Shown here in pieces: positions 1-64,000 of a stretch of 64,000 nucleotides of DNA (its first letter is position 1; the number at the start of each line of letters is the position of its first letter). Origin of the DNA: Obrimoposthia wandeli (taxonomy: Eukaryota). A program made the translations under genes and the position numbers. Under the pieces are notes generated by a model, which had not been told where the DNA came from, searched no databases, and was given only the letters and a program-made list of their open reading frames with translations. The DNA is taken from positions 1 through 64,000 of the forward strand of contig CDROCS010001143.1 of the NCBI GenBank assembly GCA_977020255.1, read 5' to 3'.

Positions 1-210
1 CCAGTAATCTGCTTTTGACGGTGTTCTAGTCTGAATGACTATAATTGGCCATTGACAGACATGTACTGATCCTGTGCATCCTTGGTGCATTTGGAGTGGA
101 ATACAAAATATCTTTTAAAACGAAAATCTTACAATTTTCGTTTTATTCTTTGGAATAACTAAAAACCGTTTATTTCCGAGAAACATCGTATTTATTAAGC
201 AATTAGTAGG

Positions 211-1407
211 TGAGACCTCAGCATAAGGGTTCTATTTTCCAGTAAATTTCAGTTTTACAGAACAGGTTAGATTAGGCCAGTCTCTGCATAGCTGTTTCTA
301 GCTATTTAAGATCTAAATAACTGAGTATTGCACTATTTAGACACTTTTATCCTGTGGTTCTCATCTCCGGCAGTCCATAAAGCACCAGAAACTTAGCGCC
401 TTTTTTTATATTGGCTGCCATCGCGGCCAATCCGTAAAAAGTAGCATTTTTGGCAAGCCCCATAAAGCGAGTACGAGCCAATCCATAGTGCTGTTTATAC
501 GTCGCAAAAGGGCGCTCTCCGCCCCCTCTAGTGACAGAGATTTCTGCATTTCGTCTTTTATTCTCCTCGGTTAGAGGATTATTACGGTAGCCTTTTCTTT
601 GAACCTGATCTTTAATACCCAGTGCCTCCAGTCTATCTCTTGTCTCTTTTGAACTATAAGCAGCGTCCGCATAGAGTGCTGCTTCATCTCCGAGAATCAA
701 TGTATCTCGTTCTTGGCTGTCATGGACATTACCAGGTGTGACACTTTGACTATGAATAAACCCATCTTCATCTACACCTGTATGTACAGAATAACCATAG
801 GTAGACTTTTGGCGCCCTCGGCTATCATTCTTAACATGCCAACCTGCTTCAGGATCCTTCTTTGGCGTACCCTCTTTACCGTTTCCTGAACCTGATTGCG
901 CGGCTTCTATAGGCGTGGCGTCTATGATGTTGATTCGGCCTTCGCTCATGATAATATTTTTAGATTCAAGTTGATTGTTGATTTCGGCTAACAAAATATC
1001 CCATAACTCTAACTCAACAAGCTGATTACGAAAGCGGCCAAGTGTTGAAGCTTCAGGCACGCTACTTGTTAACTCAAGATGGCAAAACTTGCGAAAGAGT
1101 AAATCTCTATAGAGGCTTTGTGCTAATTGGACGTCAGATAATTTGTACCAAATGCCGAGCAATAAGCTTCTAAATAAGGTGAGCAGTGGATAGCTAGGTC
1201 GGCCTGTATTCGCGGCATAAATTGGCACTAATAAGCCTTCAATTTTAGGCCAATCTAATAATGCCTCTGTGCTATCAAGGCTGCTAAGAATTTGATTGTC
1301 TAAATCTGATACTGTCACGAAAAGTTCGGGTTGTGTCGAAAATGATTTTTGCATATCTTATGTTATCAAATTCTTTACGATTAAGTTCGAGTTATGCTGA
1401 GGTCTCA
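211..1407 (-). mobile_element. IS5-family insertion sequence, apparently intact (~1.2 kb)
   Basis: Perfect 16-bp terminal inverted repeats tgagacctcagcataa (211-226) and ttatgctgaggtctca (1392-1407) enclose a full transposase ORF; attagtag occurs on both flanks (202-209, 1409-1416), one base outside each IR. Confidence 0.9.
347..1354 (-). CDS. IS5-family DDE transposase
   Basis: 335 aa with GRPSYPLLTLFRSLLL, IIDATPI, YADAAY and ERPF motifs typical of IS5-family transposases. Confidence 0.92.
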   Translation of the reverse strand: MQKSFSTQPELFVTVSDLDNQILSSLDSTEALLDWPKIEGLLVPIYAANTGRPSYPLLTLFRSLLLGIWYKLSDVQLAQSLYRDLLFRKFCHLELTSSVPEASTLGRFRNQLVELELWDILLAEINNQLESKNIIMSEGRINIIDATPIEAAQSGSGNGKEGTPKKDPEAGWHVKNDSRGRQKSTYGYSVHTGVDEDGFIHSQSVTPGNVHDSQERDTLILGDEAALYADAAYSSKETRDRLEALGIKDQVQRKGYRNNPLTEENKRRNAEISVTRGGGERPFATYKQHYGLARTRFMGLAKNATFYGLAAMAANIKKGAKFLVLYGLPEMRTTG

Positions 1408-1584
1408 GATTAGTAGATTAGTAATCAAATAATCCTGTTTTAGTAAGAATACAATAAATTCGAAAAATGATAATTTTTTGATTAATATTGAAAATTATAA
1501 AACGCTAGGGGCACTGTTTGCATATTATAATTCATGCATAATTATGCTTTATGTTACACATTCAGCGAGTTCTACTCTTTCAGG

Positions 1585-1775
1585 GGCTATGTTTGAGTAA
1601 ATTGTTGAAAATATTTCGACATTGATAATAAGCTAATTAAAACAATGAATTACAAATTTTTAGACGTTTGTTTTTTCAAATATATAGAATATTACCCAAA
1701 GGTTCAGGATACAAGGCCTACAGCTCAGCGACTAATACAAAAAAGAGGCTTTCAACAAACCTCTCAAACATAGCC
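1585..1775. mobile_element. MITE with IS1595-family (ISPna2-like) ends
   Basis: Ends ggctatgtttgag / ctcaaacatagcc (perfect 13 bp, extending imperfectly inward through ttgttgaaa); 8-bp direct repeat ctttcagg at 1577-1584 and 1776-1783; no ORF inside. Confidence 0.75.
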
Positions 1776-1990
1776 CTTTCAGGGATTGAAAGAAATAGCT
1801 TAAAGTAAGGCAAAAGCCTCCTGCTAACAGTTTCAAACTCGCTAGATAGTATCCCTAGAGGTTAGTATTTTTGGTTAATATGTAAGTTTTGCGATGTAAC
1901 TCTAGTTTACAGAACATCATTTTATCTAATATTAGCCAATATTTTCCCTTATATTTCTTTGCGCTTCCCGACGACAAAACTGACTGGCTT

Positions 1991-3643
1991 TCATAAAATT
2001 ATTTTCCCTATTTTCTCTATATATTGATGAATCATCGCCATAAATTTACCCGCATCTGCGCCATTAATCACGCGATGATCAAATGATAAACAAAGTGGCA
2101 GTTTTTTGCGTGGTTTAAAACATTCAGAATCCCAAACGGGTTTGATTTCAGCACTAGCAACACCTAAAATAGCAACTTCAGGGCCATTCACTATCGGTGT
2201 AAACCCTGTACCGCCCATAGGCCCTAAACTAGAGACGGTAAAACAACCACCTGTCATTTGATCAACACTCAGTTTTCTATTTTTTGCTTTCGCAGCCAAA
2301 TCGTTAATCTGCAAGGTAAGCTCACTGATTGATAATGTATCGGCATTACGAATCACCGGCACTAACAAGCCCGCTGGAGTATCTACCGCAATCCCTATAT
2401 TTACATATTTTTTGTAGATAAGTTGCTGCCCATCAAGATCTAATGAACTATTGAATTTAGGGAACTTTCGTAAAGCTTTGGCTACTATCATCACAATAAA
2501 TGGCAGAATAGTCGGCTTTCTTTCTAAGTTAAATTCCAGTGGGTCAATACTGTTGCGAAATGCTTCTAATTCAGTAATATCGACTTCATCGCTCAAAGTA
2601 ACATGCGGAATGTTCAACCAACAACGCGTCATGTGAGCAGCTGTCGCCTTAGCAATCGCTGACATGTCTTGTCTCTCAATTTCACCAAACAGACTAAAAT
2701 CGATACTTGGTAAAGGCGCTATTGTTTGAGAAACATTAGAGCTCACAATTGTTTTTGGCTTATCGTTGAGCATTTGTTGTTTCACATAGGCTTTTACGTC
2801 TTCTTTTGAAATTCTTCCGCGATAAGCAGTACCTACAACAAGAGACAAATCGACAGCCATTTCCCTGCTCAGTTTACGCACTGCAGGTCCCGCAGTTAAG
2901 AGTTGGGTTGGTAAGATCGTACCTACTTCGGACTCCTCAATATAATTTTCTTTATCTTCGCTGCCGATCGGTATAGATATCGATTTAATAGTCGTCGTTT
3001 TATGCTCGGCAATAGGTTGATGCTGAGAATCAAAGGCCGCTATTGGTTCACTCATTATTGCTAATTGATCGCCTTGCGATACTGTATCGCCAATCTCCAC
3101 CAACCATTTTTTCAATATTCCCTGGGTATTTGTCGGAATATCCATAGCAGCTTTGTCTGACTCTACCACCAGAATTGCTGTACCTTCTTCTAACTCATCG
3201 CCAATCGTTACACTATACTCGACCACTTCTCCAGAACCTTCAGCGTCTAAACTAATAATAACGTCCCTAGTCGTAGCAAGGTTGTTATTTTGAGACGGTG
3301 GCATAGCCTCTTCAGCCTTAGCACTTGTTGCGATTCCAACGTCTACTGTCTTAGCAGATAAAAATGTGTCCGTTACTGCCTCTTGTTCTGCTAAATTTTT
3401 AGGTTCGTGCTCTGAAACGGACACTAATGCTAACTCAGCCTCTTGAGAAACATTATCACCAATATCTACAAGCCACTTTGTCACAACTCCACTGATTGTT
3501 GCTGGAATTTCCATTGACGCTTTATCTGATTCAACCACCAGTAGAGAGTCACCTTCGTTAACTGTATCGCCTATCGCAACACAATATTCAACAACCTCTC
3601 CCTCACCTTCTGCTTCTAGCTTAATTATTTTTTCACTGTTCAT
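1991..3643 (-). CDS. aceF: Dihydrolipoamide acyltransferase (E2) with two lipoyl domains
   Basis: Two lipoyl repeats (VVESDKASMEIP, VVESDKAAMDIP), E3-binding segment AGPAVRKLSREM, catalytic DHRVINGA. Confidence 0.9.
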   Translation of the reverse strand: MNSEKIIKLEAEGEGEVVEYCVAIGDTVNEGDSLLVVESDKASMEIPATISGVVTKWLVDIGDNVSQEAELALVSVSEHEPKNLAEQEAVTDTFLSAKTVDVGIATSAKAEEAMPPSQNNNLATTRDVIISLDAEGSGEVVEYSVTIGDELEEGTAILVVESDKAAMDIPTNTQGILKKWLVEIGDTVSQGDQLAIMSEPIAAFDSQHQPIAEHKTTTIKSISIPIGSEDKENYIEESEVGTILPTQLLTAGPAVRKLSREMAVDLSLVVGTAYRGRISKEDVKAYVKQQMLNDKPKTIVSSNVSQTIAPLPSIDFSLFGEIERQDMSAIAKATAAHMTRCWLNIPHVTLSDEVDITELEAFRNSIDPLEFNLERKPTILPFIVMIVAKALRKFPKFNSSLDLDGQQLIYKKYVNIGIAVDTPAGLLVPVIRNADTLSISELTLQINDLAAKAKNRKLSVDQMTGGCFTVSSLGPMGGTGFTPIVNGPEVAILGVASAEIKPVWDSECFKPRKKLPLCLSFDHRVINGADAGKFMAMIHQYIEKIGKIIL

Positions 3644-3692
3644 CGGTCTCTCCTAACGCTGCCTTTAATCAAGCAGCGTCATCCATCTAATT

Positions 3693-3736
3693 AAAAAAAG
3701 CCGCGCGGTAAACAATTACCAAGTCAACGGCTAAAA
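3693..3736 (-). terminator. Terminator-like hairpin between the E1 and E2 genes
   Basis: On the minus strand: agccg...ggtaa/ttacc...cggct followed by a T7 run. Confidence 0.5.
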
Positions 3737-3835
3737 GGGTAGATTGGACATCGTTCTTGGGAGGAAATTTGGCTTAAAACACGCCATAAAATCCAAACAA
3801 TTTCTTGTGGCCCTGATCACTATTAATTGTTGCTA

Positions 3836-6517
3836 TTAAAACAACATAGGATCTTGCTTTTCGGTGGGTATTTTAAGTTCTATTCTTGCCTGTTCTAAAA
3901 CAGCATCCAAGATTTCACCTTGGCGATACAAACTTGTCAAAGCAGACCATGCGATATAACGAGCATCTACTTCAAAATGATCGCGTAATGTATCTCTACT
4001 TTCACTCAACCCAAAGCCATCTGTTCCTAAGCACATCAAATCTACAGGAAACCATCCGCTAATCGCTTGAGGTAATAATTTTAAATAATCACTTACTGCA
4101 ACAAAAGCGCCACTTTCATTCGCTAATATTTTTTGAATATAATTTTGTTTAGGCTGCTGCGGATTAAGCAAATTCTCACGCTCTACAGATTGCGCTTCGC
4201 GTAACAACTGGTTATAACTTGTCACACTCCAAACATCCGTACTGCAACCGAAGCCTTCTAGAATTTTAGCTGCATCTAATACTTCTTGCATTAAACTGCC
4301 GCTGCCTAATAAGTGTACTTTCTTCCCTTCACCGTTATCTTTAGAGAATCGATACATCCCCTGCAAAATACCACTTTCAGTATCTTCAGCATCTGGCATT
4401 TTGGGCATCAAGTAATTTTGATTGTAGAGTGTAATGTAATAAAAAATCTTCTCGTCTTTTTCATACATCCTCTCAATACCATCGCGAATAATCACCGCCA
4501 ATTCATAGGCAAACGCTGGGTCATAGCTATACATATTTGGCACAGTAGCGGCAACTGCATGTGAATGGCCATCTTGATGTTGTAAGCCCTCACCATTAAG
4601 AGTGGTGCGCCCTGCTGTTGCACCCAGTAAAAAGCCTTTCGTTAAGTTATCAGCGCAAGCCCAAATCATGTCACCAACACGCTGGAAGCCGAAAATAGAA
4701 TAAAATATATAAAAAGGAATAGTTGGAACACCATAGTTTGCATACGCAGTGCCAGCGGCCATAAATGATGCCATAGCACCTGTTTCACATATACCTTCCT
4801 GCAATAACTGGCCGTCTATTTTTTCTTTGTATGGTAGCAAACTACTAGAATCTACCGGATTATATTTTTGCCCAACACTAGAATAAATGCCGAATTGATT
4901 AAACAATGATTCCATCCCGAAAGTTCGCGCTTCATCCGGAACAATAGGCACGATAAATTTTCCAATCTGCTTATCTTTAAGCATATTAGACAACATTCGT
5001 ACGAAAGCCATTGTGGTTGATTGCTCGCGCTTTGTTCCTTCTAACGCTTGTTTATATAAGCTGAGTTGAGGCGCTTTAATCTTAGTATATTCTACTTGTC
5101 GTGTCGGCAGATACCCACCTAACTCGCTGCGCCTAGCATGTAAATATTTTAATAGCGGACTGTCATCTGCAGGTTTATAAAGCTTCGCTTGTGTCAACTC
5201 TTCATCACTTAATGGAATACCGAAACGGCGTCCAATTTCAATACGTTCAGCAGCATTGAACTGTTTCTTTTGATGGCTGGTATTTTGTCCTTCTGCAGAA
5301 GAACCTAAACCATCGCCTTTAACCGTTTTCATCAATATGACGGTTGGCTTACCCGTCGATTTTAAAGCGGCATCAAACGCAGCGAATATTTTTTGTTTGT
5401 CTTGCCCACCGCGACGTATACAGCGTATTTGCTCATCAGATAGGGTTTGCATTAATGCTTCTAGTTTAGGATCATTTTCAGTCCAATGGTTTCTAACTGT
5501 AGGTCCATCCGACACGGTATAAAATTGATAATCACCATCAACTGCGCGATCCATTCGCGCTTGCAGTACACCGTCAGTATCGCGAGATATTAGCTCATCC
5601 CATTCACTTCCCCAAATTACTTTAATGACATTCCAACCTGCACCACGATAACTACTTTCTAATTCTTGTATTATTTTACCGTTGCCACGAACAGGTCCAT
5701 CTAAACGTTGTAGATTACAATTAATGACCATCACTAAATTATCTAAGTTATCTCTGGTCGCCATATTAACGGTGCCCAGTACTTCCGGCTCATCAGACTC
5801 ACCATCTCCAATAAAGCACCAAATCTTTCCTCCGTCTTTTGATTTCAACCCTCGATTTTCTAAGTACTTCATAAAGCGTGCTTGGTAAATAGCAGCCGGC
5901 GTTGAAAGCCCCATTGACGCTGTAGGCCCCTGCCAAAAACTCGGCATACGTCTAGGATGAGGATAAGAGCTTAAACCTCCGCCCGATTGTAATTCACGTC
6001 TAAAGTTTGCGAGTTGAGTTTCATTTAATCGTCCCTCAACAAAAGCTCTAGCATACAAACCAGGCGCAGCATGTGCTTGCACAAACAATTGGTCGCCGCC
6101 ATAACTGTCTGTTTTATTTTTGAAGATATGGTTAAAACCGACCTCAAGCATTGTTGCTGCCGATTGATACGTCGCGATATGACCGCCGACACCCGTCCCT
6201 TGGTCATTAGCTTTTAGCACAAGCGCCATCGCATTCCAGCGGATAATATTTTCTATTTCCGTCTCTAATTCAGGGTTATTTGGGTAAGCGCTTTGCTGAC
6301 TAATAGAAATCGTATTGCGATACGGTGTATTTAGCGTTGCTTCAACTAAATTAATATTTTTACTCAGCAAATAGTTTTGTAAATTACGCAGCACATCCAG
6401 AGCACGATTATCCCCCTGTAGATTAATGATATCTTGCAGTGCCTCAGTCCACTCTGAGTTTTCTAGTACTATATCTGCATCAATAGCAGCATCTAAGTGA
6501 GTCTTTGTGTCTTTCAT
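3836..6517 (-). CDS. aceE: Homodimeric 2-oxoacid dehydrogenase E1, AceE/MdeB type (context suggests 2-oxobutyrate dehydrogenase)
   Basis: GGHIATY, SSYPHP, ThDP motif GDGESDEPE...N, EGLQHQDGHS; start moved to MKDTK (ATG at 6517, GGA upstream), giving 893 aa; lies directly downstream of methionine gamma-lyase. Confidence 0.88.
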   Translation of the reverse strand: MKDTKTHLDAAIDADIVLENSEWTEALQDIINLQGDNRALDVLRNLQNYLLSKNINLVEATLNTPYRNTISISQQSAYPNNPELETEIENIIRWNAMALVLKANDQGTGVGGHIATYQSAATMLEVGFNHIFKNKTDSYGGDQLFVQAHAAPGLYARAFVEGRLNETQLANFRRELQSGGGLSSYPHPRRMPSFWQGPTASMGLSTPAAIYQARFMKYLENRGLKSKDGGKIWCFIGDGESDEPEVLGTVNMATRDNLDNLVMVINCNLQRLDGPVRGNGKIIQELESSYRGAGWNVIKVIWGSEWDELISRDTDGVLQARMDRAVDGDYQFYTVSDGPTVRNHWTENDPKLEALMQTLSDEQIRCIRRGGQDKQKIFAAFDAALKSTGKPTVILMKTVKGDGLGSSAEGQNTSHQKKQFNAAERIEIGRRFGIPLSDEELTQAKLYKPADDSPLLKYLHARRSELGGYLPTRQVEYTKIKAPQLSLYKQALEGTKREQSTTMAFVRMLSNMLKDKQIGKFIVPIVPDEARTFGMESLFNQFGIYSSVGQKYNPVDSSSLLPYKEKIDGQLLQEGICETGAMASFMAAGTAYANYGVPTIPFYIFYSIFGFQRVGDMIWACADNLTKGFLLGATAGRTTLNGEGLQHQDGHSHAVAATVPNMYSYDPAFAYELAVIIRDGIERMYEKDEKIFYYITLYNQNYLMPKMPDAEDTESGILQGMYRFSKDNGEGKKVHLLGSGSLMQEVLDAAKILEGFGCSTDVWSVTSYNQLLREAQSVERENLLNPQQPKQNYIQKILANESGAFVAVSDYLKLLPQAISGWFPVDLMCLGTDGFGLSESRDTLRDHFEVDARYIAWSALTSLYRQGEILDAVLEQARIELKIPTEKQDPMLF

Positions 6518-6542
6518 TACCATTTCCAAAAATATCAAAATA

Positions 6543-6568
6543 TTTGGCAAGCTTAAAAGCTTGCCAAA
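6543..6568. promoter_or_regulatory. Perfect 12-bp inverted repeat upstream of the E1 gene
   Basis: tttggcaagctt-aa-aagcttgccaaa, 26-51 bp upstream of the proposed E1 start. Confidence 0.5.
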
Positions 6569-7032
6569 ATCAGCTAAAAAAACTACCTTGAACTTTTTCA
6601 CTCTTAAAAACAGAATAAAATGTAATAAAGAACAAAGCAGAGAGTGCGTTTACCCAAACATCACATGCAATAACATAAAATTATCGAACGAACAGGCTTT
6701 CTAGAGTATGACCGAGCTAAAAAGCAAGCAATCCAAAGTTCCTACATATTCATCACGTCTCTTCCATGTCATTGCATCCTTACTTTTTACTTTCTAAACA
6801 TAGCGAAGTTATTTAGAAAGTAAGGAGGTACTCAGTCTTTTGAACTGTATAACAACTATATTTTGTGGATCACACATTAATGAAAAGAATAGACTTCTCT
6901 AGCTGCCAGTACTTTTTAAAGCGCGAGTGTAACTTTAAATAATTTTGCCCCTGTAAACGAAAACAGTTTTTATTCCTTTAAAATAACTAACTGTTTCCGA
7001 AGATTATTTGATCCATAACTGAATCAATCTGT

Positions 7033-8229
7033 TTAAACCTGCATCAACGCTTGTTTGATATCTGCATAGATATCTTCAATATCTTCTAAACCAACTGAAA
7101 TTCTTACTAATCCTTCACTGATACCATGCTTGGCTCGCTCTTCTGGTGCGTATGTAGCATGGGTCATGCTTGCTGGGTGCTGACAAAGTGTTTCTGCATC
7201 ACCTAGACTCACTGCACGTTTAATCATTTTAAGATTGTTCATAAATTTGACGCCTGCATCAAAACCTCCTTTCAACTCCATCGCAAGCATACCCCCATTT
7301 CTCTTCATTTGTGCTTTTGCCAGAGCATGATAAGGGTCGTCGATAAGACCAGGATAGTAGACGATGTCAACAATATTATGTTGTTGCAAACGCATCGCTA
7401 GTTCTTGAGCACTACTACAATGGCGTTCCATTCTTAATTCCAGTGTCTTTAAACCACGTAAAATCAAAAATGCAGTTAAAGGAGCGATTACCGCACCTGT
7501 CATATCTTTTAAACCAAATATTCGAATCTGATCTATAACTTCTTTATCACCCAATACTGCTCCAGCTATTAAATCACCATGTCCACCTAGATATTTAGTT
7601 GCTGAATGTACTACAAGATCTGCTCCAAGATTCAAAGGGCGTTGAAGCGCAGGAGTACAAAAAGTATTATCGACCATAACTTTAATCGAAGAGTTATAGT
7701 CATGAACAAGTTTACTTATAGCCGATATATCTATTACTCGCATGTTAGGGTTAACTGGGCTTTCGAAATATACAACTTTGGTATTTTCCGATAACGCAGC
7801 TGAAACAGCCTCAATATCTGTACAGTCGATAAACTCAACCTCGACACCAAATTTACGTAACCCATGCTTTAAAAAAGAAAAGGTACAGCCATAAAGTGTT
7901 TTATCCGCAATCACTTTCTCGCCAGGCGCTACCAGAGTCCATAAGGCAGCAGTTATCGCTCCCATTCCGGAGGCAGTAGCCAAAGCCGCTTGAGCATCTT
8001 CCAAATCAGCCAAGCGTGTTTCAAGCAGCGACTGAGTCGGGTTAGAAATTCGACTGTAAAAATGCCCTTGCTCTTCACCTGCAAAACGAGCAGCGCCTTG
8101 TTCAACGCTATCAAAACAAAAAGTAGAGGTCATATACACTGGAGGATTCAACGATCCTTCGTTTTCAGAAGCGTCATAGCCTGAGTGAATCGCTCGAGTT
8201 GAAAAAGATAAATTTTTATTGTTGTCCAT
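7033..8229 (-). CDS. megL: L-methionine gamma-lyase
   Basis: [23 protein letters not shown] (Cys116 equivalent diagnostic of MGL), PLP lysine [12 protein letters not shown]; 398 aa from MDNNK with GGAG upstream. Confidence 0.92.
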
Positions 8230-8374
8230 TATGAACTCCATTTTAATACGCTTGATTTCGGAAAAACTAAGTGGTTATAATAACTAATATTTAGTAGCTA
8301 ATTTCGTTATTCTTCTTATTAGCTGAGGAAAAATTAGCACAATTAACCAATAAAACCAAAAATCGAGAATAATT

Positions 8375-8857
8375 ATGCCAATTAAAAAATTAGACCGAAT
8401 TGACCGTAAAATTCTTGAAGAAATTCAACGTAACGGTAACATCAGTAATCTAGAACTGGCAGACAAGGTTGGATTATCACCGTCGCCTTGTTCGCGGAGA
8501 ATTAGATTGCTAGAAAAAACAGGCATAATCGAGCAGCAAGTGACCCTCCTTAATCAAGATGCACTCGGATTGCCCTTAACAGTTTTTATTCACGTTAGAC
8601 TTGAAAAACAATTAACCGAAACGCTAGATAATTTTGAGCAATGCATCTCTACATATAGCGAAGTGCTCGAATGCTCACTAATTACAGGCGGTGATGCAGA
8701 TTACCTATTAAAAGTAGTGATTCCTGATATGTCTTACTATGAAACCTTTCTGTTAAAGGAGCTTAATCAAATTGATGGAGTTTCCAGTATACTCACCAGC
8801 TTTGTGATGCGAAGAGTATTAAACCGAACCGCGCTGCCGCTATCTCATATTAAATAA
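8375..8857 (+). CDS. Lrp/AsnC-family regulator (MdeR-like)
   Basis: LDRIDRKILEEIQRNGNISNLELADKVGLSPSPCSRRI HTH and ITGGDADYLLKV; divergent from methionine gamma-lyase. Confidence 0.9.
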   Translation: MPIKKLDRIDRKILEEIQRNGNISNLELADKVGLSPSPCSRRIRLLEKTGIIEQQVTLLNQDALGLPLTVFIHVRLEKQLTETLDNFEQCISTYSEVLECSLITGGDADYLLKVVIPDMSYYETFLLKELNQIDGVSSILTSFVMRRVLNRTALPLSHIK

Positions 8858-9019
8858 CGGTTAACATCTCCATTGAGGGTACATTGCTCATATTCTTCGA
8901 GAGAGCTACTGTACATATTCGAATAAGTGATCTTATTTATTGTCAAACCATTTATTATTCTGTTTGATTGCGCTGCAAAATTTTCAATCTAATCTAAAAT
9001 ATTAATCCTTAGACGATAT

Positions 9020-9192
9020 GATGCAGCCAGTTCCAAAAAACTGTTGGTAATCGTATGTTGGGTTACTTTTAAACTGTTTCTTTCGAATAATATGGACGAG
9101 TTCAATAGCCGTAAGAGTGGCGGGTGCTGAATGGAACTACTTAAAATTCATCATCGGCTTCGTAATTTTCATTATGAACCGGTGATCTTGTT
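9020..9192 (-). pseudogene. IS6-family transposase C-terminal remnant
   Basis: Manual translation QDHRFIMKITKPMMNFK*FHSAPATLTAIELVHIIRKKQF...YQQF, then ELAA after a frameshift. Confidence 0.7.
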
Positions 9193-9252
9193 ACAGAGCA
9201 GAGGATTTTGTCGCCCAAGTTTCCAGAGCAACCCCAACTGCTTACTATTTAA

Positions 9253-9560
9253 TTACTTTTTGTTCATGACCAATTGTTGGTCTTGAACGTATTTACGTAT
9301 TACCTCTTCACTAGCATTCCCAATTGTTTCCACGAAATAGCTTTGGTCTACAACTTCCCTCCCAGGAGCATTTTTTTTAATAGCTGCGTATAAATTAAAA
9401 AAAACCTTGCTGAAATATTTTTAATTACTTGCATCACATCAGATGGTGCAGTATTTGAATCTGTTCTTACTACCATTTGGATATGAACAACTGGGAACTC
9501 AAGTTCTATAATTTCTATGTCGTAGTCATATCCAATTTTCAGGATACTTTACAACCCACT
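9253..9560 (-). pseudogene. IS200/IS605 TnpA remnant
   Basis: Manual translation ILKIGYDYDIEIIELEFPVVHIQMVVR...SDVMQVIKNISAR...SYFVETIGNASEEVIRKYVQDQQ; HUH motif degraded, N-terminus missing; boundaries approximate. Confidence 0.75.
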
Positions 9561-10266
9561 GTCTAATGACGGCAGGTTAAAATTCACGGACTGAAAATCC
9601 AGCTGGCCACGCCATACCTCACAAATTTCGCTTTATGGAATTACTGCTCTGAAGGAATAGGTATGTCACTGGAAAAACAAACTCCGCTTCATAGCGAGTC
9701 GATGGAACGTATTAAAGGTAAGAAACACAGGGTGTTACAACTATCGAACTCTCGACAAAGACAATGTTACTTAAGACTTCATGTTATCATGAACACAATG
9801 ATAAGGTGCGTGCTACCCGTTTTTTGCAGGAAACTATAGAAAATATTGGTTGGCCAGATTCAAGTCGTTATCAATAAAATCGGTACGAGTTATGCAGCCT
9901 TAATTAATATCAAGGCAGTGCTGTTTCTTCATGGATAAACGTATTTTATTGATATCCTCCAAATTAAGACATTTGAATAACATCTTCTTTTTATAAAAAA
10001 ATAACTAAGCCGATGATGAATTGTAAAGTAGTTTATTCTGCCAGTACTACTTTAGCTGGTAGAAAGAAGCAGTTCAAAAATACAAACCTCTCTGATTATC
10101 ATCTATTTTTAAAACGCGTTGAATAATCATCTGTAAGGATTAGTGGTTTTAAGCTATATCTAGATTTTTTCGACCTCTTATTTCGTCATGCCTAATAATT
10201 CATTACATTAACTCTTCTAAATCGTGCTTTCACTAAGCCCTGTCATAATCTTAGGTGCTATTGTTT

Positions 10267-10866
10267 TCAAATGGATAGAAAAAATTTGTAGGTGATCTGC
10301 TTTAATTGAATGTTTTTCCATATGGATTCAAAAACAATTTCCGCATTGCTATTTACTTTATCTTTTATAAAAAATGTAACTCGCTTCTCGTTACGTAATT
10401 TTGATTGAGGTAGAATTGAAGCACCAATACCCAAGGGTGCCCATTCAGATAAAACTTGATAACTCATCGCATTTCCCGTGTATTCATGTAATTTTTTACG
10501 CTGTGTACGAAACAATAAACGTGTTGTACGTGATAAGCCACAAGCATCGGGCACCATCACATAAAGTTCATTGGCTATATCTTTAAATGCAACATAGTTT
10601 TTCCCATTTTGAGGTTGGTATCCCCCTCCTCTTGGTACATAAAGTAAAGGCTCATCATAAAGTGCTGTATGTTCCCAAGATCCAGTATAAATACCTGCCA
10701 AACCAAAGCCGAAGTCAATCAGCTTTTGGTCAAGAATTTGATGAAGGTCCTCCATATTCATCTCACGTAAAACGATCTCAATGGCAGGATTTTTCTGACG
10801 AAAGGGTTCTAGAATCAACCCCATTTTATGGGTATCAATCAAGGGAGATATCCCAATACGGATAAA
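10267..10866 (-). pseudogene. LysR-family regulator, effector domain only (HTH lost)
   Basis: IRIGISPLID...FRQKNPAIEIVLRE...LYDEPLLYV...GIGASILP; upstream sequence is the antisense strand of an IS5 remnant. Confidence 0.7.
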
Positions 10867-11523
10867 GATGGCCTGCCAAAGAAAGATCAAGAGGCCTGGC
10901 ATGTAAAAAACGACAGTCGAGGCAGGCAGAAATCCACGTATGGTTATTCTGTGCATACTGGCGTAGATGAAGATGGTTTTATTCATAGCCAATGTGTCAC
11001 TGCAGGTAATGTTCATGATAGCCAAGAGCGGGATTCCTTGATACTTGGAGATGAAGCGAAGCTTTATGCGGATGCAGCTTATAGTTCTAAAGAGACGAGA
11101 GACACATTAGAAGAACTGGGTATCGAAGATCAAGTTCAGCGCAAAGGTTATCGAAACAGCTCACTGACAGAGCAAGATAAGGTTCGTAACGCCGAGATTG
11201 CAGTAACTAGAGCAGGTGGAGCGTCCATTTGCAGCGTACAAAACACATTATGGACTAACCCGTACTCGCTTTATGGTACTTGCTAAAAATGAGACTCTTT
11301 TTGGATTAGCAGCAATGGCAGCAAACATAAGAAAAGGCGCTAGACTTTTAATGTTGTATGGTTTGCCAGAAATAGAAACCACAGGACAAATGCCTCTAAT
11401 GTGGGAAATACTATGAGTTCAAAGGCGGTTAGACGAAAAATCCAAAATTTTCAAGAATTTAACCTGACTTTTTTACCAAACTGGAGCTAATCGAAAAAAG
11501 TTAGAACTTATACTGAGGTCTCA
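10861..11523 (+). mobile_element. 5'-truncated, frameshifted IS5-family remnant related to the element at 211-1407
   Basis: WHVKNDSRGRQKSTYGYSVHTGVDEDGFIHSQ identical to the first copy; frameshift near TRAGG/ERPF (~11220); right IR ttatactgaggtctca at 11508-11523. Confidence 0.85.
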
Positions 11524-11650
11524 CATTGTTTAGTAGGTATATATGAGCTAGGTTGCTCCTAATTCAACTTTATTGAATCTAGTTTTAACGCCATATTATT
11601 GAAAGCAGCCATCCTATCCTTTGGGTAAGCTATGCTGAGGCCTCTATAAA

Positions 11651-12541
11651 TTAAACTGATTGTTTCAATGTCTGCCTAGCTGCGCCTAAGACAATACGAC
11701 TGACCTCATCTATTGTTGTTGAAGTAAGCTCCCAAGTCTTCCAAAAAAGTTCAACTCTAAAAACATGCTGATCAAGTAATATTACTTCTTTATTATCTAT
11801 TTTTTCTTCTATTAAAAAGTGTGGCAATGGAGCCCACCCAATATTTTTTTGAACCATTTCTAAGATTCCTTTAGAGCTTGGTACAAAGTGACGTTTAACA
11901 CTTTCGGGCGATAAATTATATTTTTGTAACAGCGAATCTCCTGAATAATCTTCGTTTGAAAAATATATAACCGGAGCATCAGATAATGCTTTACTATTGA
12001 CTCCTTGTTTAAAATGCTGTTGATAGAATTCATTAGAACAAACAGGGAAGTACTCTAGAACTCCAAGGCTGTTACTTTTACAACCGGGAACAGCTTCGGG
12101 ATTAGGTGTGATTGCAGCAATAACAGTTCCATCCCTAAGCATTTTTTCAGTTGCGACTTTATTAGTACTGTGGATATCTAATAGCAAATCGGTTTCTCGG
12201 CCTATTACTATTATTGCATCTAAAAACCAAGATTTCAGAGAGTCGTAATTGGTTGCAATCGAAACTGTAGTTTTTCCATAGTTATCTTCTTCTGCTAATT
12301 GATTTAGCATTTCTTCTTGCAATAATGAGATTTTTCGTGCGAAAAGCATTATTTTCCCACCAATTGTTGTAAGTTTTGGTGGATTACTACGGATCAGAAT
12401 TGGGCTGCCTAACTGATTTTCTAGGGACTTAATACGCTGGGAAACAGCTCCAGTCGTTATAAATAATGTTTGTGAAGCAGCTTCAAACCCTCCTTTGTCA
12501 ACAATAGCAATTAACGTTAGCAGCTCTTGATGATTATACAT
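11651..12541 (-). CDS. ArgP/LysG-subfamily LysR regulator
   Basis: GAVSQRIKSLE...LIRSNPPKLT HTH and ATNYDSLKSWF (cf. AVNADSLATW of ArgP); divergent from the ABC operon. Confidence 0.85.
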   Translation of the reverse strand: MYNHQELLTLIAIVDKGGFEAASQTLFITTGAVSQRIKSLENQLGSPILIRSNPPKLTTIGGKIMLFARKISLLQEEMLNQLAEEDNYGKTTVSIATNYDSLKSWFLDAIIVIGRETDLLLDIHSTNKVATEKMLRDGTVIAAITPNPEAVPGCKSNSLGVLEYFPVCSNEFYQQHFKQGVNSKALSDAPVIYFSNEDYSGDSLLQKYNLSPESVKRHFVPSSKGILEMVQKNIGWAPLPHFLIEEKIDNKEVILLDQHVFRVELFWKTWELTSTTIDEVSRIVLGAARQTLKQSV

Positions 12542-12660
12542 AAACCCCTCTCTTTAGCTTTTCTAAACATTGTATAGTTATTTTAGTTTTTTTAAAATTC
12601 ATTTTTTATTTATGATAATCCTACATCACCGCTTTTGTGATGCTAAACATCGGGGATAGT

Positions 12661-13437
12661 ATGATTAATAAACTACCAGCACTTGAAATAAGAAATTTAC
12701 ATAAAAGTTATGGCAACGTAGAAGTTCTCAAAGGGATCGATATTTGCGCTAATAAAGGAGATGTCATTTCGTTGATTGGCTCGTCAGGCTCTGGAAAAAG
12801 TACTCTTTTACGATGCATTAATTTATTAGAAACACCCAATTCAGGCAGAATCATTGTCCGTGGCGAAGAAATTGCAATGAATAAAAATCGTCAAGGTATA
12901 TACGCTCCATTAAATATGCGTCAAGTTGAGCGTATGCGCTCACGGTTAGCCATGGTTTTTCAAGGTTTTCACCTTTGGCCTCATATGACGGTTTTAGAAA
13001 ACGTTATTGAAGGCCCAGTTCACGTACTAGGCGTACCTAAAAAGGAAGCGATAGAGCAAGCAGAGTCCATTCTAAAGAAAGTGGGTATATATGATCGTGC
13101 GCAGTACTATCCTAACCATATGTCCGGTGGTCAACAGCAAAGAGCAGCTATTGCCAGAGCGTTAGCTATGAATCCTGAAATCATACTGTTCGACGAGCCA
13201 ACATCTGCGCTTGATCCCGAATTAGTCTCTGAAGTATTGAAAGTGATGCACGATTTAGCAGAGGAAGGCAGAACAATGATTGTCGTTACACATGAAATGG
13301 CGTTTGCAAGAGAAGTTTCCACACAGGCTATTTTTCTTCATCAAGGGGTAATTGAAGAGCAAGGTTCCCCTGATGAATTGTTTTCAAACCCCAAATCTGA
13401 AAGATTTCGACAGTTTCTAGCAAGCTCCAATAGTTGA
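12661..13437 (+). CDS. Polar amino-acid ABC transporter ATPase (HisP/AotP type)
   Basis: [34 protein letters not shown]. Confidence 0.93.
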
Positions 13438-13574
13438 TAGACCTTATTGAACCTGCTTGAAATATCGAATCGCTCGTTTATGTCTACCATTAATAATGCG
13501 CTTCAAAAATGTGGCTTCGGTTTTCGCAAGCCATTCACAAAACAGTCATCAATATGTATAAAACGGAGAATACT

Positions 13575-14345
13575 ATGTTTAAAAAAATAGCCATTCCAGC
13601 AATGACACTCATCACTTGCCTAACCCCGCACATTACCCAAGCATCCGATTTACTTCGAATCGGTGTTGAGGGGGCTTATCCTCCTTTTTCTGAGAAGAGC
13701 CCTAATGGAGAAATAATCGGTTTTGATGTAGATATTGCTTATGCCCTATGCGCTGAACTAAAACGAGAGTGCGTTATGGTTGAACAAAATTGGGACGGTA
13801 TGATTCCAGGGCTATTCGCCAAAAAATATGATGCCATTATCGCCTCGATGACGATAACTGAGCAGAGGCAAAAGAAAATCGATTTCTCAGAAAAATACTA
13901 TGCAACACCTGGTCGATTTGTATCGAAAAGCAATACGTTTTTGAATGACGACCCTGCCACGTTGGCTGGAAAAGTGATTGGCGTGCAATCATCAACGCCA
14001 CATGCCGACTATTTAAATTCAGTATATAAACAATCAAATATAAGACAATACAGCTCTCAAGAGGAAGTTTATTTAGACTTATCTGCTGGTCGACTGGATG
14101 CAATCCTCGCAGATGCGATCGCGCTCAATAGTGGTTTTTTAAAAACAGATAGTGGCAAGGGCTTTTCCTTTTTTGGTAAAGAACATACCGATAAAAAATT
14201 CTTTGGGGAAGGTTTAGGAATAGGCGTTCGCAAAGGTGACGAACTCAAAAATAAATTTAGCGACGCAATTAAAATCATACGCAAAAATGGTGTTTATCAG
14301 TCTATAAATGCTAAATATTTTGATATTGATATCTACGGAGAATAA
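13575..14345 (+). CDS. Basic amino-acid ABC substrate-binding protein (AotJ/ArgT/HisJ type)
   Basis: Signal peptide, LRIGVEGAYPPFS, IIGFDVDIA, WDGMIPGL, IIASMTITEQR; start at MFKK with GGAG upstream. Confidence 0.9.
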   Translation: MFKKIAIPAMTLITCLTPHITQASDLLRIGVEGAYPPFSEKSPNGEIIGFDVDIAYALCAELKRECVMVEQNWDGMIPGLFAKKYDAIIASMTITEQRQKKIDFSEKYYATPGRFVSKSNTFLNDDPATLAGKVIGVQSSTPHADYLNSVYKQSNIRQYSSQEEVYLDLSAGRLDAILADAIALNSGFLKTDSGKGFSFFGKEHTDKKFFGEGLGIGVRKGDELKNKFSDAIKIIRKNGVYQSINAKYFDIDIYGE

Positions 14346-14444
14346 AAAACCGTTTCCAGTAATCGTAGAACATTTATCTGATCCAGCAACAATATAAGCT
14401 TTACTTATTAAACATCTATTACGTGCTAATACGGAGCTAAGTAA

Positions 14445-15386
14445 ATGATTGAAAACATCAAAGTATATAATGAAGAAACCGTTTTAAAAAACATTGACCG
14501 AAGCAAGATAACGGATGTATTGAAAAAGGCCTTCAAAGGCCTTGCAGATGGCTCTACTGTTCAGCCAAAGCAGACACTAACAACAATGCCAAACCAGTCT
14601 GGGGATTGCATTTTTTACCCGGGTGTTATTCACGATTTGGACTTAATAGGCGTCAAACTTTCCCCTTATATAAAAGCTCGCAGCGATAACGGAGAAAGCC
14701 CCGTCACTGCATACACGTTGTTAATGTCAGCGACGACAGGCATTCCAACTCTGCTCTGCGACTCCTACGCTTTAACGACATTACGCACTGCGGCCACTAC
14801 TGCACTGGCTTTAGAATTATTAACCGATAAAAAAGCAAAAAACCTGTGCTTAATAGGCTCTGGTACTCTGGCAAAAGAGCACCTTGCTTTTGTAGAAGGT
14901 CAAAAAGATTGGCAAAAAATATCCGTTTGGTCTCCGTCATTAAAGGAGCAGCCTAAAAAAATTGATGATCTTCAAAGTGTATGCCAGCAACCTCTATCAA
15001 TAGCGTCATCCGCAAAATCAGCAGTGGAAGATGCTGATGTGATCATGCTTTGCACCTCATCTGCAACAGCTGTTATCGATTGTGAATGGCTAAAAGCAGA
15101 TGCAGTTGTGACATCAATCAGCACTAACGCCGTTAACGCTCATGAAATTTCTCCTGACGATCTCAACAATTTTTCGGTCTTCTGCGACTATAAAAAAACA
15201 GCACCGAGTACCGCTGGTGAAATGGTGCTTGCTATCGAATCTAATGATTGGAAAGAAGAAAAAATTATTGGGGATTTATCTGACTTAATCTCAGGAAATG
15301 TAGAGAAACCGAATACAGGTCGGCTTTATTTCCGATCGACAGGGTTAGGCCTAGAAGATTTAGCGATTGCCAGTCTTTTAATGTAA
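14445..15386 (+). CDS. Ornithine cyclodeaminase/mu-crystallin family imine reductase, DauB-like
   Basis: VKLSPYI, VTAYTLLMS, RTAATTA, LCTSSATAVID, VTSISTNA..AHE, CDY...P..AGEM, FRSTGLGLED closely follow P. aeruginosa DauB motifs as recalled. Confidence 0.75.
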   Translation: MIENIKVYNEETVLKNIDRSKITDVLKKAFKGLADGSTVQPKQTLTTMPNQSGDCIFYPGVIHDLDLIGVKLSPYIKARSDNGESPVTAYTLLMSATTGIPTLLCDSYALTTLRTAATTALALELLTDKKAKNLCLIGSGTLAKEHLAFVEGQKDWQKISVWSPSLKEQPKKIDDLQSVCQQPLSIASSAKSAVEDADVIMLCTSSATAVIDCEWLKADAVVTSISTNAVNAHEISPDDLNNFSVFCDYKKTAPSTAGEMVLAIESNDWKEEKIIGDLSDLISGNVEKPNTGRLYFRSTGLGLEDLAIASLLM

Positions 15387-15504
15387 TAAGCACCTTCAGT
15401 TACTGGTTTCAAACAATTTACACGTCCTCTTAAAGAGAACGTTCTCAATAGTTTTCCTAATCAGAAACGCAATAAACGCCTTAACTAAATATAGGAATAT
15501 CAGA

Positions 15505-16572
15505 ATGACTATCAATGCTTCTCAAATAAACACTCTGCGTGAGTTATCACAATGGCCACGCGCGTCATTGGCTCAACTTCCGACTCCAATGCATCGTTTG
15601 CCCAATTTTGCTTCCCATTTAGGAGGCTTAGACCTATGGGTAAAACGTGATGACTTAACAGGGTTAGCCGGTGGGGGCAATAAAACTCGAAAGCTCGAGT
15701 TTTTAATCGGCGAAGCAATTGACAAGGATTATGACGTGTTGGTCACTGTTGGAGCGATTCAATCGAATCATACACGCCAAACAGCAGCAGCAGCCGCTAA
15801 AATGGGGATGGAATGCGCACTAATGCATGCTGGTTGGACAGATCATAATGACAATTTCTATCGCAGTGCAGGTAATATTTTATACAGCAAGTTAATGGGA
15901 GCAGACTTATATGAGGATAAAGAAAAACGGCCAATAGAGGATGAAAGCCCACTGAACGGGTTAATTGATCACCTTAAAAATAAAGGGAAGAAACCCTATT
16001 TAATTCCCGGTGGCGCATCAGATCACCCTTTAGGCGGACTAGGTTACGTTGTTTGCGCCGCGGAAATTGTAGAACAAGCAGCAAAGGAGGGACAACAATA
16101 TGACTACGTTGTGCATTGTACCGGTAGTGGTAGCACACAAGCAGGACTACTAGCAGGATTCGCAGCGTTGAACGTAAAAACAAAAGTTGTTGGCATTCCT
16201 GATGATGATGAAACAGAAATAAAAAAGAAACGAGTTTTACGTATTGCCAATGATACTTTAAAAATATTGGGGAAACAGGAATCTATTACTGAAGATGATG
16301 TAGAAATCATAGTAGGCGACAAAGGCGTCTATGGTATCTCTGATGAAGATACCTTCAATGCTATTGAGCTGTTCGCTAGTAGCGAAGGTTTAATCGCGGA
16401 TCCGGTATACGAAGGTAAGGCTGTGAGAGGTATTATAAATCTAGCCAAAAGCGGTTACTTTGAAAAGAACAGTAAAGTCTTACTCATGCATTTAGGGGGA
16501 GAGCCAGCTACCCATGGCTACGCTAGCCAATATAGCCCGATTGAGTTCATGTCAGTTTCGACAAACAAATAA
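15505..16572 (+). CDS. PLP-dependent ACC deaminase/D-cysteine desulfhydrase family enzyme with ACC-deaminase diagnostic residues
   Basis: KRDD, GGNKTRKLE (PLP Lys), QSNHTRQ, DHPLGGLGY, DPVYEGK and HLGG. Confidence 0.85.
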   Translation: MTINASQINTLRELSQWPRASLAQLPTPMHRLPNFASHLGGLDLWVKRDDLTGLAGGGNKTRKLEFLIGEAIDKDYDVLVTVGAIQSNHTRQTAAAAAKMGMECALMHAGWTDHNDNFYRSAGNILYSKLMGADLYEDKEKRPIEDESPLNGLIDHLKNKGKKPYLIPGGASDHPLGGLGYVVCAAEIVEQAAKEGQQYDYVVHCTGSGSTQAGLLAGFAALNVKTKVVGIPDDDETEIKKKRVLRIANDTLKILGKQESITEDDVEIIVGDKGVYGISDEDTFNAIELFASSEGLIADPVYEGKAVRGIINLAKSGYFEKNSKVLLMHLGGEPATHGYASQYSPIEFMSVSTNK

Positions 16573-16824
16573 AAGATCAGCAATTTTTAGCTTTGCTTTA
16601 CAAAACATAAAAGCTATTTGCAGGTTTTTTATCTCTTAATTAAATTGTAAAACAATCGATTAAGCTTGCTTTCTCTATAAATTCGAATGCTTGGCGGGTA
16701 ATGAGGTGCCCGCTCTTATATTGCTTAATAGCTACGTTTCGTTTTGTTTTTTCAACTTATCAACCAACAGTTATTAGCACACAGAGAAAATTGATCGCTT
16801 GTTCCATATAAAAGGTGGGGTTCG

Positions 16825-17517
16825 ATGGAACAAATTTGGGAGTTTAGAGTACTACTTTTACAAGGCATTGGCTGGACAGTCTTACTTTCAGTTTGCGCTG
16901 TTTTATTAGCCGTTTTATTAGGTCTCTTGGGTGCATGGGGTAAGCTGAGTAAAAACACCACTGCCAATAGAATAACGAATAGTTACACCACATTAATAAG
17001 AGGGATACCCGATTTAGTGTTGATGTTATTACTTTTTTATGGAGGGCAACAAGTACTCAATGATATTGGTCAACGAACTGGTTTATGGTCCTATATAGAG
17101 ATTAATCAATTTTCGGCTGGCGCATTAACCATTGGATTTATCTTTGGTGCTTATATGACGGAGACTTTTCGGGGAGCGTATTTATCAATTCCTCGTGGGC
17201 AAATTGAAGCAGCCATTGCCTGTGGTATGACTAAATTATTAATATTCAGAAGAGTTCTGTGGCCTCTAATGGTCAAATTCGCTTTGCCTAGTTTTACAAA
17301 CAACTGGTTAGTCCTCATAAAAACTACCGCTCTTGTCTCTGTTTTAGGTTTGCAAGAACTAACCTATATTTCAAAAACAGTAGGTTTGAAATATCAAGCA
17401 CCTTTTACTTTTCTAGCATTTGCACTTATTGCTTATTTGCTAATAACTGCGCTTTCTGAAATAGGATTAAAGTGGTTAGCCAATAGATACAATGTTAACT
17501 CGATAAGGAAAATTTAA
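16825..17517 (+). CDS. Polar amino-acid ABC permease (HisQ type)
   Basis: YTTLIRGIPDLV, EAA-like GQIEAAIACGM, hydrophobic segments. Confidence 0.9.
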   Translation: MEQIWEFRVLLLQGIGWTVLLSVCAVLLAVLLGLLGAWGKLSKNTTANRITNSYTTLIRGIPDLVLMLLLFYGGQQVLNDIGQRTGLWSYIEINQFSAGALTIGFIFGAYMTETFRGAYLSIPRGQIEAAIACGMTKLLIFRRVLWPLMVKFALPSFTNNWLVLIKTTALVSVLGLQELTYISKTVGLKYQAPFTFLAFALIAYLLITALSEIGLKWLANRYNVNSIRKI

Positions 17518-18248
17518 TGGATAGTTTTAGCTTTCTAAATTGGGGTTTCATCAATTGGAACTTACCTCTTAATCACTGGAGCTTATTTGTATTAGGTACT
17601 TGGAATACAATCGCACTCACTTTGCTATCTTTAACTATAGGCTGGTTATTATCTGTCCCCATGTCTTTAGTAAGAGTGAATAAGCACCCTGTTTTCAATC
17701 GGCCGGTTTGGATTTTTACCTATTTTTTCCGAGGAACGCCACTGCTTATACAATTATTTTTAATCTATTATGGCGCGGGCCAGTTTGAAGTTGTTAGGCA
17801 AAGTATTTTTTGGGTAATACTTAAAGACCCTTGGTGGTGTGCACTTATTGCTTTTTCTTTAAACAGTGCCGCTTATCAAACAGAAATATTGAAAGGTGCT
17901 ATCCAAACAACAACACCTGGAGAAATTGAAGCAGCCAAGTCTTTAGGAATGAGCCAGAATAAACGTTTTTATCGAATTATATTACCCAGTTCCATTCGTC
18001 GCGCGCTTCCAATGTATTCTAATGAAATTATCTTTATGCTGCATGGCAGTGTCATTGCAAGTACCATCACCATTATAGATATATTAAAAGCGGGCCGAAT
18101 GGTAAACGGGCAATATTACGTCGCTTACGAGGGTTTTATTACAGCCGCAATTCTTTATATGGCACTGGTGTTTATTATTACCCGCCTATTAAAACGATTA
18201 GAGAATAGTTGGCTTATTCATTTAAGGCCAAGAGTGAACACTGATTAA
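17517..18248 (+). CDS. Polar amino-acid ABC permease (HisM type)
   Basis: FRGTPLLIQLF, GEIEAAKSLGMS; overlaps the previous stop by 1 nt. Confidence 0.9.
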   Translation: MDSFSFLNWGFINWNLPLNHWSLFVLGTWNTIALTLLSLTIGWLLSVPMSLVRVNKHPVFNRPVWIFTYFFRGTPLLIQLFLIYYGAGQFEVVRQSIFWVILKDPWWCALIAFSLNSAAYQTEILKGAIQTTTPGEIEAAKSLGMSQNKRFYRIILPSSIRRALPMYSNEIIFMLHGSVIASTITIIDILKAGRMVNGQYYVAYEGFITAAILYMALVFIITRLLKRLENSWLIHLRPRVNTD

Positions 18249-18268
18249 TATTAGAAGTCATAGTTTTT

Positions 18269-19309
18269 CCTGATTAGCCATGTTACTCCGCTATAGATAA
18301 CTGATCAAAAAAATCAGTACTATGTTTCTGTACAGTTATTTGTTTTGGAGGCTATTATGTCAATTAATCAGGTTCAATACCAAAAAGGCTTTAGCATGTT
18401 CGATTTAATCGAAAGCTATGGCACAGAAGAACAATGTGAAGCTGCATTATTTCAATGGAGATGGCCACAAGGTTTTATTTGTATCGTGTGTCAACATACA
18501 GGCTACTGTCGTTTAAAAAACCGTAAACTCTTTCAGTGTAATAAGTGCCATCAACAAACTTCTTTGACCAGTAACACTTTGTTTTCATGTACTAAATTAT
18601 CCCTTACCGTTTGGTTTATGGCAATGCATTTAATTACTCAATCTAAAACCAGCATTTCTGCTCTCGAGCTAAAGCGGCAGCTTGGGGTTAACTATAAAAC
18701 CGCATGGTCTATAAGGCATAAGCTACTTCAAGGGATGAAAGAGTTTAACGATAAAAACCCTATTGATGGGACGATACAGTTAGACGATGTTTACTGGGGT
18801 GGAGAGCATCGAGGTGGCAAGCGTGGACGAGGCTCAGAAAATAAAACGCCCTTTGTCGCAGCCGTATCAATCGACGAGAAAGGCCGCCCTATTCGCCTGA
18901 AAATGACAGTAGTTGATGGATTTAGAAAAAAGACCATCGAAGAATGGGCAAGGAAGCATTTAAAAGAGGGAAGTGAAGTTATATCAGACAAGCTAGCTTG
19001 TTTTACAGCGGTAACAGCAGCGGGGTGTGAGCATACCAGAATCAAATGCGGCGGCAATCTTGAACTGCTTGATAGTAAGGAGTTTAAATGGGTTAATACG
19101 ATGATTGGTAATGTGAAAACGGCTTTAACAGGAACCTGTCACTCTATTAATTCGAAACATTTACCTCGATATTTGGCTGAGTTTTGTTTTAGGTTTAATC
19201 ATCGCTTTAATCTTAGAAAACTACTGCCAATATTAGGTGAAATTATGACTAAAACTCCACCAATGCCGAAAAAATATTTGAAACTGGCGGAGTCATGTGG
19301 CTAATCAGG
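18269..19309 (+). mobile_element. IS1595-family insertion sequence
   Basis: Imperfect 23-bp IRs cctgattagccatgttactccgc / gcggagtcatgtggctaatcagg (CCTGATT end); flanks tagttttt and tagttgaa match only in part. Confidence 0.88.
18357..19304 (+). CDS. IS1595-family transposase
   Basis: Zn ribbon (CIVC..C..C), IQLDDVYWGG...GKRGRGSENK, ISD, YLAEFCFRFN. Confidence 0.93.
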   Translation: MSINQVQYQKGFSMFDLIESYGTEEQCEAALFQWRWPQGFICIVCQHTGYCRLKNRKLFQCNKCHQQTSLTSNTLFSCTKLSLTVWFMAMHLITQSKTSISALELKRQLGVNYKTAWSIRHKLLQGMKEFNDKNPIDGTIQLDDVYWGGEHRGGKRGRGSENKTPFVAAVSIDEKGRPIRLKMTVVDGFRKKTIEEWARKHLKEGSEVISDKLACFTAVTAAGCEHTRIKCGGNLELLDSKEFKWVNTMIGNVKTALTGTCHSINSKHLPRYLAEFCFRFNHRFNLRKLLPILGEIMTKTPPMPKKYLKLAESCG

Positions 19310-19338
19310 TAGTTGAATGTAAAGGAGGTGTTTAAAAA

Positions 19339-19367
19339 GAGGGGGAAACTCCCCCCCCCAAAAAAAT
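19339..19367. terminator. Probable terminator downstream of soxG
   Basis: G-rich/C-rich stem (gaggggg-aaact-ccccc) flanked by A/T runs. Confidence 0.45.
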
Positions 19368-19390
19368 AGCACAAAACAAGCCTTAATACT

Positions 19391-19960
19391 TTATAACTCT
19401 ACTGTTGAGTCCTTAAGCCAACCCCAAAAGAATCGAGTTTGAGTTCGGTCAACGTAGAGCTCAAATACTGATTCTTGTAAACGCACAATCATTACAGCTA
19501 TTCCCGCAGCCTTGGTAATGGTACAAGAGTTTATAGGAAACGATTTTAGCTCTAAATTAAGAGTGCATATTTTACTAAGTAAAAATTCGACCTTATCTCC
19601 TGTAATAGAATACACAGTTCTGCTATCAGTAATCATCGTAGCAAGCGCAGCTTTACCAGTAGTTAGCTGTTGTAACGTATATAAAATTTCAGTTTCTTTC
19701 CCTTCTGGTGTAACGAACAACCACTCATTCGGAGTTAGCCAATGGCAACGAAATTGCTCACCAATCACAATCCCGCCAGGCCCTGGAAGCGTAGACACCT
19801 TTTCTTCTACAGACATCCTAAATGCTCTGTCATCTTCTGGCGGTCCCTGCAAGCGAACCATTCCAAAAGACTTGCTCTGCTTAATAGTCATTCCATTAAG
19901 AGTGATTTCCACATCAGCAACTGCTCCTTCTAAGGCAGCTCGCGATACTAACTTATCCAT
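19391..19960 (-). CDS. soxG: Sarcosine oxidase gamma subunit
   Basis: WLTPNEWL, LLSKICTLNL, YVDRT; position after soxA. Confidence 0.85.
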   Translation of the reverse strand: MDKLVSRAALEGAVADVEITLNGMTIKQSKSFGMVRLQGPPEDDRAFRMSVEEKVSTLPGPGGIVIGEQFRCHWLTPNEWLFVTPEGKETEILYTLQQLTTGKAALATMITDSRTVYSITGDKVEFLLSKICTLNLELKSFPINSCTITKAAGIAVMIVRLQESVFELYVDRTQTRFFWGWLKDSTVEL

Positions 19961-22946
19961 TCAACCTCTCCCCTTTGGCATCCAAATGAGAAGCCTGAAC
20001 CAACTTCACTTCAATGGTAGTACCGTTTGAATAAACAAAATTTCTTTCTCCAATCCTTTCAAAGGCACTTTCAACTAATCCAAGTCCGATATGTTTTTTC
20101 AAGCTCGGACTATAATAAGCTGATGTGAGATACCCTTGCGTTTTCTCAGGCATCTGAGGATTAGCGGAACTGACGAAATGACCACCAATAGGTAGCACCT
20201 CATTTTGATTTATCGCTTCTACACCGATGAATTGAAAACGATCTTTTCTCGCATCATTAGGTCTACTTAAGGATCTTCGCCCTATAAAATCAGCGCTTTT
20301 CTTGGCAATCGCTCGTCCCCATCCCAAATCAAGGGGGTTGGTTGTTCCATCAGTATCAACACCGATATGGAGATAACCTTTCTCAGTTCTTAGGACCAAG
20401 AGAGATTCAATACCATACGGCGTAATACCAACGCCTTCACCAGCCTTAAAAATTGTTTCCCATAATGATTGACCATAACGCGCAGGCACACATATTTCAT
20501 ATGATATTTCACCGGTAAAGCTTGCTCGCAAGACCCGCGCCTCAACGCCATTAATCAGTCCCATACGCATTTGCATATGCGGGAAGCTTTCTCGTTCAAA
20601 ATCGATATCTGAATCAAGCAGCTTCACAATATCACGGGCTTTTGGACCGCTGACAGTAACATTTGCCCACTGTGTTGTTGCATTACAAATGATTACCTGT
20701 AAGTCAGTCCACTCACATTGCAACCACTCTTCCATCCATAAACTTATACGAGAAGCACCAGCACTCGTTGTATGTACTAAGAAGTGATCATCACAGAGAC
20801 GAACAAAGATGCCGTCATCAATAACCACTCCATTTTCGTTACACATCAAGCCATAACGAGCTGATCCAACTTTGAGGCTTATAACATTATTAACGTATAT
20901 ACGGTTCAAAAATTTAGCGGCGTCAGGTCCTTTAACTTCAATTTTCCCTAGAGGTGAACCATCAAACATGCCTACGTTATTTCTGACTTCAAAAACTTCC
21001 CGTCGGATAGCTTCTTCTTCCGTCTCACCTGATCGCAAATAAAACTCTGGTCGCAACCAGCCCATATCTTCCATATGTGCACCATTATCGATATGCCATT
21101 GATGTGCAGGCATTTCAAATTTAGGTGAATAATTGTCCCCGATTTCACGACCGGCAAATGTACCTATAGTCACTGGATTATAGGGTGGACGAAAACGAGT
21201 AGTACCCACATTTTCTATTTTCTTACCGCTAAGTTCAGCCATCACCGCAAGCGCATTAACGTTACTGGTTTTACCCTGATCTATACTCATGCCATTAGTG
21301 GTATAACGTTTAACATGCTCTACAGACAGAAAGTTTTCAAGCTTAGCAAGCTCAATGTCTGAAACCTTCACATCATATTGAAAATCGAGCCATTGTTTCT
21401 CTGTAGGCGCGCTTTTAGTATACCAATAATCTTCTCTTGCCTCTTCTATGAACTCATCACATTGAACGGCCTTCGGCTCAGTAGAACTTAAATCGCCTGC
21501 AACGCTAGCTCCTGCAACCTGCCCTTCTTGTAAACATTCTGTAAGACGAAAATTGCCATTAGCAGCACCGACAACCGTGACATTCTGAGTACACGTTTGA
21601 GGAACAAAGCAAGAGCGCTCTTCATCAAAATAAAGCTGGCCTCCGGCTTGCGAATAAAGATGAATTGTTGGAGTCCATCCTGCAGACATCGCAACCACGT
21701 CACATTTAATAGTTTCGATGACTTGACCTAAGTGACCATCTCCAGAATGCTCGGCAATAGTGACAGCTTTTACTTCCCTTCTGCCATGCACCTTATGAAT
21801 CATCGCTCCCATAAACAACGGAATATTCATTTCTTTTATCTTTGCCTGATAATCACCGTCACACCCAGAACGCGTATCAATGACTGCTGCAACGTCAACC
21901 CCTGCATCCTTCATATCCATAGCAACGCGATAAGCATGATCGTTATTGCAGACAACAACTGTCCGCTGCCCTGCCTGCACTCCGTAACGATTAAGATAAC
22001 ACTGAACACCCGATGCAAGCATAATCCCTGGTCGATCATTATTTGGGAATACCAGTGGACGCTCTATTGCGCCTGTCGCTAAAACAACATGCCCAGCTCG
22101 AATTCTTAACAACCGTTCTCTGATTTTTCTTTCCGAAAGACCCAAATGATTTGTAACTCTTTGAGCTCCCGCTAAAAAATTCTGATCATAGTAACCACTG
22201 ATGAGTGTTCTTGGCAAAAGAGTAACGTTGGACATTTCTTGCAACTCCACTAACGAGCTTTCAATCCACTCAATAGCACTTTGATCTCCAATTTTTCTAT
22301 TTTCTCCCAGAAGGCTGCCACCAAACTCTTCTTGAGCATCTACCAATAGCACTTTTACACCACTACGCCCTGCTGCTAGAGCCGCAGATAATCCTGATGC
22401 ACCACCACCACATACAAGCACGTCACAATGAAAATTACGCTTGTCGTATTGTTGTTTATCAGGAAGCTCTGGTAATTTACCAAGACCCGCCATTTTTCGA
22501 ATAACACCTTCGTAAAAATGCCAGCTTGGCCACATCATTGATTTATAATAAAATGAAGCAGGAAACATTCGATGAAACAGACTTAATACACTAAATATAT
22601 CACGGTCAACGTTAGGCCATGAATTCTGACCTTTTGCATTCAACCCTTCATATAAAGGTACGAGCGTAGCACGAGCATTTGGTTCATCATATCCCGAACC
22701 TGACTCAAGCTGGAACAAAGCATTAGATTCTTCAATCCCTGCGCTCATTAATCCTCTGGGACGATGCAGTTTAAAACTCCGCCCAACACGCTTCACATTA
22801 TTGGCTAAAAGAGCCGATGCGAGAGTATCTCCCTTACAGCCAATATATGTTTTTCCATCAAACTTAAAAGTTACCGGTTTTGACGGATCAACCCTGTGCG
22901 CTGTTGGTGCTCGCACTAGGGGATCAACTCTTTTTGGCTGACTCAT
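19953..22946 (-). CDS. soxA: Sarcosine oxidase alpha subunit
   Basis: GDTLASALLAN, FYYKSMMWP, EHVKRYTT, GKTSNVN, TTRFRPPY and GcvT-like folate-binding C-terminus. Confidence 0.93.
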   Translation of the reverse strand: MSQPKRVDPLVRAPTAHRVDPSKPVTFKFDGKTYIGCKGDTLASALLANNVKRVGRSFKLHRPRGLMSAGIEESNALFQLESGSGYDEPNARATLVPLYEGLNAKGQNSWPNVDRDIFSVLSLFHRMFPASFYYKSMMWPSWHFYEGVIRKMAGLGKLPELPDKQQYDKRNFHCDVLVCGGGASGLSAALAAGRSGVKVLLVDAQEEFGGSLLGENRKIGDQSAIEWIESSLVELQEMSNVTLLPRTLISGYYDQNFLAGAQRVTNHLGLSERKIRERLLRIRAGHVVLATGAIERPLVFPNNDRPGIMLASGVQCYLNRYGVQAGQRTVVVCNNDHAYRVAMDMKDAGVDVAAVIDTRSGCDGDYQAKIKEMNIPLFMGAMIHKVHGRREVKAVTIAEHSGDGHLGQVIETIKCDVVAMSAGWTPTIHLYSQAGGQLYFDEERSCFVPQTCTQNVTVVGAANGNFRLTECLQEGQVAGASVAGDLSSTEPKAVQCDEFIEEAREDYWYTKSAPTEKQWLDFQYDVKVSDIELAKLENFLSVEHVKRYTTNGMSIDQGKTSNVNALAVMAELSGKKIENVGTTRFRPPYNPVTIGTFAGREIGDNYSPKFEMPAHQWHIDNGAHMEDMGWLRPEFYLRSGETEEEAIRREVFEVRNNVGMFDGSPLGKIEVKGPDAAKFLNRIYVNNVISLKVGSARYGLMCNENGVVIDDGIFVRLCDDHFLVHTTSAGASRISLWMEEWLQCEWTDLQVIICNATTQWANVTVSGPKARDIVKLLDSDIDFERESFPHMQMRMGLINGVEARVLRASFTGEISYEICVPARYGQSLWETIFKAGEGVGITPYGIESLLVLRTEKGYLHIGVDTDGTTNPLDLGWGRAIAKKSADFIGRRSLSRPNDARKDRFQFIGVEAINQNEVLPIGGHFVSSANPQMPEKTQGYLTSAYYSPSLKKHIGLGLVESAFERIGERNFVYSNGTTIEVKLVQASHLDAKGERLNG

Positions 22947-23278
22947 ACCGCCACCTTCTTCACATCAGTTTTAACTATATTTTCAATTTTATCAGCGTTC
23001 TTACCTTCAAAAGAAGGCCGTTCGCCCATTAAATATATTTCTATGACTTCATGGGTAACTGTATCTCGAGCAACATTAAACCATTGCCGACATCCAAAAG
23101 TATGACGCCAACGCTCAAGAAGAACTCCTTTAGTGTTGGCCCTATTAAACAAGTAATGCGCCCACTCATCATCAGACAGGATGGATGGATCTTCAGGTCG
23201 GATAACATGCGCTTCTCCACCCCAATCAAATTCATCTTCATCACGGGTGCCGCACCACGGGCAATCAATTCTTAACAT
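22943..23278 (-). CDS. soxD: Sarcosine oxidase delta subunit
   Basis: CPWCGTRDEDEF, ERWRHTFGC Zn ligands. Confidence 0.92.
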   Translation of the reverse strand: MLRIDCPWCGTRDEDEFDWGGEAHVIRPEDPSILSDDEWAHYLFNRANTKGVLLERWRHTFGCRQWFNVARDTVTHEVIEIYLMGERPSFEGKNADKIENIVKTDVKKVAV

Positions 23279-23305
23279 TATTATTCTCCTATAATTCGAC
23301 AGCAG

Positions 23306-24556
23306 TTAATGAGCTACACCAGCTGCAGCGCCCTCATCGACAAGAGCTCCTTCTGCAAACCTAGCCATCGAAAAAGGTTTTATCAATTCATGTGGTTGGT
23401 CATGTGCAATGGTATATGCGAGCGTGTCACCACCCGCGGGAATTGCTTTAAATCCACCCGTACCCCAACCACCGCTAATATACAAACCAGTAATAGGAGT
23501 TTTACCTATAATAGGACTTGAATCTGGTGATAGATCAACAATTCCGGCCCACTGACGCATTAATTTAAGGCGACTGAAACTCGGAAATAGCCCGAGTGTC
23601 GCTGAAAGCGTTTCTTCCAACGTAGGAAGATTACCGCGCTGACCATAAGATGGATAACGATCGGCACCGCCACCAATAAGAATCTCCCCTCTATCAGACT
23701 GACTAACATATGCATGGACTAACGGCGAGACCACCACTCCTTCCAAACACTTTTTAATCGGTTCACTAACCATCGCTTGTAAAGGCTGGCTCAAAATAGG
23801 TACGGACAGTCCCGCCATTTCTGCAAGCATGCTTGTGTGACCTGCTACGGCAAATGCTACTTTGTCGGCTTTAATATATCCTTGACTCGTCGATACGCCT
23901 AAAACCCGATTTCCTGAAACCTTAATATCTTTTACTTCACAGTTTTGAATAATATCTACACCATGATTATCTGCTCCACGAGCATAACCCCAAGCGACTG
24001 CATCATGACGCGCAACTCCTCCTCTACTCTGAACATACCCACCCCATATTGGAGATCGTGCATCTTTAGACACATCTAGAAGTGGATTTTTTTTCTGGAT
24101 GCCTTCACGGCTAAGCATTTCAGCATCAACGCCTTGCAACTGAAGCGAGTTAGACCAGCGTTCAAGCATTTCCATATCGTGCCGACTATGCCCTAGCACT
24201 GTCATGCCTCCTTGGCTCAACATGACATTGTAGTTAAGCTCACGGGACAGATCTTCATAAAGTTTCAACGAGTAGTCGAAGAAATTTGTACTCTGAGGGT
24301 AAAAATAATTAGAACGTACAACCGTCGTATTCCGACCAGTATTTCCACCGCCAATCCAGCCCTTTTCAAGTACGGCAACATTGTTAATGCCATATTTTTT
24401 AGACAGATAATATGCGGTAGCTAATCCCTGACCTCCGCCACCGATAATGACAACATCGTATGACTTTTTGGGTTCAGGGCTTCGCCACTGAGCGGTCCAA
24501 TTTTTATGACCACTTAGAGAGTGCTTAGCGACTTGTAGTAAAGAAAACTTATCCAT
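23306..24556 (-). CDS. soxB: Sarcosine oxidase beta subunit
   Basis: GGGGQGLATAYYL, GGGNTGRNTT, ARHDAVAWG (covalent FMN His), GWGTGGFKA. Confidence 0.94.
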   Translation of the reverse strand: MDKFSLLQVAKHSLSGHKNWTAQWRSPEPKKSYDVVIIGGGGQGLATAYYLSKKYGINNVAVLEKGWIGGGNTGRNTTVVRSNYFYPQSTNFFDYSLKLYEDLSRELNYNVMLSQGGMTVLGHSRHDMEMLERWSNSLQLQGVDAEMLSREGIQKKNPLLDVSKDARSPIWGGYVQSRGGVARHDAVAWGYARGADNHGVDIIQNCEVKDIKVSGNRVLGVSTSQGYIKADKVAFAVAGHTSMLAEMAGLSVPILSQPLQAMVSEPIKKCLEGVVVSPLVHAYVSQSDRGEILIGGGADRYPSYGQRGNLPTLEETLSATLGLFPSFSRLKLMRQWAGIVDLSPDSSPIIGKTPITGLYISGGWGTGGFKAIPAGGDTLAYTIAHDQPHELIKPFSMARFAEGALVDEGAAAGVAH

Positions 24557-24643
24557 CTGGTTTGCCTTTTTATTATTTAATATAAGCTATAAGCTACGAA
24601 TGCTTGATTTTGTTCTCTGCTTAATTAACAAATACAAGCTGCA

Positions 24644-24737
24644 ATTAAGTCACACGGATTAACAACAAGTCAAGCAGCTTACGTAAAAAAATAGATAATT
24701 AATCCTCTTGACTTAGTGTTAATCCGTGTGGCTTAAT
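24644..24737. promoter_or_regulatory. 31-bp imperfect inverted repeat in the soxB/dctP divergent promoter
   Basis: Arms 24644-24674 and 24707-24737 match at 28/31 positions, 32-bp spacer. Confidence 0.7.
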
Positions 24738-24823
24738 CGAGATGAGACCGTTTCCAGTACTCAAGCTTTAGAACTATGCTGAGTGGTAACTCAACCAAAT
24801 AAATATAGAAACAGGGAAAACTC

Positions 24824-25819
24824 ATGAACTTTAAGAAAATTTTTCAAGGAACGTTGATCGCAACCTCTATGCTACTAAGTCTGAGCGCCAGCGCAATGAC
24901 CTTAAAGATAGCAACAGATTCTGGCGCAAAAGGATCTCCCGCAGGTGATGCCATCGAAAATTGGGCAGCACTTATCGAGAAAGAAAGTAATGGTGAAATC
25001 AAATTAAACATATATTACCAGAACCAGCTAGGTGGCCAGCAAGAGGTATTTGATCTCTTAGTTGCTGGTGAAGTTGATATGATGCTGAATTGGCCTATGA
25101 CTTCATATGACAAGCGTCTTGCAGTCATGTATACACCCTATATGACTTTCAACTGGGCAGAAGCGTTAGCCGCCTATGCGCAAGGTGGCTGGGCTAATAA
25201 CATGCTGAACGGAATTTACAATGATCAGGGACTGAAATTTTTAGGCGCTTGGCCTGAAGGGTTTACTGGTGTTGCAACCCGTGGAACTTATGCAAAAAAC
25301 ATGAAAGAAGCTGAAAGCTTGAAAGTAAGAACGCCTCCTTCTTTTCCTTTTCCCCAAATTCTACAAGCGTTAGGCTATCAAGCAACGGCAATCGATTGGG
25401 GTGAAGTATTTACTTCAATTCAAACTGGTGTTGTCGACGGTGACGCAGGTAATGTGATCTATTATGATTATGAATATTTTCGCGATGTTCTCGATTATTA
25501 CGTGCGCACCAAGCATATGTTCAGTACCGGCGCACTTACTATGAATAGTGATTCATTCGATAAACTGTCACCTGAACAGAAAAAAATTATTGAAAGCACC
25601 GCTCAAGAAGTCATGGAAAAGCAATTTAAAGATGGTAAAGCATTCGATGACTTGTATGTGAAAAAAGCAAAAGAAGCTGGAATGGAATACATCGAACTAT
25701 CGGATGAAACACTCAAAGTTTACGCTAAGACTGTGCGAGAAAAAGTATGGCCACTCATGGAAGAAAAAATTGGTAAGGGGATTATGGATACGATCAGAGC
25801 AAATGCTACGAAGCTCTAA
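24824..25819 (+). CDS. TRAP substrate-binding protein (DctP family)
   Basis: Signal peptide, QLGGQQE, LKVRT (conserved Arg), WGEVFTSIQTGVVDG. Confidence 0.9.
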   Translation: MNFKKIFQGTLIATSMLLSLSASAMTLKIATDSGAKGSPAGDAIENWAALIEKESNGEIKLNIYYQNQLGGQQEVFDLLVAGEVDMMLNWPMTSYDKRLAVMYTPYMTFNWAEALAAYAQGGWANNMLNGIYNDQGLKFLGAWPEGFTGVATRGTYAKNMKEAESLKVRTPPSFPFPQILQALGYQATAIDWGEVFTSIQTGVVDGDAGNVIYYDYEYFRDVLDYYVRTKHMFSTGALTMNSDSFDKLSPEQKKIIESTAQEVMEKQFKDGKAFDDLYVKKAKEAGMEYIELSDETLKVYAKTVREKVWPLMEEKIGKGIMDTIRANATKL

Positions 25820-25980
25820 CTGACCTTTAACACTCAAGCCTTTTGACACTTCATTAGGCTTCTTACTTTGTTAATACTCTTGATTAAATACATTAGGAAT
25901 ATTATCAAAAGCTGAAATAGAAATATTAAAAATAAACTCTGTATTATTACCTATTTAATAATAAAAATTCAGGCAAAAAA

Positions 25981-26499
25981 ATGAGTAATTTAATAAAAAA
26001 AATAGATTCTATATTAGAAAAAACATTACACACAATAGCAATTATTAGTACTTTAACGGTTACTGGACTCATGTTGTTTTTGGTTTTTTCTCGCTACGTA
26101 ATGGGCTGGTCTATTATTGGCCTACATGAAGTTATTCTAATGGCTGCTATGTGGCTTTACATGGCCGGCGCAATGATTGCGTGCAGGCGAAACGAGCACC
26201 TCACAGTCGACCTTTTACATCAAAAAATAACCTCACCTTTCTGGAAAATTATCCACTTCAGATTCGTATCTTTTGTTACCCTGATTACTTGCATGTTCTT
26301 TATGGCTTGGTCTTATAAACTACTAGGCTGGGAACTTAAACGCCCTCAAAGTACACCAGGACTCGGTCTACCACTAATAATTCCGCAATTAGCTATTATC
26401 ATTACAAGCATATTCGCCTTTATATATGGTATCCGCGATTTTATTCGAGGTGCACCATATAACACTAACATCACTAACAATAATCCAAAGGAATACTAG
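25981..26499 (+). CDS. TRAP small permease (DctQ)
   Basis: Four hydrophobic segments, RY...EV...W, HLTVDLL. Confidence 0.87.
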   Translation: MSNLIKKIDSILEKTLHTIAIISTLTVTGLMLFLVFSRYVMGWSIIGLHEVILMAAMWLYMAGAMIACRRNEHLTVDLLHQKITSPFWKIIHFRFVSFVTLITCMFFMAWSYKLLGWELKRPQSTPGLGLPLIIPQLAIIITSIFAFIYGIRDFIRGAPYNTNITNNNPKEY

Positions 26500-26501
26500 C
26501 C

Positions 26502-27791
26502 ATGGCTATTTTTGCAATATTTATTCTAATAGTGCTAATGATTCTAGGTATTCCAATAGTATGGTCTTTTGCTGCTGCATTAGCGTATTTGACTTTCGTA
26601 TTCGACTCAAACCTTACCGTACTATTACTTCAAGGGTTTCGATCGCTTAACTCAGTCATACTTCTGGCACTTCCTCTTTTTATATTTGCTGGCTATTTAA
26701 TGCAATTCGGTGGAATTGCATCCCGACTTGTTAGTTTTATAGAAGTACTAGTTGCTGGGCGCAAAGGAGGCCTTGGAGCTTCGATGGTTTTTACCTCAAG
26801 TATCTTTGGCGCTATTTCCGGCACGTCTACTGCTGCTGTAGCAGCTATTGGTACAATAATGATCGACCCCCTGGCCAAAAAAGGTTATCCAAGAGGCTAT
26901 TCGAGTGCTCTCTTAGGCATATCCTCTCTACTAGGGATTCTCATTCCTCCATCAGTAACTCTCATTCTGTTTGGTGTAGTAACACGCCAATCAATTACTG
27001 CTTTATTTTCTGCAACTCTCGGTCCCGCTTTATTATTAATTATCGGTCTAGTGATATTTAATCGGTTCAGTATAGGTCGTAGTTTTAATGAGGTACCGGA
27101 TACTCTCTCATCTGAAAAGAAAATTCCATTTAGTAAAACTCTCCTTTCTGCTCTGCCGGCATTATCGATGCCATTGGTCATTCTTGGAGGCATTTACGGT
27201 GGTGTTTTTACACCTACCGAAGCAGCGGCCGTCGCTGTTATGGTTGCTTTGGTTGTTGGCTTTTTCATCTATAAGGAACTAACGATCTTAAAACTCAAAA
27301 ACAGTATAGTCGCCTCTGCAGAAACAACAGGCACCATTATTTTAATATTACTGTTTTCTTTCATGATCGGTCGAATTCTTGTTTCTGAACGGGTACCACA
27401 AGAAATAAGCGAGTTTATTACTTCGTTAATTCAAGATAAGTTCATGATCCTTATTTTGATCAATCTCGTTCTCATTGCCGCTGGAGCAATAATGGACGAT
27501 GTATCAGTCACTGTAGTCTTAGCACCTCTATTTATGCCGCTCATCACTAGCATAGGTGTCGATCCGATTCATTATGCATCTATTGTTGCCTGTTCAGTCG
27601 TCATTGGCGCTAACAGCCCGCCGGTAGCACCTATCTTATATATGGCATGTAAAATAGGAAAAGTATCAATTCATGAAGCTATATTACCGGCTCTTAAATT
27701 AATCGCTTACGTAGCGATCCCTGTAATGCTAGTGACGACTTTTGTACCTGAGCTATCTCTATTCATTCCTAGACTCCTTGGTTTTATGTAA
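26502..27791 (+). CDS. TRAP large permease (DctM)
   Basis: LLALPLFIFAG, GAISGTS, GILIPPS, GVFTPTEAAA, GVDPIH. Confidence 0.92.
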   Translation: MAIFAIFILIVLMILGIPIVWSFAAALAYLTFVFDSNLTVLLLQGFRSLNSVILLALPLFIFAGYLMQFGGIASRLVSFIEVLVAGRKGGLGASMVFTSSIFGAISGTSTAAVAAIGTIMIDPLAKKGYPRGYSSALLGISSLLGILIPPSVTLILFGVVTRQSITALFSATLGPALLLIIGLVIFNRFSIGRSFNEVPDTLSSEKKIPFSKTLLSALPALSMPLVILGGIYGGVFTPTEAAAVAVMVALVVGFFIYKELTILKLKNSIVASAETTGTIILILLFSFMIGRILVSERVPQEISEFITSLIQDKFMILILINLVLIAAGAIMDDVSVTVVLAPLFMPLITSIGVDPIHYASIVACSVVIGANSPPVAPILYMACKIGKVSIHEAILPALKLIAYVAIPVMLVTTFVPELSLFIPRLLGFM

Positions 27792-27887
27792 TTTCTCTTT
27801 TCATTTAAGCCAATAAACATCAATAACATAAGAAGGGCATGAAAATGCCCTTTAACGTATCCATATGAAATAAGAGGAGGTCAGAAA

Positions 27888-29006
27888 GTGGGAATAGAAA
27901 ACAAGATAACTCGAATTGAATTGAAAAAACCTAATAATAAAACACTTTCGCTAAAGACAATAATCAATAAAAAAAACCAGATTAAAAACACAAATGACAA
28001 TCAACAGCTAAAAACACAACCACTCTATGCCGTACCAAAAAAAAATAGTAAGGCTCAGCTAAACAGGTTTTGTTTTTTAGTGCAACCTGGGTTTTCAGCA
28101 ATTGATCTAGTATCTGCAACCCATGTCTTGAGTTTAGCAAACAAGGAGTATCGCGATACTCTATATGAATGGACTATCGTAAGTAAACAAGGCCAAGGGC
28201 TGCCATCATATGAAGGGATAGGCATTGAAATAAATAATAGTATACACTCAATTAATTTTTCTGAGATTGATACTCTCGTAGTCTGTGGCGGTAGTCGATT
28301 AGAATGTAGAGATCTAGAAATAGTAAACTGGCTCCTATCCGCTGACTCAAAAAAAATTGAAATTGGCGCAATAGGTAGTGGTGTTTATCTATTAGCTGCT
28401 GCAGGTCTATTAGACGGTTATCAGTGTACTACTCACTGGGAATACCTTCCCGCTTTCAGAGAAGCCTTTCCTTATCTTGATATATCCCCTCGCCTTTTCG
28501 TACTTAATGAGCAAAGATTTAGCTGTTCTGGCGGTAGTAGCGTTATCGATCTAATGATAACAATGATAGCTAAAAACCACAGCACCTCCCTCGCAAAAAG
28601 GTTGGCAGATAAACTGTTGTTTGATAGGGCTCGTGAAAATTCAGACCCTCAGTTTTCTTCATCTATATTTAATATAGTAAAAAATCAGCCTAAGTTAACT
28701 GAAGCTATTACGCTGATGGAAACTAATTTGGAAGAGCCTTTGAGCATGGAAGATATCGCTAAATATACTGGCGTCTCAAACAGACAAATTGAGCGGTTGT
28801 TCAATAAGCACCTTGATAGCTCTCCCTCTAAATATTACTTAGAATTAAGGCTCACTAAAGCACGAGGACTAATACGCCACACCAATAATAGTATTACTCA
28901 AATTTCAGTAACCTTCGGCTTTAATTCTGTAGCGCACTTTAGTACATCGTATCGTCGATTTTTTGGGCTACAGCCAAAAGAAGATCGCCATTCATTATCC
29001 GTGTAA
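27888..29006 (+). CDS. GlxA-family AraC regulator
   Basis: DJ-1-like domain (LAAAGLLDGYQCTTHWE) plus double HTH (RQIERLF, GFNSVAHFSTSYRRFFG). Confidence 0.9.
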   Translation: MGIENKITRIELKKPNNKTLSLKTIINKKNQIKNTNDNQQLKTQPLYAVPKKNSKAQLNRFCFLVQPGFSAIDLVSATHVLSLANKEYRDTLYEWTIVSKQGQGLPSYEGIGIEINNSIHSINFSEIDTLVVCGGSRLECRDLEIVNWLLSADSKKIEIGAIGSGVYLLAAAGLLDGYQCTTHWEYLPAFREAFPYLDISPRLFVLNEQRFSCSGGSSVIDLMITMIAKNHSTSLAKRLADKLLFDRARENSDPQFSSSIFNIVKNQPKLTEAITLMETNLEEPLSMEDIAKYTGVSNRQIERLFNKHLDSSPSKYYLELRLTKARGLIRHTNNSITQISVTFGFNSVAHFSTSYRRFFGLQPKEDRHSLSV

Positions 29007-29251
29007 ACTCCGTTATACCCACTTTTTTTGCTTCAGTGTTAAAGTCATCCTCTATACTTCTAATTAAATATCTAATCAAAAAAGTTGCATGCCTTTAGCC
29101 ACATATATTAACGGCTTTTGTCTTATACTGTTCTTCAACAGCATGTTTTTCAGGTGCCTTGCCGTTTTTCATATTCCTTATCCAGTACACATTCATACCA
29201 CCAATATTTCGCGCCATTTCTAAGATAAAGCCAGACTCAAGTGATGCTTAC

Positions 29252-29740
29252 AGCGTAAGGTGATAGTGACATCTCTTGTTCGACGATGATTGATAAGCCA
29301 TTTATCGATTTTCTAAAATCGACAAAATCACGATGTAGATAGACTGACTTGAATTCGTTTAAGCCTCTCACGAGTGAAGTTCGCGCAAAAGCTGAGCGAT
29401 AAACTTGGCATCACTGCTATGATCACATTGAAAGCTCACGCCATTACAAGCAAGTGTGTAGAAAGCAGAAGGAGTGGGTAAGTTTCTGACTTTAGGCTCT
29501 ACTTTGATGAAGGCGGTTTTAGGTTTTTTTAACTTACATTTATAGTAACTGTAATATTTTTGATTGATATCATTCTGGCGGCAGAACTCAGCAGCACTAA
29601 GGCCACTAGTAAGTTGTTGCTCAACGATGATTTTCCAGTCTGATAGTGATCGACGGCTCATATACTGCTCCTTAAGAAAAGAAGCTAGTGTAATCAGAGC
29701 TAGGTATCGTTGAATAGTTTGTGGTTAGTTAGCCGCTTAC
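29252..29740 (-). mobile_element. IS66-family remnant (tnpA plus start of tnpB)
   Basis: Left end gtaagcggct on the minus strand at 29740; TnpA-like ORF 29368-29661 (QQLTSGLSAAEFCRQNDI); TnpB start VYLHRDFVDFRKSINGLSIIVEQEM then breaks off; no tnpC. Confidence 0.8.
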
Positions 29741-29921
29741 CTTACAGCTCAATGATTGCCGCACCGGACTCAGTTTTATTTAGGATTTTTATGATTAAAC
29801 TATCGGTATAACGTGACTTTTTATAGATCAATAACAGCTTTTTGTAGCGATTAATTAGACAAAAAAAGACCGTATCATTCGACACGGCCTTTTTTATTTT
29901 ATCAGAAGTAAACTTTATCTA

Positions 29922-32225
29922 TTATCCTGGCTGCAAGGGAGCATCATAAGCAGTGATCTCAGGCAATACTCCTTCAAATTTTTCCAAATTTACTAACGCA
30001 CTATGCGCGGCTGTCCCTTGTGAAAGCTGAGATGTTCTCTTATCGTGCGTAAGTACATTCGGATTACCATGTTTATCTAGACTGTTAACTTTTTCAGGGT
30101 TAACAGGGTCATACCACGCACCAGTACACAGGTAAACGGTTCTTTCTCTAATATCTTCAGTAACGACAGCCCCAGCAAGGCATGCGCCCCTATCATTAAA
30201 TACTTTAACAATATCACCATCGCAAATATTACGAGCCTGAGCATCTTGAGGATGTATCATTATTGGTTCACGCCCTTTCACTTTTGAGCTCTGGCTGTAC
30301 TTCCCTGCATCCAGCTGGCTATGAAGTCGTGTTTTAGGTTGTCCTGATATCATATGGAGCGGAAATACACTGGCTTTTTCTGCATTAAGCCATTCTGTCG
30401 GAGGAAGCCAGGTAAACTGCCCTGGGCAATCTGAATAACCAAATGAAGCGATGTGATTACTGTACAGCTCGATTTTCCCACTCGGCGTAGAAAGACAGTT
30501 TAGTTCCGGATTCTCTCGAAACTCCGACAACAGAATAGTATCAGGATTTGGATCCGGAAATTCAATGATATCTCCTTCTAAAAACGCTTCGAACTTAGGT
30601 AACTTAACTCCTATATCAGAAGATATTTTACTAAGATCTTGCCACATTCCCTCTAGCCACTGACGTGATGTTTTATTCTGCGTGAAATCTTCATCAAAAT
30701 TTAATCGCTCTGCTATTTTAGTAAATATGTCATACTCATCGCGCGCTTCAGCAACTGGGTTAATTGCCTTAGGCATAGGTATCAGACTATTATCTCGTTG
30801 TCCTCCACCAATATCTTCTCTTTCCAGAGTGGTTGTCACTGGTAGAACAATATCAGCAAACCTTGCCGTAGCTGTCCAATTAATCTCATTAACAATGATT
30901 GTTTCAGGTTTTTGAAAAGCCTTAACCAAACGGTTTATATCTTGATGGTGGTGAAATGGGTTTCCACCAGCCCACCATACCATTCGGATATCCGGATAAG
31001 TAAGATCCATGCCATTGTATTTATACTCTTCACCTGGGTTGAGTAACATATCCGAAATACAAGCCACTGGAATAAATGTATCAACATGATTTTTACCCTG
31101 AGGGAAGGACGGCCATCTAAAAGGTCGATTCATTAGACCAATACCACCATCAGAACCGTAAGCTATTGCAAAACCACCGGCAGATAAACCTATCTGCCCA
31201 AGCATTGAAGCTAATGTAATCGTACCCCATAGTGTTTGTTCGCCATGCTCTGCTCTTTGCAAACCAGCCGCCGTACAAATAAAAGTACGTGAACATGCCA
31301 TTTGACGAGCAAGCTTCCTAATTCTATCAGCAGGTATTTCAGACTGGATGCTAGCCCAGTCTGCTGTTTTAGTCACGCCATCTTTTTCTCCAAGAAGATA
31401 AGATTTCACTTCATCAAAACCTACCGTGTACTTATCCAAAAAATCCTGATCATGCAGGCTTTCCACAAGAAGAGTATGGGCTAGCCCTAACATTATAGCA
31501 GTGTCTGATCCCGGTATAGGAGCCAACCATTCGGCATTAATCTCAGCGGGAGTGTCTGATTTACAAGGATTAAAGTCAATAAACTTAACACCTGCTGCAT
31601 GACAGGATAATAACTCATCCTTCAATCGATGACGCGAACATCCTCCTGGAGAGACCTGAGCGCTCTTTAATGGAATACCACCGAACATAACAACAAGCTC
31701 ACCTTCTTTGGCAATCGTTGACCAGCGTGTTCCATTGTATGCCAGATGGTCAAATTTACCGACTATATGCGGTAACAGTATCAAAGCTGTATTATAGCTA
31801 TAATTACCTTCGCTTTTTACAAACCCACCAGCACAGTTTAAAAATCTCTTTAATTGACTCTGTGCATGATGGAATCTACCAGCACTCCCCCATCCATAAG
31901 AACCACCGAAAATAGCTTTATTACCATATTTTTTTCTAGTCGACTCTAATGCCTTACTAGCCAGGTCCAATGCGACCTCCCAGGAGACTTCTACAAAAGG
32001 CTCCTGACCTCGCTTATTGTCATTATGCTGTGGCCCATTTTCCAGATACCCTTTACGCACGGCTGGTCTTTTTATCCGCGCAGTACCATATATAGAATCA
32101 ACAAAGTTATCATTAATAAGAGATGGATCAGGGTCTCCTGGATGGCCGCCTACACCAGTTAATTTTCCATCTTGAACTTCTACTATCCCTGCTCCCCAAT
32201 GGCTTGACGTGACATGTTTTTTCAT
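29922..32225 (-). CDS. Mo-bisPGD oxidoreductase, BisC/DMSO-reductase type, no Tat signal
   Basis: SHWG at residue 8, GGSYGWGSAGRFHHA, GNYS Mo-ligand serine, WWAGGNPFHHHQD, RLHSQL. Confidence 0.88.
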   Translation of the reverse strand: MKKHVTSSHWGAGIVEVQDGKLTGVGGHPGDPDPSLINDNFVDSIYGTARIKRPAVRKGYLENGPQHNDNKRGQEPFVEVSWEVALDLASKALESTRKKYGNKAIFGGSYGWGSAGRFHHAQSQLKRFLNCAGGFVKSEGNYSYNTALILLPHIVGKFDHLAYNGTRWSTIAKEGELVVMFGGIPLKSAQVSPGGCSRHRLKDELLSCHAAGVKFIDFNPCKSDTPAEINAEWLAPIPGSDTAIMLGLAHTLLVESLHDQDFLDKYTVGFDEVKSYLLGEKDGVTKTADWASIQSEIPADRIRKLARQMACSRTFICTAAGLQRAEHGEQTLWGTITLASMLGQIGLSAGGFAIAYGSDGGIGLMNRPFRWPSFPQGKNHVDTFIPVACISDMLLNPGEEYKYNGMDLTYPDIRMVWWAGGNPFHHHQDINRLVKAFQKPETIIVNEINWTATARFADIVLPVTTTLEREDIGGGQRDNSLIPMPKAINPVAEARDEYDIFTKIAERLNFDEDFTQNKTSRQWLEGMWQDLSKISSDIGVKLPKFEAFLEGDIIEFPDPNPDTILLSEFRENPELNCLSTPSGKIELYSNHIASFGYSDCPGQFTWLPPTEWLNAEKASVFPLHMISGQPKTRLHSQLDAGKYSQSSKVKGREPIMIHPQDAQARNICDGDIVKVFNDRGACLAGAVVTEDIRERTVYLCTGAWYDPVNPEKVNSLDKHGNPNVLTHDKRTSQLSQGTAAHSALVNLEKFEGVLPEITAYDAPLQPG

Positions 32226-32685
32226 TTTCTCTACCTAAAATTCTTATTCATATTATATGAACTAGCAGTATTCCAATGCTCTGTAAATTTTACACAGTAT
32301 ATAACGATCAATCTTAACTGTTCTCTGTGATGTTAGGAGCTCTTAACAACACAACCGGATTACGTTTGGGTTCACTGTTATCCATGGCGATAATAACTAC
32401 ATAAATGATATAAAAAATAACTAAAAATTACTGGAAATGTTGAATTTCAACGTTTCAGAACAAGCAGCCTTAATAACATTAAGGCGGAGAAGCTTTGCCC
32501 TGATAAGCACTTATTGCTTACTTTTGAAGGCACCGACATTTATTTTTCATTACAATAATCGCTCTCTCCATAAATGGGTTTCAACACAGGAACAAATCAA
32601 ACCATTTTAACCTCGTTCATATTTATGGAATGAGATTCAGGCACCTATTAAAAACTAGTTATTGTCTGGATTTTTATAACTCTAT

Positions 32686-33570
32686 TTACCGAAGAATAAC
32701 GGTTTTATTACCCTCAAGGAACACTCGATGCTCAATATGTAGTTTTACCGCTCTAGCAAGAGCCATTGTCTCTGTATCTCTACCAATAGCAACCAACTCC
32801 TCAGCGTAGACAGAATGATCCACTTCTTGTACGGACTGAGAAATAATAGGCCCCTCATCAAGATCTGCCGTCACGTAGTGTGCAGTAGCTCCTATAAGTT
32901 TCACACCTCGCTCATAAGCCTGATGATAAGGCTTAGCACCTTTAAATCCGGGCAAAAACGAATGATGAATATTGATAGCCCGCCCTTTAAGCTCTTGGCA
33001 AAGGTTATCTGTCAATACTTGCATATAACGCGCTAAAACAACTAGATCAGTATTTGTTTCTTTAACCATATCCAGCAGTTTGCTTTCTTGGTCTTTCTTA
33101 TTATCTGAATTAACTGGCAAATAGACAAATCGAATACCTGCCCGCTCTGCCATAGGTCGCAGGTCAAGGTGATTAGAAACCACAGCTGTAATTTCCATAT
33201 CGAATTCACCCTTATTATAACGATAAAGGAGGTCATCAAGGCAATGATCGAATTTAGAAACCATAATCATAACCTTCGTGGGGTTCTGAGAATCATGCAT
33301 TTGCCAATCCATACTAAATTTTTCAGCGATACCCGTGAATCCATCTCGTAAATCATCGAAATCAATTTCAGAATTATCCATAATATTGAATACTACTCGC
33401 ATAAATAAGCGTTTAGTACTTTGATCGTCAAACTGTGCAGATTCAACTATATCGCAGCCTTGAGCTGCTAAGTAAGAACTTACTCCGGCAACAATCCCTC
33501 GGGCTGTAGCACAGCTAATAGTCAAAGTATAACGACTGATATGTTGTTTATTATTTTGCATAATCATCAA
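32686..33570 (-). CDS. purU: Formyltetrahydrofolate deformylase
   Basis: ACT domain, MVSKFDHCL, LVVLARYMQVL, INIHHSFLP, KLIGATAHYVT..LDEGPII; exact start uncertain. Confidence 0.93.
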   Translation of the reverse strand: MMIMQNNKQHISRYTLTISCATARGIVAGVSSYLAAQGCDIVESAQFDDQSTKRLFMRVVFNIMDNSEIDFDDLRDGFTGIAEKFSMDWQMHDSQNPTKVMIMVSKFDHCLDDLLYRYNKGEFDMEITAVVSNHLDLRPMAERAGIRFVYLPVNSDNKKDQESKLLDMVKETNTDLVVLARYMQVLTDNLCQELKGRAINIHHSFLPGFKGAKPYHQAYERGVKLIGATAHYVTADLDEGPIISQSVQEVDHSVYAEELVAIGRDTETMALARAVKLHIEHRVFLEGNKTVILR

Positions 33571-33857
33571 AACCTAAATTGGTCACTAGGATACAACCTT
33601 TAGTTCTAAATGTGATAAGAACTCACAATTCAAAACAAAGAGCTAAATATATTACTATTAAAACAGTAATGCCCTTTAGTTGCTTTAACCGGAACGGCAG
33701 AATATTAACATCACCGACCCTTACAGCATCAGTAAAGCGTAAAGAAACAACCTGTATACTCATCCAAACATGTCCATACTCAATTTTCACAATCTAATAG
33801 ATTGACAGGCCCTCACCACTCATGCAAAATTCAAGTAAATTGAATTAGACTCCGATA

Positions 33858-34535
33858 ATGACATCAGCTATATATACTGAACAAAGTGAATTAAGTAAGA
33901 AACGTATTATGCTTGCTGCACTAGATCTTTTTGCCGAACACGAACTAGATGCAATTTCTATGAGGATGATTAATAGGGCCGCTGGTTATCGAAATAATTC
34001 GGCTCTTCACTATCATTTTGGTAGTAAGCAAGGTCTCTTTGAATCTATCGTAGTCTTTATTCAGAAATGGTTTAATGATGCTCGGGAACAAACGTTATTA
34101 GCCACTGAAGCTAAGATTTGCTCATCAGAAAATATTGAAGTTCGTGATATAGTTGAAGCTTTTATCATTCCATATATCCGACTATTAGAATCAGAGCATT
34201 GGGGATACCCTGCAATTCGATTTTTGGCACGCATGGAATTTGAAGGAACTTCAGAGAGCTATACTTATCTTATTCAGTTAGCAGAGAATCAATCTCTTAG
34301 ACTCAAAGCGCTTTTAGCTATCTGTTTACCCAATATCCCAGAAAAAATAAGACATCAACGATTTAATTTCTTCATCACAAGTGTCATGCAGGGATTGGCA
34401 GAATATAAAAACTTAAAGCATACGTATATGGGAAATATAAAAGCCGACAGTTATAGGGAATTAGCTGATGTTATAATAGCGTATTCTGTTGCAGGATTAG
34501 AAATACCTGTAAGCAATAGATCAACCAATTATTAG
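33858..34535 (+). CDS. TetR-family regulator
   Basis: ALDLFAEH...ISMRMINRAAG...ALHYHFGSK. Confidence 0.88.
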   Translation: MTSAIYTEQSELSKKRIMLAALDLFAEHELDAISMRMINRAAGYRNNSALHYHFGSKQGLFESIVVFIQKWFNDAREQTLLATEAKICSSENIEVRDIVEAFIIPYIRLLESEHWGYPAIRFLARMEFEGTSESYTYLIQLAENQSLRLKALLAICLPNIPEKIRHQRFNFFITSVMQGLAEYKNLKHTYMGNIKADSYRELADVIIAYSVAGLEIPVSNRSTNY

Positions 34536-35451
34536 AAGAATAGCGATAAATAAAACACCTGATTTTAGCGAGCTGCATTGATCTTCTATACTTTAAAAAT
34601 AGAGCCCCACCCTAATGCTTGCCTCGATGACTTCCAAATTAACAATGGCTTTGTTTTTTACAAGCTCCATGAGTTTTTTTCGTGCCAAATTAAAATGTTG
34701 TTTGTAAGTAGCAAAAGGGCTCTTTAATACACTGATTACAATAGATTTGTTCCATTATCCTAAGCCTACCCAAACATCAAGATACCACATCAAAAAAAAA
34801 GCGAGAGCTGACGCGGCAAAATACTCCTTAAATATCGCAGGTTCAAATCTTAGCCCACCAATCAATATTGGTGCCAGTATACAAATTGAATTTCACCAAC
34901 TCTAATTTATATCCAGAGCAACCATCTTTTTAAGCCGCTCAACGGTTACTTTATCTGACATTGAATCTGCCATATACCCAAGCCTAGTCCATTCTTCGGA
35001 TCGTTTTCGTACAGTTAATAAGAAGAGCTTTACATGTAAACCGCACCGTATCGACAATTAATTAAAGAACATATTGGAGCAAAATAGTATTGGAGAATCA
35101 AACTACATAATGCTTTTACAGTTGATGCTCAAACACAATGGTGAGATTTAGATTTAATGGTGTGAAGGCTCAATATTATATCTTCTAAGCCATTTTAGAT
35201 ATTACAACTCGGTGAGGTCGCATTCTAATAATTTACGCCTAACACCGAATGTAAAAGAAGATTTTTATCGGAGAACCTCGAATAGGTCGGCCAAAAAAAA
35301 GTAGACCACTAAACTATTATCAACCTCCAAAATCGTTAAGAATATTTAACTAAGTTATGTTTAACGTTGATTTGTAGATCACCCTCTGATTCTACTTCCT
35401 CTAATACTAAATGCCATTCTAGTAATGAATGACTAATAGATCAAAAAGCAC

Positions 35452-36807
35452 TTATAACTCTTTCCCCGCGCGCCATTCTTTCCAAGCCATTGTCGCATTG
35501 GCCCCTAGTGATAAAAAAGGTTCTGGTGGCAGCTTTGCTGGAGCTTGTTGATTCATTAAGAAATCAGTCAACATATCAGATTGACCTAGTACCGCTTGCT
35601 CGGCTGCCATCATCCCAGCGAGAGTACCTTTAACAGTTCCAAGGCCATTGTGACAACAAGCAGACCAGACTCTGTCTTCAATTTCGCCAAAGGCGGCCAT
35701 CGAATTTAATGACAGGCATAATCGACCTCCCCAGCGATGTTCCATTTCGATGCCATTAAGCATCGGAAAACGGTTAGTAAAAGAACGGTCCTGAATTTTT
35801 TGTGCCTTGCGCATATTACGATCATTGGCTTCGATGCTTTGATTCAAAGTTGCATGATTACGTATTACTATACGATCGCCACTGCCTAAATAGTTAGAAA
35901 ACCTTCGCACCGTCGTGCCAATCGGGTCAGCTGGGAGAACTCCCCAATCGCTTGCGCCACCTAATCGTTCTATTTCCTGCTTGGTTAACGCTCGGGTCAT
36001 CGATGCGTAAGTAAACACATGCAGTAATTGGCGTGGATAAAAGCCAAATGATTGGATATGACCGTTGACTGCCATAATCACATGCTTTGCGCGAATACTA
36101 CCGCGTGGTGTGACTAACTTGTGCTCTTCTCCTAGTTCCATAGAGGTGACAGGGCTATTTTCATAGATAGACACTCGCTCAGATAACCCTTTAGCCGCTT
36201 GCCTGATAAAGGCTGCAGGTTGAATGACCACAGCTCCTGGGGTAAATAACCCCTGCTGGTAAAAATCAGAGCCAGTCCAGTCTTTCATTTGTGCAGCGTT
36301 ATGCAATTGGTATTTCTCACCTAGAGAATCTAGGTGCTTGGCGTAGCTATGAATATGAGCAGTGCCTTTATCAGTACCTGCAGCAGTCACTTTTCCACAA
36401 GGGTCAAAGGTTTGCTGATCCATAGTGTATTCTTGAGCCATATCCGCTGCGAACTTTATCGCAGCACGATTTAAGCGAACTTGTTGCAGATCTTGCTCGT
36501 GAGAGCCAGTATAAGTTTCAGAATTAAGTTCGTGAGGTAGGTCGATCATAAAACCACTGTTGCGACCTGCCGGACCATCTGCCATTCGCCCAGCATCCAG
36601 TAGTACAATGCTTTCTTCACTACCTAATAATTGTGTTAGGCGACGTGCAGCAGCAAGACCAGTAAAGCCACCACCGATAATTACCCAGTCTGCTTTGCGA
36701 TCTATATCTAGTTCCGAAAATGCAGCGGTTTCAGGAAGAATACTATGCCAAGCAGCAGGCCCAGGATCTTTAGGGAGCTGCTTAACGTTGATTATTTTTT
36801 TACTCAT
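35452..36807 (-). CDS. FAD-dependent oxidoreductase (DadA/PuuB-like amine/D-amino acid oxidase family)
   Basis: IIGGGFTGLAAA, PAGRNSGF, HRWGG, CCHNGLG. Confidence 0.82.
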   Translation of the reverse strand: MSKKIINVKQLPKDPGPAAWHSILPETAAFSELDIDRKADWVIIGGGFTGLAAARRLTQLLGSEESIVLLDAGRMADGPAGRNSGFMIDLPHELNSETYTGSHEQDLQQVRLNRAAIKFAADMAQEYTMDQQTFDPCGKVTAAGTDKGTAHIHSYAKHLDSLGEKYQLHNAAQMKDWTGSDFYQQGLFTPGAVVIQPAAFIRQAAKGLSERVSIYENSPVTSMELGEEHKLVTPRGSIRAKHVIMAVNGHIQSFGFYPRQLLHVFTYASMTRALTKQEIERLGGASDWGVLPADPIGTTVRRFSNYLGSGDRIVIRNHATLNQSIEANDRNMRKAQKIQDRSFTNRFPMLNGIEMEHRWGGRLCLSLNSMAAFGEIEDRVWSACCHNGLGTVKGTLAGMMAAEQAVLGQSDMLTDFLMNQQAPAKLPPEPFLSLGANATMAWKEWRAGKEL

Positions 36808-36914
36808 TTATAATGCCTACTTCCCAATAAAGTCTTCGTGCGCTGCAACTGTTAGTGAATCATGAAAAACAGCAGCGCACAAAGGAAAGAGTATAAAAGT
36901 AAAGTATTTGGGTG

Positions 36915-38405
36915 TTAACTCAAATCTAGCCAGATAGTTTTCAATTGCGTGAATTGGTCATGAGCATGAATTGAGTTATCTCGCCCACCAAACCCAGATT
37001 GTTTATAGCCCCCAAAAGGCGTAGATATATCACCTTCACCAAAGCAATTAACCGTTACAGTACCTGCACGGAGCATTTGGGCTGCACGTAATGATTTCTT
37101 TGCATTGGCAGTAAAAACAGAAGCGGCCAAGCCGTAAACGGTATCATTTGCAACTGCCATCGCTTCATCAAAATCGCTTACAGTGATAACTGATAAAATA
37201 GGGCCGAAGATTTCATCTTGAGCTAATCGGTCACTATTTTTGACATTGTCATAAATAGTGGGAAGTACATAACATCCATCGACTGATTCACCACCATAAA
37301 TTAGCTGGTGGTTATCTTGTTTTGCAATATCCATGTATCCCGTGACTTTGTTGAAATGGTTTTTATCAACAAGCGCTCCCAGCTGATTATCTGGGTTAAG
37401 AGGGTCACCAGTTTTCCATTCTTTAGCATGCTCAATAATTTTCTCTAAAAGCTCTGCTTTAATAGCTTCTTGAACAATAAGTCGTGATCCTGCTGAGCAG
37501 TTTTCGCCCATATTCCAAAATGCAGCGGCGACTACTTGTTCGGCAACATTGTCTAAATCTTCAGCATCATCTAATACTACGCAAGGGTTTTTGCCGCCTA
37601 ATTCTAAGACAACTTCTTTAATATTCGATTCTGCAGAGTAGCTAAGAAAACGACGCCCTGTTGCAGTTGAGCCCGTAAAGGTAACCATATCAACATCCAT
37701 ATGACGACCAATGGCTTCACCAACAACATTGCCAAAGCCTGTCACTACATTGAATACGCCATCTGGAATACCAGCTTGAGTAGCCAGTTCAGCGACACGT
37801 AATGCACTTAAAGAAGTCTGTTCCGCAGGCTTTAGGACAACAGAGCAACCTGCTGCAAGCGAAGGTGCTATTTTCCAAGCCAGCATTAAAATAGGAAAGT
37901 TCCAAGGCAATACGGCACCAACAACACCGATTGGCTCACGTACTATCATCGACACTGCTCCTGAACCTACAGGCGCTGTCTGGTCATAGATTTTATCGAT
38001 AAGCTCAGCGTGCCATGCGATAGTATTGACCACTTCAGGAATATCGATAGTAACACAATCAGCAATTGGTTTTCCTGAATCGATAGATTCAAGAACGGCT
38101 AATTCGTCTCCAGCGAGTGCTATCAAGCGAGTGAATTCTAGTAATATACGCTTACGCTCTGCCGGGTGCATCTGACTCCAGATACCATTGTCAAATGATT
38201 GGCGTGCACAATCTACAGCAAAGTCGACATCTTGCGAGGTGCAAGCGGCGATGTGAGTAATGATTTCTCCAGTCGCGGGATTAATCGCTGGAATGGTTGC
38301 TCCATCACTGGCTGGACGAAAAGCTCCGTTGATAAAACTCATTGAAGGGGGGGTTAATTCGCCGGCAATTTTCTGGTACTGCTCGTGAGTTAGTAAATCA
38401 GCCAT
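36915..38405 (-). CDS. Aldehyde dehydrogenase (PuuC/AldH-like)
   Basis: PWNFP, FTGST, LELGGK, catalytic NMGENCSAG, DEIFGP, FGGYKQSG. Confidence 0.92.
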   Translation of the reverse strand: MADLLTHEQYQKIAGELTPPSMSFINGAFRPASDGATIPAINPATGEIITHIAACTSQDVDFAVDCARQSFDNGIWSQMHPAERKRILLEFTRLIALAGDELAVLESIDSGKPIADCVTIDIPEVVNTIAWHAELIDKIYDQTAPVGSGAVSMIVREPIGVVGAVLPWNFPILMLAWKIAPSLAAGCSVVLKPAEQTSLSALRVAELATQAGIPDGVFNVVTGFGNVVGEAIGRHMDVDMVTFTGSTATGRRFLSYSAESNIKEVVLELGGKNPCVVLDDAEDLDNVAEQVVAAAFWNMGENCSAGSRLIVQEAIKAELLEKIIEHAKEWKTGDPLNPDNQLGALVDKNHFNKVTGYMDIAKQDNHQLIYGGESVDGCYVLPTIYDNVKNSDRLAQDEIFGPILSVITVSDFDEAMAVANDTVYGLAASVFTANAKKSLRAAQMLRAGTVTVNCFGEGDISTPFGGYKQSGFGGRDNSIHAHDQFTQLKTIWLDLS

Positions 38406-39313
38406 TACTCACTCTCCGCTGTGATTTTAGCGATTGTTAGCTTCAATTCAGTAACAACCTGTGCCATCGCTTCTTTTTCAGCGTTATCTAGGCTTGATAG
38501 AGGTCGACGTACTTGACCCGATACACGGCCATCTAAGGAAACTCCGTGTTTAACACTCTGAATGAATTTTCCGCCCTGCTCTAATACACTCATCAATGGC
38601 ATCATTGCAGCCATAATGCGCCGACCTTTTGCGAAATCATTATTCACTACACAGGCGTTATATAAAGCAATGTGCTCTTTAGGTAAGAAGTTTGACCCAG
38701 CACACACCCAACTTTTTGCACCCCAAGCGAAGAATTCTAAAGCTTGATCATCCATGCCGCATGAAACCTGAATGTTTGGATAATTATTGGCCAACATGTG
38801 GAGACGATTTATATCTCCAGAGCTTTCTTTTATGCTGCAAATATTGCTAGATTGCGCGACTAGATCGAGGAACTCTGCTTCCATGTTTACACCCATTCGA
38901 TCTGGGTAGTTGTAAAGCATGATAGGTAAATTGGCGACACGATCGATACGCAAAGCGTGTTGAGCCAGCTCTTTTTGAGTCGGTAATGAATAAGGGGGAG
39001 TCGCCAGTAAAAGTACATCTGCTCCGTGTTTTGCGCCATCTTCCGCTAGTTTTTCTGATGCATCTGGATTAACTGAGCCTGTGCCGAAAATGATCTGCAG
39101 CTGGTCACCGCAAACTTGACGAGCGATTTTTAACAACTCTACGCGCTCTTCGTGACTTTCAACGTAATACTCGCCCGTGGTACCACCAATCATTAAGCCG
39201 TTAACACCGGACTCTAATAGGTACTGCACGTGTGCTGTAAAGGCAGCATAATCAATAGAGTAATCGTCATTAAATGGCGTAATTACTGGCGTATAGATTC
39301 CTTCAAATTTCAT
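38405..39313 (-). CDS. Dihydrodipicolinate synthase family lyase/deaminase
   Basis: GIYTPVITPF, GGTTGE, LYNYP, Schiff-base SIKESSGD. Confidence 0.88.
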   Translation of the reverse strand: MKFEGIYTPVITPFNDDYSIDYAAFTAHVQYLLESGVNGLMIGGTTGEYYVESHEERVELLKIARQVCGDQLQIIFGTGSVNPDASEKLAEDGAKHGADVLLLATPPYSLPTQKELAQHALRIDRVANLPIMLYNYPDRMGVNMEAEFLDLVAQSSNICSIKESSGDINRLHMLANNYPNIQVSCGMDDQALEFFAWGAKSWVCAGSNFLPKEHIALYNACVVNNDFAKGRRIMAAMMPLMSVLEQGGKFIQSVKHGVSLDGRVSGQVRRPLSSLDNAEKEAMAQVVTELKLTIAKITAESE

Positions 39314-39536
39314 ATGGTCACCTAAGTTTTATCATTATTTCGTGTTATAAAGCGAAATGTAAATACTGCATTTAAACATTTCATGGATAACTAAATAATA
39401 CCGAGCAGAGCACTATGGCCGCAACCAACCTTTTGTTTAGACAAAGCATTACTTTAGGTTATGGTTATGATCGAATTAAGTGATTTTGAAGGCTTGCATA
39501 AATTGTTTATCTATTTTACTCGTCCACATTTCACAG

Positions 39537-40523
39537 CTATGTATTTAAGTGACCTACATAGGTATCTTCTAAGGCAATAGTTGTCATGAACCAGTTTTTG
39601 AAAGCGTTGAGAACGACGTCATTAGCTTTATTTTCAGCATAAGCCATGTAGTGCAGCTTCTCTTTAAACACAGCTGACTCATTACCTATACGCACCAGCA
39701 ATCCTTGTTCTATCATCGGTGCTACTAATTGATGCCAACCGAGACAAACTCCCTGATTTTTAAAGGCCATTTGAATTAACATATTAAAATCATTGGCATT
39801 AAATATGTTTGCCTCAGGCTGTGAGGATCCCATTAAATCTATATCGTGAAATGCAAACCACACAATCCAATCGACATGTTCAGCAATTTGTGAGCGACCA
39901 TAAGGGCTGAGGTTAAGCAGGTTTGCTGATGCTAAGCCTTCTAAGGTCGTAAGTTCTGGATGTAATTCAAGATACTTAGGTGAACACACTGGATAAATCA
40001 AATCATAAAATAACGGGATTGAATGATACCCCTCTCTCGGGTCATTTATTTTATTGATATAAATATCAGGATAAGCGCCAGGTTCCATATGCAAAAAATT
40101 ATTGGTTGTGATCACGTTGACATCTATATTTGGATGATCCGCGATAAAGTCAGGTAAATGTGATGACAACCAATAAGCTGAGAACGCAGGAGTACTACAG
40201 ATAGTGAGTTCTTGCTTATGCCTTCCAGTGTTTTTGATACGCTGAGCAGCTTGAGCGATATTGACGAATGACAAATAAGCGGCATCGTAGAAAATGGTGC
40301 CTTCTTCAGTGAGTTCTACAGCTCGGCCGGAACGTTTAAATAAAGTCACTTCCAAGGATGCTTCAAGATCACGAATTTGCCTGCTTATTGCGGCTTGTGT
40401 CACACAAAGGGCTTCTGCTGCGCGCGTAAAATTTTGATACTTTGCCGCTGCCACAAAAGACTTAACCGCTCTTAGAGAGGGCATTTTCACCAGGATTTGA
40501 TCAGGTTCTACGTGCTTAACCAT
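39537..40523 (-). CDS. LysR regulator, GcvA-like
   Basis: MPSLRAVKSFVAAAKYQNFTRAAEALCVTQAAISRQI. Confidence 0.9.
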   Translation of the reverse strand: MVKHVEPDQILVKMPSLRAVKSFVAAAKYQNFTRAAEALCVTQAAISRQIRDLEASLEVTLFKRSGRAVELTEEGTIFYDAAYLSFVNIAQAAQRIKNTGRHKQELTICSTPAFSAYWLSSHLPDFIADHPNIDVNVITTNNFLHMEPGAYPDIYINKINDPREGYHSIPLFYDLIYPVCSPKYLELHPELTTLEGLASANLLNLSPYGRSQIAEHVDWIVWFAFHDIDLMGSSQPEANIFNANDFNMLIQMAFKNQGVCLGWHQLVAPMIEQGLLVRIGNESAVFKEKLHYMAYAENKANDVVLNAFKNWFMTTIALEDTYVGHLNT

Positions 40524-40729
40524 AATTAAAAGTATTCTATTTGATTGTTGGTTTATTGTTAGCCTATTTATCTAAAGAATTCGCTATAGGCTATCTAGCT
40601 TTTAAGGAAGCATTTGAACATTATTTCTTTGGCGATTAGTTTTAAGCTAATATACTGTCATTAACGAGAGTCATTGACTAGTACCACTAACAAAAATTTG
40701 GCGCTCCAGACAGGAAAATAAAGTCAACA

Positions 40730-41776
40730 ATGATAATCAAGAAAGGTAACTACCAAAACCTACTTCCTCAGAAAGAACCTCCTAAGAATACCACTGTGGC
40801 CTTAAAAGTAGGTATCGTATTACCGCCAAATTTTACCTTAATGTCACTGTCTTGCTTCGTTGAGTTTTTACGTCTAGCTTCCGATGAGCAAGATTTTAGT
40901 CGTCAAATATATTGTAGTTGGTCTTTGTTGTCTCATGACTATCAGCCAATCAGCGCGAGCTGTGGATTCTCTGTTCAACCTACTGCTCTATTTGATGACA
41001 AGGATGTTGAGTATGACTATATCATCGTTCATGGAGGTACTTTACATTCAAATAGAGATATTCCTTTAGCGCTATATCAGTTTGTCGACAGCCAATATCG
41101 AAAGAGCGTGCCGATTGCAGGTTTATGTACCGGCCCCTTTATTTTAGCAGAAATGGGGTTGATGGATCAGCGACAATGCGCCGTACACTTCTCCCTTGAG
41201 CAGATAATGCGTGAGCAATTTCCCGATGTTATCCCTGTCACTGATGAGCCCATCGTTCAAGATGGTCCTTTTATTACTTGCTCTGGCGGATTATCTTCGT
41301 TAAATCTCGCTGCAAAACTAGTCAGTGATTATTGTGGTCAAATTCGAGCCAATAAATCACTCCACTATTTTATGGCAGATCCTAGTGTCATAGAACATAA
41401 AAAAAGTATTCATAATATCAATGATACCAGTTTGGATTGTATCGATCGGCGCGTAAAAAAGGCAGCGAGTCTAATGCACCAGCAACTAGGTGGAGATGAT
41501 AACCTTCTCACAATTGCCAATGCCGTGGGTATCAGTGAAAGAGAGTTAGGCCGATTATTCAAACAATATCTGCAAAAAACGCCTGCACAATACTGGCGAG
41601 AAATACGTTTGCAAAGTGCTCATTGGTTGGTTATCAACTCTGACCGCTCTATCGCTCAAATAGCCTATGAATTTGGTTTTACTGATAGCTCACATTTAAT
41701 TCTCTGGTTTAAACGCCGTTTTGGCGAAACGCCGAGTCGATTACGTAAACAGCGTAACCAAATAGGCATGCTTTAA
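40730..41776 (+). CDS. GlxA-family AraC regulator
   Basis: FTLMSLSCFVEFLR, GLCTG, AVHF, IAYEFGFTDSSHL...FKRRFGETPS. Confidence 0.9.
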   Translation: MIIKKGNYQNLLPQKEPPKNTTVALKVGIVLPPNFTLMSLSCFVEFLRLASDEQDFSRQIYCSWSLLSHDYQPISASCGFSVQPTALFDDKDVEYDYIIVHGGTLHSNRDIPLALYQFVDSQYRKSVPIAGLCTGPFILAEMGLMDQRQCAVHFSLEQIMREQFPDVIPVTDEPIVQDGPFITCSGGLSSLNLAAKLVSDYCGQIRANKSLHYFMADPSVIEHKKSIHNINDTSLDCIDRRVKKAASLMHQQLGGDDNLLTIANAVGISERELGRLFKQYLQKTPAQYWREIRLQSAHWLVINSDRSIAQIAYEFGFTDSSHLILWFKRRFGETPSRLRKQRNQIGML

Positions 41777-41787
41777 ATAAGTAGCTA

Positions 41788-42750
41788 CTATTGTACCGCT
41801 TGTGCAATGTAATGTGCCGCCATTAGATCTAGATGCGGACCGCCGCTGTTTTTAAACAACGTTATTTGTGAGTCATGTTGGCGGCCGGGATGCTCTTTGT
41901 GACATAGCTGATATAAATCTGCAACGATATGGGATTCATCTATAACGCCATTACTTATAGGGCTACAAAGATCACCACAGCCAGTAATTGTTAGTGCTCG
42001 TGTGTCTACGCAAACGGTTGCACGCTGTATTAGTTCATCGTCTGACTCGCGCATTTGAGGTGTATAAGCGCCCACAAGATCAATATGCGTACCTGCTCTT
42101 ACCCAAGCGCCTTTGACTAAAGGTTCTCTGGCAGAAGTTGCACAAACTATAATATCGCCCTTGCCGACAGCTGTTTGTAGATCTGCTTCCTGATGAACTT
42201 GCATCGTAGAAAATGTTTTATCTGCTGATAATCTTTGTACCATGTCAGCTGCTTTGGCTGGTGTTCTATTCCAGATAAAAAAACGTTTAAGGCTAGGAAA
42301 CATGAATCGATATGCATGAGCAAATTGATAAGCTATTGGGCCACTACCCACGATTAATATATTTTCAGCGTCTTTTCGAGCGAGGAACGAAGCTGCTAGC
42401 ATCGAATCTGCTGCTGTTTTCAGCCGGGTGAGTGCATCACTTTGCAAAGCAACTTTGGGTACGCCAGTATTCGGATCAAACAGGATGTATAACCCATTTT
42501 CATTTGCAAGTTCAGGGCTCTTAGCTGCGTTAGCTGGGAAAATAGCGGTTAATTTAACCCCTAATGCTTGGCCACTTTGCCACGCGGGAGATATGAGTAA
42601 CTGATTTTCAGGGGCGCTAGTGATTATTGGATCCACCAGCAAACTGCGCTCACTATACGCCTTCGCTAAGGAATGGCCTTGTCGCAATGCTTCAGTTAGT
42701 TCGTGGATATTAACTTTAGCCGTAATATCATCATTCGAGATAAACTTCAT
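41788..42750 (-). CDS. Ornithine cyclodeaminase family, probable Delta1-pyrroline-2-carboxylate reductase
   Basis: PAWQ..LGVK, LTRLKTAADSMLA, GTHIDLVGAY..MRE, FKNSGG; adjacent to the hydroxyproline dehydratase-like gene. Confidence 0.78.
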   Translation of the reverse strand: MKFISNDDITAKVNIHELTEALRQGHSLAKAYSERSLLVDPIITSAPENQLLISPAWQSGQALGVKLTAIFPANAAKSPELANENGLYILFDPNTGVPKVALQSDALTRLKTAADSMLAASFLARKDAENILIVGSGPIAYQFAHAYRFMFPSLKRFFIWNRTPAKAADMVQRLSADKTFSTMQVHQEADLQTAVGKGDIIVCATSAREPLVKGAWVRAGTHIDLVGAYTPQMRESDDELIQRATVCVDTRALTITGCGDLCSPISNGVIDESHIVADLYQLCHKEHPGRQHDSQITLFKNSGGPHLDLMAAHYIAQAVQ

Positions 42751-42765
42751 ATTTTAATCCCTAAA

Positions 42766-42796
42766 AAATGAAACCTTGCTCTACAAGGTTTCATTT
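42766..42796 (-). terminator. Perfect 13-bp hairpin between the enolase-family and OCD-family genes
   Basis: aaatgaaaccttg-ctcta-caaggtttcattt with a T run on the minus strand. Confidence 0.6.
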
Positions 42797-42818
42797 AACA
42801 TCTATTACACAGCTTTAT

Positions 42819-43919
42819 TTAGCTAATTGAAAACAGCGGTTCACCTAAAGCACTCATAATTGGAATGACACCTAGTCCAGGTTGATCTGAGGCAACCATG
42901 CAGCCATTACTAATTGCAGGACCTCCTTCAGCAATCTTCAAACTATGGTACTCATGGAAAGGAGATGATTGGAAATGAAAACCGTTCGGTGTGGAATGAC
43001 CCATATGAGCAATAGCCGATGTTGCTATTTCACCACCCCAAGTATCTTCGATAGTCAGAACAATACCTAATGAAACGCACAGGTCTCTGAATTGGCGAGC
43101 ACGGGTTAAACCACCGATTCTGCTTATCTTAAGGTTAACCAAATCCATCGCATGATCCTGATAGCCACGTAACAGCATCGCTAAGCTGTCCATGCATTCA
43201 TCAAGAATCATTGGTTTGTTGGTATGCTGGCGCACGGTCAAGCATTCTTCATAAGATAGGCATGGCTGCTCTAGGTAGATGTCGATATCTTTCACAGCAT
43301 CAGCAACGCGCATCGCTTCATGTAAGCGCCACCCTGTATTTGCATCTGCTGCAAGCGTTTGATCGGCCTTGAGCTGTGCTGCCACTGCATTAATACGTGC
43401 AATATCGAGAGCAGGTGCGTCACCCACTTTCATTTGAAATTGCGTGAAGCCTTGCTCTGTATATTCAATTAACTTATCTGTCATTGCTTGTGGCTCTGCA
43501 CGGCTAATGACCTTGAAAAGTTGTACTTCGTCTTGAAATTTACCCCCTAGCAACGTATAAACAGGCTGATTTAAAGCTTTGCCCAGAATATCCCAGCAAG
43601 CCATATCTATGGCTGATTTTACATAAGGGTGGCCTTTAAGTAGCCTATCCATGGTGAAGTTCAGTTTATCTAATTCCATCGGGTTTTCACCGATAAGATT
43701 TTCTGCCAAGGTAGCAATACCTGTGCGAGCGCCTTGAGCGTAAGCAGGTAAGTAGGAAGGGCCCAGTGGACACACTTCACCGATACCGCTAATGCCTTCA
43801 TCTGTTTCAATAATAATAACTGTACTATCAAAACTACTGAAAGTTTGTCCAGACCAGCTATACGATCCTTCTTTAAGAGGTAAGTCTACTTGGTATGCAG
43901 TAATACGCGTAATTTTCAT
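42819..43919 (-). CDS. Enolase-superfamily (MLE subgroup) enzyme, cis-3-hydroxy-L-proline dehydratase-like
   Basis: VDLPLKEGSYSWS, CPLGPSYLPAY, GHPYVKSAID, QMKVG, ADANTGW, LEQPC, LDE, NLKIS, IEDTWGG follow the characterised c3LHyp dehydratase as recalled. Confidence 0.8.
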   Translation of the reverse strand: MKITRITAYQVDLPLKEGSYSWSGQTFSSFDSTVIIIETDEGISGIGEVCPLGPSYLPAYAQGARTGIATLAENLIGENPMELDKLNFTMDRLLKGHPYVKSAIDMACWDILGKALNQPVYTLLGGKFQDEVQLFKVISRAEPQAMTDKLIEYTEQGFTQFQMKVGDAPALDIARINAVAAQLKADQTLAADANTGWRLHEAMRVADAVKDIDIYLEQPCLSYEECLTVRQHTNKPMILDECMDSLAMLLRGYQDHAMDLVNLKISRIGGLTRARQFRDLCVSLGIVLTIEDTWGGEIATSAIAHMGHSTPNGFHFQSSPFHEYHSLKIAEGGPAISNGCMVASDQPGLGVIPIMSALGEPLFSIS

Positions 43920-44245
43920 TTATAACTCCTTTCAATTTGTAGCGCTTATCAGTGCAGTAATACTGCTGAAAAACGGTTTAAATAACCTTGTGCGTACTGG
44001 GCACATAGGTGCTTAATTTCAGTCATCTTATTCTGAAATCAAAAATCTTAATAGTATATAAAAGACAATTTATAGTATAAAAATAACTGAGGTTTACTAA
44101 ATCTCACATTTATTTAATGGCGAATAAACGGCTTAGACTGTTATCTTCATTTTGTATAAAGAGACCATCGCCGAATGAATGTCTGGTTTCAAAGCTTCTA
44201 GATTTATTGGTGACAGTTACTTTTGTAACTTCGCCATTTAGTTAT

Positions 44246-44578
44246 TTAATTACCCGCGTTATAACGAAACATCCATAAACATACTATTCCACCAATTACT
44301 GGCCAAAATACGCTGCTGCTATATTTCGCAATTAAAATAGTAACGACCGCAGCCGCTATTTGCTGGTAACTAAAAAAAGGTGATGCTAGTTTCTGATCAA
44401 ATAAAACAGCGGGAATGCATAATGCAGCTAATATCGCGGGTGGCATTATCATCAAAACGTGTTTAGCGCGTTGAGTGAACGCGTTGGCATTACCTTGCAG
44501 CTGGATGAAAGAAAGACGCACTAAAAAAGTACCTAAGCCAATCGCCAAAAACAGCAGCCAGAGTTGCATATTCGTCAC
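44246..44578 (-). CDS. AzlD-family membrane protein
   Basis: LGTFLVRLSF, PPAILAAL; directly follows azlC. Confidence 0.8.
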   Translation of the reverse strand: MTNMQLWLLFLAIGLGTFLVRLSFIQLQGNANAFTQRAKHVLMIMPPAILAALCIPAVLFDQKLASPFFSYQQIAAAVVTILIAKYSSSVFWPVIGGIVCLWMFRYNAGN

Positions 44579-45286
44579 TTAATTAGCCCCACGAACAGGT
44601 ATAAAATGCGAGAACATTAATCCACCTAATACACCTGAGGTCACCGCTACGATAAAGCCGAGGTTATAGGGCAAAAACTGTGCAACAGCTGCACAACTGC
44701 CGGATATTAATGCCACTATAAACAGCTGACGGTTACTGATCGTTGATACGAGCATCGCTAGAAATGCGAGAGGGATAGTAAATTCCAATGACAAGTATTC
44801 TGGAATTCGCACGCCAATAATTGTTCCTGCGATAACGGATACAACCCAAATAAACCATTGATTGGAGGCCGCTCCGACGTAATACCACAACCTTTGGATT
44901 CGGTTTTGCTTCATTTTTTCTGGCATCGAACTGAGCGCGTAAGCTTGATCTGACAAAAGATATGCCAATGGGAACCGGTAACGTTTCGCCAGCGGTGATA
45001 TCAATGGAGATAGGGCCATACTATAAATAGCAAAACGTAAATTAATCACAATTGAAGTAAGGAATATCATGAAAAACGCAGCGTTATCTTGAATCAACTG
45101 ATAAGTAATCAACTGAGCAGAGCCTGCGTAAAACAGTATCGTCATTGCTATCACTTGCTCTGTTGGCATTCCTAGAGCCACGCCATTAGCGCCAGTAATC
45201 AAACCAAAAGGAACAACACCTGAAGCGAGAGGAAGTAAATCTTTAGCGCCTTGCCAAAATTGCTGTCGCGCAATACTAAAATCCAT
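44579..45286 (-). CDS. AzlC-family amino-acid exporter
   Basis: GVVPFGLITG, YAGSAQ, INLRFAIYS, LSDQAYA. Confidence 0.88.
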   Translation of the reverse strand: MDFSIARQQFWQGAKDLLPLASGVVPFGLITGANGVALGMPTEQVIAMTILFYAGSAQLITYQLIQDNAAFFMIFLTSIVINLRFAIYSMALSPLISPLAKRYRFPLAYLLSDQAYALSSMPEKMKQNRIQRLWYYVGAASNQWFIWVVSVIAGTIIGVRIPEYLSLEFTIPLAFLAMLVSTISNRQLFIVALISGSCAAVAQFLPYNLGFIVAVTSGVLGGLMFSHFIPVRGAN

Positions 45287-45352
45287 AGCGGGTTACCTTA
45301 GATACAACTAGCGCGAGTAAAGTATTACTAGTCGTATCTATCATGATGTTTA

Positions 45353-46651
45353 TCAGTTTATATAACCAAACAAACGAGGTAAGTAGAGCGCCATCGGTGG
45401 CCAGTAAGTGGTGATAAGCATGACGGGAAGTGCTGCGAATACCATAAAGCCCATAGCAGGACGCATGACTTGCGACATCCCTACGCGACCAATTCTACAA
45501 GTCATAAACAAAATGGGAGCCATCGGTGGGCTGTTGCAACCAATCACTACACTTGTACCAACAATGGCTGCAAAATGTACTGGATCAATACCGATATTAA
45601 CCATCACAGGTAATAGCAGTGGACTAATGATCGCGACAACACTGATGTCATCCATGATCATCCCAAGCAGGATCAGAAATACATTCACTACCAACAAGAT
45701 AATTAATTTGCTTTGAAACAAATCCATTAATAGCTCTGTGAGTTCCTGTGGTACTCGCTCGAAAGTAAAAATTCGACTAGCCACAAAAGAAAATAACAAG
45801 ATGATCATAATCACACCGGTCGTCGTTGCAGCTTCGACAAGGCAGTGAAAAATTTTCTTATAATCTAGCTCTTTATAAACATATAAACCAATGGGAATTG
45901 CATAGATTACGGCAACAGCTGCGGCTTCTGTCGGTGTGAAAACACCACCATAGATACCCCCTAGAATAATGATTGGCATCATCAGCGCTGGTAAAGCTTT
46001 CCAAGCATTGCTACTGATAGCATCAGCGCGCTCTCTAAAAGTCATGATCTTTGCTGTTGCATCTGGATTATTGCGCATTTTTATCCAGTTGATAAAACAG
46101 AGTAAGAAAATTAGCAGTATCCCAGGGCCGATAGTGGCCAAAAAACAAGCAGCTACAGATTGTCGTGTCACTACAGCGTACAAAATCATGGTAATACTGG
46201 GGGGGATTAATAACCCCAATAAGGAAGAAATCCCTAACAGTGCGCTGGTATATTCCCGTTTATAACCATGCCTTTCCATGGGGTCAATCATGATTGTACC
46301 AATAGAGGCAACAGCCGCTGAAGCGGTGCCTGATATAGCACCAAAGATGCCGCAAGCGACAACCATTGAAGAGCCCATTCCTGTACGAGAGCCTCCAACT
46401 AACACTTCAACGAAAGAAACGAGGCGCGCAGCCATACCGCCTGCCTGCATTAAATAACCGGTCATAATAAATAGCGGCAAGGCAATCAGAATAATAGAGT
46501 TTAAAGACCAAAATCCGGTCGTCATCAGTGAAGAGATATCAACGTCGTAAGCGACAGAAAGTACTAGTGTCATCGCTGCAAACGAAAAAACTACCGGTAC
46601 CCCGATCATCATTAGTACAACAACCGCTACAATTGCAAAAATAGCACCCAT
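45353..46651 (-). CDS. TRAP large permease (DctM)
   Basis: ALPLFIMTG, GAISGTAS, GLLIPPS, GVFTPTEAAA. Confidence 0.92.
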   Translation of the reverse strand: MGAIFAIVAVVVLMMIGVPVVFSFAAMTLVLSVAYDVDISSLMTTGFWSLNSIILIALPLFIMTGYLMQAGGMAARLVSFVEVLVGGSRTGMGSSMVVACGIFGAISGTASAAVASIGTIMIDPMERHGYKREYTSALLGISSLLGLLIPPSITMILYAVVTRQSVAACFLATIGPGILLIFLLCFINWIKMRNNPDATAKIMTFRERADAISSNAWKALPALMMPIIILGGIYGGVFTPTEAAAVAVIYAIPIGLYVYKELDYKKIFHCLVEAATTTGVIMIILLFSFVASRIFTFERVPQELTELLMDLFQSKLIILLVVNVFLILLGMIMDDISVVAIISPLLLPVMVNIGIDPVHFAAIVGTSVVIGCNSPPMAPILFMTCRIGRVGMSQVMRPAMGFMVFAALPVMLITTYWPPMALYLPRLFGYIN

Positions 46652-46659
46652 ATTAAAAC

Positions 46660-47184
46660 CTATTTATCTTTGAGATTAGAAGCAGGAGTCATGTACTGGA
46701 TGAAATCATTCAGCAAATCTCGGCTCAAATAGAAAACCAGTAAAATACTGGCAACAAATAAACTACCTTGAGAAATGTACCAAGGTAACTGAAAAACAGT
46801 GGTGGTTTGGCCTTTCTTCACTCCCCATAACACTAAGTCAAAGCTCCAAGTAACAAACATGACAGCCATAATCAATGAGATAACGGTCGCGAATAAACGC
46901 ATTAAATTAATCACTTTTAGGTTAGAACATATTACCTGTATGAAATCGGCACTGAGGTGAGTACGTTCACGAGAAGCTAATACTGCGCCAAGCATATAGA
47001 GCCACATTGCGCCCATTAACGCTAACTCTTCCAAACCGAATATCGGAGCATCTAGTACAGTGCGGGTGAAAATCCCCAAAGTGAGCATAAAAGCAACCGC
47101 AAGGCTGATCATCACTACGATGGGTTTAATTATAAAAGAAATTATTTGGTCAATAGCGGCAAACAATCGAAGAAGTTTTTTCAT
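46660..47184 (-). CDS. TRAP small permease (DctQ)
   Basis: GLEELALMGAMWLYMLGA, HLSADF. Confidence 0.87.
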   Translation of the reverse strand: MKKLLRLFAAIDQIISFIIKPIVVMISLAVAFMLTLGIFTRTVLDAPIFGLEELALMGAMWLYMLGAVLASRERTHLSADFIQVICSNLKVINLMRLFATVISLIMAVMFVTWSFDLVLWGVKKGQTTTVFQLPWYISQGSLFVASILLVFYLSRDLLNDFIQYMTPASNLKDK

Positions 47185-47277
47185 AAAGATCTTAGCCCTT
47201 ATATCTTAAAGGGAGCACAGCAACTTACTATGTTTATAGCAAATCAACTCTACTCCTGACTCAATAAATACAGTGAT

Positions 47278-48309
47278 TTACTGAGGTGTTGAAGCGTTCT
47301 CGCGAACCTTATTCATTAACTCGTTACCTAGCGTTTCCTCTGCAATCGGCCATACTTCTGCACGTACACGCTTTACCCAAGCTAACATCTCTGCGGTATT
47401 AGGTACTATGTACTTCATCCCCGCTTCTTGAGCGGCCTTAATCCACTTGTCATCTTCAGCTTTTGCTGAAATGAACTGCTGATCAATAATTGTTTGTGCT
47501 GATTCCTCAATAATTTTGCGATCCTCAGCATCTAGGTCTTTCCACGTATCATCACTCATCAGAAGAGCATACGATGAAAAGTTATGTTTGGTGTGTACAA
47601 AGAAATCTAATTGATCACGGAAATATTCGTAATCCCAATAGATTACGTTGCTTGAATCCCCATCAACTACACCTGTTTGAATGGAGGTATAAACCTCGGC
47701 CCAATCGATAGGAACTGCCTGAAAGCCCATTGCTTTTAGTGTTTGTGGTAATGGGAAAACGGGCTGAGAGCGAACTTTAATGCCTTTAGCATCTTCGTAG
47801 TTGGTTGCGTAGCGTCCTTTCGTTGCAATACCGCCAAAGCCTTCTGGGTAAGGCCCGAAGTACTTCAATCCAATTTCAGCATAAACGGGAGTTAGGATGT
47901 TTTTGAGCCAACCTTCTTTGCCGTAAGCTTTAAGAGCGTCTTCCCAGCCCAAAGTTAAATATGGGATGTAATTAACCGCTAGGCGTTTGTCATAAGAAGT
48001 TTGTGGCCAAGTCACCATCATATCAATGTTGCCCTTGACTAGTTGGTCAAACATTTCCTGTTGACCGCCAAGTTCACCTTGATAAAAAATATTAACCTTC
48101 ATGCGACCATCTGATTCTTTCTTGATCAGATCAGCCCATTTTTGCATTGATTTACCTTGTGCTGAATCTCGATCACCAGATTCTAGAGCGAGTTTGAACT
48201 TATAACTGTTATCACTGGCGACTGCTTCTAGTGCACCCGTTAGGGTAACCGCTGCAGAAAGTGCCACGACTTGAGATGCTTTTAACATTTTTTTAGCTAG
48301 TATTTTCAT
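47278..48309 (-). CDS. TRAP substrate-binding protein (DctP family)
   Basis: Signal peptide, ELGGQQE, IKVRS, WAEVYTSIQTGVVDG. Confidence 0.9.
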   Translation of the reverse strand: MKILAKKMLKASQVVALSAAVTLTGALEAVASDNSYKFKLALESGDRDSAQGKSMQKWADLIKKESDGRMKVNIFYQGELGGQQEMFDQLVKGNIDMMVTWPQTSYDKRLAVNYIPYLTLGWEDALKAYGKEGWLKNILTPVYAEIGLKYFGPYPEGFGGIATKGRYATNYEDAKGIKVRSQPVFPLPQTLKAMGFQAVPIDWAEVYTSIQTGVVDGDSSNVIYWDYEYFRDQLDFFVHTKHNFSSYALLMSDDTWKDLDAEDRKIIEESAQTIIDQQFISAKAEDDKWIKAAQEAGMKYIVPNTAEMLAWVKRVRAEVWPIAEETLGNELMNKVRENASTPQ

Positions 48310-48549
48310 ACAACATTTCCTGTTTTATTTTTTTAATTTGTTGAGTACGAATCATCTGTAAATGGAACTACATCTAATTCATTCTTAAATCAACAGAGAA
48401 AACTTTTCTTTTTAAACGTCACTTAGTATAAAAACATTCAGCTGATATCGTCCAATGATAAAATTGTCATACATTCCATAACTTCTAGTTATTGAAAATC
48501 AGATAAGACAACATTCTTTAACCACATAATTTCTTAATAAATATAAAAC

Positions 48550-49440
48550 GAGACCTTTGCATATATGGCCATTTTGTTCCCTTTTTTCATTTTTTAGACG
48601 TAATAACCCCGTTGGATATGACTCCCTCGTTTTAAATTGTAAGCAGAAGCCATAAGCGCAACACGCATTTGGTTGCGATCAATGCCCACGTAGCGTGCTT
48701 TGCTCATTGCATAATGTTGTTTTAGAACACCAAAGACACGCTCAACAGTACAGCGAACGCCAGCATATAAACGGTTAAAGTCTTTATCTTTTTTAGTGAG
48801 AGGCTTATTTCGATAAGCTCTTTTTATAATCCGCTCATCTATTTTTTTATCTTTCAAATACTCACTGTGCTTGTTGCTTGCATAAGCGCTATCGGCATAT
48901 GCTGCAGATTCGTTACCCGATAATAATGATGTGAAATGGTTTGAATCGTGACTATTCCCAGCACTAAACTGCATTGCTTTTATGAAGCCGTCTTCATCAA
49001 CATTTATATGCGCTTTATACCCATAAGTGCTTTTTTTCTTTCCGTCAGAGCCGCTTTTCACATTCCAAGCCGCTCCAGGATCTTGCGTGGAATTCCCATT
49101 CTTGTCTTTGTTTGAGCAACTATTTTTCGCTTCTATTACGCTCGCATCAATAATACTGACTTCACTTGTCTGTATATAAAGCCCCTGCTCAGCGAGCAGG
49201 ATGTTCAAAACAGACAGTAATGAGTTCATTAAATTATCTTTAGCTAGCTTTTGTCTGAAGCGCCAAATAGTACTGTGGTCAGGTACTGGTTCTGATATAT
49301 CTAAGCCTGTGAAACGCCTAAACAGTAAATCGCGTGCCCATTGTTTTTCAAGCCCTTCGTCACTGAGCTTATACCAGCTTTGTAACAATAGCGCGCGAAA
49401 CATCATAATGGGTGGCCAAGCTCTATTGCCGCGTGGAGAG
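48550..49440 (-). mobile_element. 5'-truncated IS5-family element
   Basis: End gagacctttgcata at 48550-48563; transposase ORF 48594-49406 (IIDASVI, YADSAY, VERVFG) lacks its N-terminus. Confidence 0.82.
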
Positions 49441-49449
49441 GCAGTAAAT

Positions 49450-50210
49450 AATCCACCTTCTTAGAAGATGGTTTTGCCTTTAACTCCCTGGAAGGGGGCG
49501 ATGTTTGCCTTCTTAGAAGACAAACTGGTTATCCCGTGATTCTATTAAAAATCTAGTTGCTCTTGACGCTTTTCAAGCTTTTCTTGATGCTTCACATATT
49601 TTCTAATCATTTAAGAATTCAAGCTTACTGTGTCTACACAATAACCTTTAGCCCAAAAGTGATTCCCCAATAAGGCCGCTTTTTCAAATGCGGAAACCGT
49701 TTAAAAACTCTAATTGCAGTCCTGCCCTTTAAAACTCCCATCAAGCTTGAGATTGATTGCTTAGGGGGGCACTTTAATTAACAAATGAACATGACCTGGT
49801 TGCACATTTATTTCTGTAATCTCTCATTTTAATCGACTACTATAAACTTGAATACATTCATAAACTTCTTGTCTAACTGCTCCTGTTAAAACTCTATACC
49901 TATATTTTGGTACCCAAACTATATAGTATTCACAATGCCATAAAACGTGCGATAATTTTTTAAATCTACTCATGGTAGTTTCCTTAATCAGTTATGGGGA
50001 TAACCAGTTAAGTTAATACCATGGGTAGAATCTACAGGCAGAGCCTTTCGACGATGACCACGTCCTCAGGACGCGGTTTTAGATTATTAATAAAAATCAT
50101 TAAAAATAAATGTTGGCTTTGGGTTAAGTCTAAGTCATATATAAGTATTGAAGGGCAAGCCTTCTCGCTTAAGCTCGCCTTCACTTCGTGAAGAGGGGTA
50201 CTTCTAGTTA
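49450..50210 (-). mobile_element. IS200 element with pseudogenised tnpA (49545-49973)
   Basis: Manual translation MSRFKKLSHVLWHCEYYIVWVPKYRYRVL...*EITEINVQPGHVHLL...YWG/HFWAKGYCVDTV..*MIRKYVKHQE; subterminal hairpins (ccttcttagaagatgg, accacgtcctcaggacgcggt, cttcacttcgtgaag); boundaries approximate. Confidence 0.85.
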
Positions 50211-50521
50211 AATAGGCTTTTAACAAGTTCACGCCCCAAGGGAAGGGGAATTTACCCTCGATGATTTAGGCTCTGCCTAATTCATCTCTATTAAAACAGA
50301 AGCCATATAAGGTTCTACAATTGTAAGTGGAGTCACTCGGCTATTGATCAACACAAAAATACAATGAACTAAAAAAAGGCTGATCCCCCTATTTTAATTG
50401 ACCATTACATAAAATGTAATCATTAACATATAAGGTAAAATTCACGGTGGAAATCAATATTCTCATTATTAAGCTCTTTGTAATAGAGCCGAAAAAGCCT
50501 CTATTACACTAAGTTTCTCGT

Positions 50522-51193
50522 TTATTCACTACTTTGAGGATCTCTTAACTTTACCAGTAATGCTACCAGCTTCCCCCTAGATGAAACCTCCAGCAGTTTG
50601 AAAATAGCGGAGATATGCGTTTTAACGGTGCTTTCAGTACAGGCAAGCTCTGATCCAATCTCTTTATTTGAAAGGCCTTCTTCCAATAATTGTAATACTT
50701 CAATTTGTCGTGGGGTCAGTTTATTGATCAGTTCATCAAGATCGCTTTGAGAAGCACTACTCACCTCTTTACTAGTTTGCAAGCCTAAATAAAATGAAGG
50801 GACGTAAATGTCACCACTGAGAACTAATCTAATTGCGCTTAGAAAAATCTCTGCGCTTGAGGCTTTAGTAATATATCCATCTACTCCAGCTTCTAGTGCT
50901 TCATGTACCAGCGATCTATCAGTAATTGCAGATACCAGTACCACTGGGCTTTCTGGAAACTGCTGTTTTATTCTATTTAAACCCTTAAGCCCTTGGCTAT
51001 CCGGTAACACAACATCCAGTAGCACAATATCCATCGGCCCTGACTGCGCTAAAGTCACTAGTACTTCTTCAATTGTGCCAGCTTCATAAATATCTACACT
51101 GTGATTAAGCTTACTCATTAAACCACTAATGCCTTTGCGGACGAGTTCATGATCATCAACAACGAGTATTTTTATCGTTCGCTCTGCAAACAT
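50522..51193 (-). CDS. NarL/LuxR-family response regulator
   Basis: VVDDH, LLDV, LTPRQIEVL..LSNKEIG..TVKTHIS. Confidence 0.92.
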   Translation of the reverse strand: MFAERTIKILVVDDHELVRKGISGLMSKLNHSVDIYEAGTIEEVLVTLAQSGPMDIVLLDVVLPDSQGLKGLNRIKQQFPESPVVLVSAITDRSLVHEALEAGVDGYITKASSAEIFLSAIRLVLSGDIYVPSFYLGLQTSKEVSSASQSDLDELINKLTPRQIEVLQLLEEGLSNKEIGSELACTESTVKTHISAIFKLLEVSSRGKLVALLVKLRDPQSSE

Positions 51194-51482
51194 AAAGATG
51201 ATTTACCCCAAATAAAATAATGACACTGTACCAGCGAGTATTTCGCCATTAGACAATAAAGTATGTCAGGATTTTTAGCTGTAAAAGAAGAAGTTTTCAT
51301 CCACTTTGCAGGTAATTAATAACCCCAAAGTGTGATACGCCTATTGTAATCCATTCAGCTATACAGCGCCTTAATAAGCGATAAATGCCATAACACTTTC
51401 ACACATATGCTTGTATAAAAGTGTTACATCCATCATTTCAGCTATTATTTTTACTAGGATAATAAAAATATGCGCAGATAAA

Positions 51483-52250
51483 TTAATGGCCTATCAATTG
51501 GCCTAAGAATTTTTGAGTGCGATCCATTTTGGGATACTTGAAGAATGTTTCTGGGTCATTCTCTTCAACTATTTCACCGCCATCCATAAAAATAACGCGA
51601 TCCGCCACGGATCTGGCAAAACCCATTTCGTGGGTAACGCAAATCATAGTGATGCCACTGTCAGCTAATTCTGTCATGACATCTAACACTTCTTTTATCA
51701 TCTCTGGGTCTAATGCTGATGTTGGCTCATCAAACAGCAATACTTTAGGGTTCATACACAATGCTCTGGCGATAGCGACACGCTGCTGTTGCCCTCCAGA
51801 AAGTTGCCCCGGGTATTTATCGGCTTGATCTTCAATGCCGACTCTTTTTAATAATTTTTTCGCTAAAGCTTCAGCGTCTGCTTCGGGTAAATGATTTGCC
51901 CAAATAGGCGCTAAACACAGGTTTTCAAGGATGGTCATATGTGGAAATAGATTGAATTGCTGAAAGACCATCCCTATTTCTCGACGAATCGCAATGATAC
52001 TCTTTTCTTGTTCATCTAGCTGCACGCCATTAATTAAAATTTGACCTGCTTGATGTTCTTCTAACGCATTGATACAGCGGATAAGTGTAGATTTTCCTGA
52101 ACCAGAAGGGCCGCATATGACGATGCGTTCACCCTTTTTTACGCTAAGATTGATCTCTTTTAAAACATGAAAATCGCCATACCACTTATTGACACTATCA
52201 AATTCAATCACATTATTATTCGAAGCTGTGTTTAATATTAATTCTGACAT
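51483..52250 (-). CDS. aapP: General L-amino acid ABC transporter ATPase
   Basis: [28 protein letters not shown]. Confidence 0.88.
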
Positions 52251-52284
52251 TTATATATCCTTACAACGCTGATCTCTTCAGAGT

Positions 52285-53391
52285 CTATTTGCTATGTGAA
52301 GTAGGGTCTCTAGCTTCAAGTAAAGCACCATATCGGCTTAGGGAATAACAAATAACCCAATACACAAATGCACCAAATACATACGCTTCGGTTTCATACC
52401 CTAACCACTGTGAATCAAGCGATGAGTTTTTAATCATTCCTAAGAAATCCAACAGTCCAACGACAATAACCAGCGAAGTATCTTTAAAAAGAGCGATACA
52501 GCGCCCGATTAACGGGGGCAATACATGGCGTAATGCCTGTGGGAGAATAATCAACCAGATGGCTTTAAGGTAACTTATACCCAGTGATGAGGCCGCTTCA
52601 AATTGCCCTTTAGGGATTGCATTTAAACCGCCACGTACCACTTCAGCAATATAAGCTGATGAGAAAATAATCATGCCTATTTGGATACGTAGCATATTAT
52701 CAATAATGAAACCCGGCGGTAAAAATAGCGGCATCATCACAGAGGCCATAAAGAGAATCGTAATTAAAGGTACGCCCCTTACCAGCTCGATAACCGCAAT
52801 ACAAAGCGCTTTAATCATAGGCGTTCCTGAGAATCGACCTAGTGCGAGTACTATACCCACTGGGATTGATACGATGATACCGACTGTTGCCAGTAAAACG
52901 CTTAGCATTAGTCCGCCCCATAGGGATGGATCTACTTCTTTTAAGCCAAAACCCCCGCCAATCAAAAAATAGCCAAACACAGGCACCAGCAACCAGGCAA
53001 TAAGCAGTACTTTTCCTTTTAGCAAGTTAGTGATGCTTGCCACAATGATCGCTGCAAAGATAGCGGTTCCAACCACTGCTCTCCAGCTTTCATCTTCTGG
53101 GTATACACCAAGCATTAACACGCGAAACTTTGCATCGATAAAAGACCAGCATGCTCCGTCCTCACTTAGTTTACAAACCTCAGTATCTCCTACCCATACG
53201 GCTTTTATAAAAGCCCACTGGATAAACCCTGGTAGCATAAAGCTAATCAGAGCGACGGCAAGCAGCGTAAGAATGGAATTAAACCAGCCATTAAATAGGT
53301 TTGTTTTTACCCAATGTAAAGCTCCTTTTGAATCACTTGGAGCTGGCAGATTTGGCCTTGGATGAAATATATTATTTTGTGAATCATTCAT
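52285..53391 (-). CDS. aapM: General L-amino acid ABC permease
   Basis: WVKTNLFNG, GACWSFI, WGGLML, RGVPLITILF. Confidence 0.86.
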   Translation of the reverse strand: MNDSQNNIFHPRPNLPAPSDSKGALHWVKTNLFNGWFNSILTLLAVALISFMLPGFIQWAFIKAVWVGDTEVCKLSEDGACWSFIDAKFRVLMLGVYPEDESWRAVVGTAIFAAIIVASITNLLKGKVLLIAWLLVPVFGYFLIGGGFGLKEVDPSLWGGLMLSVLLATVGIIVSIPVGIVLALGRFSGTPMIKALCIAVIELVRGVPLITILFMASVMMPLFLPPGFIIDNMLRIQIGMIIFSSAYIAEVVRGGLNAIPKGQFEAASSLGISYLKAIWLIILPQALRHVLPPLIGRCIALFKDTSLVIVVGLLDFLGMIKNSSLDSQWLGYETEAYVFGAFVYWVICYSLSRYGALLEARDPTSHSK

Positions 53392-53400
53392 AATTACGCT

Positions 53401-54585
53401 CTACCTTTCCACTATTTGTACGCGAATATTAAGCCAATTCATTAGCCCTGAAATCACCAAATTAATGGTCATATAGACAGCCATCCACATAGCAATAATC
53501 TCTATGGATTGGCCATTTTGGCCAATGATCGTGCCGCCAATAGACACCATATCCGGGTAGCCAATAGCCACAGCTAAAGAGCTATTTTTAACCAGACTGG
53601 CATAATCATTAGTGGTAGGTGGAATAATGACACGTAGTGCTTGGGGTAATAACACTTTTCGGATGATGGTACTTTTAGGTACACCCAGCGCATTAGCGGC
53701 CTCAATTTGGCCTGTAGAAACAGACTGCAAACCACTGCGCACGTTTTCACCTATGTACGCTGAGGTATAAAGTACTAAACCAATTAGCAGCGCCGAAAAC
53801 TCTGGCTTTAAAGTGATTCCGCCAACAAAGTTAAAGCCTTTAAGGATAGGCATTTCAAAAGAGAGTGGGCTGCCCATTGCTAGGTATACAGTGAGCGGTA
53901 ATATTAAAATGATAGCCAGGGATATCAGCATTTTAGGTAGTGGATAACCGGTTCGAGCTTGGTAACTTTTTGCCCACCTTGTAAAGCAATAAGCAATAAT
54001 TACCGCGATTACAAAGGCGGCGATGACGAAAGCAAAACCATCCATAAATACAGGCTCAGGAACATATAAACCTCTACGGCTGAGAAATACACCATCAATA
54101 GGGTTTAGTGCTTTGCGCACACCCGGTAAGGTGGTTAATAGTAAGGTATAAACGAAGAACAAGGTCAAAAGCAAAGGAACATTTCTTAAGCTTTCAACAA
54201 AAAATGCAGCAATCTTTGAGACAATCCAATTTTTAGAAACGCGAGCAACACCGACGATAACCCCCAATATAGTGGAAAGGATAATCGCGATAAACGATAC
54301 GAGTAAGGTATTTAATATACCCACTACAAAGGCATATCCATAGGAATCGGAAGGTTGGTAATCAATCAGTTTATCACTAATGGGTAAACCTGCTTCTTTT
54401 CCTAGAAAATCGAAACCAGATTCTATCCCTCTTTCCAATAAATTTGATTGTGTTGTGGCCAATAAATAATACGCACCATATAAAACCAACCCAATAAGCA
54501 TTGTTTGTCCTAACAAACTGACGCCATTATTAATAAGAGCAAATCTATGATTTAGTTTAGGCAGAGAAAATTTCAAAAAAGGCAC
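53401..54585 (-). CDS. aapQ: General L-amino acid ABC permease
   Basis: SGFDFL, YAFVVGILNTL, RNVPLLL, LVKNSSLAVAIGYPD. Confidence 0.86.
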   Translation of the reverse strand: MPFLKFSLPKLNHRFALINNGVSLLGQTMLIGLVLYGAYYLLATTQSNLLERGIESGFDFLGKEAGLPISDKLIDYQPSDSYGYAFVVGILNTLLVSFIAIILSTILGVIVGVARVSKNWIVSKIAAFFVESLRNVPLLLTLFFVYTLLLTTLPGVRKALNPIDGVFLSRRGLYVPEPVFMDGFAFVIAAFVIAVIIAYCFTRWAKSYQARTGYPLPKMLISLAIILILPLTVYLAMGSPLSFEMPILKGFNFVGGITLKPEFSALLIGLVLYTSAYIGENVRSGLQSVSTGQIEAANALGVPKSTIIRKVLLPQALRVIIPPTTNDYASLVKNSSLAVAIGYPDMVSIGGTIIGQNGQSIEIIAMWMAVYMTINLVISGLMNWLNIRVQIVER

Positions 54586-54612
54586 CTATCAGATAACATA
54601 AATGATAAAAGA

Positions 54613-54642
54613 AGGCCCAAGATAAGAATCGATCTTAGGCCT
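54613..54642 (-). terminator. Stem-loop between aapJ and aapQ
   Basis: aggcccaagat / atcttaggcct with a T-rich tail on the minus strand. Confidence 0.45.
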
Positions 54643-54714
54643 ATTGTTAAATAAGGTGTCGCTAAATCAGCTTCTGTCTTTCAACAAGTTAATCAACTAC
54701 ACCTGAGCTTAGCG

Positions 54715-55743
54715 CTAACGAATAGGGGGTGAATATAAAATACCACCTTTATTCCATTGCTCATTCAAGCCACGTTTTAGATTTAAAGTTTTACCTAAAT
54801 TACGTTCAAAAATTTCTCCGTAGTTCCCCACAGAACTAATGCTTCTAACTAACCAATCACTATCTAAACCGATGTAACTACCCACATCACCTGTCTTACC
54901 CAACATGCGTTGAATAACAGGGTCTGTTGATTTTGCCTGCATCTCTTGCACATTCGCAGCAGTCACACCTTTTTCTTCTGCATTAATCACACCGTTAATA
55001 ACCCAAGTCACAAGGTCTTTCCATTGGTTATCACCGTGGCGAACTAGCGGAGAAAGCGGCTCTTTTGAAATTATTTCAGCTAAGATTTCATGATTTTGAG
55101 GGTCTTTCAAAGTTGTTCTCAATGAGGCAAGCTGACTTGAGTCAGTGGTAAATATATCGCAACGCCCTGAACTATAAGCACTAAATGCTTCTTTTTTTCC
55201 TTCAAAAACCACTGATTCTAAAGTGATATTATTAGCACGTGCGTAATCGGTTAGATTCAGTTCAGTAGTGGTACCCGTTGTCACACAAACACTCGCACCA
55301 TCCATATCTTTTGCATTGCTTATATTTGTTTCTTTGCGGGCCATAAAACCTTGCCCGTCGTAGTAAACAACAGCAGTGAAATCAACACCTTCTTTAGTGT
55401 CGCGTTTCATCGTCCAAGTAGTGGTGCGTGAAGTCAAATCAACTTGACCACTGGTAACCGCTATGATCTTTTGCTTTGAAGATAACGGCACAAACTTAAT
55501 TTTAGTCGAATCACCTAATACTGCTGCAGCAACAGCGCGGCATATATCAACATCGAGACCAACCCAGTTGCCTGTTGAATCAGGGTTAGAGAAACCAGGT
55601 ACGCCTTCACTGACTCCACAAGAGAGTGAGTCACGTTTTTTGACATCTTCTAGGGTCGTTGCGGATGCTTGGCTTACGATAGTAGAGCTTACTACTAAGG
55701 ATAAGGCTGCAATTTTTTTTGAAAGTGAATAATTGATTTTCAT
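54715..55743 (-). CDS. aapJ: General L-amino acid ABC substrate-binding protein
   Basis: LSCGV, GLDVDICRAVAAAV, RTTTWT, YYDGQGF, ISKEPL, GNYGEIFERN; start at MKINY. Confidence 0.86.
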   Translation of the reverse strand: MKINYSLSKKIAALSLVVSSTIVSQASATTLEDVKKRDSLSCGVSEGVPGFSNPDSTGNWVGLDVDICRAVAAAVLGDSTKIKFVPLSSKQKIIAVTSGQVDLTSRTTTWTMKRDTKEGVDFTAVVYYDGQGFMARKETNISNAKDMDGASVCVTTGTTTELNLTDYARANNITLESVVFEGKKEAFSAYSSGRCDIFTTDSSQLASLRTTLKDPQNHEILAEIISKEPLSPLVRHGDNQWKDLVTWVINGVINAEEKGVTAANVQEMQAKSTDPVIQRMLGKTGDVGSYIGLDSDWLVRSISSVGNYGEIFERNLGKTLNLKRGLNEQWNKGGILYSPPIR

Positions 55744-55953
55744 TAAGATTTCCTCTGAGGTAAAAAAACATTTCCTTCTCATGCATTGCGTCATTTGCGA
55801 GTGTATTTTTAACAAGAATGATTCTAAAAATATATGGGTGAAAAGTACGACATGGGTAGTACTTAAGGACTACTTATCAATTATTTATAACTTGCATCTG
55901 TTAATAGATAACTCATACTGATCGGCATTTACCTATTACGAGGAGGCACTTAA

Positions 55954-56988
55954 GTGCATTTTCTTCACATATCACTGCTATCAAAATGGGCAACAAGACT
56001 GATTAATATCTTGGTTTTAGCGCTGCTATTATCCAGTCATGTTTGGGCTGAACCGACCATACAAGGTAAAACACTTAAATCGGTACGCGAACGGGGCTAT
56101 TTAATCTGTGGGGTAGGTACTAACGATATTGGTTTTGCCACCCAAGATAAGCAGGGATTATGGGTGGGCTTTGACGTTGATTTTTGTCGTGCGATTGCGG
56201 CAGCGGTTTTAAATAACGATCAAGCCATAAAATTTATTCCCTTAGACAGTCAAAATCGATTTAGAGCATTACAACAAGAAAACATCGATGTCTTAATTCG
56301 CACCACCACTTGGACCTTATCACGAGACACCAATATGCAATTAGATTTTGCAGGTGTCACGTTATTCGACGAACAAGGCATCCTTGTTCACGACCATATT
56401 AGCGGCGACTCGCTAAATAGTATGGATGGGCTGTCTGTCTGTGCCAACATAGGTACTACCAGCTTAGATAATTTAATTGCCCATATCTCATCAAATAAAC
56501 TTAACATTAATGTACTTAAACTGGCGACACAAGAAGGACGTTGGCGCGCATTCTTTAATCGTGAGTGCGATGCGATTACCGCAGATAAAAGTGACTTATT
56601 TGCTAAATTATCGACCTTTACTAAAGCGAAAAAAAAATACCGAGTTCTCGGTGAGCCTATCGCTAAAGAACCATTGGGACCGGTGGTACGCGATGATGAT
56701 AGGCAGTGGTTCGATATTGTTAAATGGGTTATTTATGCCATTGTTTTAGCTGAAGAAAAGAACATCACTTCAATCGATCTGACCAATAAAATAAAAAAAT
56801 TCGACGCGCCTGCTTCCCCTAATTTAGGCCTAGATATACAGTGGCCAGAGTACGTTATTCAAAGTGTTGGCAATTATGCTCAAATATATGATCGCAATTT
56901 AGGGGTTAATTCATCCATAAATATTAAAAGAGGTATCAATAGTTTATGGACAGACGGCGGCCTGCTTTACGCCATGCCTTTTAAGTGA
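55954..56988 (+). CDS. AapJ-paralogous periplasmic binding protein (candidate sensor subunit)
   Basis: LICGV, GFDVDFCRAIAAAV, RTTTWT, IAKEPLGP, GNYAQIYDRN; 9 bp upstream of the kinase. Confidence 0.85.
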   Translation: MHFLHISLLSKWATRLINILVLALLLSSHVWAEPTIQGKTLKSVRERGYLICGVGTNDIGFATQDKQGLWVGFDVDFCRAIAAAVLNNDQAIKFIPLDSQNRFRALQQENIDVLIRTTTWTLSRDTNMQLDFAGVTLFDEQGILVHDHISGDSLNSMDGLSVCANIGTTSLDNLIAHISSNKLNINVLKLATQEGRWRAFFNRECDAITADKSDLFAKLSTFTKAKKKYRVLGEPIAKEPLGPVVRDDDRQWFDIVKWVIYAIVLAEEKNITSIDLTNKIKKFDAPASPNLGLDIQWPEYVIQSVGNYAQIYDRNLGVNSSINIKRGINSLWTDGGLLYAMPFK

Positions 56989-56997
56989 GTTGTCATT

Positions 56998-59289
56998 ATG
57001 TTTCCTAAAACCAGGTACAGTATTGCATCTCGAATTTTTCTTGGCTTAGCCATCCTCAATCTATTCACGTTTGTGATTTGTATTGCTGCTATTTATTCTT
57101 TTCGCGACTCGGGGCACAAAATTGACCTAGTGACCACCACATTGTTACCACAGATAATTGTTGCAGCAGATTTAGGAAATCAAAGCTCAAACCTATCTAG
57201 TCGATCAGCCGAATTGATAGGTGCTGATTCACTTTTAGAATTAGATACCGTTATTTTACGCTTAGGAGATCAGATTGATGCCGTTTCGCGCATTGAAAAG
57301 AAATTAGCCCAGTCAAAGGTTTCTAATGACGTTCTCTTAGAGCTCAAAGGCATCAGAAATAGTTTAGATAACAACTTAGCCGTATTGATGACCGTCGTTA
57401 AAAAGAACATCTTATTGAGAAATGACATAACCAAACATATTGAGTTAATAAAGGTTATCAATAATTATTCTGATAGTCATATCCGTGATGCTCTTTTAGC
57501 TTTTACCAGCAAGAATTCCAGTGAAGACTCTGAATTAAACAGTGAGCTAAATACACTATTCAGCGATTGGTCTAAGCTCTCGAATCAAGCGTTATTAAAT
57601 ATAGCGACCACCTCTGAAACACGACACCCTATCCAACTGATACGCCAAAAATCAAAATTTCAACAACTCAACATTGATCGTGTTAAACGCCAATCACAAT
57701 TATTGCACCATATTCCAAATCTCAAAGATAATTTTTTATATTTAGATACGTTATTTACACAGATCGAATCAATTTATAAATTACGCAAAGACTTGTTTAA
57801 GAATGTTTCTGCAACACAAGGTGTACTGACCATCCATACTCACTTGTCAGACGTACTGATAGACTTCACCAGTAAATTATCTACTGAGTTCGAAAGCAAA
57901 GCCCTAACCATCAGCGGTGATATCCATGATCAATTCTCACAACGTACCCTTATTTTCCTATTAGGTTTAGCTTTGTTTTTTGCGGTAGCCGGTGCTGTCT
58001 TTTATTATGTTGATCATTACGTTGTGTCTCGTATTCAACGATTAACCCGTCGAATTAAAAATCAAGGAAGCGCTGTTTCTAGTGATGCTCATCCAATTAA
58101 TGGTGATGAAATATCAGAAATAGACGCTTCATTAACCTATTTTATTGCTGAGATTGAAGCCCGTGAAGCGTTACTAGAAAATGAAAGAGGTAAAGCAATC
58201 AATGCCACTCAATCAAAATCACGCTTATTAGCAGCTGCCAGCCATGATTTACGACAACCCCTACATGCAATAGTACTAATGCTATCCGGTTTAAAGGATC
58301 ACGTTGAGGGCAAAACCGGTAACAAAATACTAGGTGACATCAATCAATCGGTGGCAGATTTGAGTAATATGTTCGATAGTATTTTAGACTTATCACATGC
58401 TGAAAATAGCAATAAGGAACTGGCGAGTAGCCACTTCAAAATCCAGACGATACTCGAGCGTATCGAGCAAGAGTTTAGACCTTTAGCCATAAAGAAAAGA
58501 ATAAGATTGATAATACCCCACTCAGATATCACTATTTTTGCACATCGTGAATCAATACATAGAATTTTAGCTAATCTCGTTTCAAATGGTATTAAATATA
58601 CCCAGATTGGCGGCGTCACCCTACTGATCGAAAATAATGCCAAAGACATATCCGTCTCGGTATTCGACACTGGTACTGGTATTCCTAAAGACGAACGTAA
58701 TCAGGTATTTAAAGAAAATTATCAGGCTTCAAAGCATCAAGAAGGACATGGTCTCGGCCTTGCTATTTCTCAAGAGCTCGCATTAAAAATGGGTACCAAA
58801 ATAATCTTAAGCGAAACTCCCACTAAAAGTGCGCTATTCCAAATCAGTATTCCAAAAGGAGAAATGCAGCTAATTAAAAACGCGCCTGAACAAGCTTCTT
58901 GTGTGAAAATTACTTCTTTAAAAGGTTTAAGTATTGTTTTAGTGGAAGATGAGCAACATATTCGCCTTGCTTGCCTAAACTTATTAGAAAAGTGGGGTTG
59001 TAATGTAACCACATTTTCTAATTACCACGACGCTTTGCTGTACATAGAAAAAGAAAACCACACTTTTGTTCTTATCACTGACTTACATTTAGGTCGCTCT
59101 CAAAATGGCATAAAGTTAGCCGAAGCACTTAGTGCTAAAAAAGGCTTAGAAAATACGCACATCATAATAACGTCCGCTTCCCAATTCACCAAAGAATCCA
59201 TACATGAAAACTTCAAGTTTCTTAGAAAGCCTTTTAGCCCCTCACAATTAGCAACAACTCTGAGAGGGTTTATTAGAAAATCAGCATGA
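56998..59289 (+). CDS. Hybrid sensor histidine kinase (periplasmic helical sensor, HAMP, HisKA, HATPase, receiver)
   Basis: Two TM segments, SHDLRQP, NLVSNGIKYT, DTGTGI, GLGLAI, receiver LVEDE...ITDLHL...KPF. Confidence 0.92.
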   Translation: MFPKTRYSIASRIFLGLAILNLFTFVICIAAIYSFRDSGHKIDLVTTTLLPQIIVAADLGNQSSNLSSRSAELIGADSLLELDTVILRLGDQIDAVSRIEKKLAQSKVSNDVLLELKGIRNSLDNNLAVLMTVVKKNILLRNDITKHIELIKVINNYSDSHIRDALLAFTSKNSSEDSELNSELNTLFSDWSKLSNQALLNIATTSETRHPIQLIRQKSKFQQLNIDRVKRQSQLLHHIPNLKDNFLYLDTLFTQIESIYKLRKDLFKNVSATQGVLTIHTHLSDVLIDFTSKLSTEFESKALTISGDIHDQFSQRTLIFLLGLALFFAVAGAVFYYVDHYVVSRIQRLTRRIKNQGSAVSSDAHPINGDEISEIDASLTYFIAEIEAREALLENERGKAINATQSKSRLLAAASHDLRQPLHAIVLMLSGLKDHVEGKTGNKILGDINQSVADLSNMFDSILDLSHAENSNKELASSHFKIQTILERIEQEFRPLAIKKRIRLIIPHSDITIFAHRESIHRILANLVSNGIKYTQIGGVTLLIENNAKDISVSVFDTGTGIPKDERNQVFKENYQASKHQEGHGLGLAISQELALKMGTKIILSETPTKSALFQISIPKGEMQLIKNAPEQASCVKITSLKGLSIVLVEDEQHIRLACLNLLEKWGCNVTTFSNYHDALLYIEKENHTFVLITDLHLGRSQNGIKLAEALSAKKGLENTHIIITSASQFTKESIHENFKFLRKPFSPSQLATTLRGFIRKSA

Positions 59290-59645
59290 TTACTGCTATC
59301 AAGTTCCTAAGCTTTGTTAAACTTTAGTTTTATATCCCTTAGTGATATGTACTGAAGCCACCTTCATACGCATTAAAGGTTCTTTAACTTCATTAAGATC
59401 AACAATTCAACTGGCATTTAACATGATATTTGTGAAGTAAATTGTAAAACCAATAAACAGTGCCTTTCTGTTATTTCATCCCATCCCTCTGCTATTAACA
59501 CGTGGGCAAATGAATTAAAGCAGAAATATTACGAGCAACTCACCTCCGTGGCCTGCGAATTAAAAAAGGAACCCTTAATCTATGCGCTAAGTGAGTTTTC
59601 ACCTATCGTACTGTTTACAATTGCCCCATCAAATATCGCTAAGTA

Positions 59646-60917
59646 TCAAATACAATAAATCCTCGGAAAATCACTGACCTTAGTTGTGTATTGTGGTGAT
59701 AAATACTCTCGTTTCATGGCAAATTGCTGATCTATCCCCTGCCCAGCTAAATGCAAAGCACCCCTGCCAAATTTATGATTGATGTTATCCATGCACTGCA
59801 TCAATTTAGGATCAAGCGGTGCACTGGCGAACATATCAAACTGCACATTACTTTTATCACTGATATCTAACAAACCCACACCACAGCGATAAAATCGTAC
59901 CCCTTGTTTATGCAGGGTTGCTATTGCACTGCTGCAGGCTTGCATAAATAATCGGCTATCATTGGTAGGAGATTCAAAGTGATGAAATACTGATTTTCGA
60001 TAGAAGCCATTAGGGTCATGCGGTGAACTCGCAGCAAAAATGGTCATAGACTTAGCCATACTGTTTTGCTTGCGCAATTTTGCAGCGGCGATTTCAGCAT
60101 GGGTGCACAACGCATAACGCAGTTGCTGTGGATCCATAATACGCTGACCAAAACTGCGCGTGCTGTAAATCTCTTTTTTAGGGGCTCGTACTTCATCCCA
60201 ATTCAGCTTTACCACGCCGTTCAATTCATACACGGTGCTTTCAACTAATATAGAGAAGTGCTTGCGGATAATAGCTGGTTTAGCATTGGCCAACTGCAGA
60301 GCGGTCATAATACCTATGTCATTTAAACGCGCCGCTATCTTACGTCCTATTCCCCACACCTCACCCACTTTTATCTTTGCTAGTATTTGTTTACGCACCC
60401 TCTCATTATCGATAACAGCAACCCCTTTATACCCCTCAATACGCTTAGCTGCATGATTGGCTACTTTTGCAAGGGTCGGTGTTGCACCCATCCCAACACA
60501 AATAGGCAAACGTGTTGAGCGCCATGCCGTACGACGAATATTAGTGGCGTGCTGTTGCCAACCTTCAGGAGGAACGTAGGTACTAGTTTTACCGTAGAAT
60601 AAGAAACACTCATCAATAGAATAGATATGCTGATGGGGTGCAAAACGAGCGCAAACCGCCATTAAATCATCACTCAAACTAGCATAAAGCTCATAGTTGC
60701 TGCTGCGAATAACCGCATTAGCCGCTTCCAATTGCTCACGCACTTCAAAGAAAGGAACAAATTTTTTACCGATGCCCATCTTTTTAGCGATACCGCACGC
60801 AGCACAAATACAGCCATCATTATTAGTTAACACAACAACGGGCCGTTTGCGAATACTGGCATCAAATACTTTTTCGCAACTCGCATACATAGAGTTAACA
60901 TCACAGAGTGCATACAT
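59646..60917 (-). CDS. umuC: DNA polymerase V catalytic subunit
   Basis: LCDVNSMYASCE, SNNDG-like TNNDG, SSNYELY, YSIDE, LSPQYTT. Confidence 0.93.
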   Translation of the reverse strand: MYALCDVNSMYASCEKVFDASIRKRPVVVLTNNDGCICAACGIAKKMGIGKKFVPFFEVREQLEAANAVIRSSNYELYASLSDDLMAVCARFAPHQHIYSIDECFLFYGKTSTYVPPEGWQQHATNIRRTAWRSTRLPICVGMGATPTLAKVANHAAKRIEGYKGVAVIDNERVRKQILAKIKVGEVWGIGRKIAARLNDIGIMTALQLANAKPAIIRKHFSILVESTVYELNGVVKLNWDEVRAPKKEIYSTRSFGQRIMDPQQLRYALCTHAEIAAAKLRKQNSMAKSMTIFAASSPHDPNGFYRKSVFHHFESPTNDSRLFMQACSSAIATLHKQGVRFYRCGVGLLDISDKSNVQFDMFASAPLDPKLMQCMDNINHKFGRGALHLAGQGIDQQFAMKREYLSPQYTTKVSDFPRIYCI

Positions 60918-61321
60918 TATAAAGCGCTATTTAAAGGCTTATGTAACCGAATGGATCGCGTAACTACACCTTCTATTTGAAACTCATCACCAGCATTCAA
61001 TGCATAGGGCTGATACCCTTTAGCAGCAGCCAGAAGACGTTGGTTAGGTTTATCAATTTGCTTAACAACAAACACCCCATTCAAATTGGCCACCACAATA
61101 TCATTATTTTTAGCAGTTTCGGCACGGGAAATTATCAACAAGTCACCCGAATGAATCCCAGCATCCATCATAGATTCGCCCTGCGCATAGCCTATATAAG
61201 TAGCCTCAGGGTTATCAATCAGTAGTTGATCTAAGTTAACTTCTTTCTGTACATACGCAGTCGCTGGCGATTCAAAACCAACAAAACCAGCTTGCGCTTT
61301 TAGGGGGATAAATTTGAGCAT
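60917..61321 (-). CDS. umuD: DNA polymerase V accessory subunit (S24 peptidase)
   Basis: AQAGF..ESPA cleavage region, GESM (Ser), FVVK (Lys); TAATG overlap with umuC. Confidence 0.9.
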   Translation of the reverse strand: MLKFIPLKAQAGFVGFESPATAYVQKEVNLDQLLIDNPEATYIGYAQGESMMDAGIHSGDLLIISRAETAKNNDIVVANLNGVFVVKQIDKPNQRLLAAAKGYQPYALNAGDEFQIEGVVTRSIRLHKPLNSAL

Positions 61322-61338
61322 AAAAATCTTTTCCAATA

Positions 61339-61358
61339 TACTGATTATTTGTACAGTA
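61339..61358. promoter_or_regulatory. LexA SOS box
   Basis: taCTGattatttgtaCAGta (CTG-N10-CAG) about 20 bp upstream of umuD. Confidence 0.88.
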
Positions 61359-62238
61359 TATTAAAATAGCTCATTACACAAATCAAATGACTTAATGTAA
61401 TTTTTTATAGTATTAATGAAATTCAGCGATATAAAAGATGGGAAGTCCATTACCTATTAACCTATATATTAACCACAGCGGTAAAAGTTACCGTTATAAG
61501 CATCCGTAGCGTGGGTATGTATTGCACTTTTCATCGATCATGATTTCGAGCTAAGATGGTTGAACTAGCGCTCAAAAAAGCAAATCAAAGAGATTCAGTG
61601 AAAAAGCGGAAAATAATATGAAAGAGTGTATTAAAAAGCTGATCGATATTTACTGCACATTTATGTTTGGTGTACACCGTTGCACTGGTTGGTATGCTGT
61701 TTTATAACTAGAGACTGCGCAATAAAAAATAGTAATAGACCTGAACGATTTAGATTAACTAAATTACCAGCTAGATACTGCTCCTTTGATCGACATCAAT
61801 AAAACAACACTACTGATGAGAAAATGATTAATGAAATGGTGTTTGTTATGGAAAAACATTATGATTTTAGGCTCGCTTAAATGCTACTTTCATCGCTAGA
61901 AGAAAAGCAATCAATTTCGCGATTAGCAAGACCAAATTTGATTTATGTTTATAAGTACGCGCATTCGAAAATTCTGATAGTTGATCATATTGAGAAAATA
62001 AGCGGCGTAAAGGCTTAATAGGAAAATCGGGCTCGTGAAAATAGAAGAGCAACTTTTTAAAAGATCGTTTTGATCATCTAAAAATCGCTTAATAGTAATC
62101 GTTTTCTACTTAAAACTCTACTCTTATTAACTATATACATGTTTTTTGGAAAGTAGCGGATCAAAGAATGTTGAGGCGACCTTTTAAAAATCTATTTTTG
62201 CATAGAATAACTTCAGAAATCTAATTTGGGGGCATATT

Positions 62239-63567
62239 ATGGAATTGATCGGGAATATTGGACTTGAGAGTTTGATGGATCGTGCAAATATTGCATTCCT
62301 AAGTGGCTACCGTTTTAAGGGGCCAGTCAAGCCTGATCTTTTGGAAAGTAGCTATCATTCTATTTTTTCTCTGGTGAAAAAATACCAGTATAAAATTAAT
62401 GTTAAATCTCAAAATTCTTATTCTTGGTCTCAAGCTGGAGAGTATAAATCAAAGTTTTTGAAATTCTCGGTTGACGATATTGATCAAGCGTTTGCTGACG
62501 TTAGCCAAAATTCTTTTAAATATATGGATGCAAGTAACAGCTGCCCCTCAATATTTGTTCTTATATTACCTTCCCAAAGAAGTACCAGTGACGAGTTTAT
62601 TATAGGTGTTTTAAACGAACACACTTGGGGTGATGCACGCAGTTCGGAGCATATTTTTAATAATATCATCAAGCATTATAATGCGCAGTGTGATGGAAAC
62701 GCCGCAGAAATGAAAGTCATCGAAAGTGAAGTTTCAATCCTTCAAACTGTTCCTGCTGAAACAATGATTAAAGAGCGCTTTAGGGGAACTGATGCCTGCA
62801 ATCAAACCAATATCACCAAGCTAATGTCTTACGAAGTTGAAGATGCAGGCGGGCATGGTATAGCGATGGCCGAACTTAATGAATTATTGGCTTCTTATGA
62901 CCCCGCAAACTTTACACCAACCATTAAATATTATGATATAGATAAGGTATTGGCAGAATGCCGTAAAACCCATCCGCAAATAAGTCGTAATAGCATCGCT
63001 TGTGCTGCTCTCGTTAAAGCATTTCACGCCGTTAATGTGCGCGATCGAAATGTTGCGAATGAGCATAAAATCAGTTTTAAAATGTTGTCTGATCTTCTGC
63101 CTAAAGATATGCGACAGAAATACACTGGTAATTATATTGCGTTTGTGCCGGTTTCGGCTGAAGGAGGCCATCCCCTTGCAGATGTTGCCAAGGACATCAA
63201 TGATCGTATTGTTGAGTTTAAAACAACGCTTGCGGATGTCTCAATGTTCAAAATTGTTGAAGATTTAGTGAAACAGGAAGCCCTTGGAGAGGCGGATGAG
63301 CCCTTTTCATTCATCGTAACAAATTGGGATAACTATACTTTTCTCAAATCTGAAAAATTTCTTCACAACTGCACTTCATTAAGACACCAAACGGCTGTCA
63401 ATGTACGGCCCAAGGATGTATTGGGCGCTTCTCTTATTAATCGTCCTGTGATTGTCATAAGCTTTTCTCCGAATAACACATTATGTGTTTCATTTTTCTC
63501 GTCCCTGAGATCTAATGAAGAAAGTGAAAAAATCGCAGGCGAATTCGAAAAAATAATAACTCTATAA
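62239..63567 (+). CDS. Stand-alone condensation/CoA-dependent acyltransferase-fold protein (PapA5/C-domain-like)
   Basis: 442 aa; HxxxD motif EHTWGDARS at about residue 128; YRFKGPVKPDLLE and GNYIAFVP segments fit the fold. Confidence 0.5.
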   Translation: MELIGNIGLESLMDRANIAFLSGYRFKGPVKPDLLESSYHSIFSLVKKYQYKINVKSQNSYSWSQAGEYKSKFLKFSVDDIDQAFADVSQNSFKYMDASNSCPSIFVLILPSQRSTSDEFIIGVLNEHTWGDARSSEHIFNNIIKHYNAQCDGNAAEMKVIESEVSILQTVPAETMIKERFRGTDACNQTNITKLMSYEVEDAGGHGIAMAELNELLASYDPANFTPTIKYYDIDKVLAECRKTHPQISRNSIACAALVKAFHAVNVRDRNVANEHKISFKMLSDLLPKDMRQKYTGNYIAFVPVSAEGGHPLADVAKDINDRIVEFKTTLADVSMFKIVEDLVKQEALGEADEPFSFIVTNWDNYTFLKSEKFLHNCTSLRHQTAVNVRPKDVLGASLINRPVIVISFSPNNTLCVSFFSSLRSNEESEKIAGEFEKIITL

Positions 63568-63588
63568 CAAGGGCTGGGGTGTAAGGTT

Positions 63589-64000
63589 TTGGTTTGTCAG
63601 GGATATACAATTATAGCAACTCTTTTCATCGGAGAGTTTCACACTGTTTACAGGGCTAACAGAGATCAAGATGATATAACTGTGATCCTAAAATGTACCC
63701 CTATGACGGCGATCAGGGCTGAAGCTGTTGCTTCTGCCCATCGTGAATTTGAACTGATTAATAAACTTGATCAAGTCTCCGGGGTTATTCATGCGTATGA
63801 TTTGATAGAAAGCGCTCAAAACTTAATTTTGGTCCTAGAGGATATAAAAGGAGCTAGCCTTAAATCTTATGCAGATGGCAAACCTATGTCTGTCGATAGC
63901 GTACTTAATATAGCAATTCAGCTTGCGACGACTGTTTCTGAACTACATCAGCATTCCATCATACATAAAGATATCAACCCTTCGAATGTTATCTATTGCC
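63589..64000 (+). CDS. Ser/Thr protein kinase domain, N-terminal part (runs off the window)
   Basis: Manual translation from TTG: LVCQGYTII...TVYRA...VILKC...HREFELI...LVLEDIKG...LHQHSIIHKDINPSNVI; not in the ORF track. Confidence 0.85.
   Translation, partial: MVCQGYTIIATLFIGEFHTVYRANRDQDDITVILKCTPMTAIRAEAVASAHREFELINKLDQVSGVIHAYDLIESAQNLILVLEDIKGASLKSYADGKPMSVDSVLNIAIQLATTVSELHQHSIIHKDINPSNVIYC

What the first reader, a model, noticed from the sequence alone, without database searches (positions are those of the whole stretch)
11651..18248. Candidate undescribed pathway: arginine-type ABC operon enclosing an ACC-deaminase-like lyase and a DauB-like imine reductase
Seen: an ArgP-type regulator is divergent from ATPase - SBP - DauB-like - ACC-deaminase-like - two permeases, all on one strand. 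Established: ACC deaminase opens an aminocyclopropane ring to an imine/2-oxo acid; DauB reduces 2-ketoarginine/iminoarginine to L-arginine and is normally paired with DauA. Inference: the PLP enzyme replaces DauA as the imine source, so the operon imports an arginine analogue and converts it to L-Arg. A chemically exact candidate is carnosadine (1-amino-2-guanidinomethyl-cyclopropane-1-carboxylate, recalled as a red-algal amino acid), whose C1-C2 ring opening gives 2-ketoarginine. Alternatives are beta/gamma-substituted or D-configured basic amino acids, or ACC itself giving 2-aminobutyrate.
Basis: partly seen in the sequence, partly recalled or inferred. Interest (0 to 1): 0.88.

Follow-up and report, generated by a model that had tools for sequence, protein, structure and literature searches.

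The report
Arginine-type importer operon with ACC-deaminase-like lyase
A rare bacterial operon joins a basic-amino-acid importer to an ACC-deaminase-type enzyme and an arginine-dehydrogenase-type reductase, probably turning an unidentified arginine look-alike into ordinary L-arginine; the substrate has not been identified.

Summary
An ArgP/LysG-type regulator (11651-12541, minus strand) faces six plus-strand genes: HisP-like ATPase, LAO-type binding protein, DauB-family reductase, ACC-deaminase-type PLP enzyme and two permeases.

- **Reductase:** it is about 50% identical to Pseudomonas DauB, which has a solved structure (8j1c). It keeps all 73 positions that are at least 95% conserved among 119 family homologs.
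- **PLP enzyme:** it carries the ACC-deaminase diagnostic pair E295/L322. It falls below the curated AcdS, CuyA and DcyD cut-offs. It belongs to a large unnamed sister family of AcdS whose sampled members stand alone.
- **Distribution:** the seven-gene layout and a promoter dyad recur in two Marinomonas genomes, with two more probable environmental fragments. None of about 130 other loci holding a PLP homolog has the reductase next to it.
- **Transporter:** the nearest non-operon relative is the same ABC operon without the two enzymes.

The best reading, at about 0.5, is import of a cationic amino-acid analogue. The lyase would deaminate it to a 2-imino/2-oxo acid, and the reductase would make the L-amino acid, most likely L-arginine. 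Carnosadine is chemically consistent with this but has no direct support (about 0.1). I class it as a new variant of known lyase-plus-imine-reductase couples (BhcB/BhcD, DauA/DauB).

The parts
11651..12541 (-). ArgP/LysG-type LysR transcriptional regulator, divergent from the operon
   Evidence: NF002964 291.5 bits (cut-off 197) and TIGR03298 278.6 (cut-off 273.55). Orthologs at 59-67% identity sit in the same position in both Marinomonas operons.
12553..12567 (.). Conserved dyad TTTAG-N5-CTAAA (T-N11-A type) in the divergent promoter; probable binding site of the LysR regulator
   Evidence: Alignment of the three intergenic regions. This block is nearly invariant while the rest of the spacer diverges. 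Its role as an operator is inferred.
12661..13437 (+). HisP-like ABC ATPase (the ORF opens at GTG 12637; the probable start is ATG 12661)
   Evidence: PF00005 123 bits; best NCBIfam match HisP at 366.7 bits, below its cut-off. GGGGA lies 5 nt upstream of ATG 12661. The orthologs are 258 aa.
13575..14345 (+). Periplasmic LAO/HisJ-type substrate-binding protein (the ORF opens at 13509; the probable start is 13575, with a signal peptide)
   Evidence: TIGR01096 252.5 bits; best solved relative is LAO-binding protein (197 bits). The equivalents of LAO R77, D161, D11, Y14 and F52 are R120, D202, E54, Y57 and W95. The operon-clade signature is T115, S162, P/A164 and L236.
14445..15386 (+). DauB-family (OCD/mu-crystallin) NAD(P)H-dependent dehydrogenase / imine reductase
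   Evidence: PF02423 135 bits. PDB 8j1c scores 267.8 bits, far above the next structure at 87.6, and 8j1c is an ortholog of Pseudomonas DauB. JGI names the homologs 'L-arginine dehydrogenase'. All 73 of 73 family-invariant positions are kept. The IGSGTLA Rossmann motif is present (alignment).
15505..16572 (+). ACC-deaminase-type fold-II PLP lyase, in an unnamed sister family of AcdS
   Evidence: PF00291 160 bits. CuyA model 349.6 (cut-off 450), AcdS TIGR01274 326.2 (cut-off 392), DcyD family 258.8 (cut-off 289.4). K60, S87, Y276, Y302, E303 and L330 correspond to K51, S78, Y268, Y294, E295 and L322 of 1rqx.
16573..16824 (.). 252-bp spacer between the lyase and permease genes, longer than in Marinomonas (73 and 116 bp)
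   Evidence: It holds one weak hairpin at 16693-16714. It matches no Rfam family and is unique in the assembly. Its function is unknown.
16825..17517 (+). HisQ-like ABC permease
   Evidence: PF00528 76.6 bits; NF011714 229 bits.
17517..18248 (+). HisM-like ABC permease
   Evidence: PF00528 71.1 bits; NF011651 217 bits.
10828..11286 (+). IS5-family transposase fragment flanking the operon on the regulator side
   Evidence: NF033581 85.6 bits, partial match to the profile.
18345..19304 (+). IS1595-family transposase directly downstream of the last permease gene
   Evidence: NF033547 214.5 bits; PF12762 and PF12760.

Best explanation
The operon is a self-contained unit for taking up a modified basic amino acid and converting it to a usable one. 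An ordinary LAO-type ABC importer has two enzyme genes inserted between its binding-protein and permease genes.

The proposed steps are:
1. The importer brings in a cationic amino acid that differs from arginine around C-alpha/C-beta. Candidates are a 2-substituted 1-aminocyclopropane-1-carboxylate, a D-configured beta-substituted analogue, or a beta,gamma-unsaturated analogue.
2. The ACC-deaminase-type PLP enzyme carries out its family's chemistry (ring opening or alpha,beta-elimination). It releases an enamine/2-imino acid that equilibrates with the 2-oxo acid plus ammonia.
3. The DauB-family enzyme reduces or reductively aminates this with NAD(P)H to the L-amino acid, most likely L-arginine via 2-ketoarginine.
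4. The ArgP/LysG-type regulator switches the operon on in response to a basic amino acid.

Shown here: the gene content, the family placements, the active-site signatures and the conservation of the unit. Inferred: the order of the steps, the coupling between the two enzymes, the product and the substrate class.
For: - **Conserved unit.** Seven genes in the same order in three genomes at 59-81% identity, with a conserved promoter dyad. Two more probable fragments exist.
- **Plain transporter as relative.** The nearest non-operon relative of the binding protein (Curvivirga, 65%) sits in the same ATPase-SBP-permease-permease operon without the enzymes. The enzymes are therefore an add-on to a basic-amino-acid importer.
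- **Reductase.** It is a typical DauB-family member: 268 bits to 8j1c, a Pseudomonas DauB ortholog. All 73 invariant positions are kept and there are no clade-specific substitutions.
- **Lyase.** It has the catalytic Lys, Ser78, Tyr294 and the E295/L322 pair that separates AcdS from D-cysteine desulfhydrase and CuyA (PMC4048297; PMC11193023). It groups with AcdS at 99/97 support.
- **Substrate range of AcdS.** Canonical AcdS accepts coronamic acid, vinyl-ACC, D-vinylglycine and beta-substituted D-amino acids (PMC4048297).
- **Binding protein.** It keeps the distal cation pocket (E54, Y57, W95) and the alpha-carboxylate/ammonium anchors (R120, D202). Its clade-specific changes fall in the segments that align with LAO S72 and loop 117-122.
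- **Lyase-specific changes.** Against 118 family members the operon lyases have A109, G274 (smaller residues) and E333 (a new acidic residue) within 2-3 residues of W102, Y268 and L322.
- **Precedent.** BhcB/BhcD pairs a PLP dehydratase with an OCD-family iminosuccinate reductase (6rqa; papers listed). In DauA/DauB the imine/keto acid feeds DauB (PMC5619798).
Against: - No biochemical data exist for any of the proteins or for the wider lyase family.
- The reductase is only about 50% identical to characterised DauB. In the tree it sits with homologs from unrelated NACHT/FGE-sulfatase clusters, not with Pseudomonas DauB.
- The pairing is absent from all other sampled loci of the lyase family and from a genome carrying a 61% homolog. 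Co-occurrence evidence therefore rests on one small clade and could be a single fusion event spread by transfer.
- The binding protein is 65% identical to generic arginine/ornithine binders, so it may simply import L-arginine.
- A 252-bp spacer with a weak hairpin separates the enzymes from the permease genes in this window.
- No RNA data were found.
Confidence: 0.5

Rival explanations
1. The substrate is carnosadine, or a similar guanidino-substituted ACC. Opening of the C1-C2 bond gives 2-ketoarginine, which the DauB-like enzyme converts to L-arginine.
For: - The mass balance is exact (C6H12N4O2 + H2O -> C6H11N3O3 + NH3; my own arithmetic).
- Carnosadine is a 1-aminocyclopropanecarboxylic acid (reference cited in PMC10179847).
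- AcdS turns over 2-ethyl-ACC (coronamic acid) and vinyl-ACC (PMC4048297).
- The lyase keeps E295/L322.
- The lyase has smaller residues at 109 and 274 and a new Glu at 333.
- The binding protein's changes cluster at the C-alpha end of the pocket.
Against: - From memory, carnosadine is known from one red alga. No catabolism of it has been described; only one paper in the library mentions the word.
- The host assembly lacks phycobiliproteins.
- The closest operons are in Marinomonas. From memory, M. pollencensis came from a seagrass.
- No residue-level model of the pocket was possible with these tools.
Confidence: 0.1
2. The operon is an ordinary L-arginine/L-lysine/L-ornithine importer with two accessory catabolic enzymes that are not coupled. 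The DauB-like enzyme runs oxidatively (L-arginine to 2-ketoarginine). The PLP enzyme separately removes ACC, D-serine or D-cysteine-type compounds.
For: - The binding protein is 65% identical to binders in plain ABC operons and shares their distal pocket.
- DauB-type enzymes are reversible dehydrogenases (established knowledge of DauB; PMC5619798).
- Sampled members of the wider lyase family stand alone, with no conserved neighbours.
Against: - Both enzyme genes are kept between the SBP and permease genes in all three genomes.
- The lyase is the most conserved protein of the unit (78-81%) and has its own clade-specific substitutions.
- No downstream 2-ketoarginine genes are in the operon.
- The binding protein carries clade-specific changes in segments that contact the ligand.
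Confidence: 0.2
3. The imported compound is a lysine- or ornithine-type analogue. Its 2-oxo acid cyclises to a delta-1-piperideine- or pyrroline-2-carboxylate, and the OCD-family enzyme reduces that to L-pipecolate or L-proline.
For: - The best NCBIfam hit of the reductase is the bifunctional Pyr2C/Pip2C reductase model (132 bits).
- Ketimine reductases are common in this superfamily (6t3e and 4bv8; PMC3958920).
- LAO-type binders take lysine and ornithine.
Against: - That NCBIfam score is far below its cut-off of 322.
- The protein is much closer to DauB (268 bits) than to any ketimine reductase (88 bits or less).
- It retains all DauB-family invariants.
Confidence: 0.1
4. The operon takes up ACC itself and deaminates it. 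The reductase acts on 2-iminobutyrate or 2-oxobutyrate, or has an unrelated role.
For: - The E295/L322 signature is present.
- At E<=1e-40 the two operon-bearing Marinomonas genomes show only two ACC-deaminase-family matches, the operon lyase and a CuyA, so no canonical AcdS was found with this query.
Against: - The binding protein has a long cation-binding pocket of LAO type.
- The regulator is ArgP/LysG type, not AcdR/Lrp.
- The lyase is below the AcdS cut-off and outside the AcdS clade.
- Making 2-aminobutyrate has no obvious benefit (inference).
Confidence: 0.07

Closest known systems
DauA/DauB arginine racemisation couple of Pseudomonas (dauBAR)
   Same: The reductase is a DauB-family homolog: about 50% identity, 268 bits to 8j1c, all family invariants kept. 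The logic is also the same: an upstream enzyme makes iminoarginine/2-ketoarginine, and DauB makes L-arginine (PMC5619798).
   Different: There is no FAD-dependent DauA and no DauR. A PLP lyase and an ABC importer take their place, and the regulator is ArgP-type. The reductase lies outside the Pseudomonas DauB clade.
ACC deaminase AcdS with its regulator AcdR
   Same: It has the same fold-II PLP scaffold, the same catalytic Lys/Ser/Tyr and the diagnostic E295/L322 pair. It is the sister clade of AcdS.
   Different: It scores 326 bits against a cut-off of 392 on the AcdS equivalog model. It has no Lrp-type AcdR. It sits inside a basic-amino-acid transporter operon and has clade-specific substitutions.
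BhcB/BhcD of the beta-hydroxyaspartate cycle (PLP dehydratase plus OCD-family iminosuccinate reductase)
   Same: The two-step logic is the same: a fold-II PLP lyase releases a 2-imino acid, and an OCD/mu-crystallin-family reductase converts it to the L-amino acid (6rqa; papers).
   Different: The subfamilies of both enzymes differ (BhcD model 85 bits against a cut-off of 500). The substrate class differs (acidic against presumably basic). The Bhc genes are not embedded in a transporter operon.
LAO/HisJQMP and AotJQMP-type basic amino acid ABC importers
   Same: The ATPase, binding protein and two permeases are of this type. The nearest relative (Curvivirga) has the same gene order.
   Different: Two enzyme genes are inserted between the binding-protein and permease genes. 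The binding protein has a clade-specific signature at T115, S162, P/A164 and L236.
D-cysteate sulfo-lyase CuyA / D-cysteine desulfhydrase DcyD
   Same: They belong to the same superfamily, and the CuyA model gives the highest NCBIfam score (349.6 bits).
   Different: The score is below the cut-off of 450. CuyA and DcyD have Ser/Thr and Thr where this protein has Glu and Leu (PMC11193023). The Marinomonas genomes with the operon carry a separate true CuyA.

Membership tests
ACC deaminase (AcdS, TIGR01274) | Catalytic residues Lys51, Ser78 and Tyr294 (Pseudomonas numbering) | tested here: met
   K60, S87 and Y302 align with K51, S78 and Y294 of 1rqx.
ACC deaminase (AcdS, TIGR01274) | Diagnostic pair Glu295 / Leu322 | tested here: met
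   E303 (DPVYEGK) and L330 (HLGG). The criterion comes from PMC4048297.
ACC deaminase (AcdS, TIGR01274) | Score above the curated equivalog cut-off | tested here: not met
   326.2 bits against a cut-off of 392. True AcdS from Streptomyces and Marinomonas score 517 and 574.
ACC deaminase (AcdS, TIGR01274) | Placement inside the AcdS clade | tested here: not met
   It falls in the sister clade, made of the unnamed family of about 60% identity. The split from AcdS has 100/100 support (small sample).
ACC deaminase (AcdS, TIGR01274) | ACC deaminase activity | not testable with these tools
   Needs an enzyme assay.
D-cysteine desulfhydrase / D-cysteate sulfo-lyase (DcyD, CuyA) | Ser/Thr at position 295 and Thr at position 322 (StDcyD Thr315) | tested here: not met
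   This protein has Glu and Leu instead. HMM-verified CuyA sequences have S/T plus T (PMC11193023).
D-cysteine desulfhydrase / D-cysteate sulfo-lyase (DcyD, CuyA) | Score above the curated cut-offs (NF052482 450; TIGR01275 289.4) | tested here: not met
   349.6 and 258.8 bits.
DauB (NAD(P)H-dependent L-arginine dehydrogenase, OCD/mu-crystallin family) | Close sequence kinship to DauB of confirmed genomic context | tested here: met
   It is 48-50% identical to Pseudomonas DauB proteins. One of them lies in a dauB-DAO-dauR arrangement. 8j1c is the best solved relative by a wide margin.
DauB (NAD(P)H-dependent L-arginine dehydrogenase, OCD/mu-crystallin family) | Retention of family-invariant positions and the dinucleotide-binding motif | tested here: met
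   All 73 of 73 positions that are at least 95% conserved in 119 homologs are kept. The IGSGTLA motif is present.
DauB (NAD(P)H-dependent L-arginine dehydrogenase, OCD/mu-crystallin family) | Genomic pairing with DauA (FAD D-arginine dehydrogenase) and DauR | tested here: not met
   There is no DAO-family gene in the operon or next to it. The nearest FAD oxidase is 17 kb away, in another cluster.
DauB (NAD(P)H-dependent L-arginine dehydrogenase, OCD/mu-crystallin family) | Placement in the clade of characterised DauB | tested here: not met
   The operon clade nests with OCDs from NACHT/FGE-sulfatase clusters. Pseudomonas DauB is on the opposite side of the tree.
DauB (NAD(P)H-dependent L-arginine dehydrogenase, OCD/mu-crystallin family) | Interconversion of 2-ketoarginine and L-arginine | not testable with these tools
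   Needs an enzyme assay. I could not retrieve the ligand-contact residues of 8j1c/8j1g.
Polar amino acid ABC importer, LAO/HisJ type | One ATPase, one family-3 binding protein and two BPD_transp_1 permeases | tested here: met
Polar amino acid ABC importer, LAO/HisJ type | Alpha-amino-acid anchors and cation pocket of LAO (R77, D161, D11, Y14, F52) | tested here: met
   R120, D202, E54, Y57 and W95, by alignment to 1laf. They are shared with 119 homologs. The roles of these residues are taken from memory of the LAO structures.

The most novel reading that the evidence does not exclude
The operon is a salvage route for a natural cyclopropane (ACC-type) guanidino amino acid such as carnosadine. 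An AcdS-like enzyme opens the substituted ring to 2-ketoarginine, and a DauB-type enzyme makes L-arginine. This would be the first physiological role for ACC-deaminase chemistry beyond ACC. It would also give a first functional handle on a large orphan sister family of AcdS.
Probability: 0.12. Interest if true: 0.85.

Novelty: new variant of a known kind. Interest (0 to 1): 0.62.

Why it matters
If the coupling is real, it adds a third example of a recurring metabolic device, after BhcB/BhcD and DauA/DauB. In this device a lyase or oxidase makes a 2-imino acid, and an OCD-family reductase rescues it as an L-amino acid. Here the device would be wired to a dedicated importer and a basic-amino-acid sensor.

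It also gives the only informative genomic context found here for a large, widespread, uncharacterised sister family of ACC deaminase. Those examined keep the ring-opening signature.

Identifying the substrate could reveal how marine host-associated bacteria use unusual arginine analogues. It could also supply a new enzyme pair for making L-arginine analogues.

Tried and rejected
- **Literature.** Searches for the 8J1C structure paper, for L-arginine dehydrogenase of P. veronii, and for any paper joining ACC deaminase, OCD and an ABC transporter gave nothing usable. The arginine-contact residues of DauB therefore could not be checked.
- **Wider instances of the operon.** The pattern scan of species genomes returned only the Marinomonas MAG and a 61% Woeseiaceae homolog; all other hits were 45% identical or less. 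The metagenome scan returned no ortholog above 64%.
- **Function of the wider lyase family from context.** The five contexts with annotated neighbours share no neighbour, so no function could be inferred.
- **A canonical AcdS in the operon-bearing genomes.** I first assumed the 43% paralogs in the two Marinomonas genomes were AcdS. They are CuyA. The argument 'a true AcdS is already present' was dropped.
- **Regulatory signals.** The promoter and terminator scan found sites at chance level only. No Rfam family matches. The 252-bp spacer is not a repeat in the assembly.
- **Host and expression.** Sequencing-run names are coded and no RNA run was found. 'Relatives' of the assembly are not available.
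- **Structure tools.** I did not run structure prediction or complex prediction. The tools return no coordinates for a pocket analysis, and I make no claim that the two enzymes bind each other.

Full report
**1. What is there**

ORF listing and profile searches confirm the described layout exactly.

| Coordinates | Strand | Assignment |
|---|---|---|
| 11651-12541 | - | ArgP/LysG-type LysR regulator |
| 12637-13437 | + | HisP-like ATPase |
| 13509-14345 | + | LAO/HisJ-type binding protein |
| 14445-15386 | + | OCD/mu-crystallin protein |
| 15505-16572 | + | ACC-deaminase-family PLP enzyme |
| 16825-17517 | + | HisQ-like permease |
| 17517-18248 | + | HisM-like permease |

- Two starts probably need correction. 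The ATPase probably starts at ATG 12661 (ribosome-binding site GGGGA). The binding protein probably starts at ATG 13575, which gives a typical signal peptide. Both match the lengths of the orthologs.
- The unit is bracketed by an IS5 fragment (10828-11286) and an IS1595 transposase (18345-19304).
- Base composition does not differ from the surroundings.
- The window is a bacterial contig inside a 1.35-Gb, 6912-contig assembly that holds many bacterial contigs, so it is a host-associated bacterium.

**2. The reductase**

- Its best solved relative is 8j1c (267.8 bits; the next structure scores 87.6).
- 8j1c is an ortholog of the protein that NCBI names DauB in Pseudomonas fluorescens (533 bits).
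- A Pseudomonas homolog at 48% identity lies in the canonical dauB-DAO(dauA)-dauR arrangement.
- JGI annotates most homologs as L-arginine dehydrogenase.
- In a tree of 120 homologs the operon proteins form a clade with 99% support. This clade nests among proteins from a different conserved cluster (NACHT/FGE-sulfatase, OCD, FAD/BBE oxidase, aminotransferase, DAO), not among Pseudomonas DauB.
- The window protein keeps all 73 positions that are at least 95% conserved in the other 119 sequences. It shows no clade-specific replacement at conserved positions.
- 'DauB-like' is therefore justified. The same substrate is plausible but not proven.

**3. The PLP enzyme**

- It scores below every curated cut-off: CuyA 349.6 against 450, AcdS 326.2 against 392, DcyD family 258.8 against 289.4.
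- Aligned with Pseudomonas AcdS (1rqx), it has K51, S78, Y268, Y294 and the pair E295/L322.
- That pair is the accepted discriminator of AcdS from D-cysteine desulfhydrase. The E295S/L322T mutant loses ACC deaminase activity (PMC4048297).
- CuyA shares the Thr of DcyD at the second position (PMC11193023).
- In my alignment, only HMM-verified AcdS and the query's own family have E/L. CuyA-like and DcyD-like sequences have S/T plus T.
- A tree gives (AcdS, query family) at 99/97 support against the CuyA/DcyD-like sequences.
- The search listed 7,998 homologs at E<=1e-20, capped at 8,000 candidates. The best 120 are 59-81% identical and come from many phyla.
- The five contexts with annotated neighbours are unrelated stand-alone genes. 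A genome with a 61% homolog has no DauB-like gene.
- Against 118 family members the three operon proteins share V78, A109, Y127, G274 and E333. Three of these lie within two or three residues of W102, Y268 and L322 of AcdS. Whether they line the substrate pocket is inference.

**4. Conservation of the unit**

- The same seven genes in the same order occur in Marinomonas pollencensis and in an uncultured Marinomonas MAG.

| Protein | Identity to the window protein in the two Marinomonas genomes |
|---|---|
| Regulator | 59-67% |
| ATPase | 68-75% |
| Binding protein | 70-74% |
| Reductase | 61-66% |
| Lyase | 78-81% |
| Permeases | 70-79% |

- Only 2 of 64 Marinomonadaceae species genomes have the lyase ortholog.
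- None of about 130 other fetched loci with a lyase homolog contains the reductase.
- Two further environmental fragments probably belong to the same unit. One is a JGI contig with a 76% reductase flanked by co-directional genes at the right spacing. The other is an ENA binding protein (70%) with the full clade signature.
- The divergent promoters share a nearly invariant block holding the dyad TTTAG-N5-CTAAA (12553-12567), a LysR-type T-N11-A site.
- AceE of the window is only 48-49% identical to the Marinomonas proteins. Together with the flanking IS elements, this suggests the unit moves horizontally. AceE paralogy is not excluded.

**5. The transporter and regulator**

- The binding protein's closest solved relatives are the LAO- and histidine-binding proteins.
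- By alignment it keeps the alpha-carboxylate and ammonium anchors (R120, D202) and the cation pocket (E54, Y57, W95). The roles of these residues are recalled from the LAO structures.
- Its nearest non-operon relative (Curvivirga, 65%) lies in a plain ATPase-SBP-permease-permease operon beside a LysR gene. The window operon therefore looks like that transporter with two enzymes inserted.
- Compared with 119 homologs, the operon binding proteins differ at T115, S162, P/A164 and L236.
- The first three fall in the segments aligned with LAO S72 and loop 117-122, which hold the C-alpha end of the ligand. The distal pocket is unchanged.
- This fits a ligand that resembles arginine at its tail and differs near C-alpha/C-beta. 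It is a hint, not a proof.

**6. Mechanism**

- The best-supported model is import of a cationic analogue, followed by PLP-dependent ring opening or alpha,beta-elimination to an enamine/2-imino acid. NAD(P)H-dependent reduction or reductive amination then gives the L-amino acid, most likely L-arginine.
- Two known systems use the same logic:
  - BhcB/BhcD, where an OCD-family iminosuccinate reductase takes the product of a PLP dehydratase (6rqa; papers).
  - DauA/DauB (PMC5619798).
- Carnosadine fits the stoichiometry, and AcdS accepts 2-alkyl-ACCs. There is no direct evidence for it.
- The host assembly has no phycobiliprotein gene, so a red-algal host is unlikely.
- Rivals are uncoupled catabolic enzymes on a plain arginine importer, a lysine/ornithine analogue giving pipecolate or proline, and ACC itself.
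- The 'cysteate only' outcome is unlikely, because the operon-bearing Marinomonas genomes have a separate CuyA that scores 553-556 bits.

**7. Verdict**

- The general interpretation (lyase feeds reductase, product L-arginine) is plausible at about 0.5.
- The named substrate is speculative at about 0.1.
- The finding is a new variant of a known kind of two-enzyme couple. It is attached to an importer and is rare in distribution.
- It is of real interest because it offers an experimental entry into a large orphan family next to ACC deaminase.
I tested it here and it holds.

Noticed in passing
L005:4135-10033, L006:4191-11770, L007:4216-11498: The DauB-family proteins closest to the window's reductase outside the operon (54-60% identity) sit in a conserved cluster. 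It reads NACHT/FGE-sulfatase protein, OCD, FAD_binding_4/BBE oxidase, aminotransferase. A DAO-family gene follows in two of the three (L006, L007). It occurs in Pseudoalteromonas, Caulobacter and a MAG, next to integrase genes in two cases. Its function is unknown.
   Followed up: partly
P0003-P0120 (homologs of window 15505-16572): A large unnamed family about 60% identical to the window lyase is sister to true ACC deaminase and keeps E295/L322. It passes no curated NCBIfam cut-off. The sampled members stand alone, with no conserved neighbours.
   Followed up: partly
window 35452-43919: This stretch looks like a catabolic cluster for hydroxyproline or a proline derivative. It holds an FAD oxidase, an aldehyde dehydrogenase, a DapA-like lyase, a GcvA-type LysR, an AraC/DJ-1 regulator, a second OCD/mu-crystallin gene (41788-42750) and an enolase-superfamily gene (42819-43919). 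A TRAP transporter follows at 45353-48309.
   Followed up: no
window 19391-33570: Sarcosine-oxidase alpha, beta and gamma subunit genes (soxA, soxB, soxG), a TRAP transporter, a GbdR-like AraC regulator, a BisC/TorA-family molybdoenzyme and PurU lie here. This is a betaine/sarcosine-type one-carbon catabolic region. It is separated from the operon only by the IS1595 copy.
   Followed up: no
window 10267-11286: A LysR-family ORF has only the substrate-binding domain and no HTH. It overlaps an IS5 transposase fragment, so the gene was probably disrupted by insertion. Further IS5-family transposase ORFs lie at 347-1354 and 48594-49406.
   Followed up: no
G000 (whole assembly); window = contig C1143: The assembly has 1.35 Gb in 6912 contigs and holds several different bacterial homologs of both enzymes on other contigs, so it is a host plus its microbes. 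No phycobilisome protein was found. Run and organism names are coded.
   Followed up: partly
L002:9194-9897: In the Marinomonas MAG the HisQ-like permease is called as two ORFs (114 and 120 aa). This is a possible frameshift or assembly error. The contig ends inside the last permease gene.
   Followed up: no
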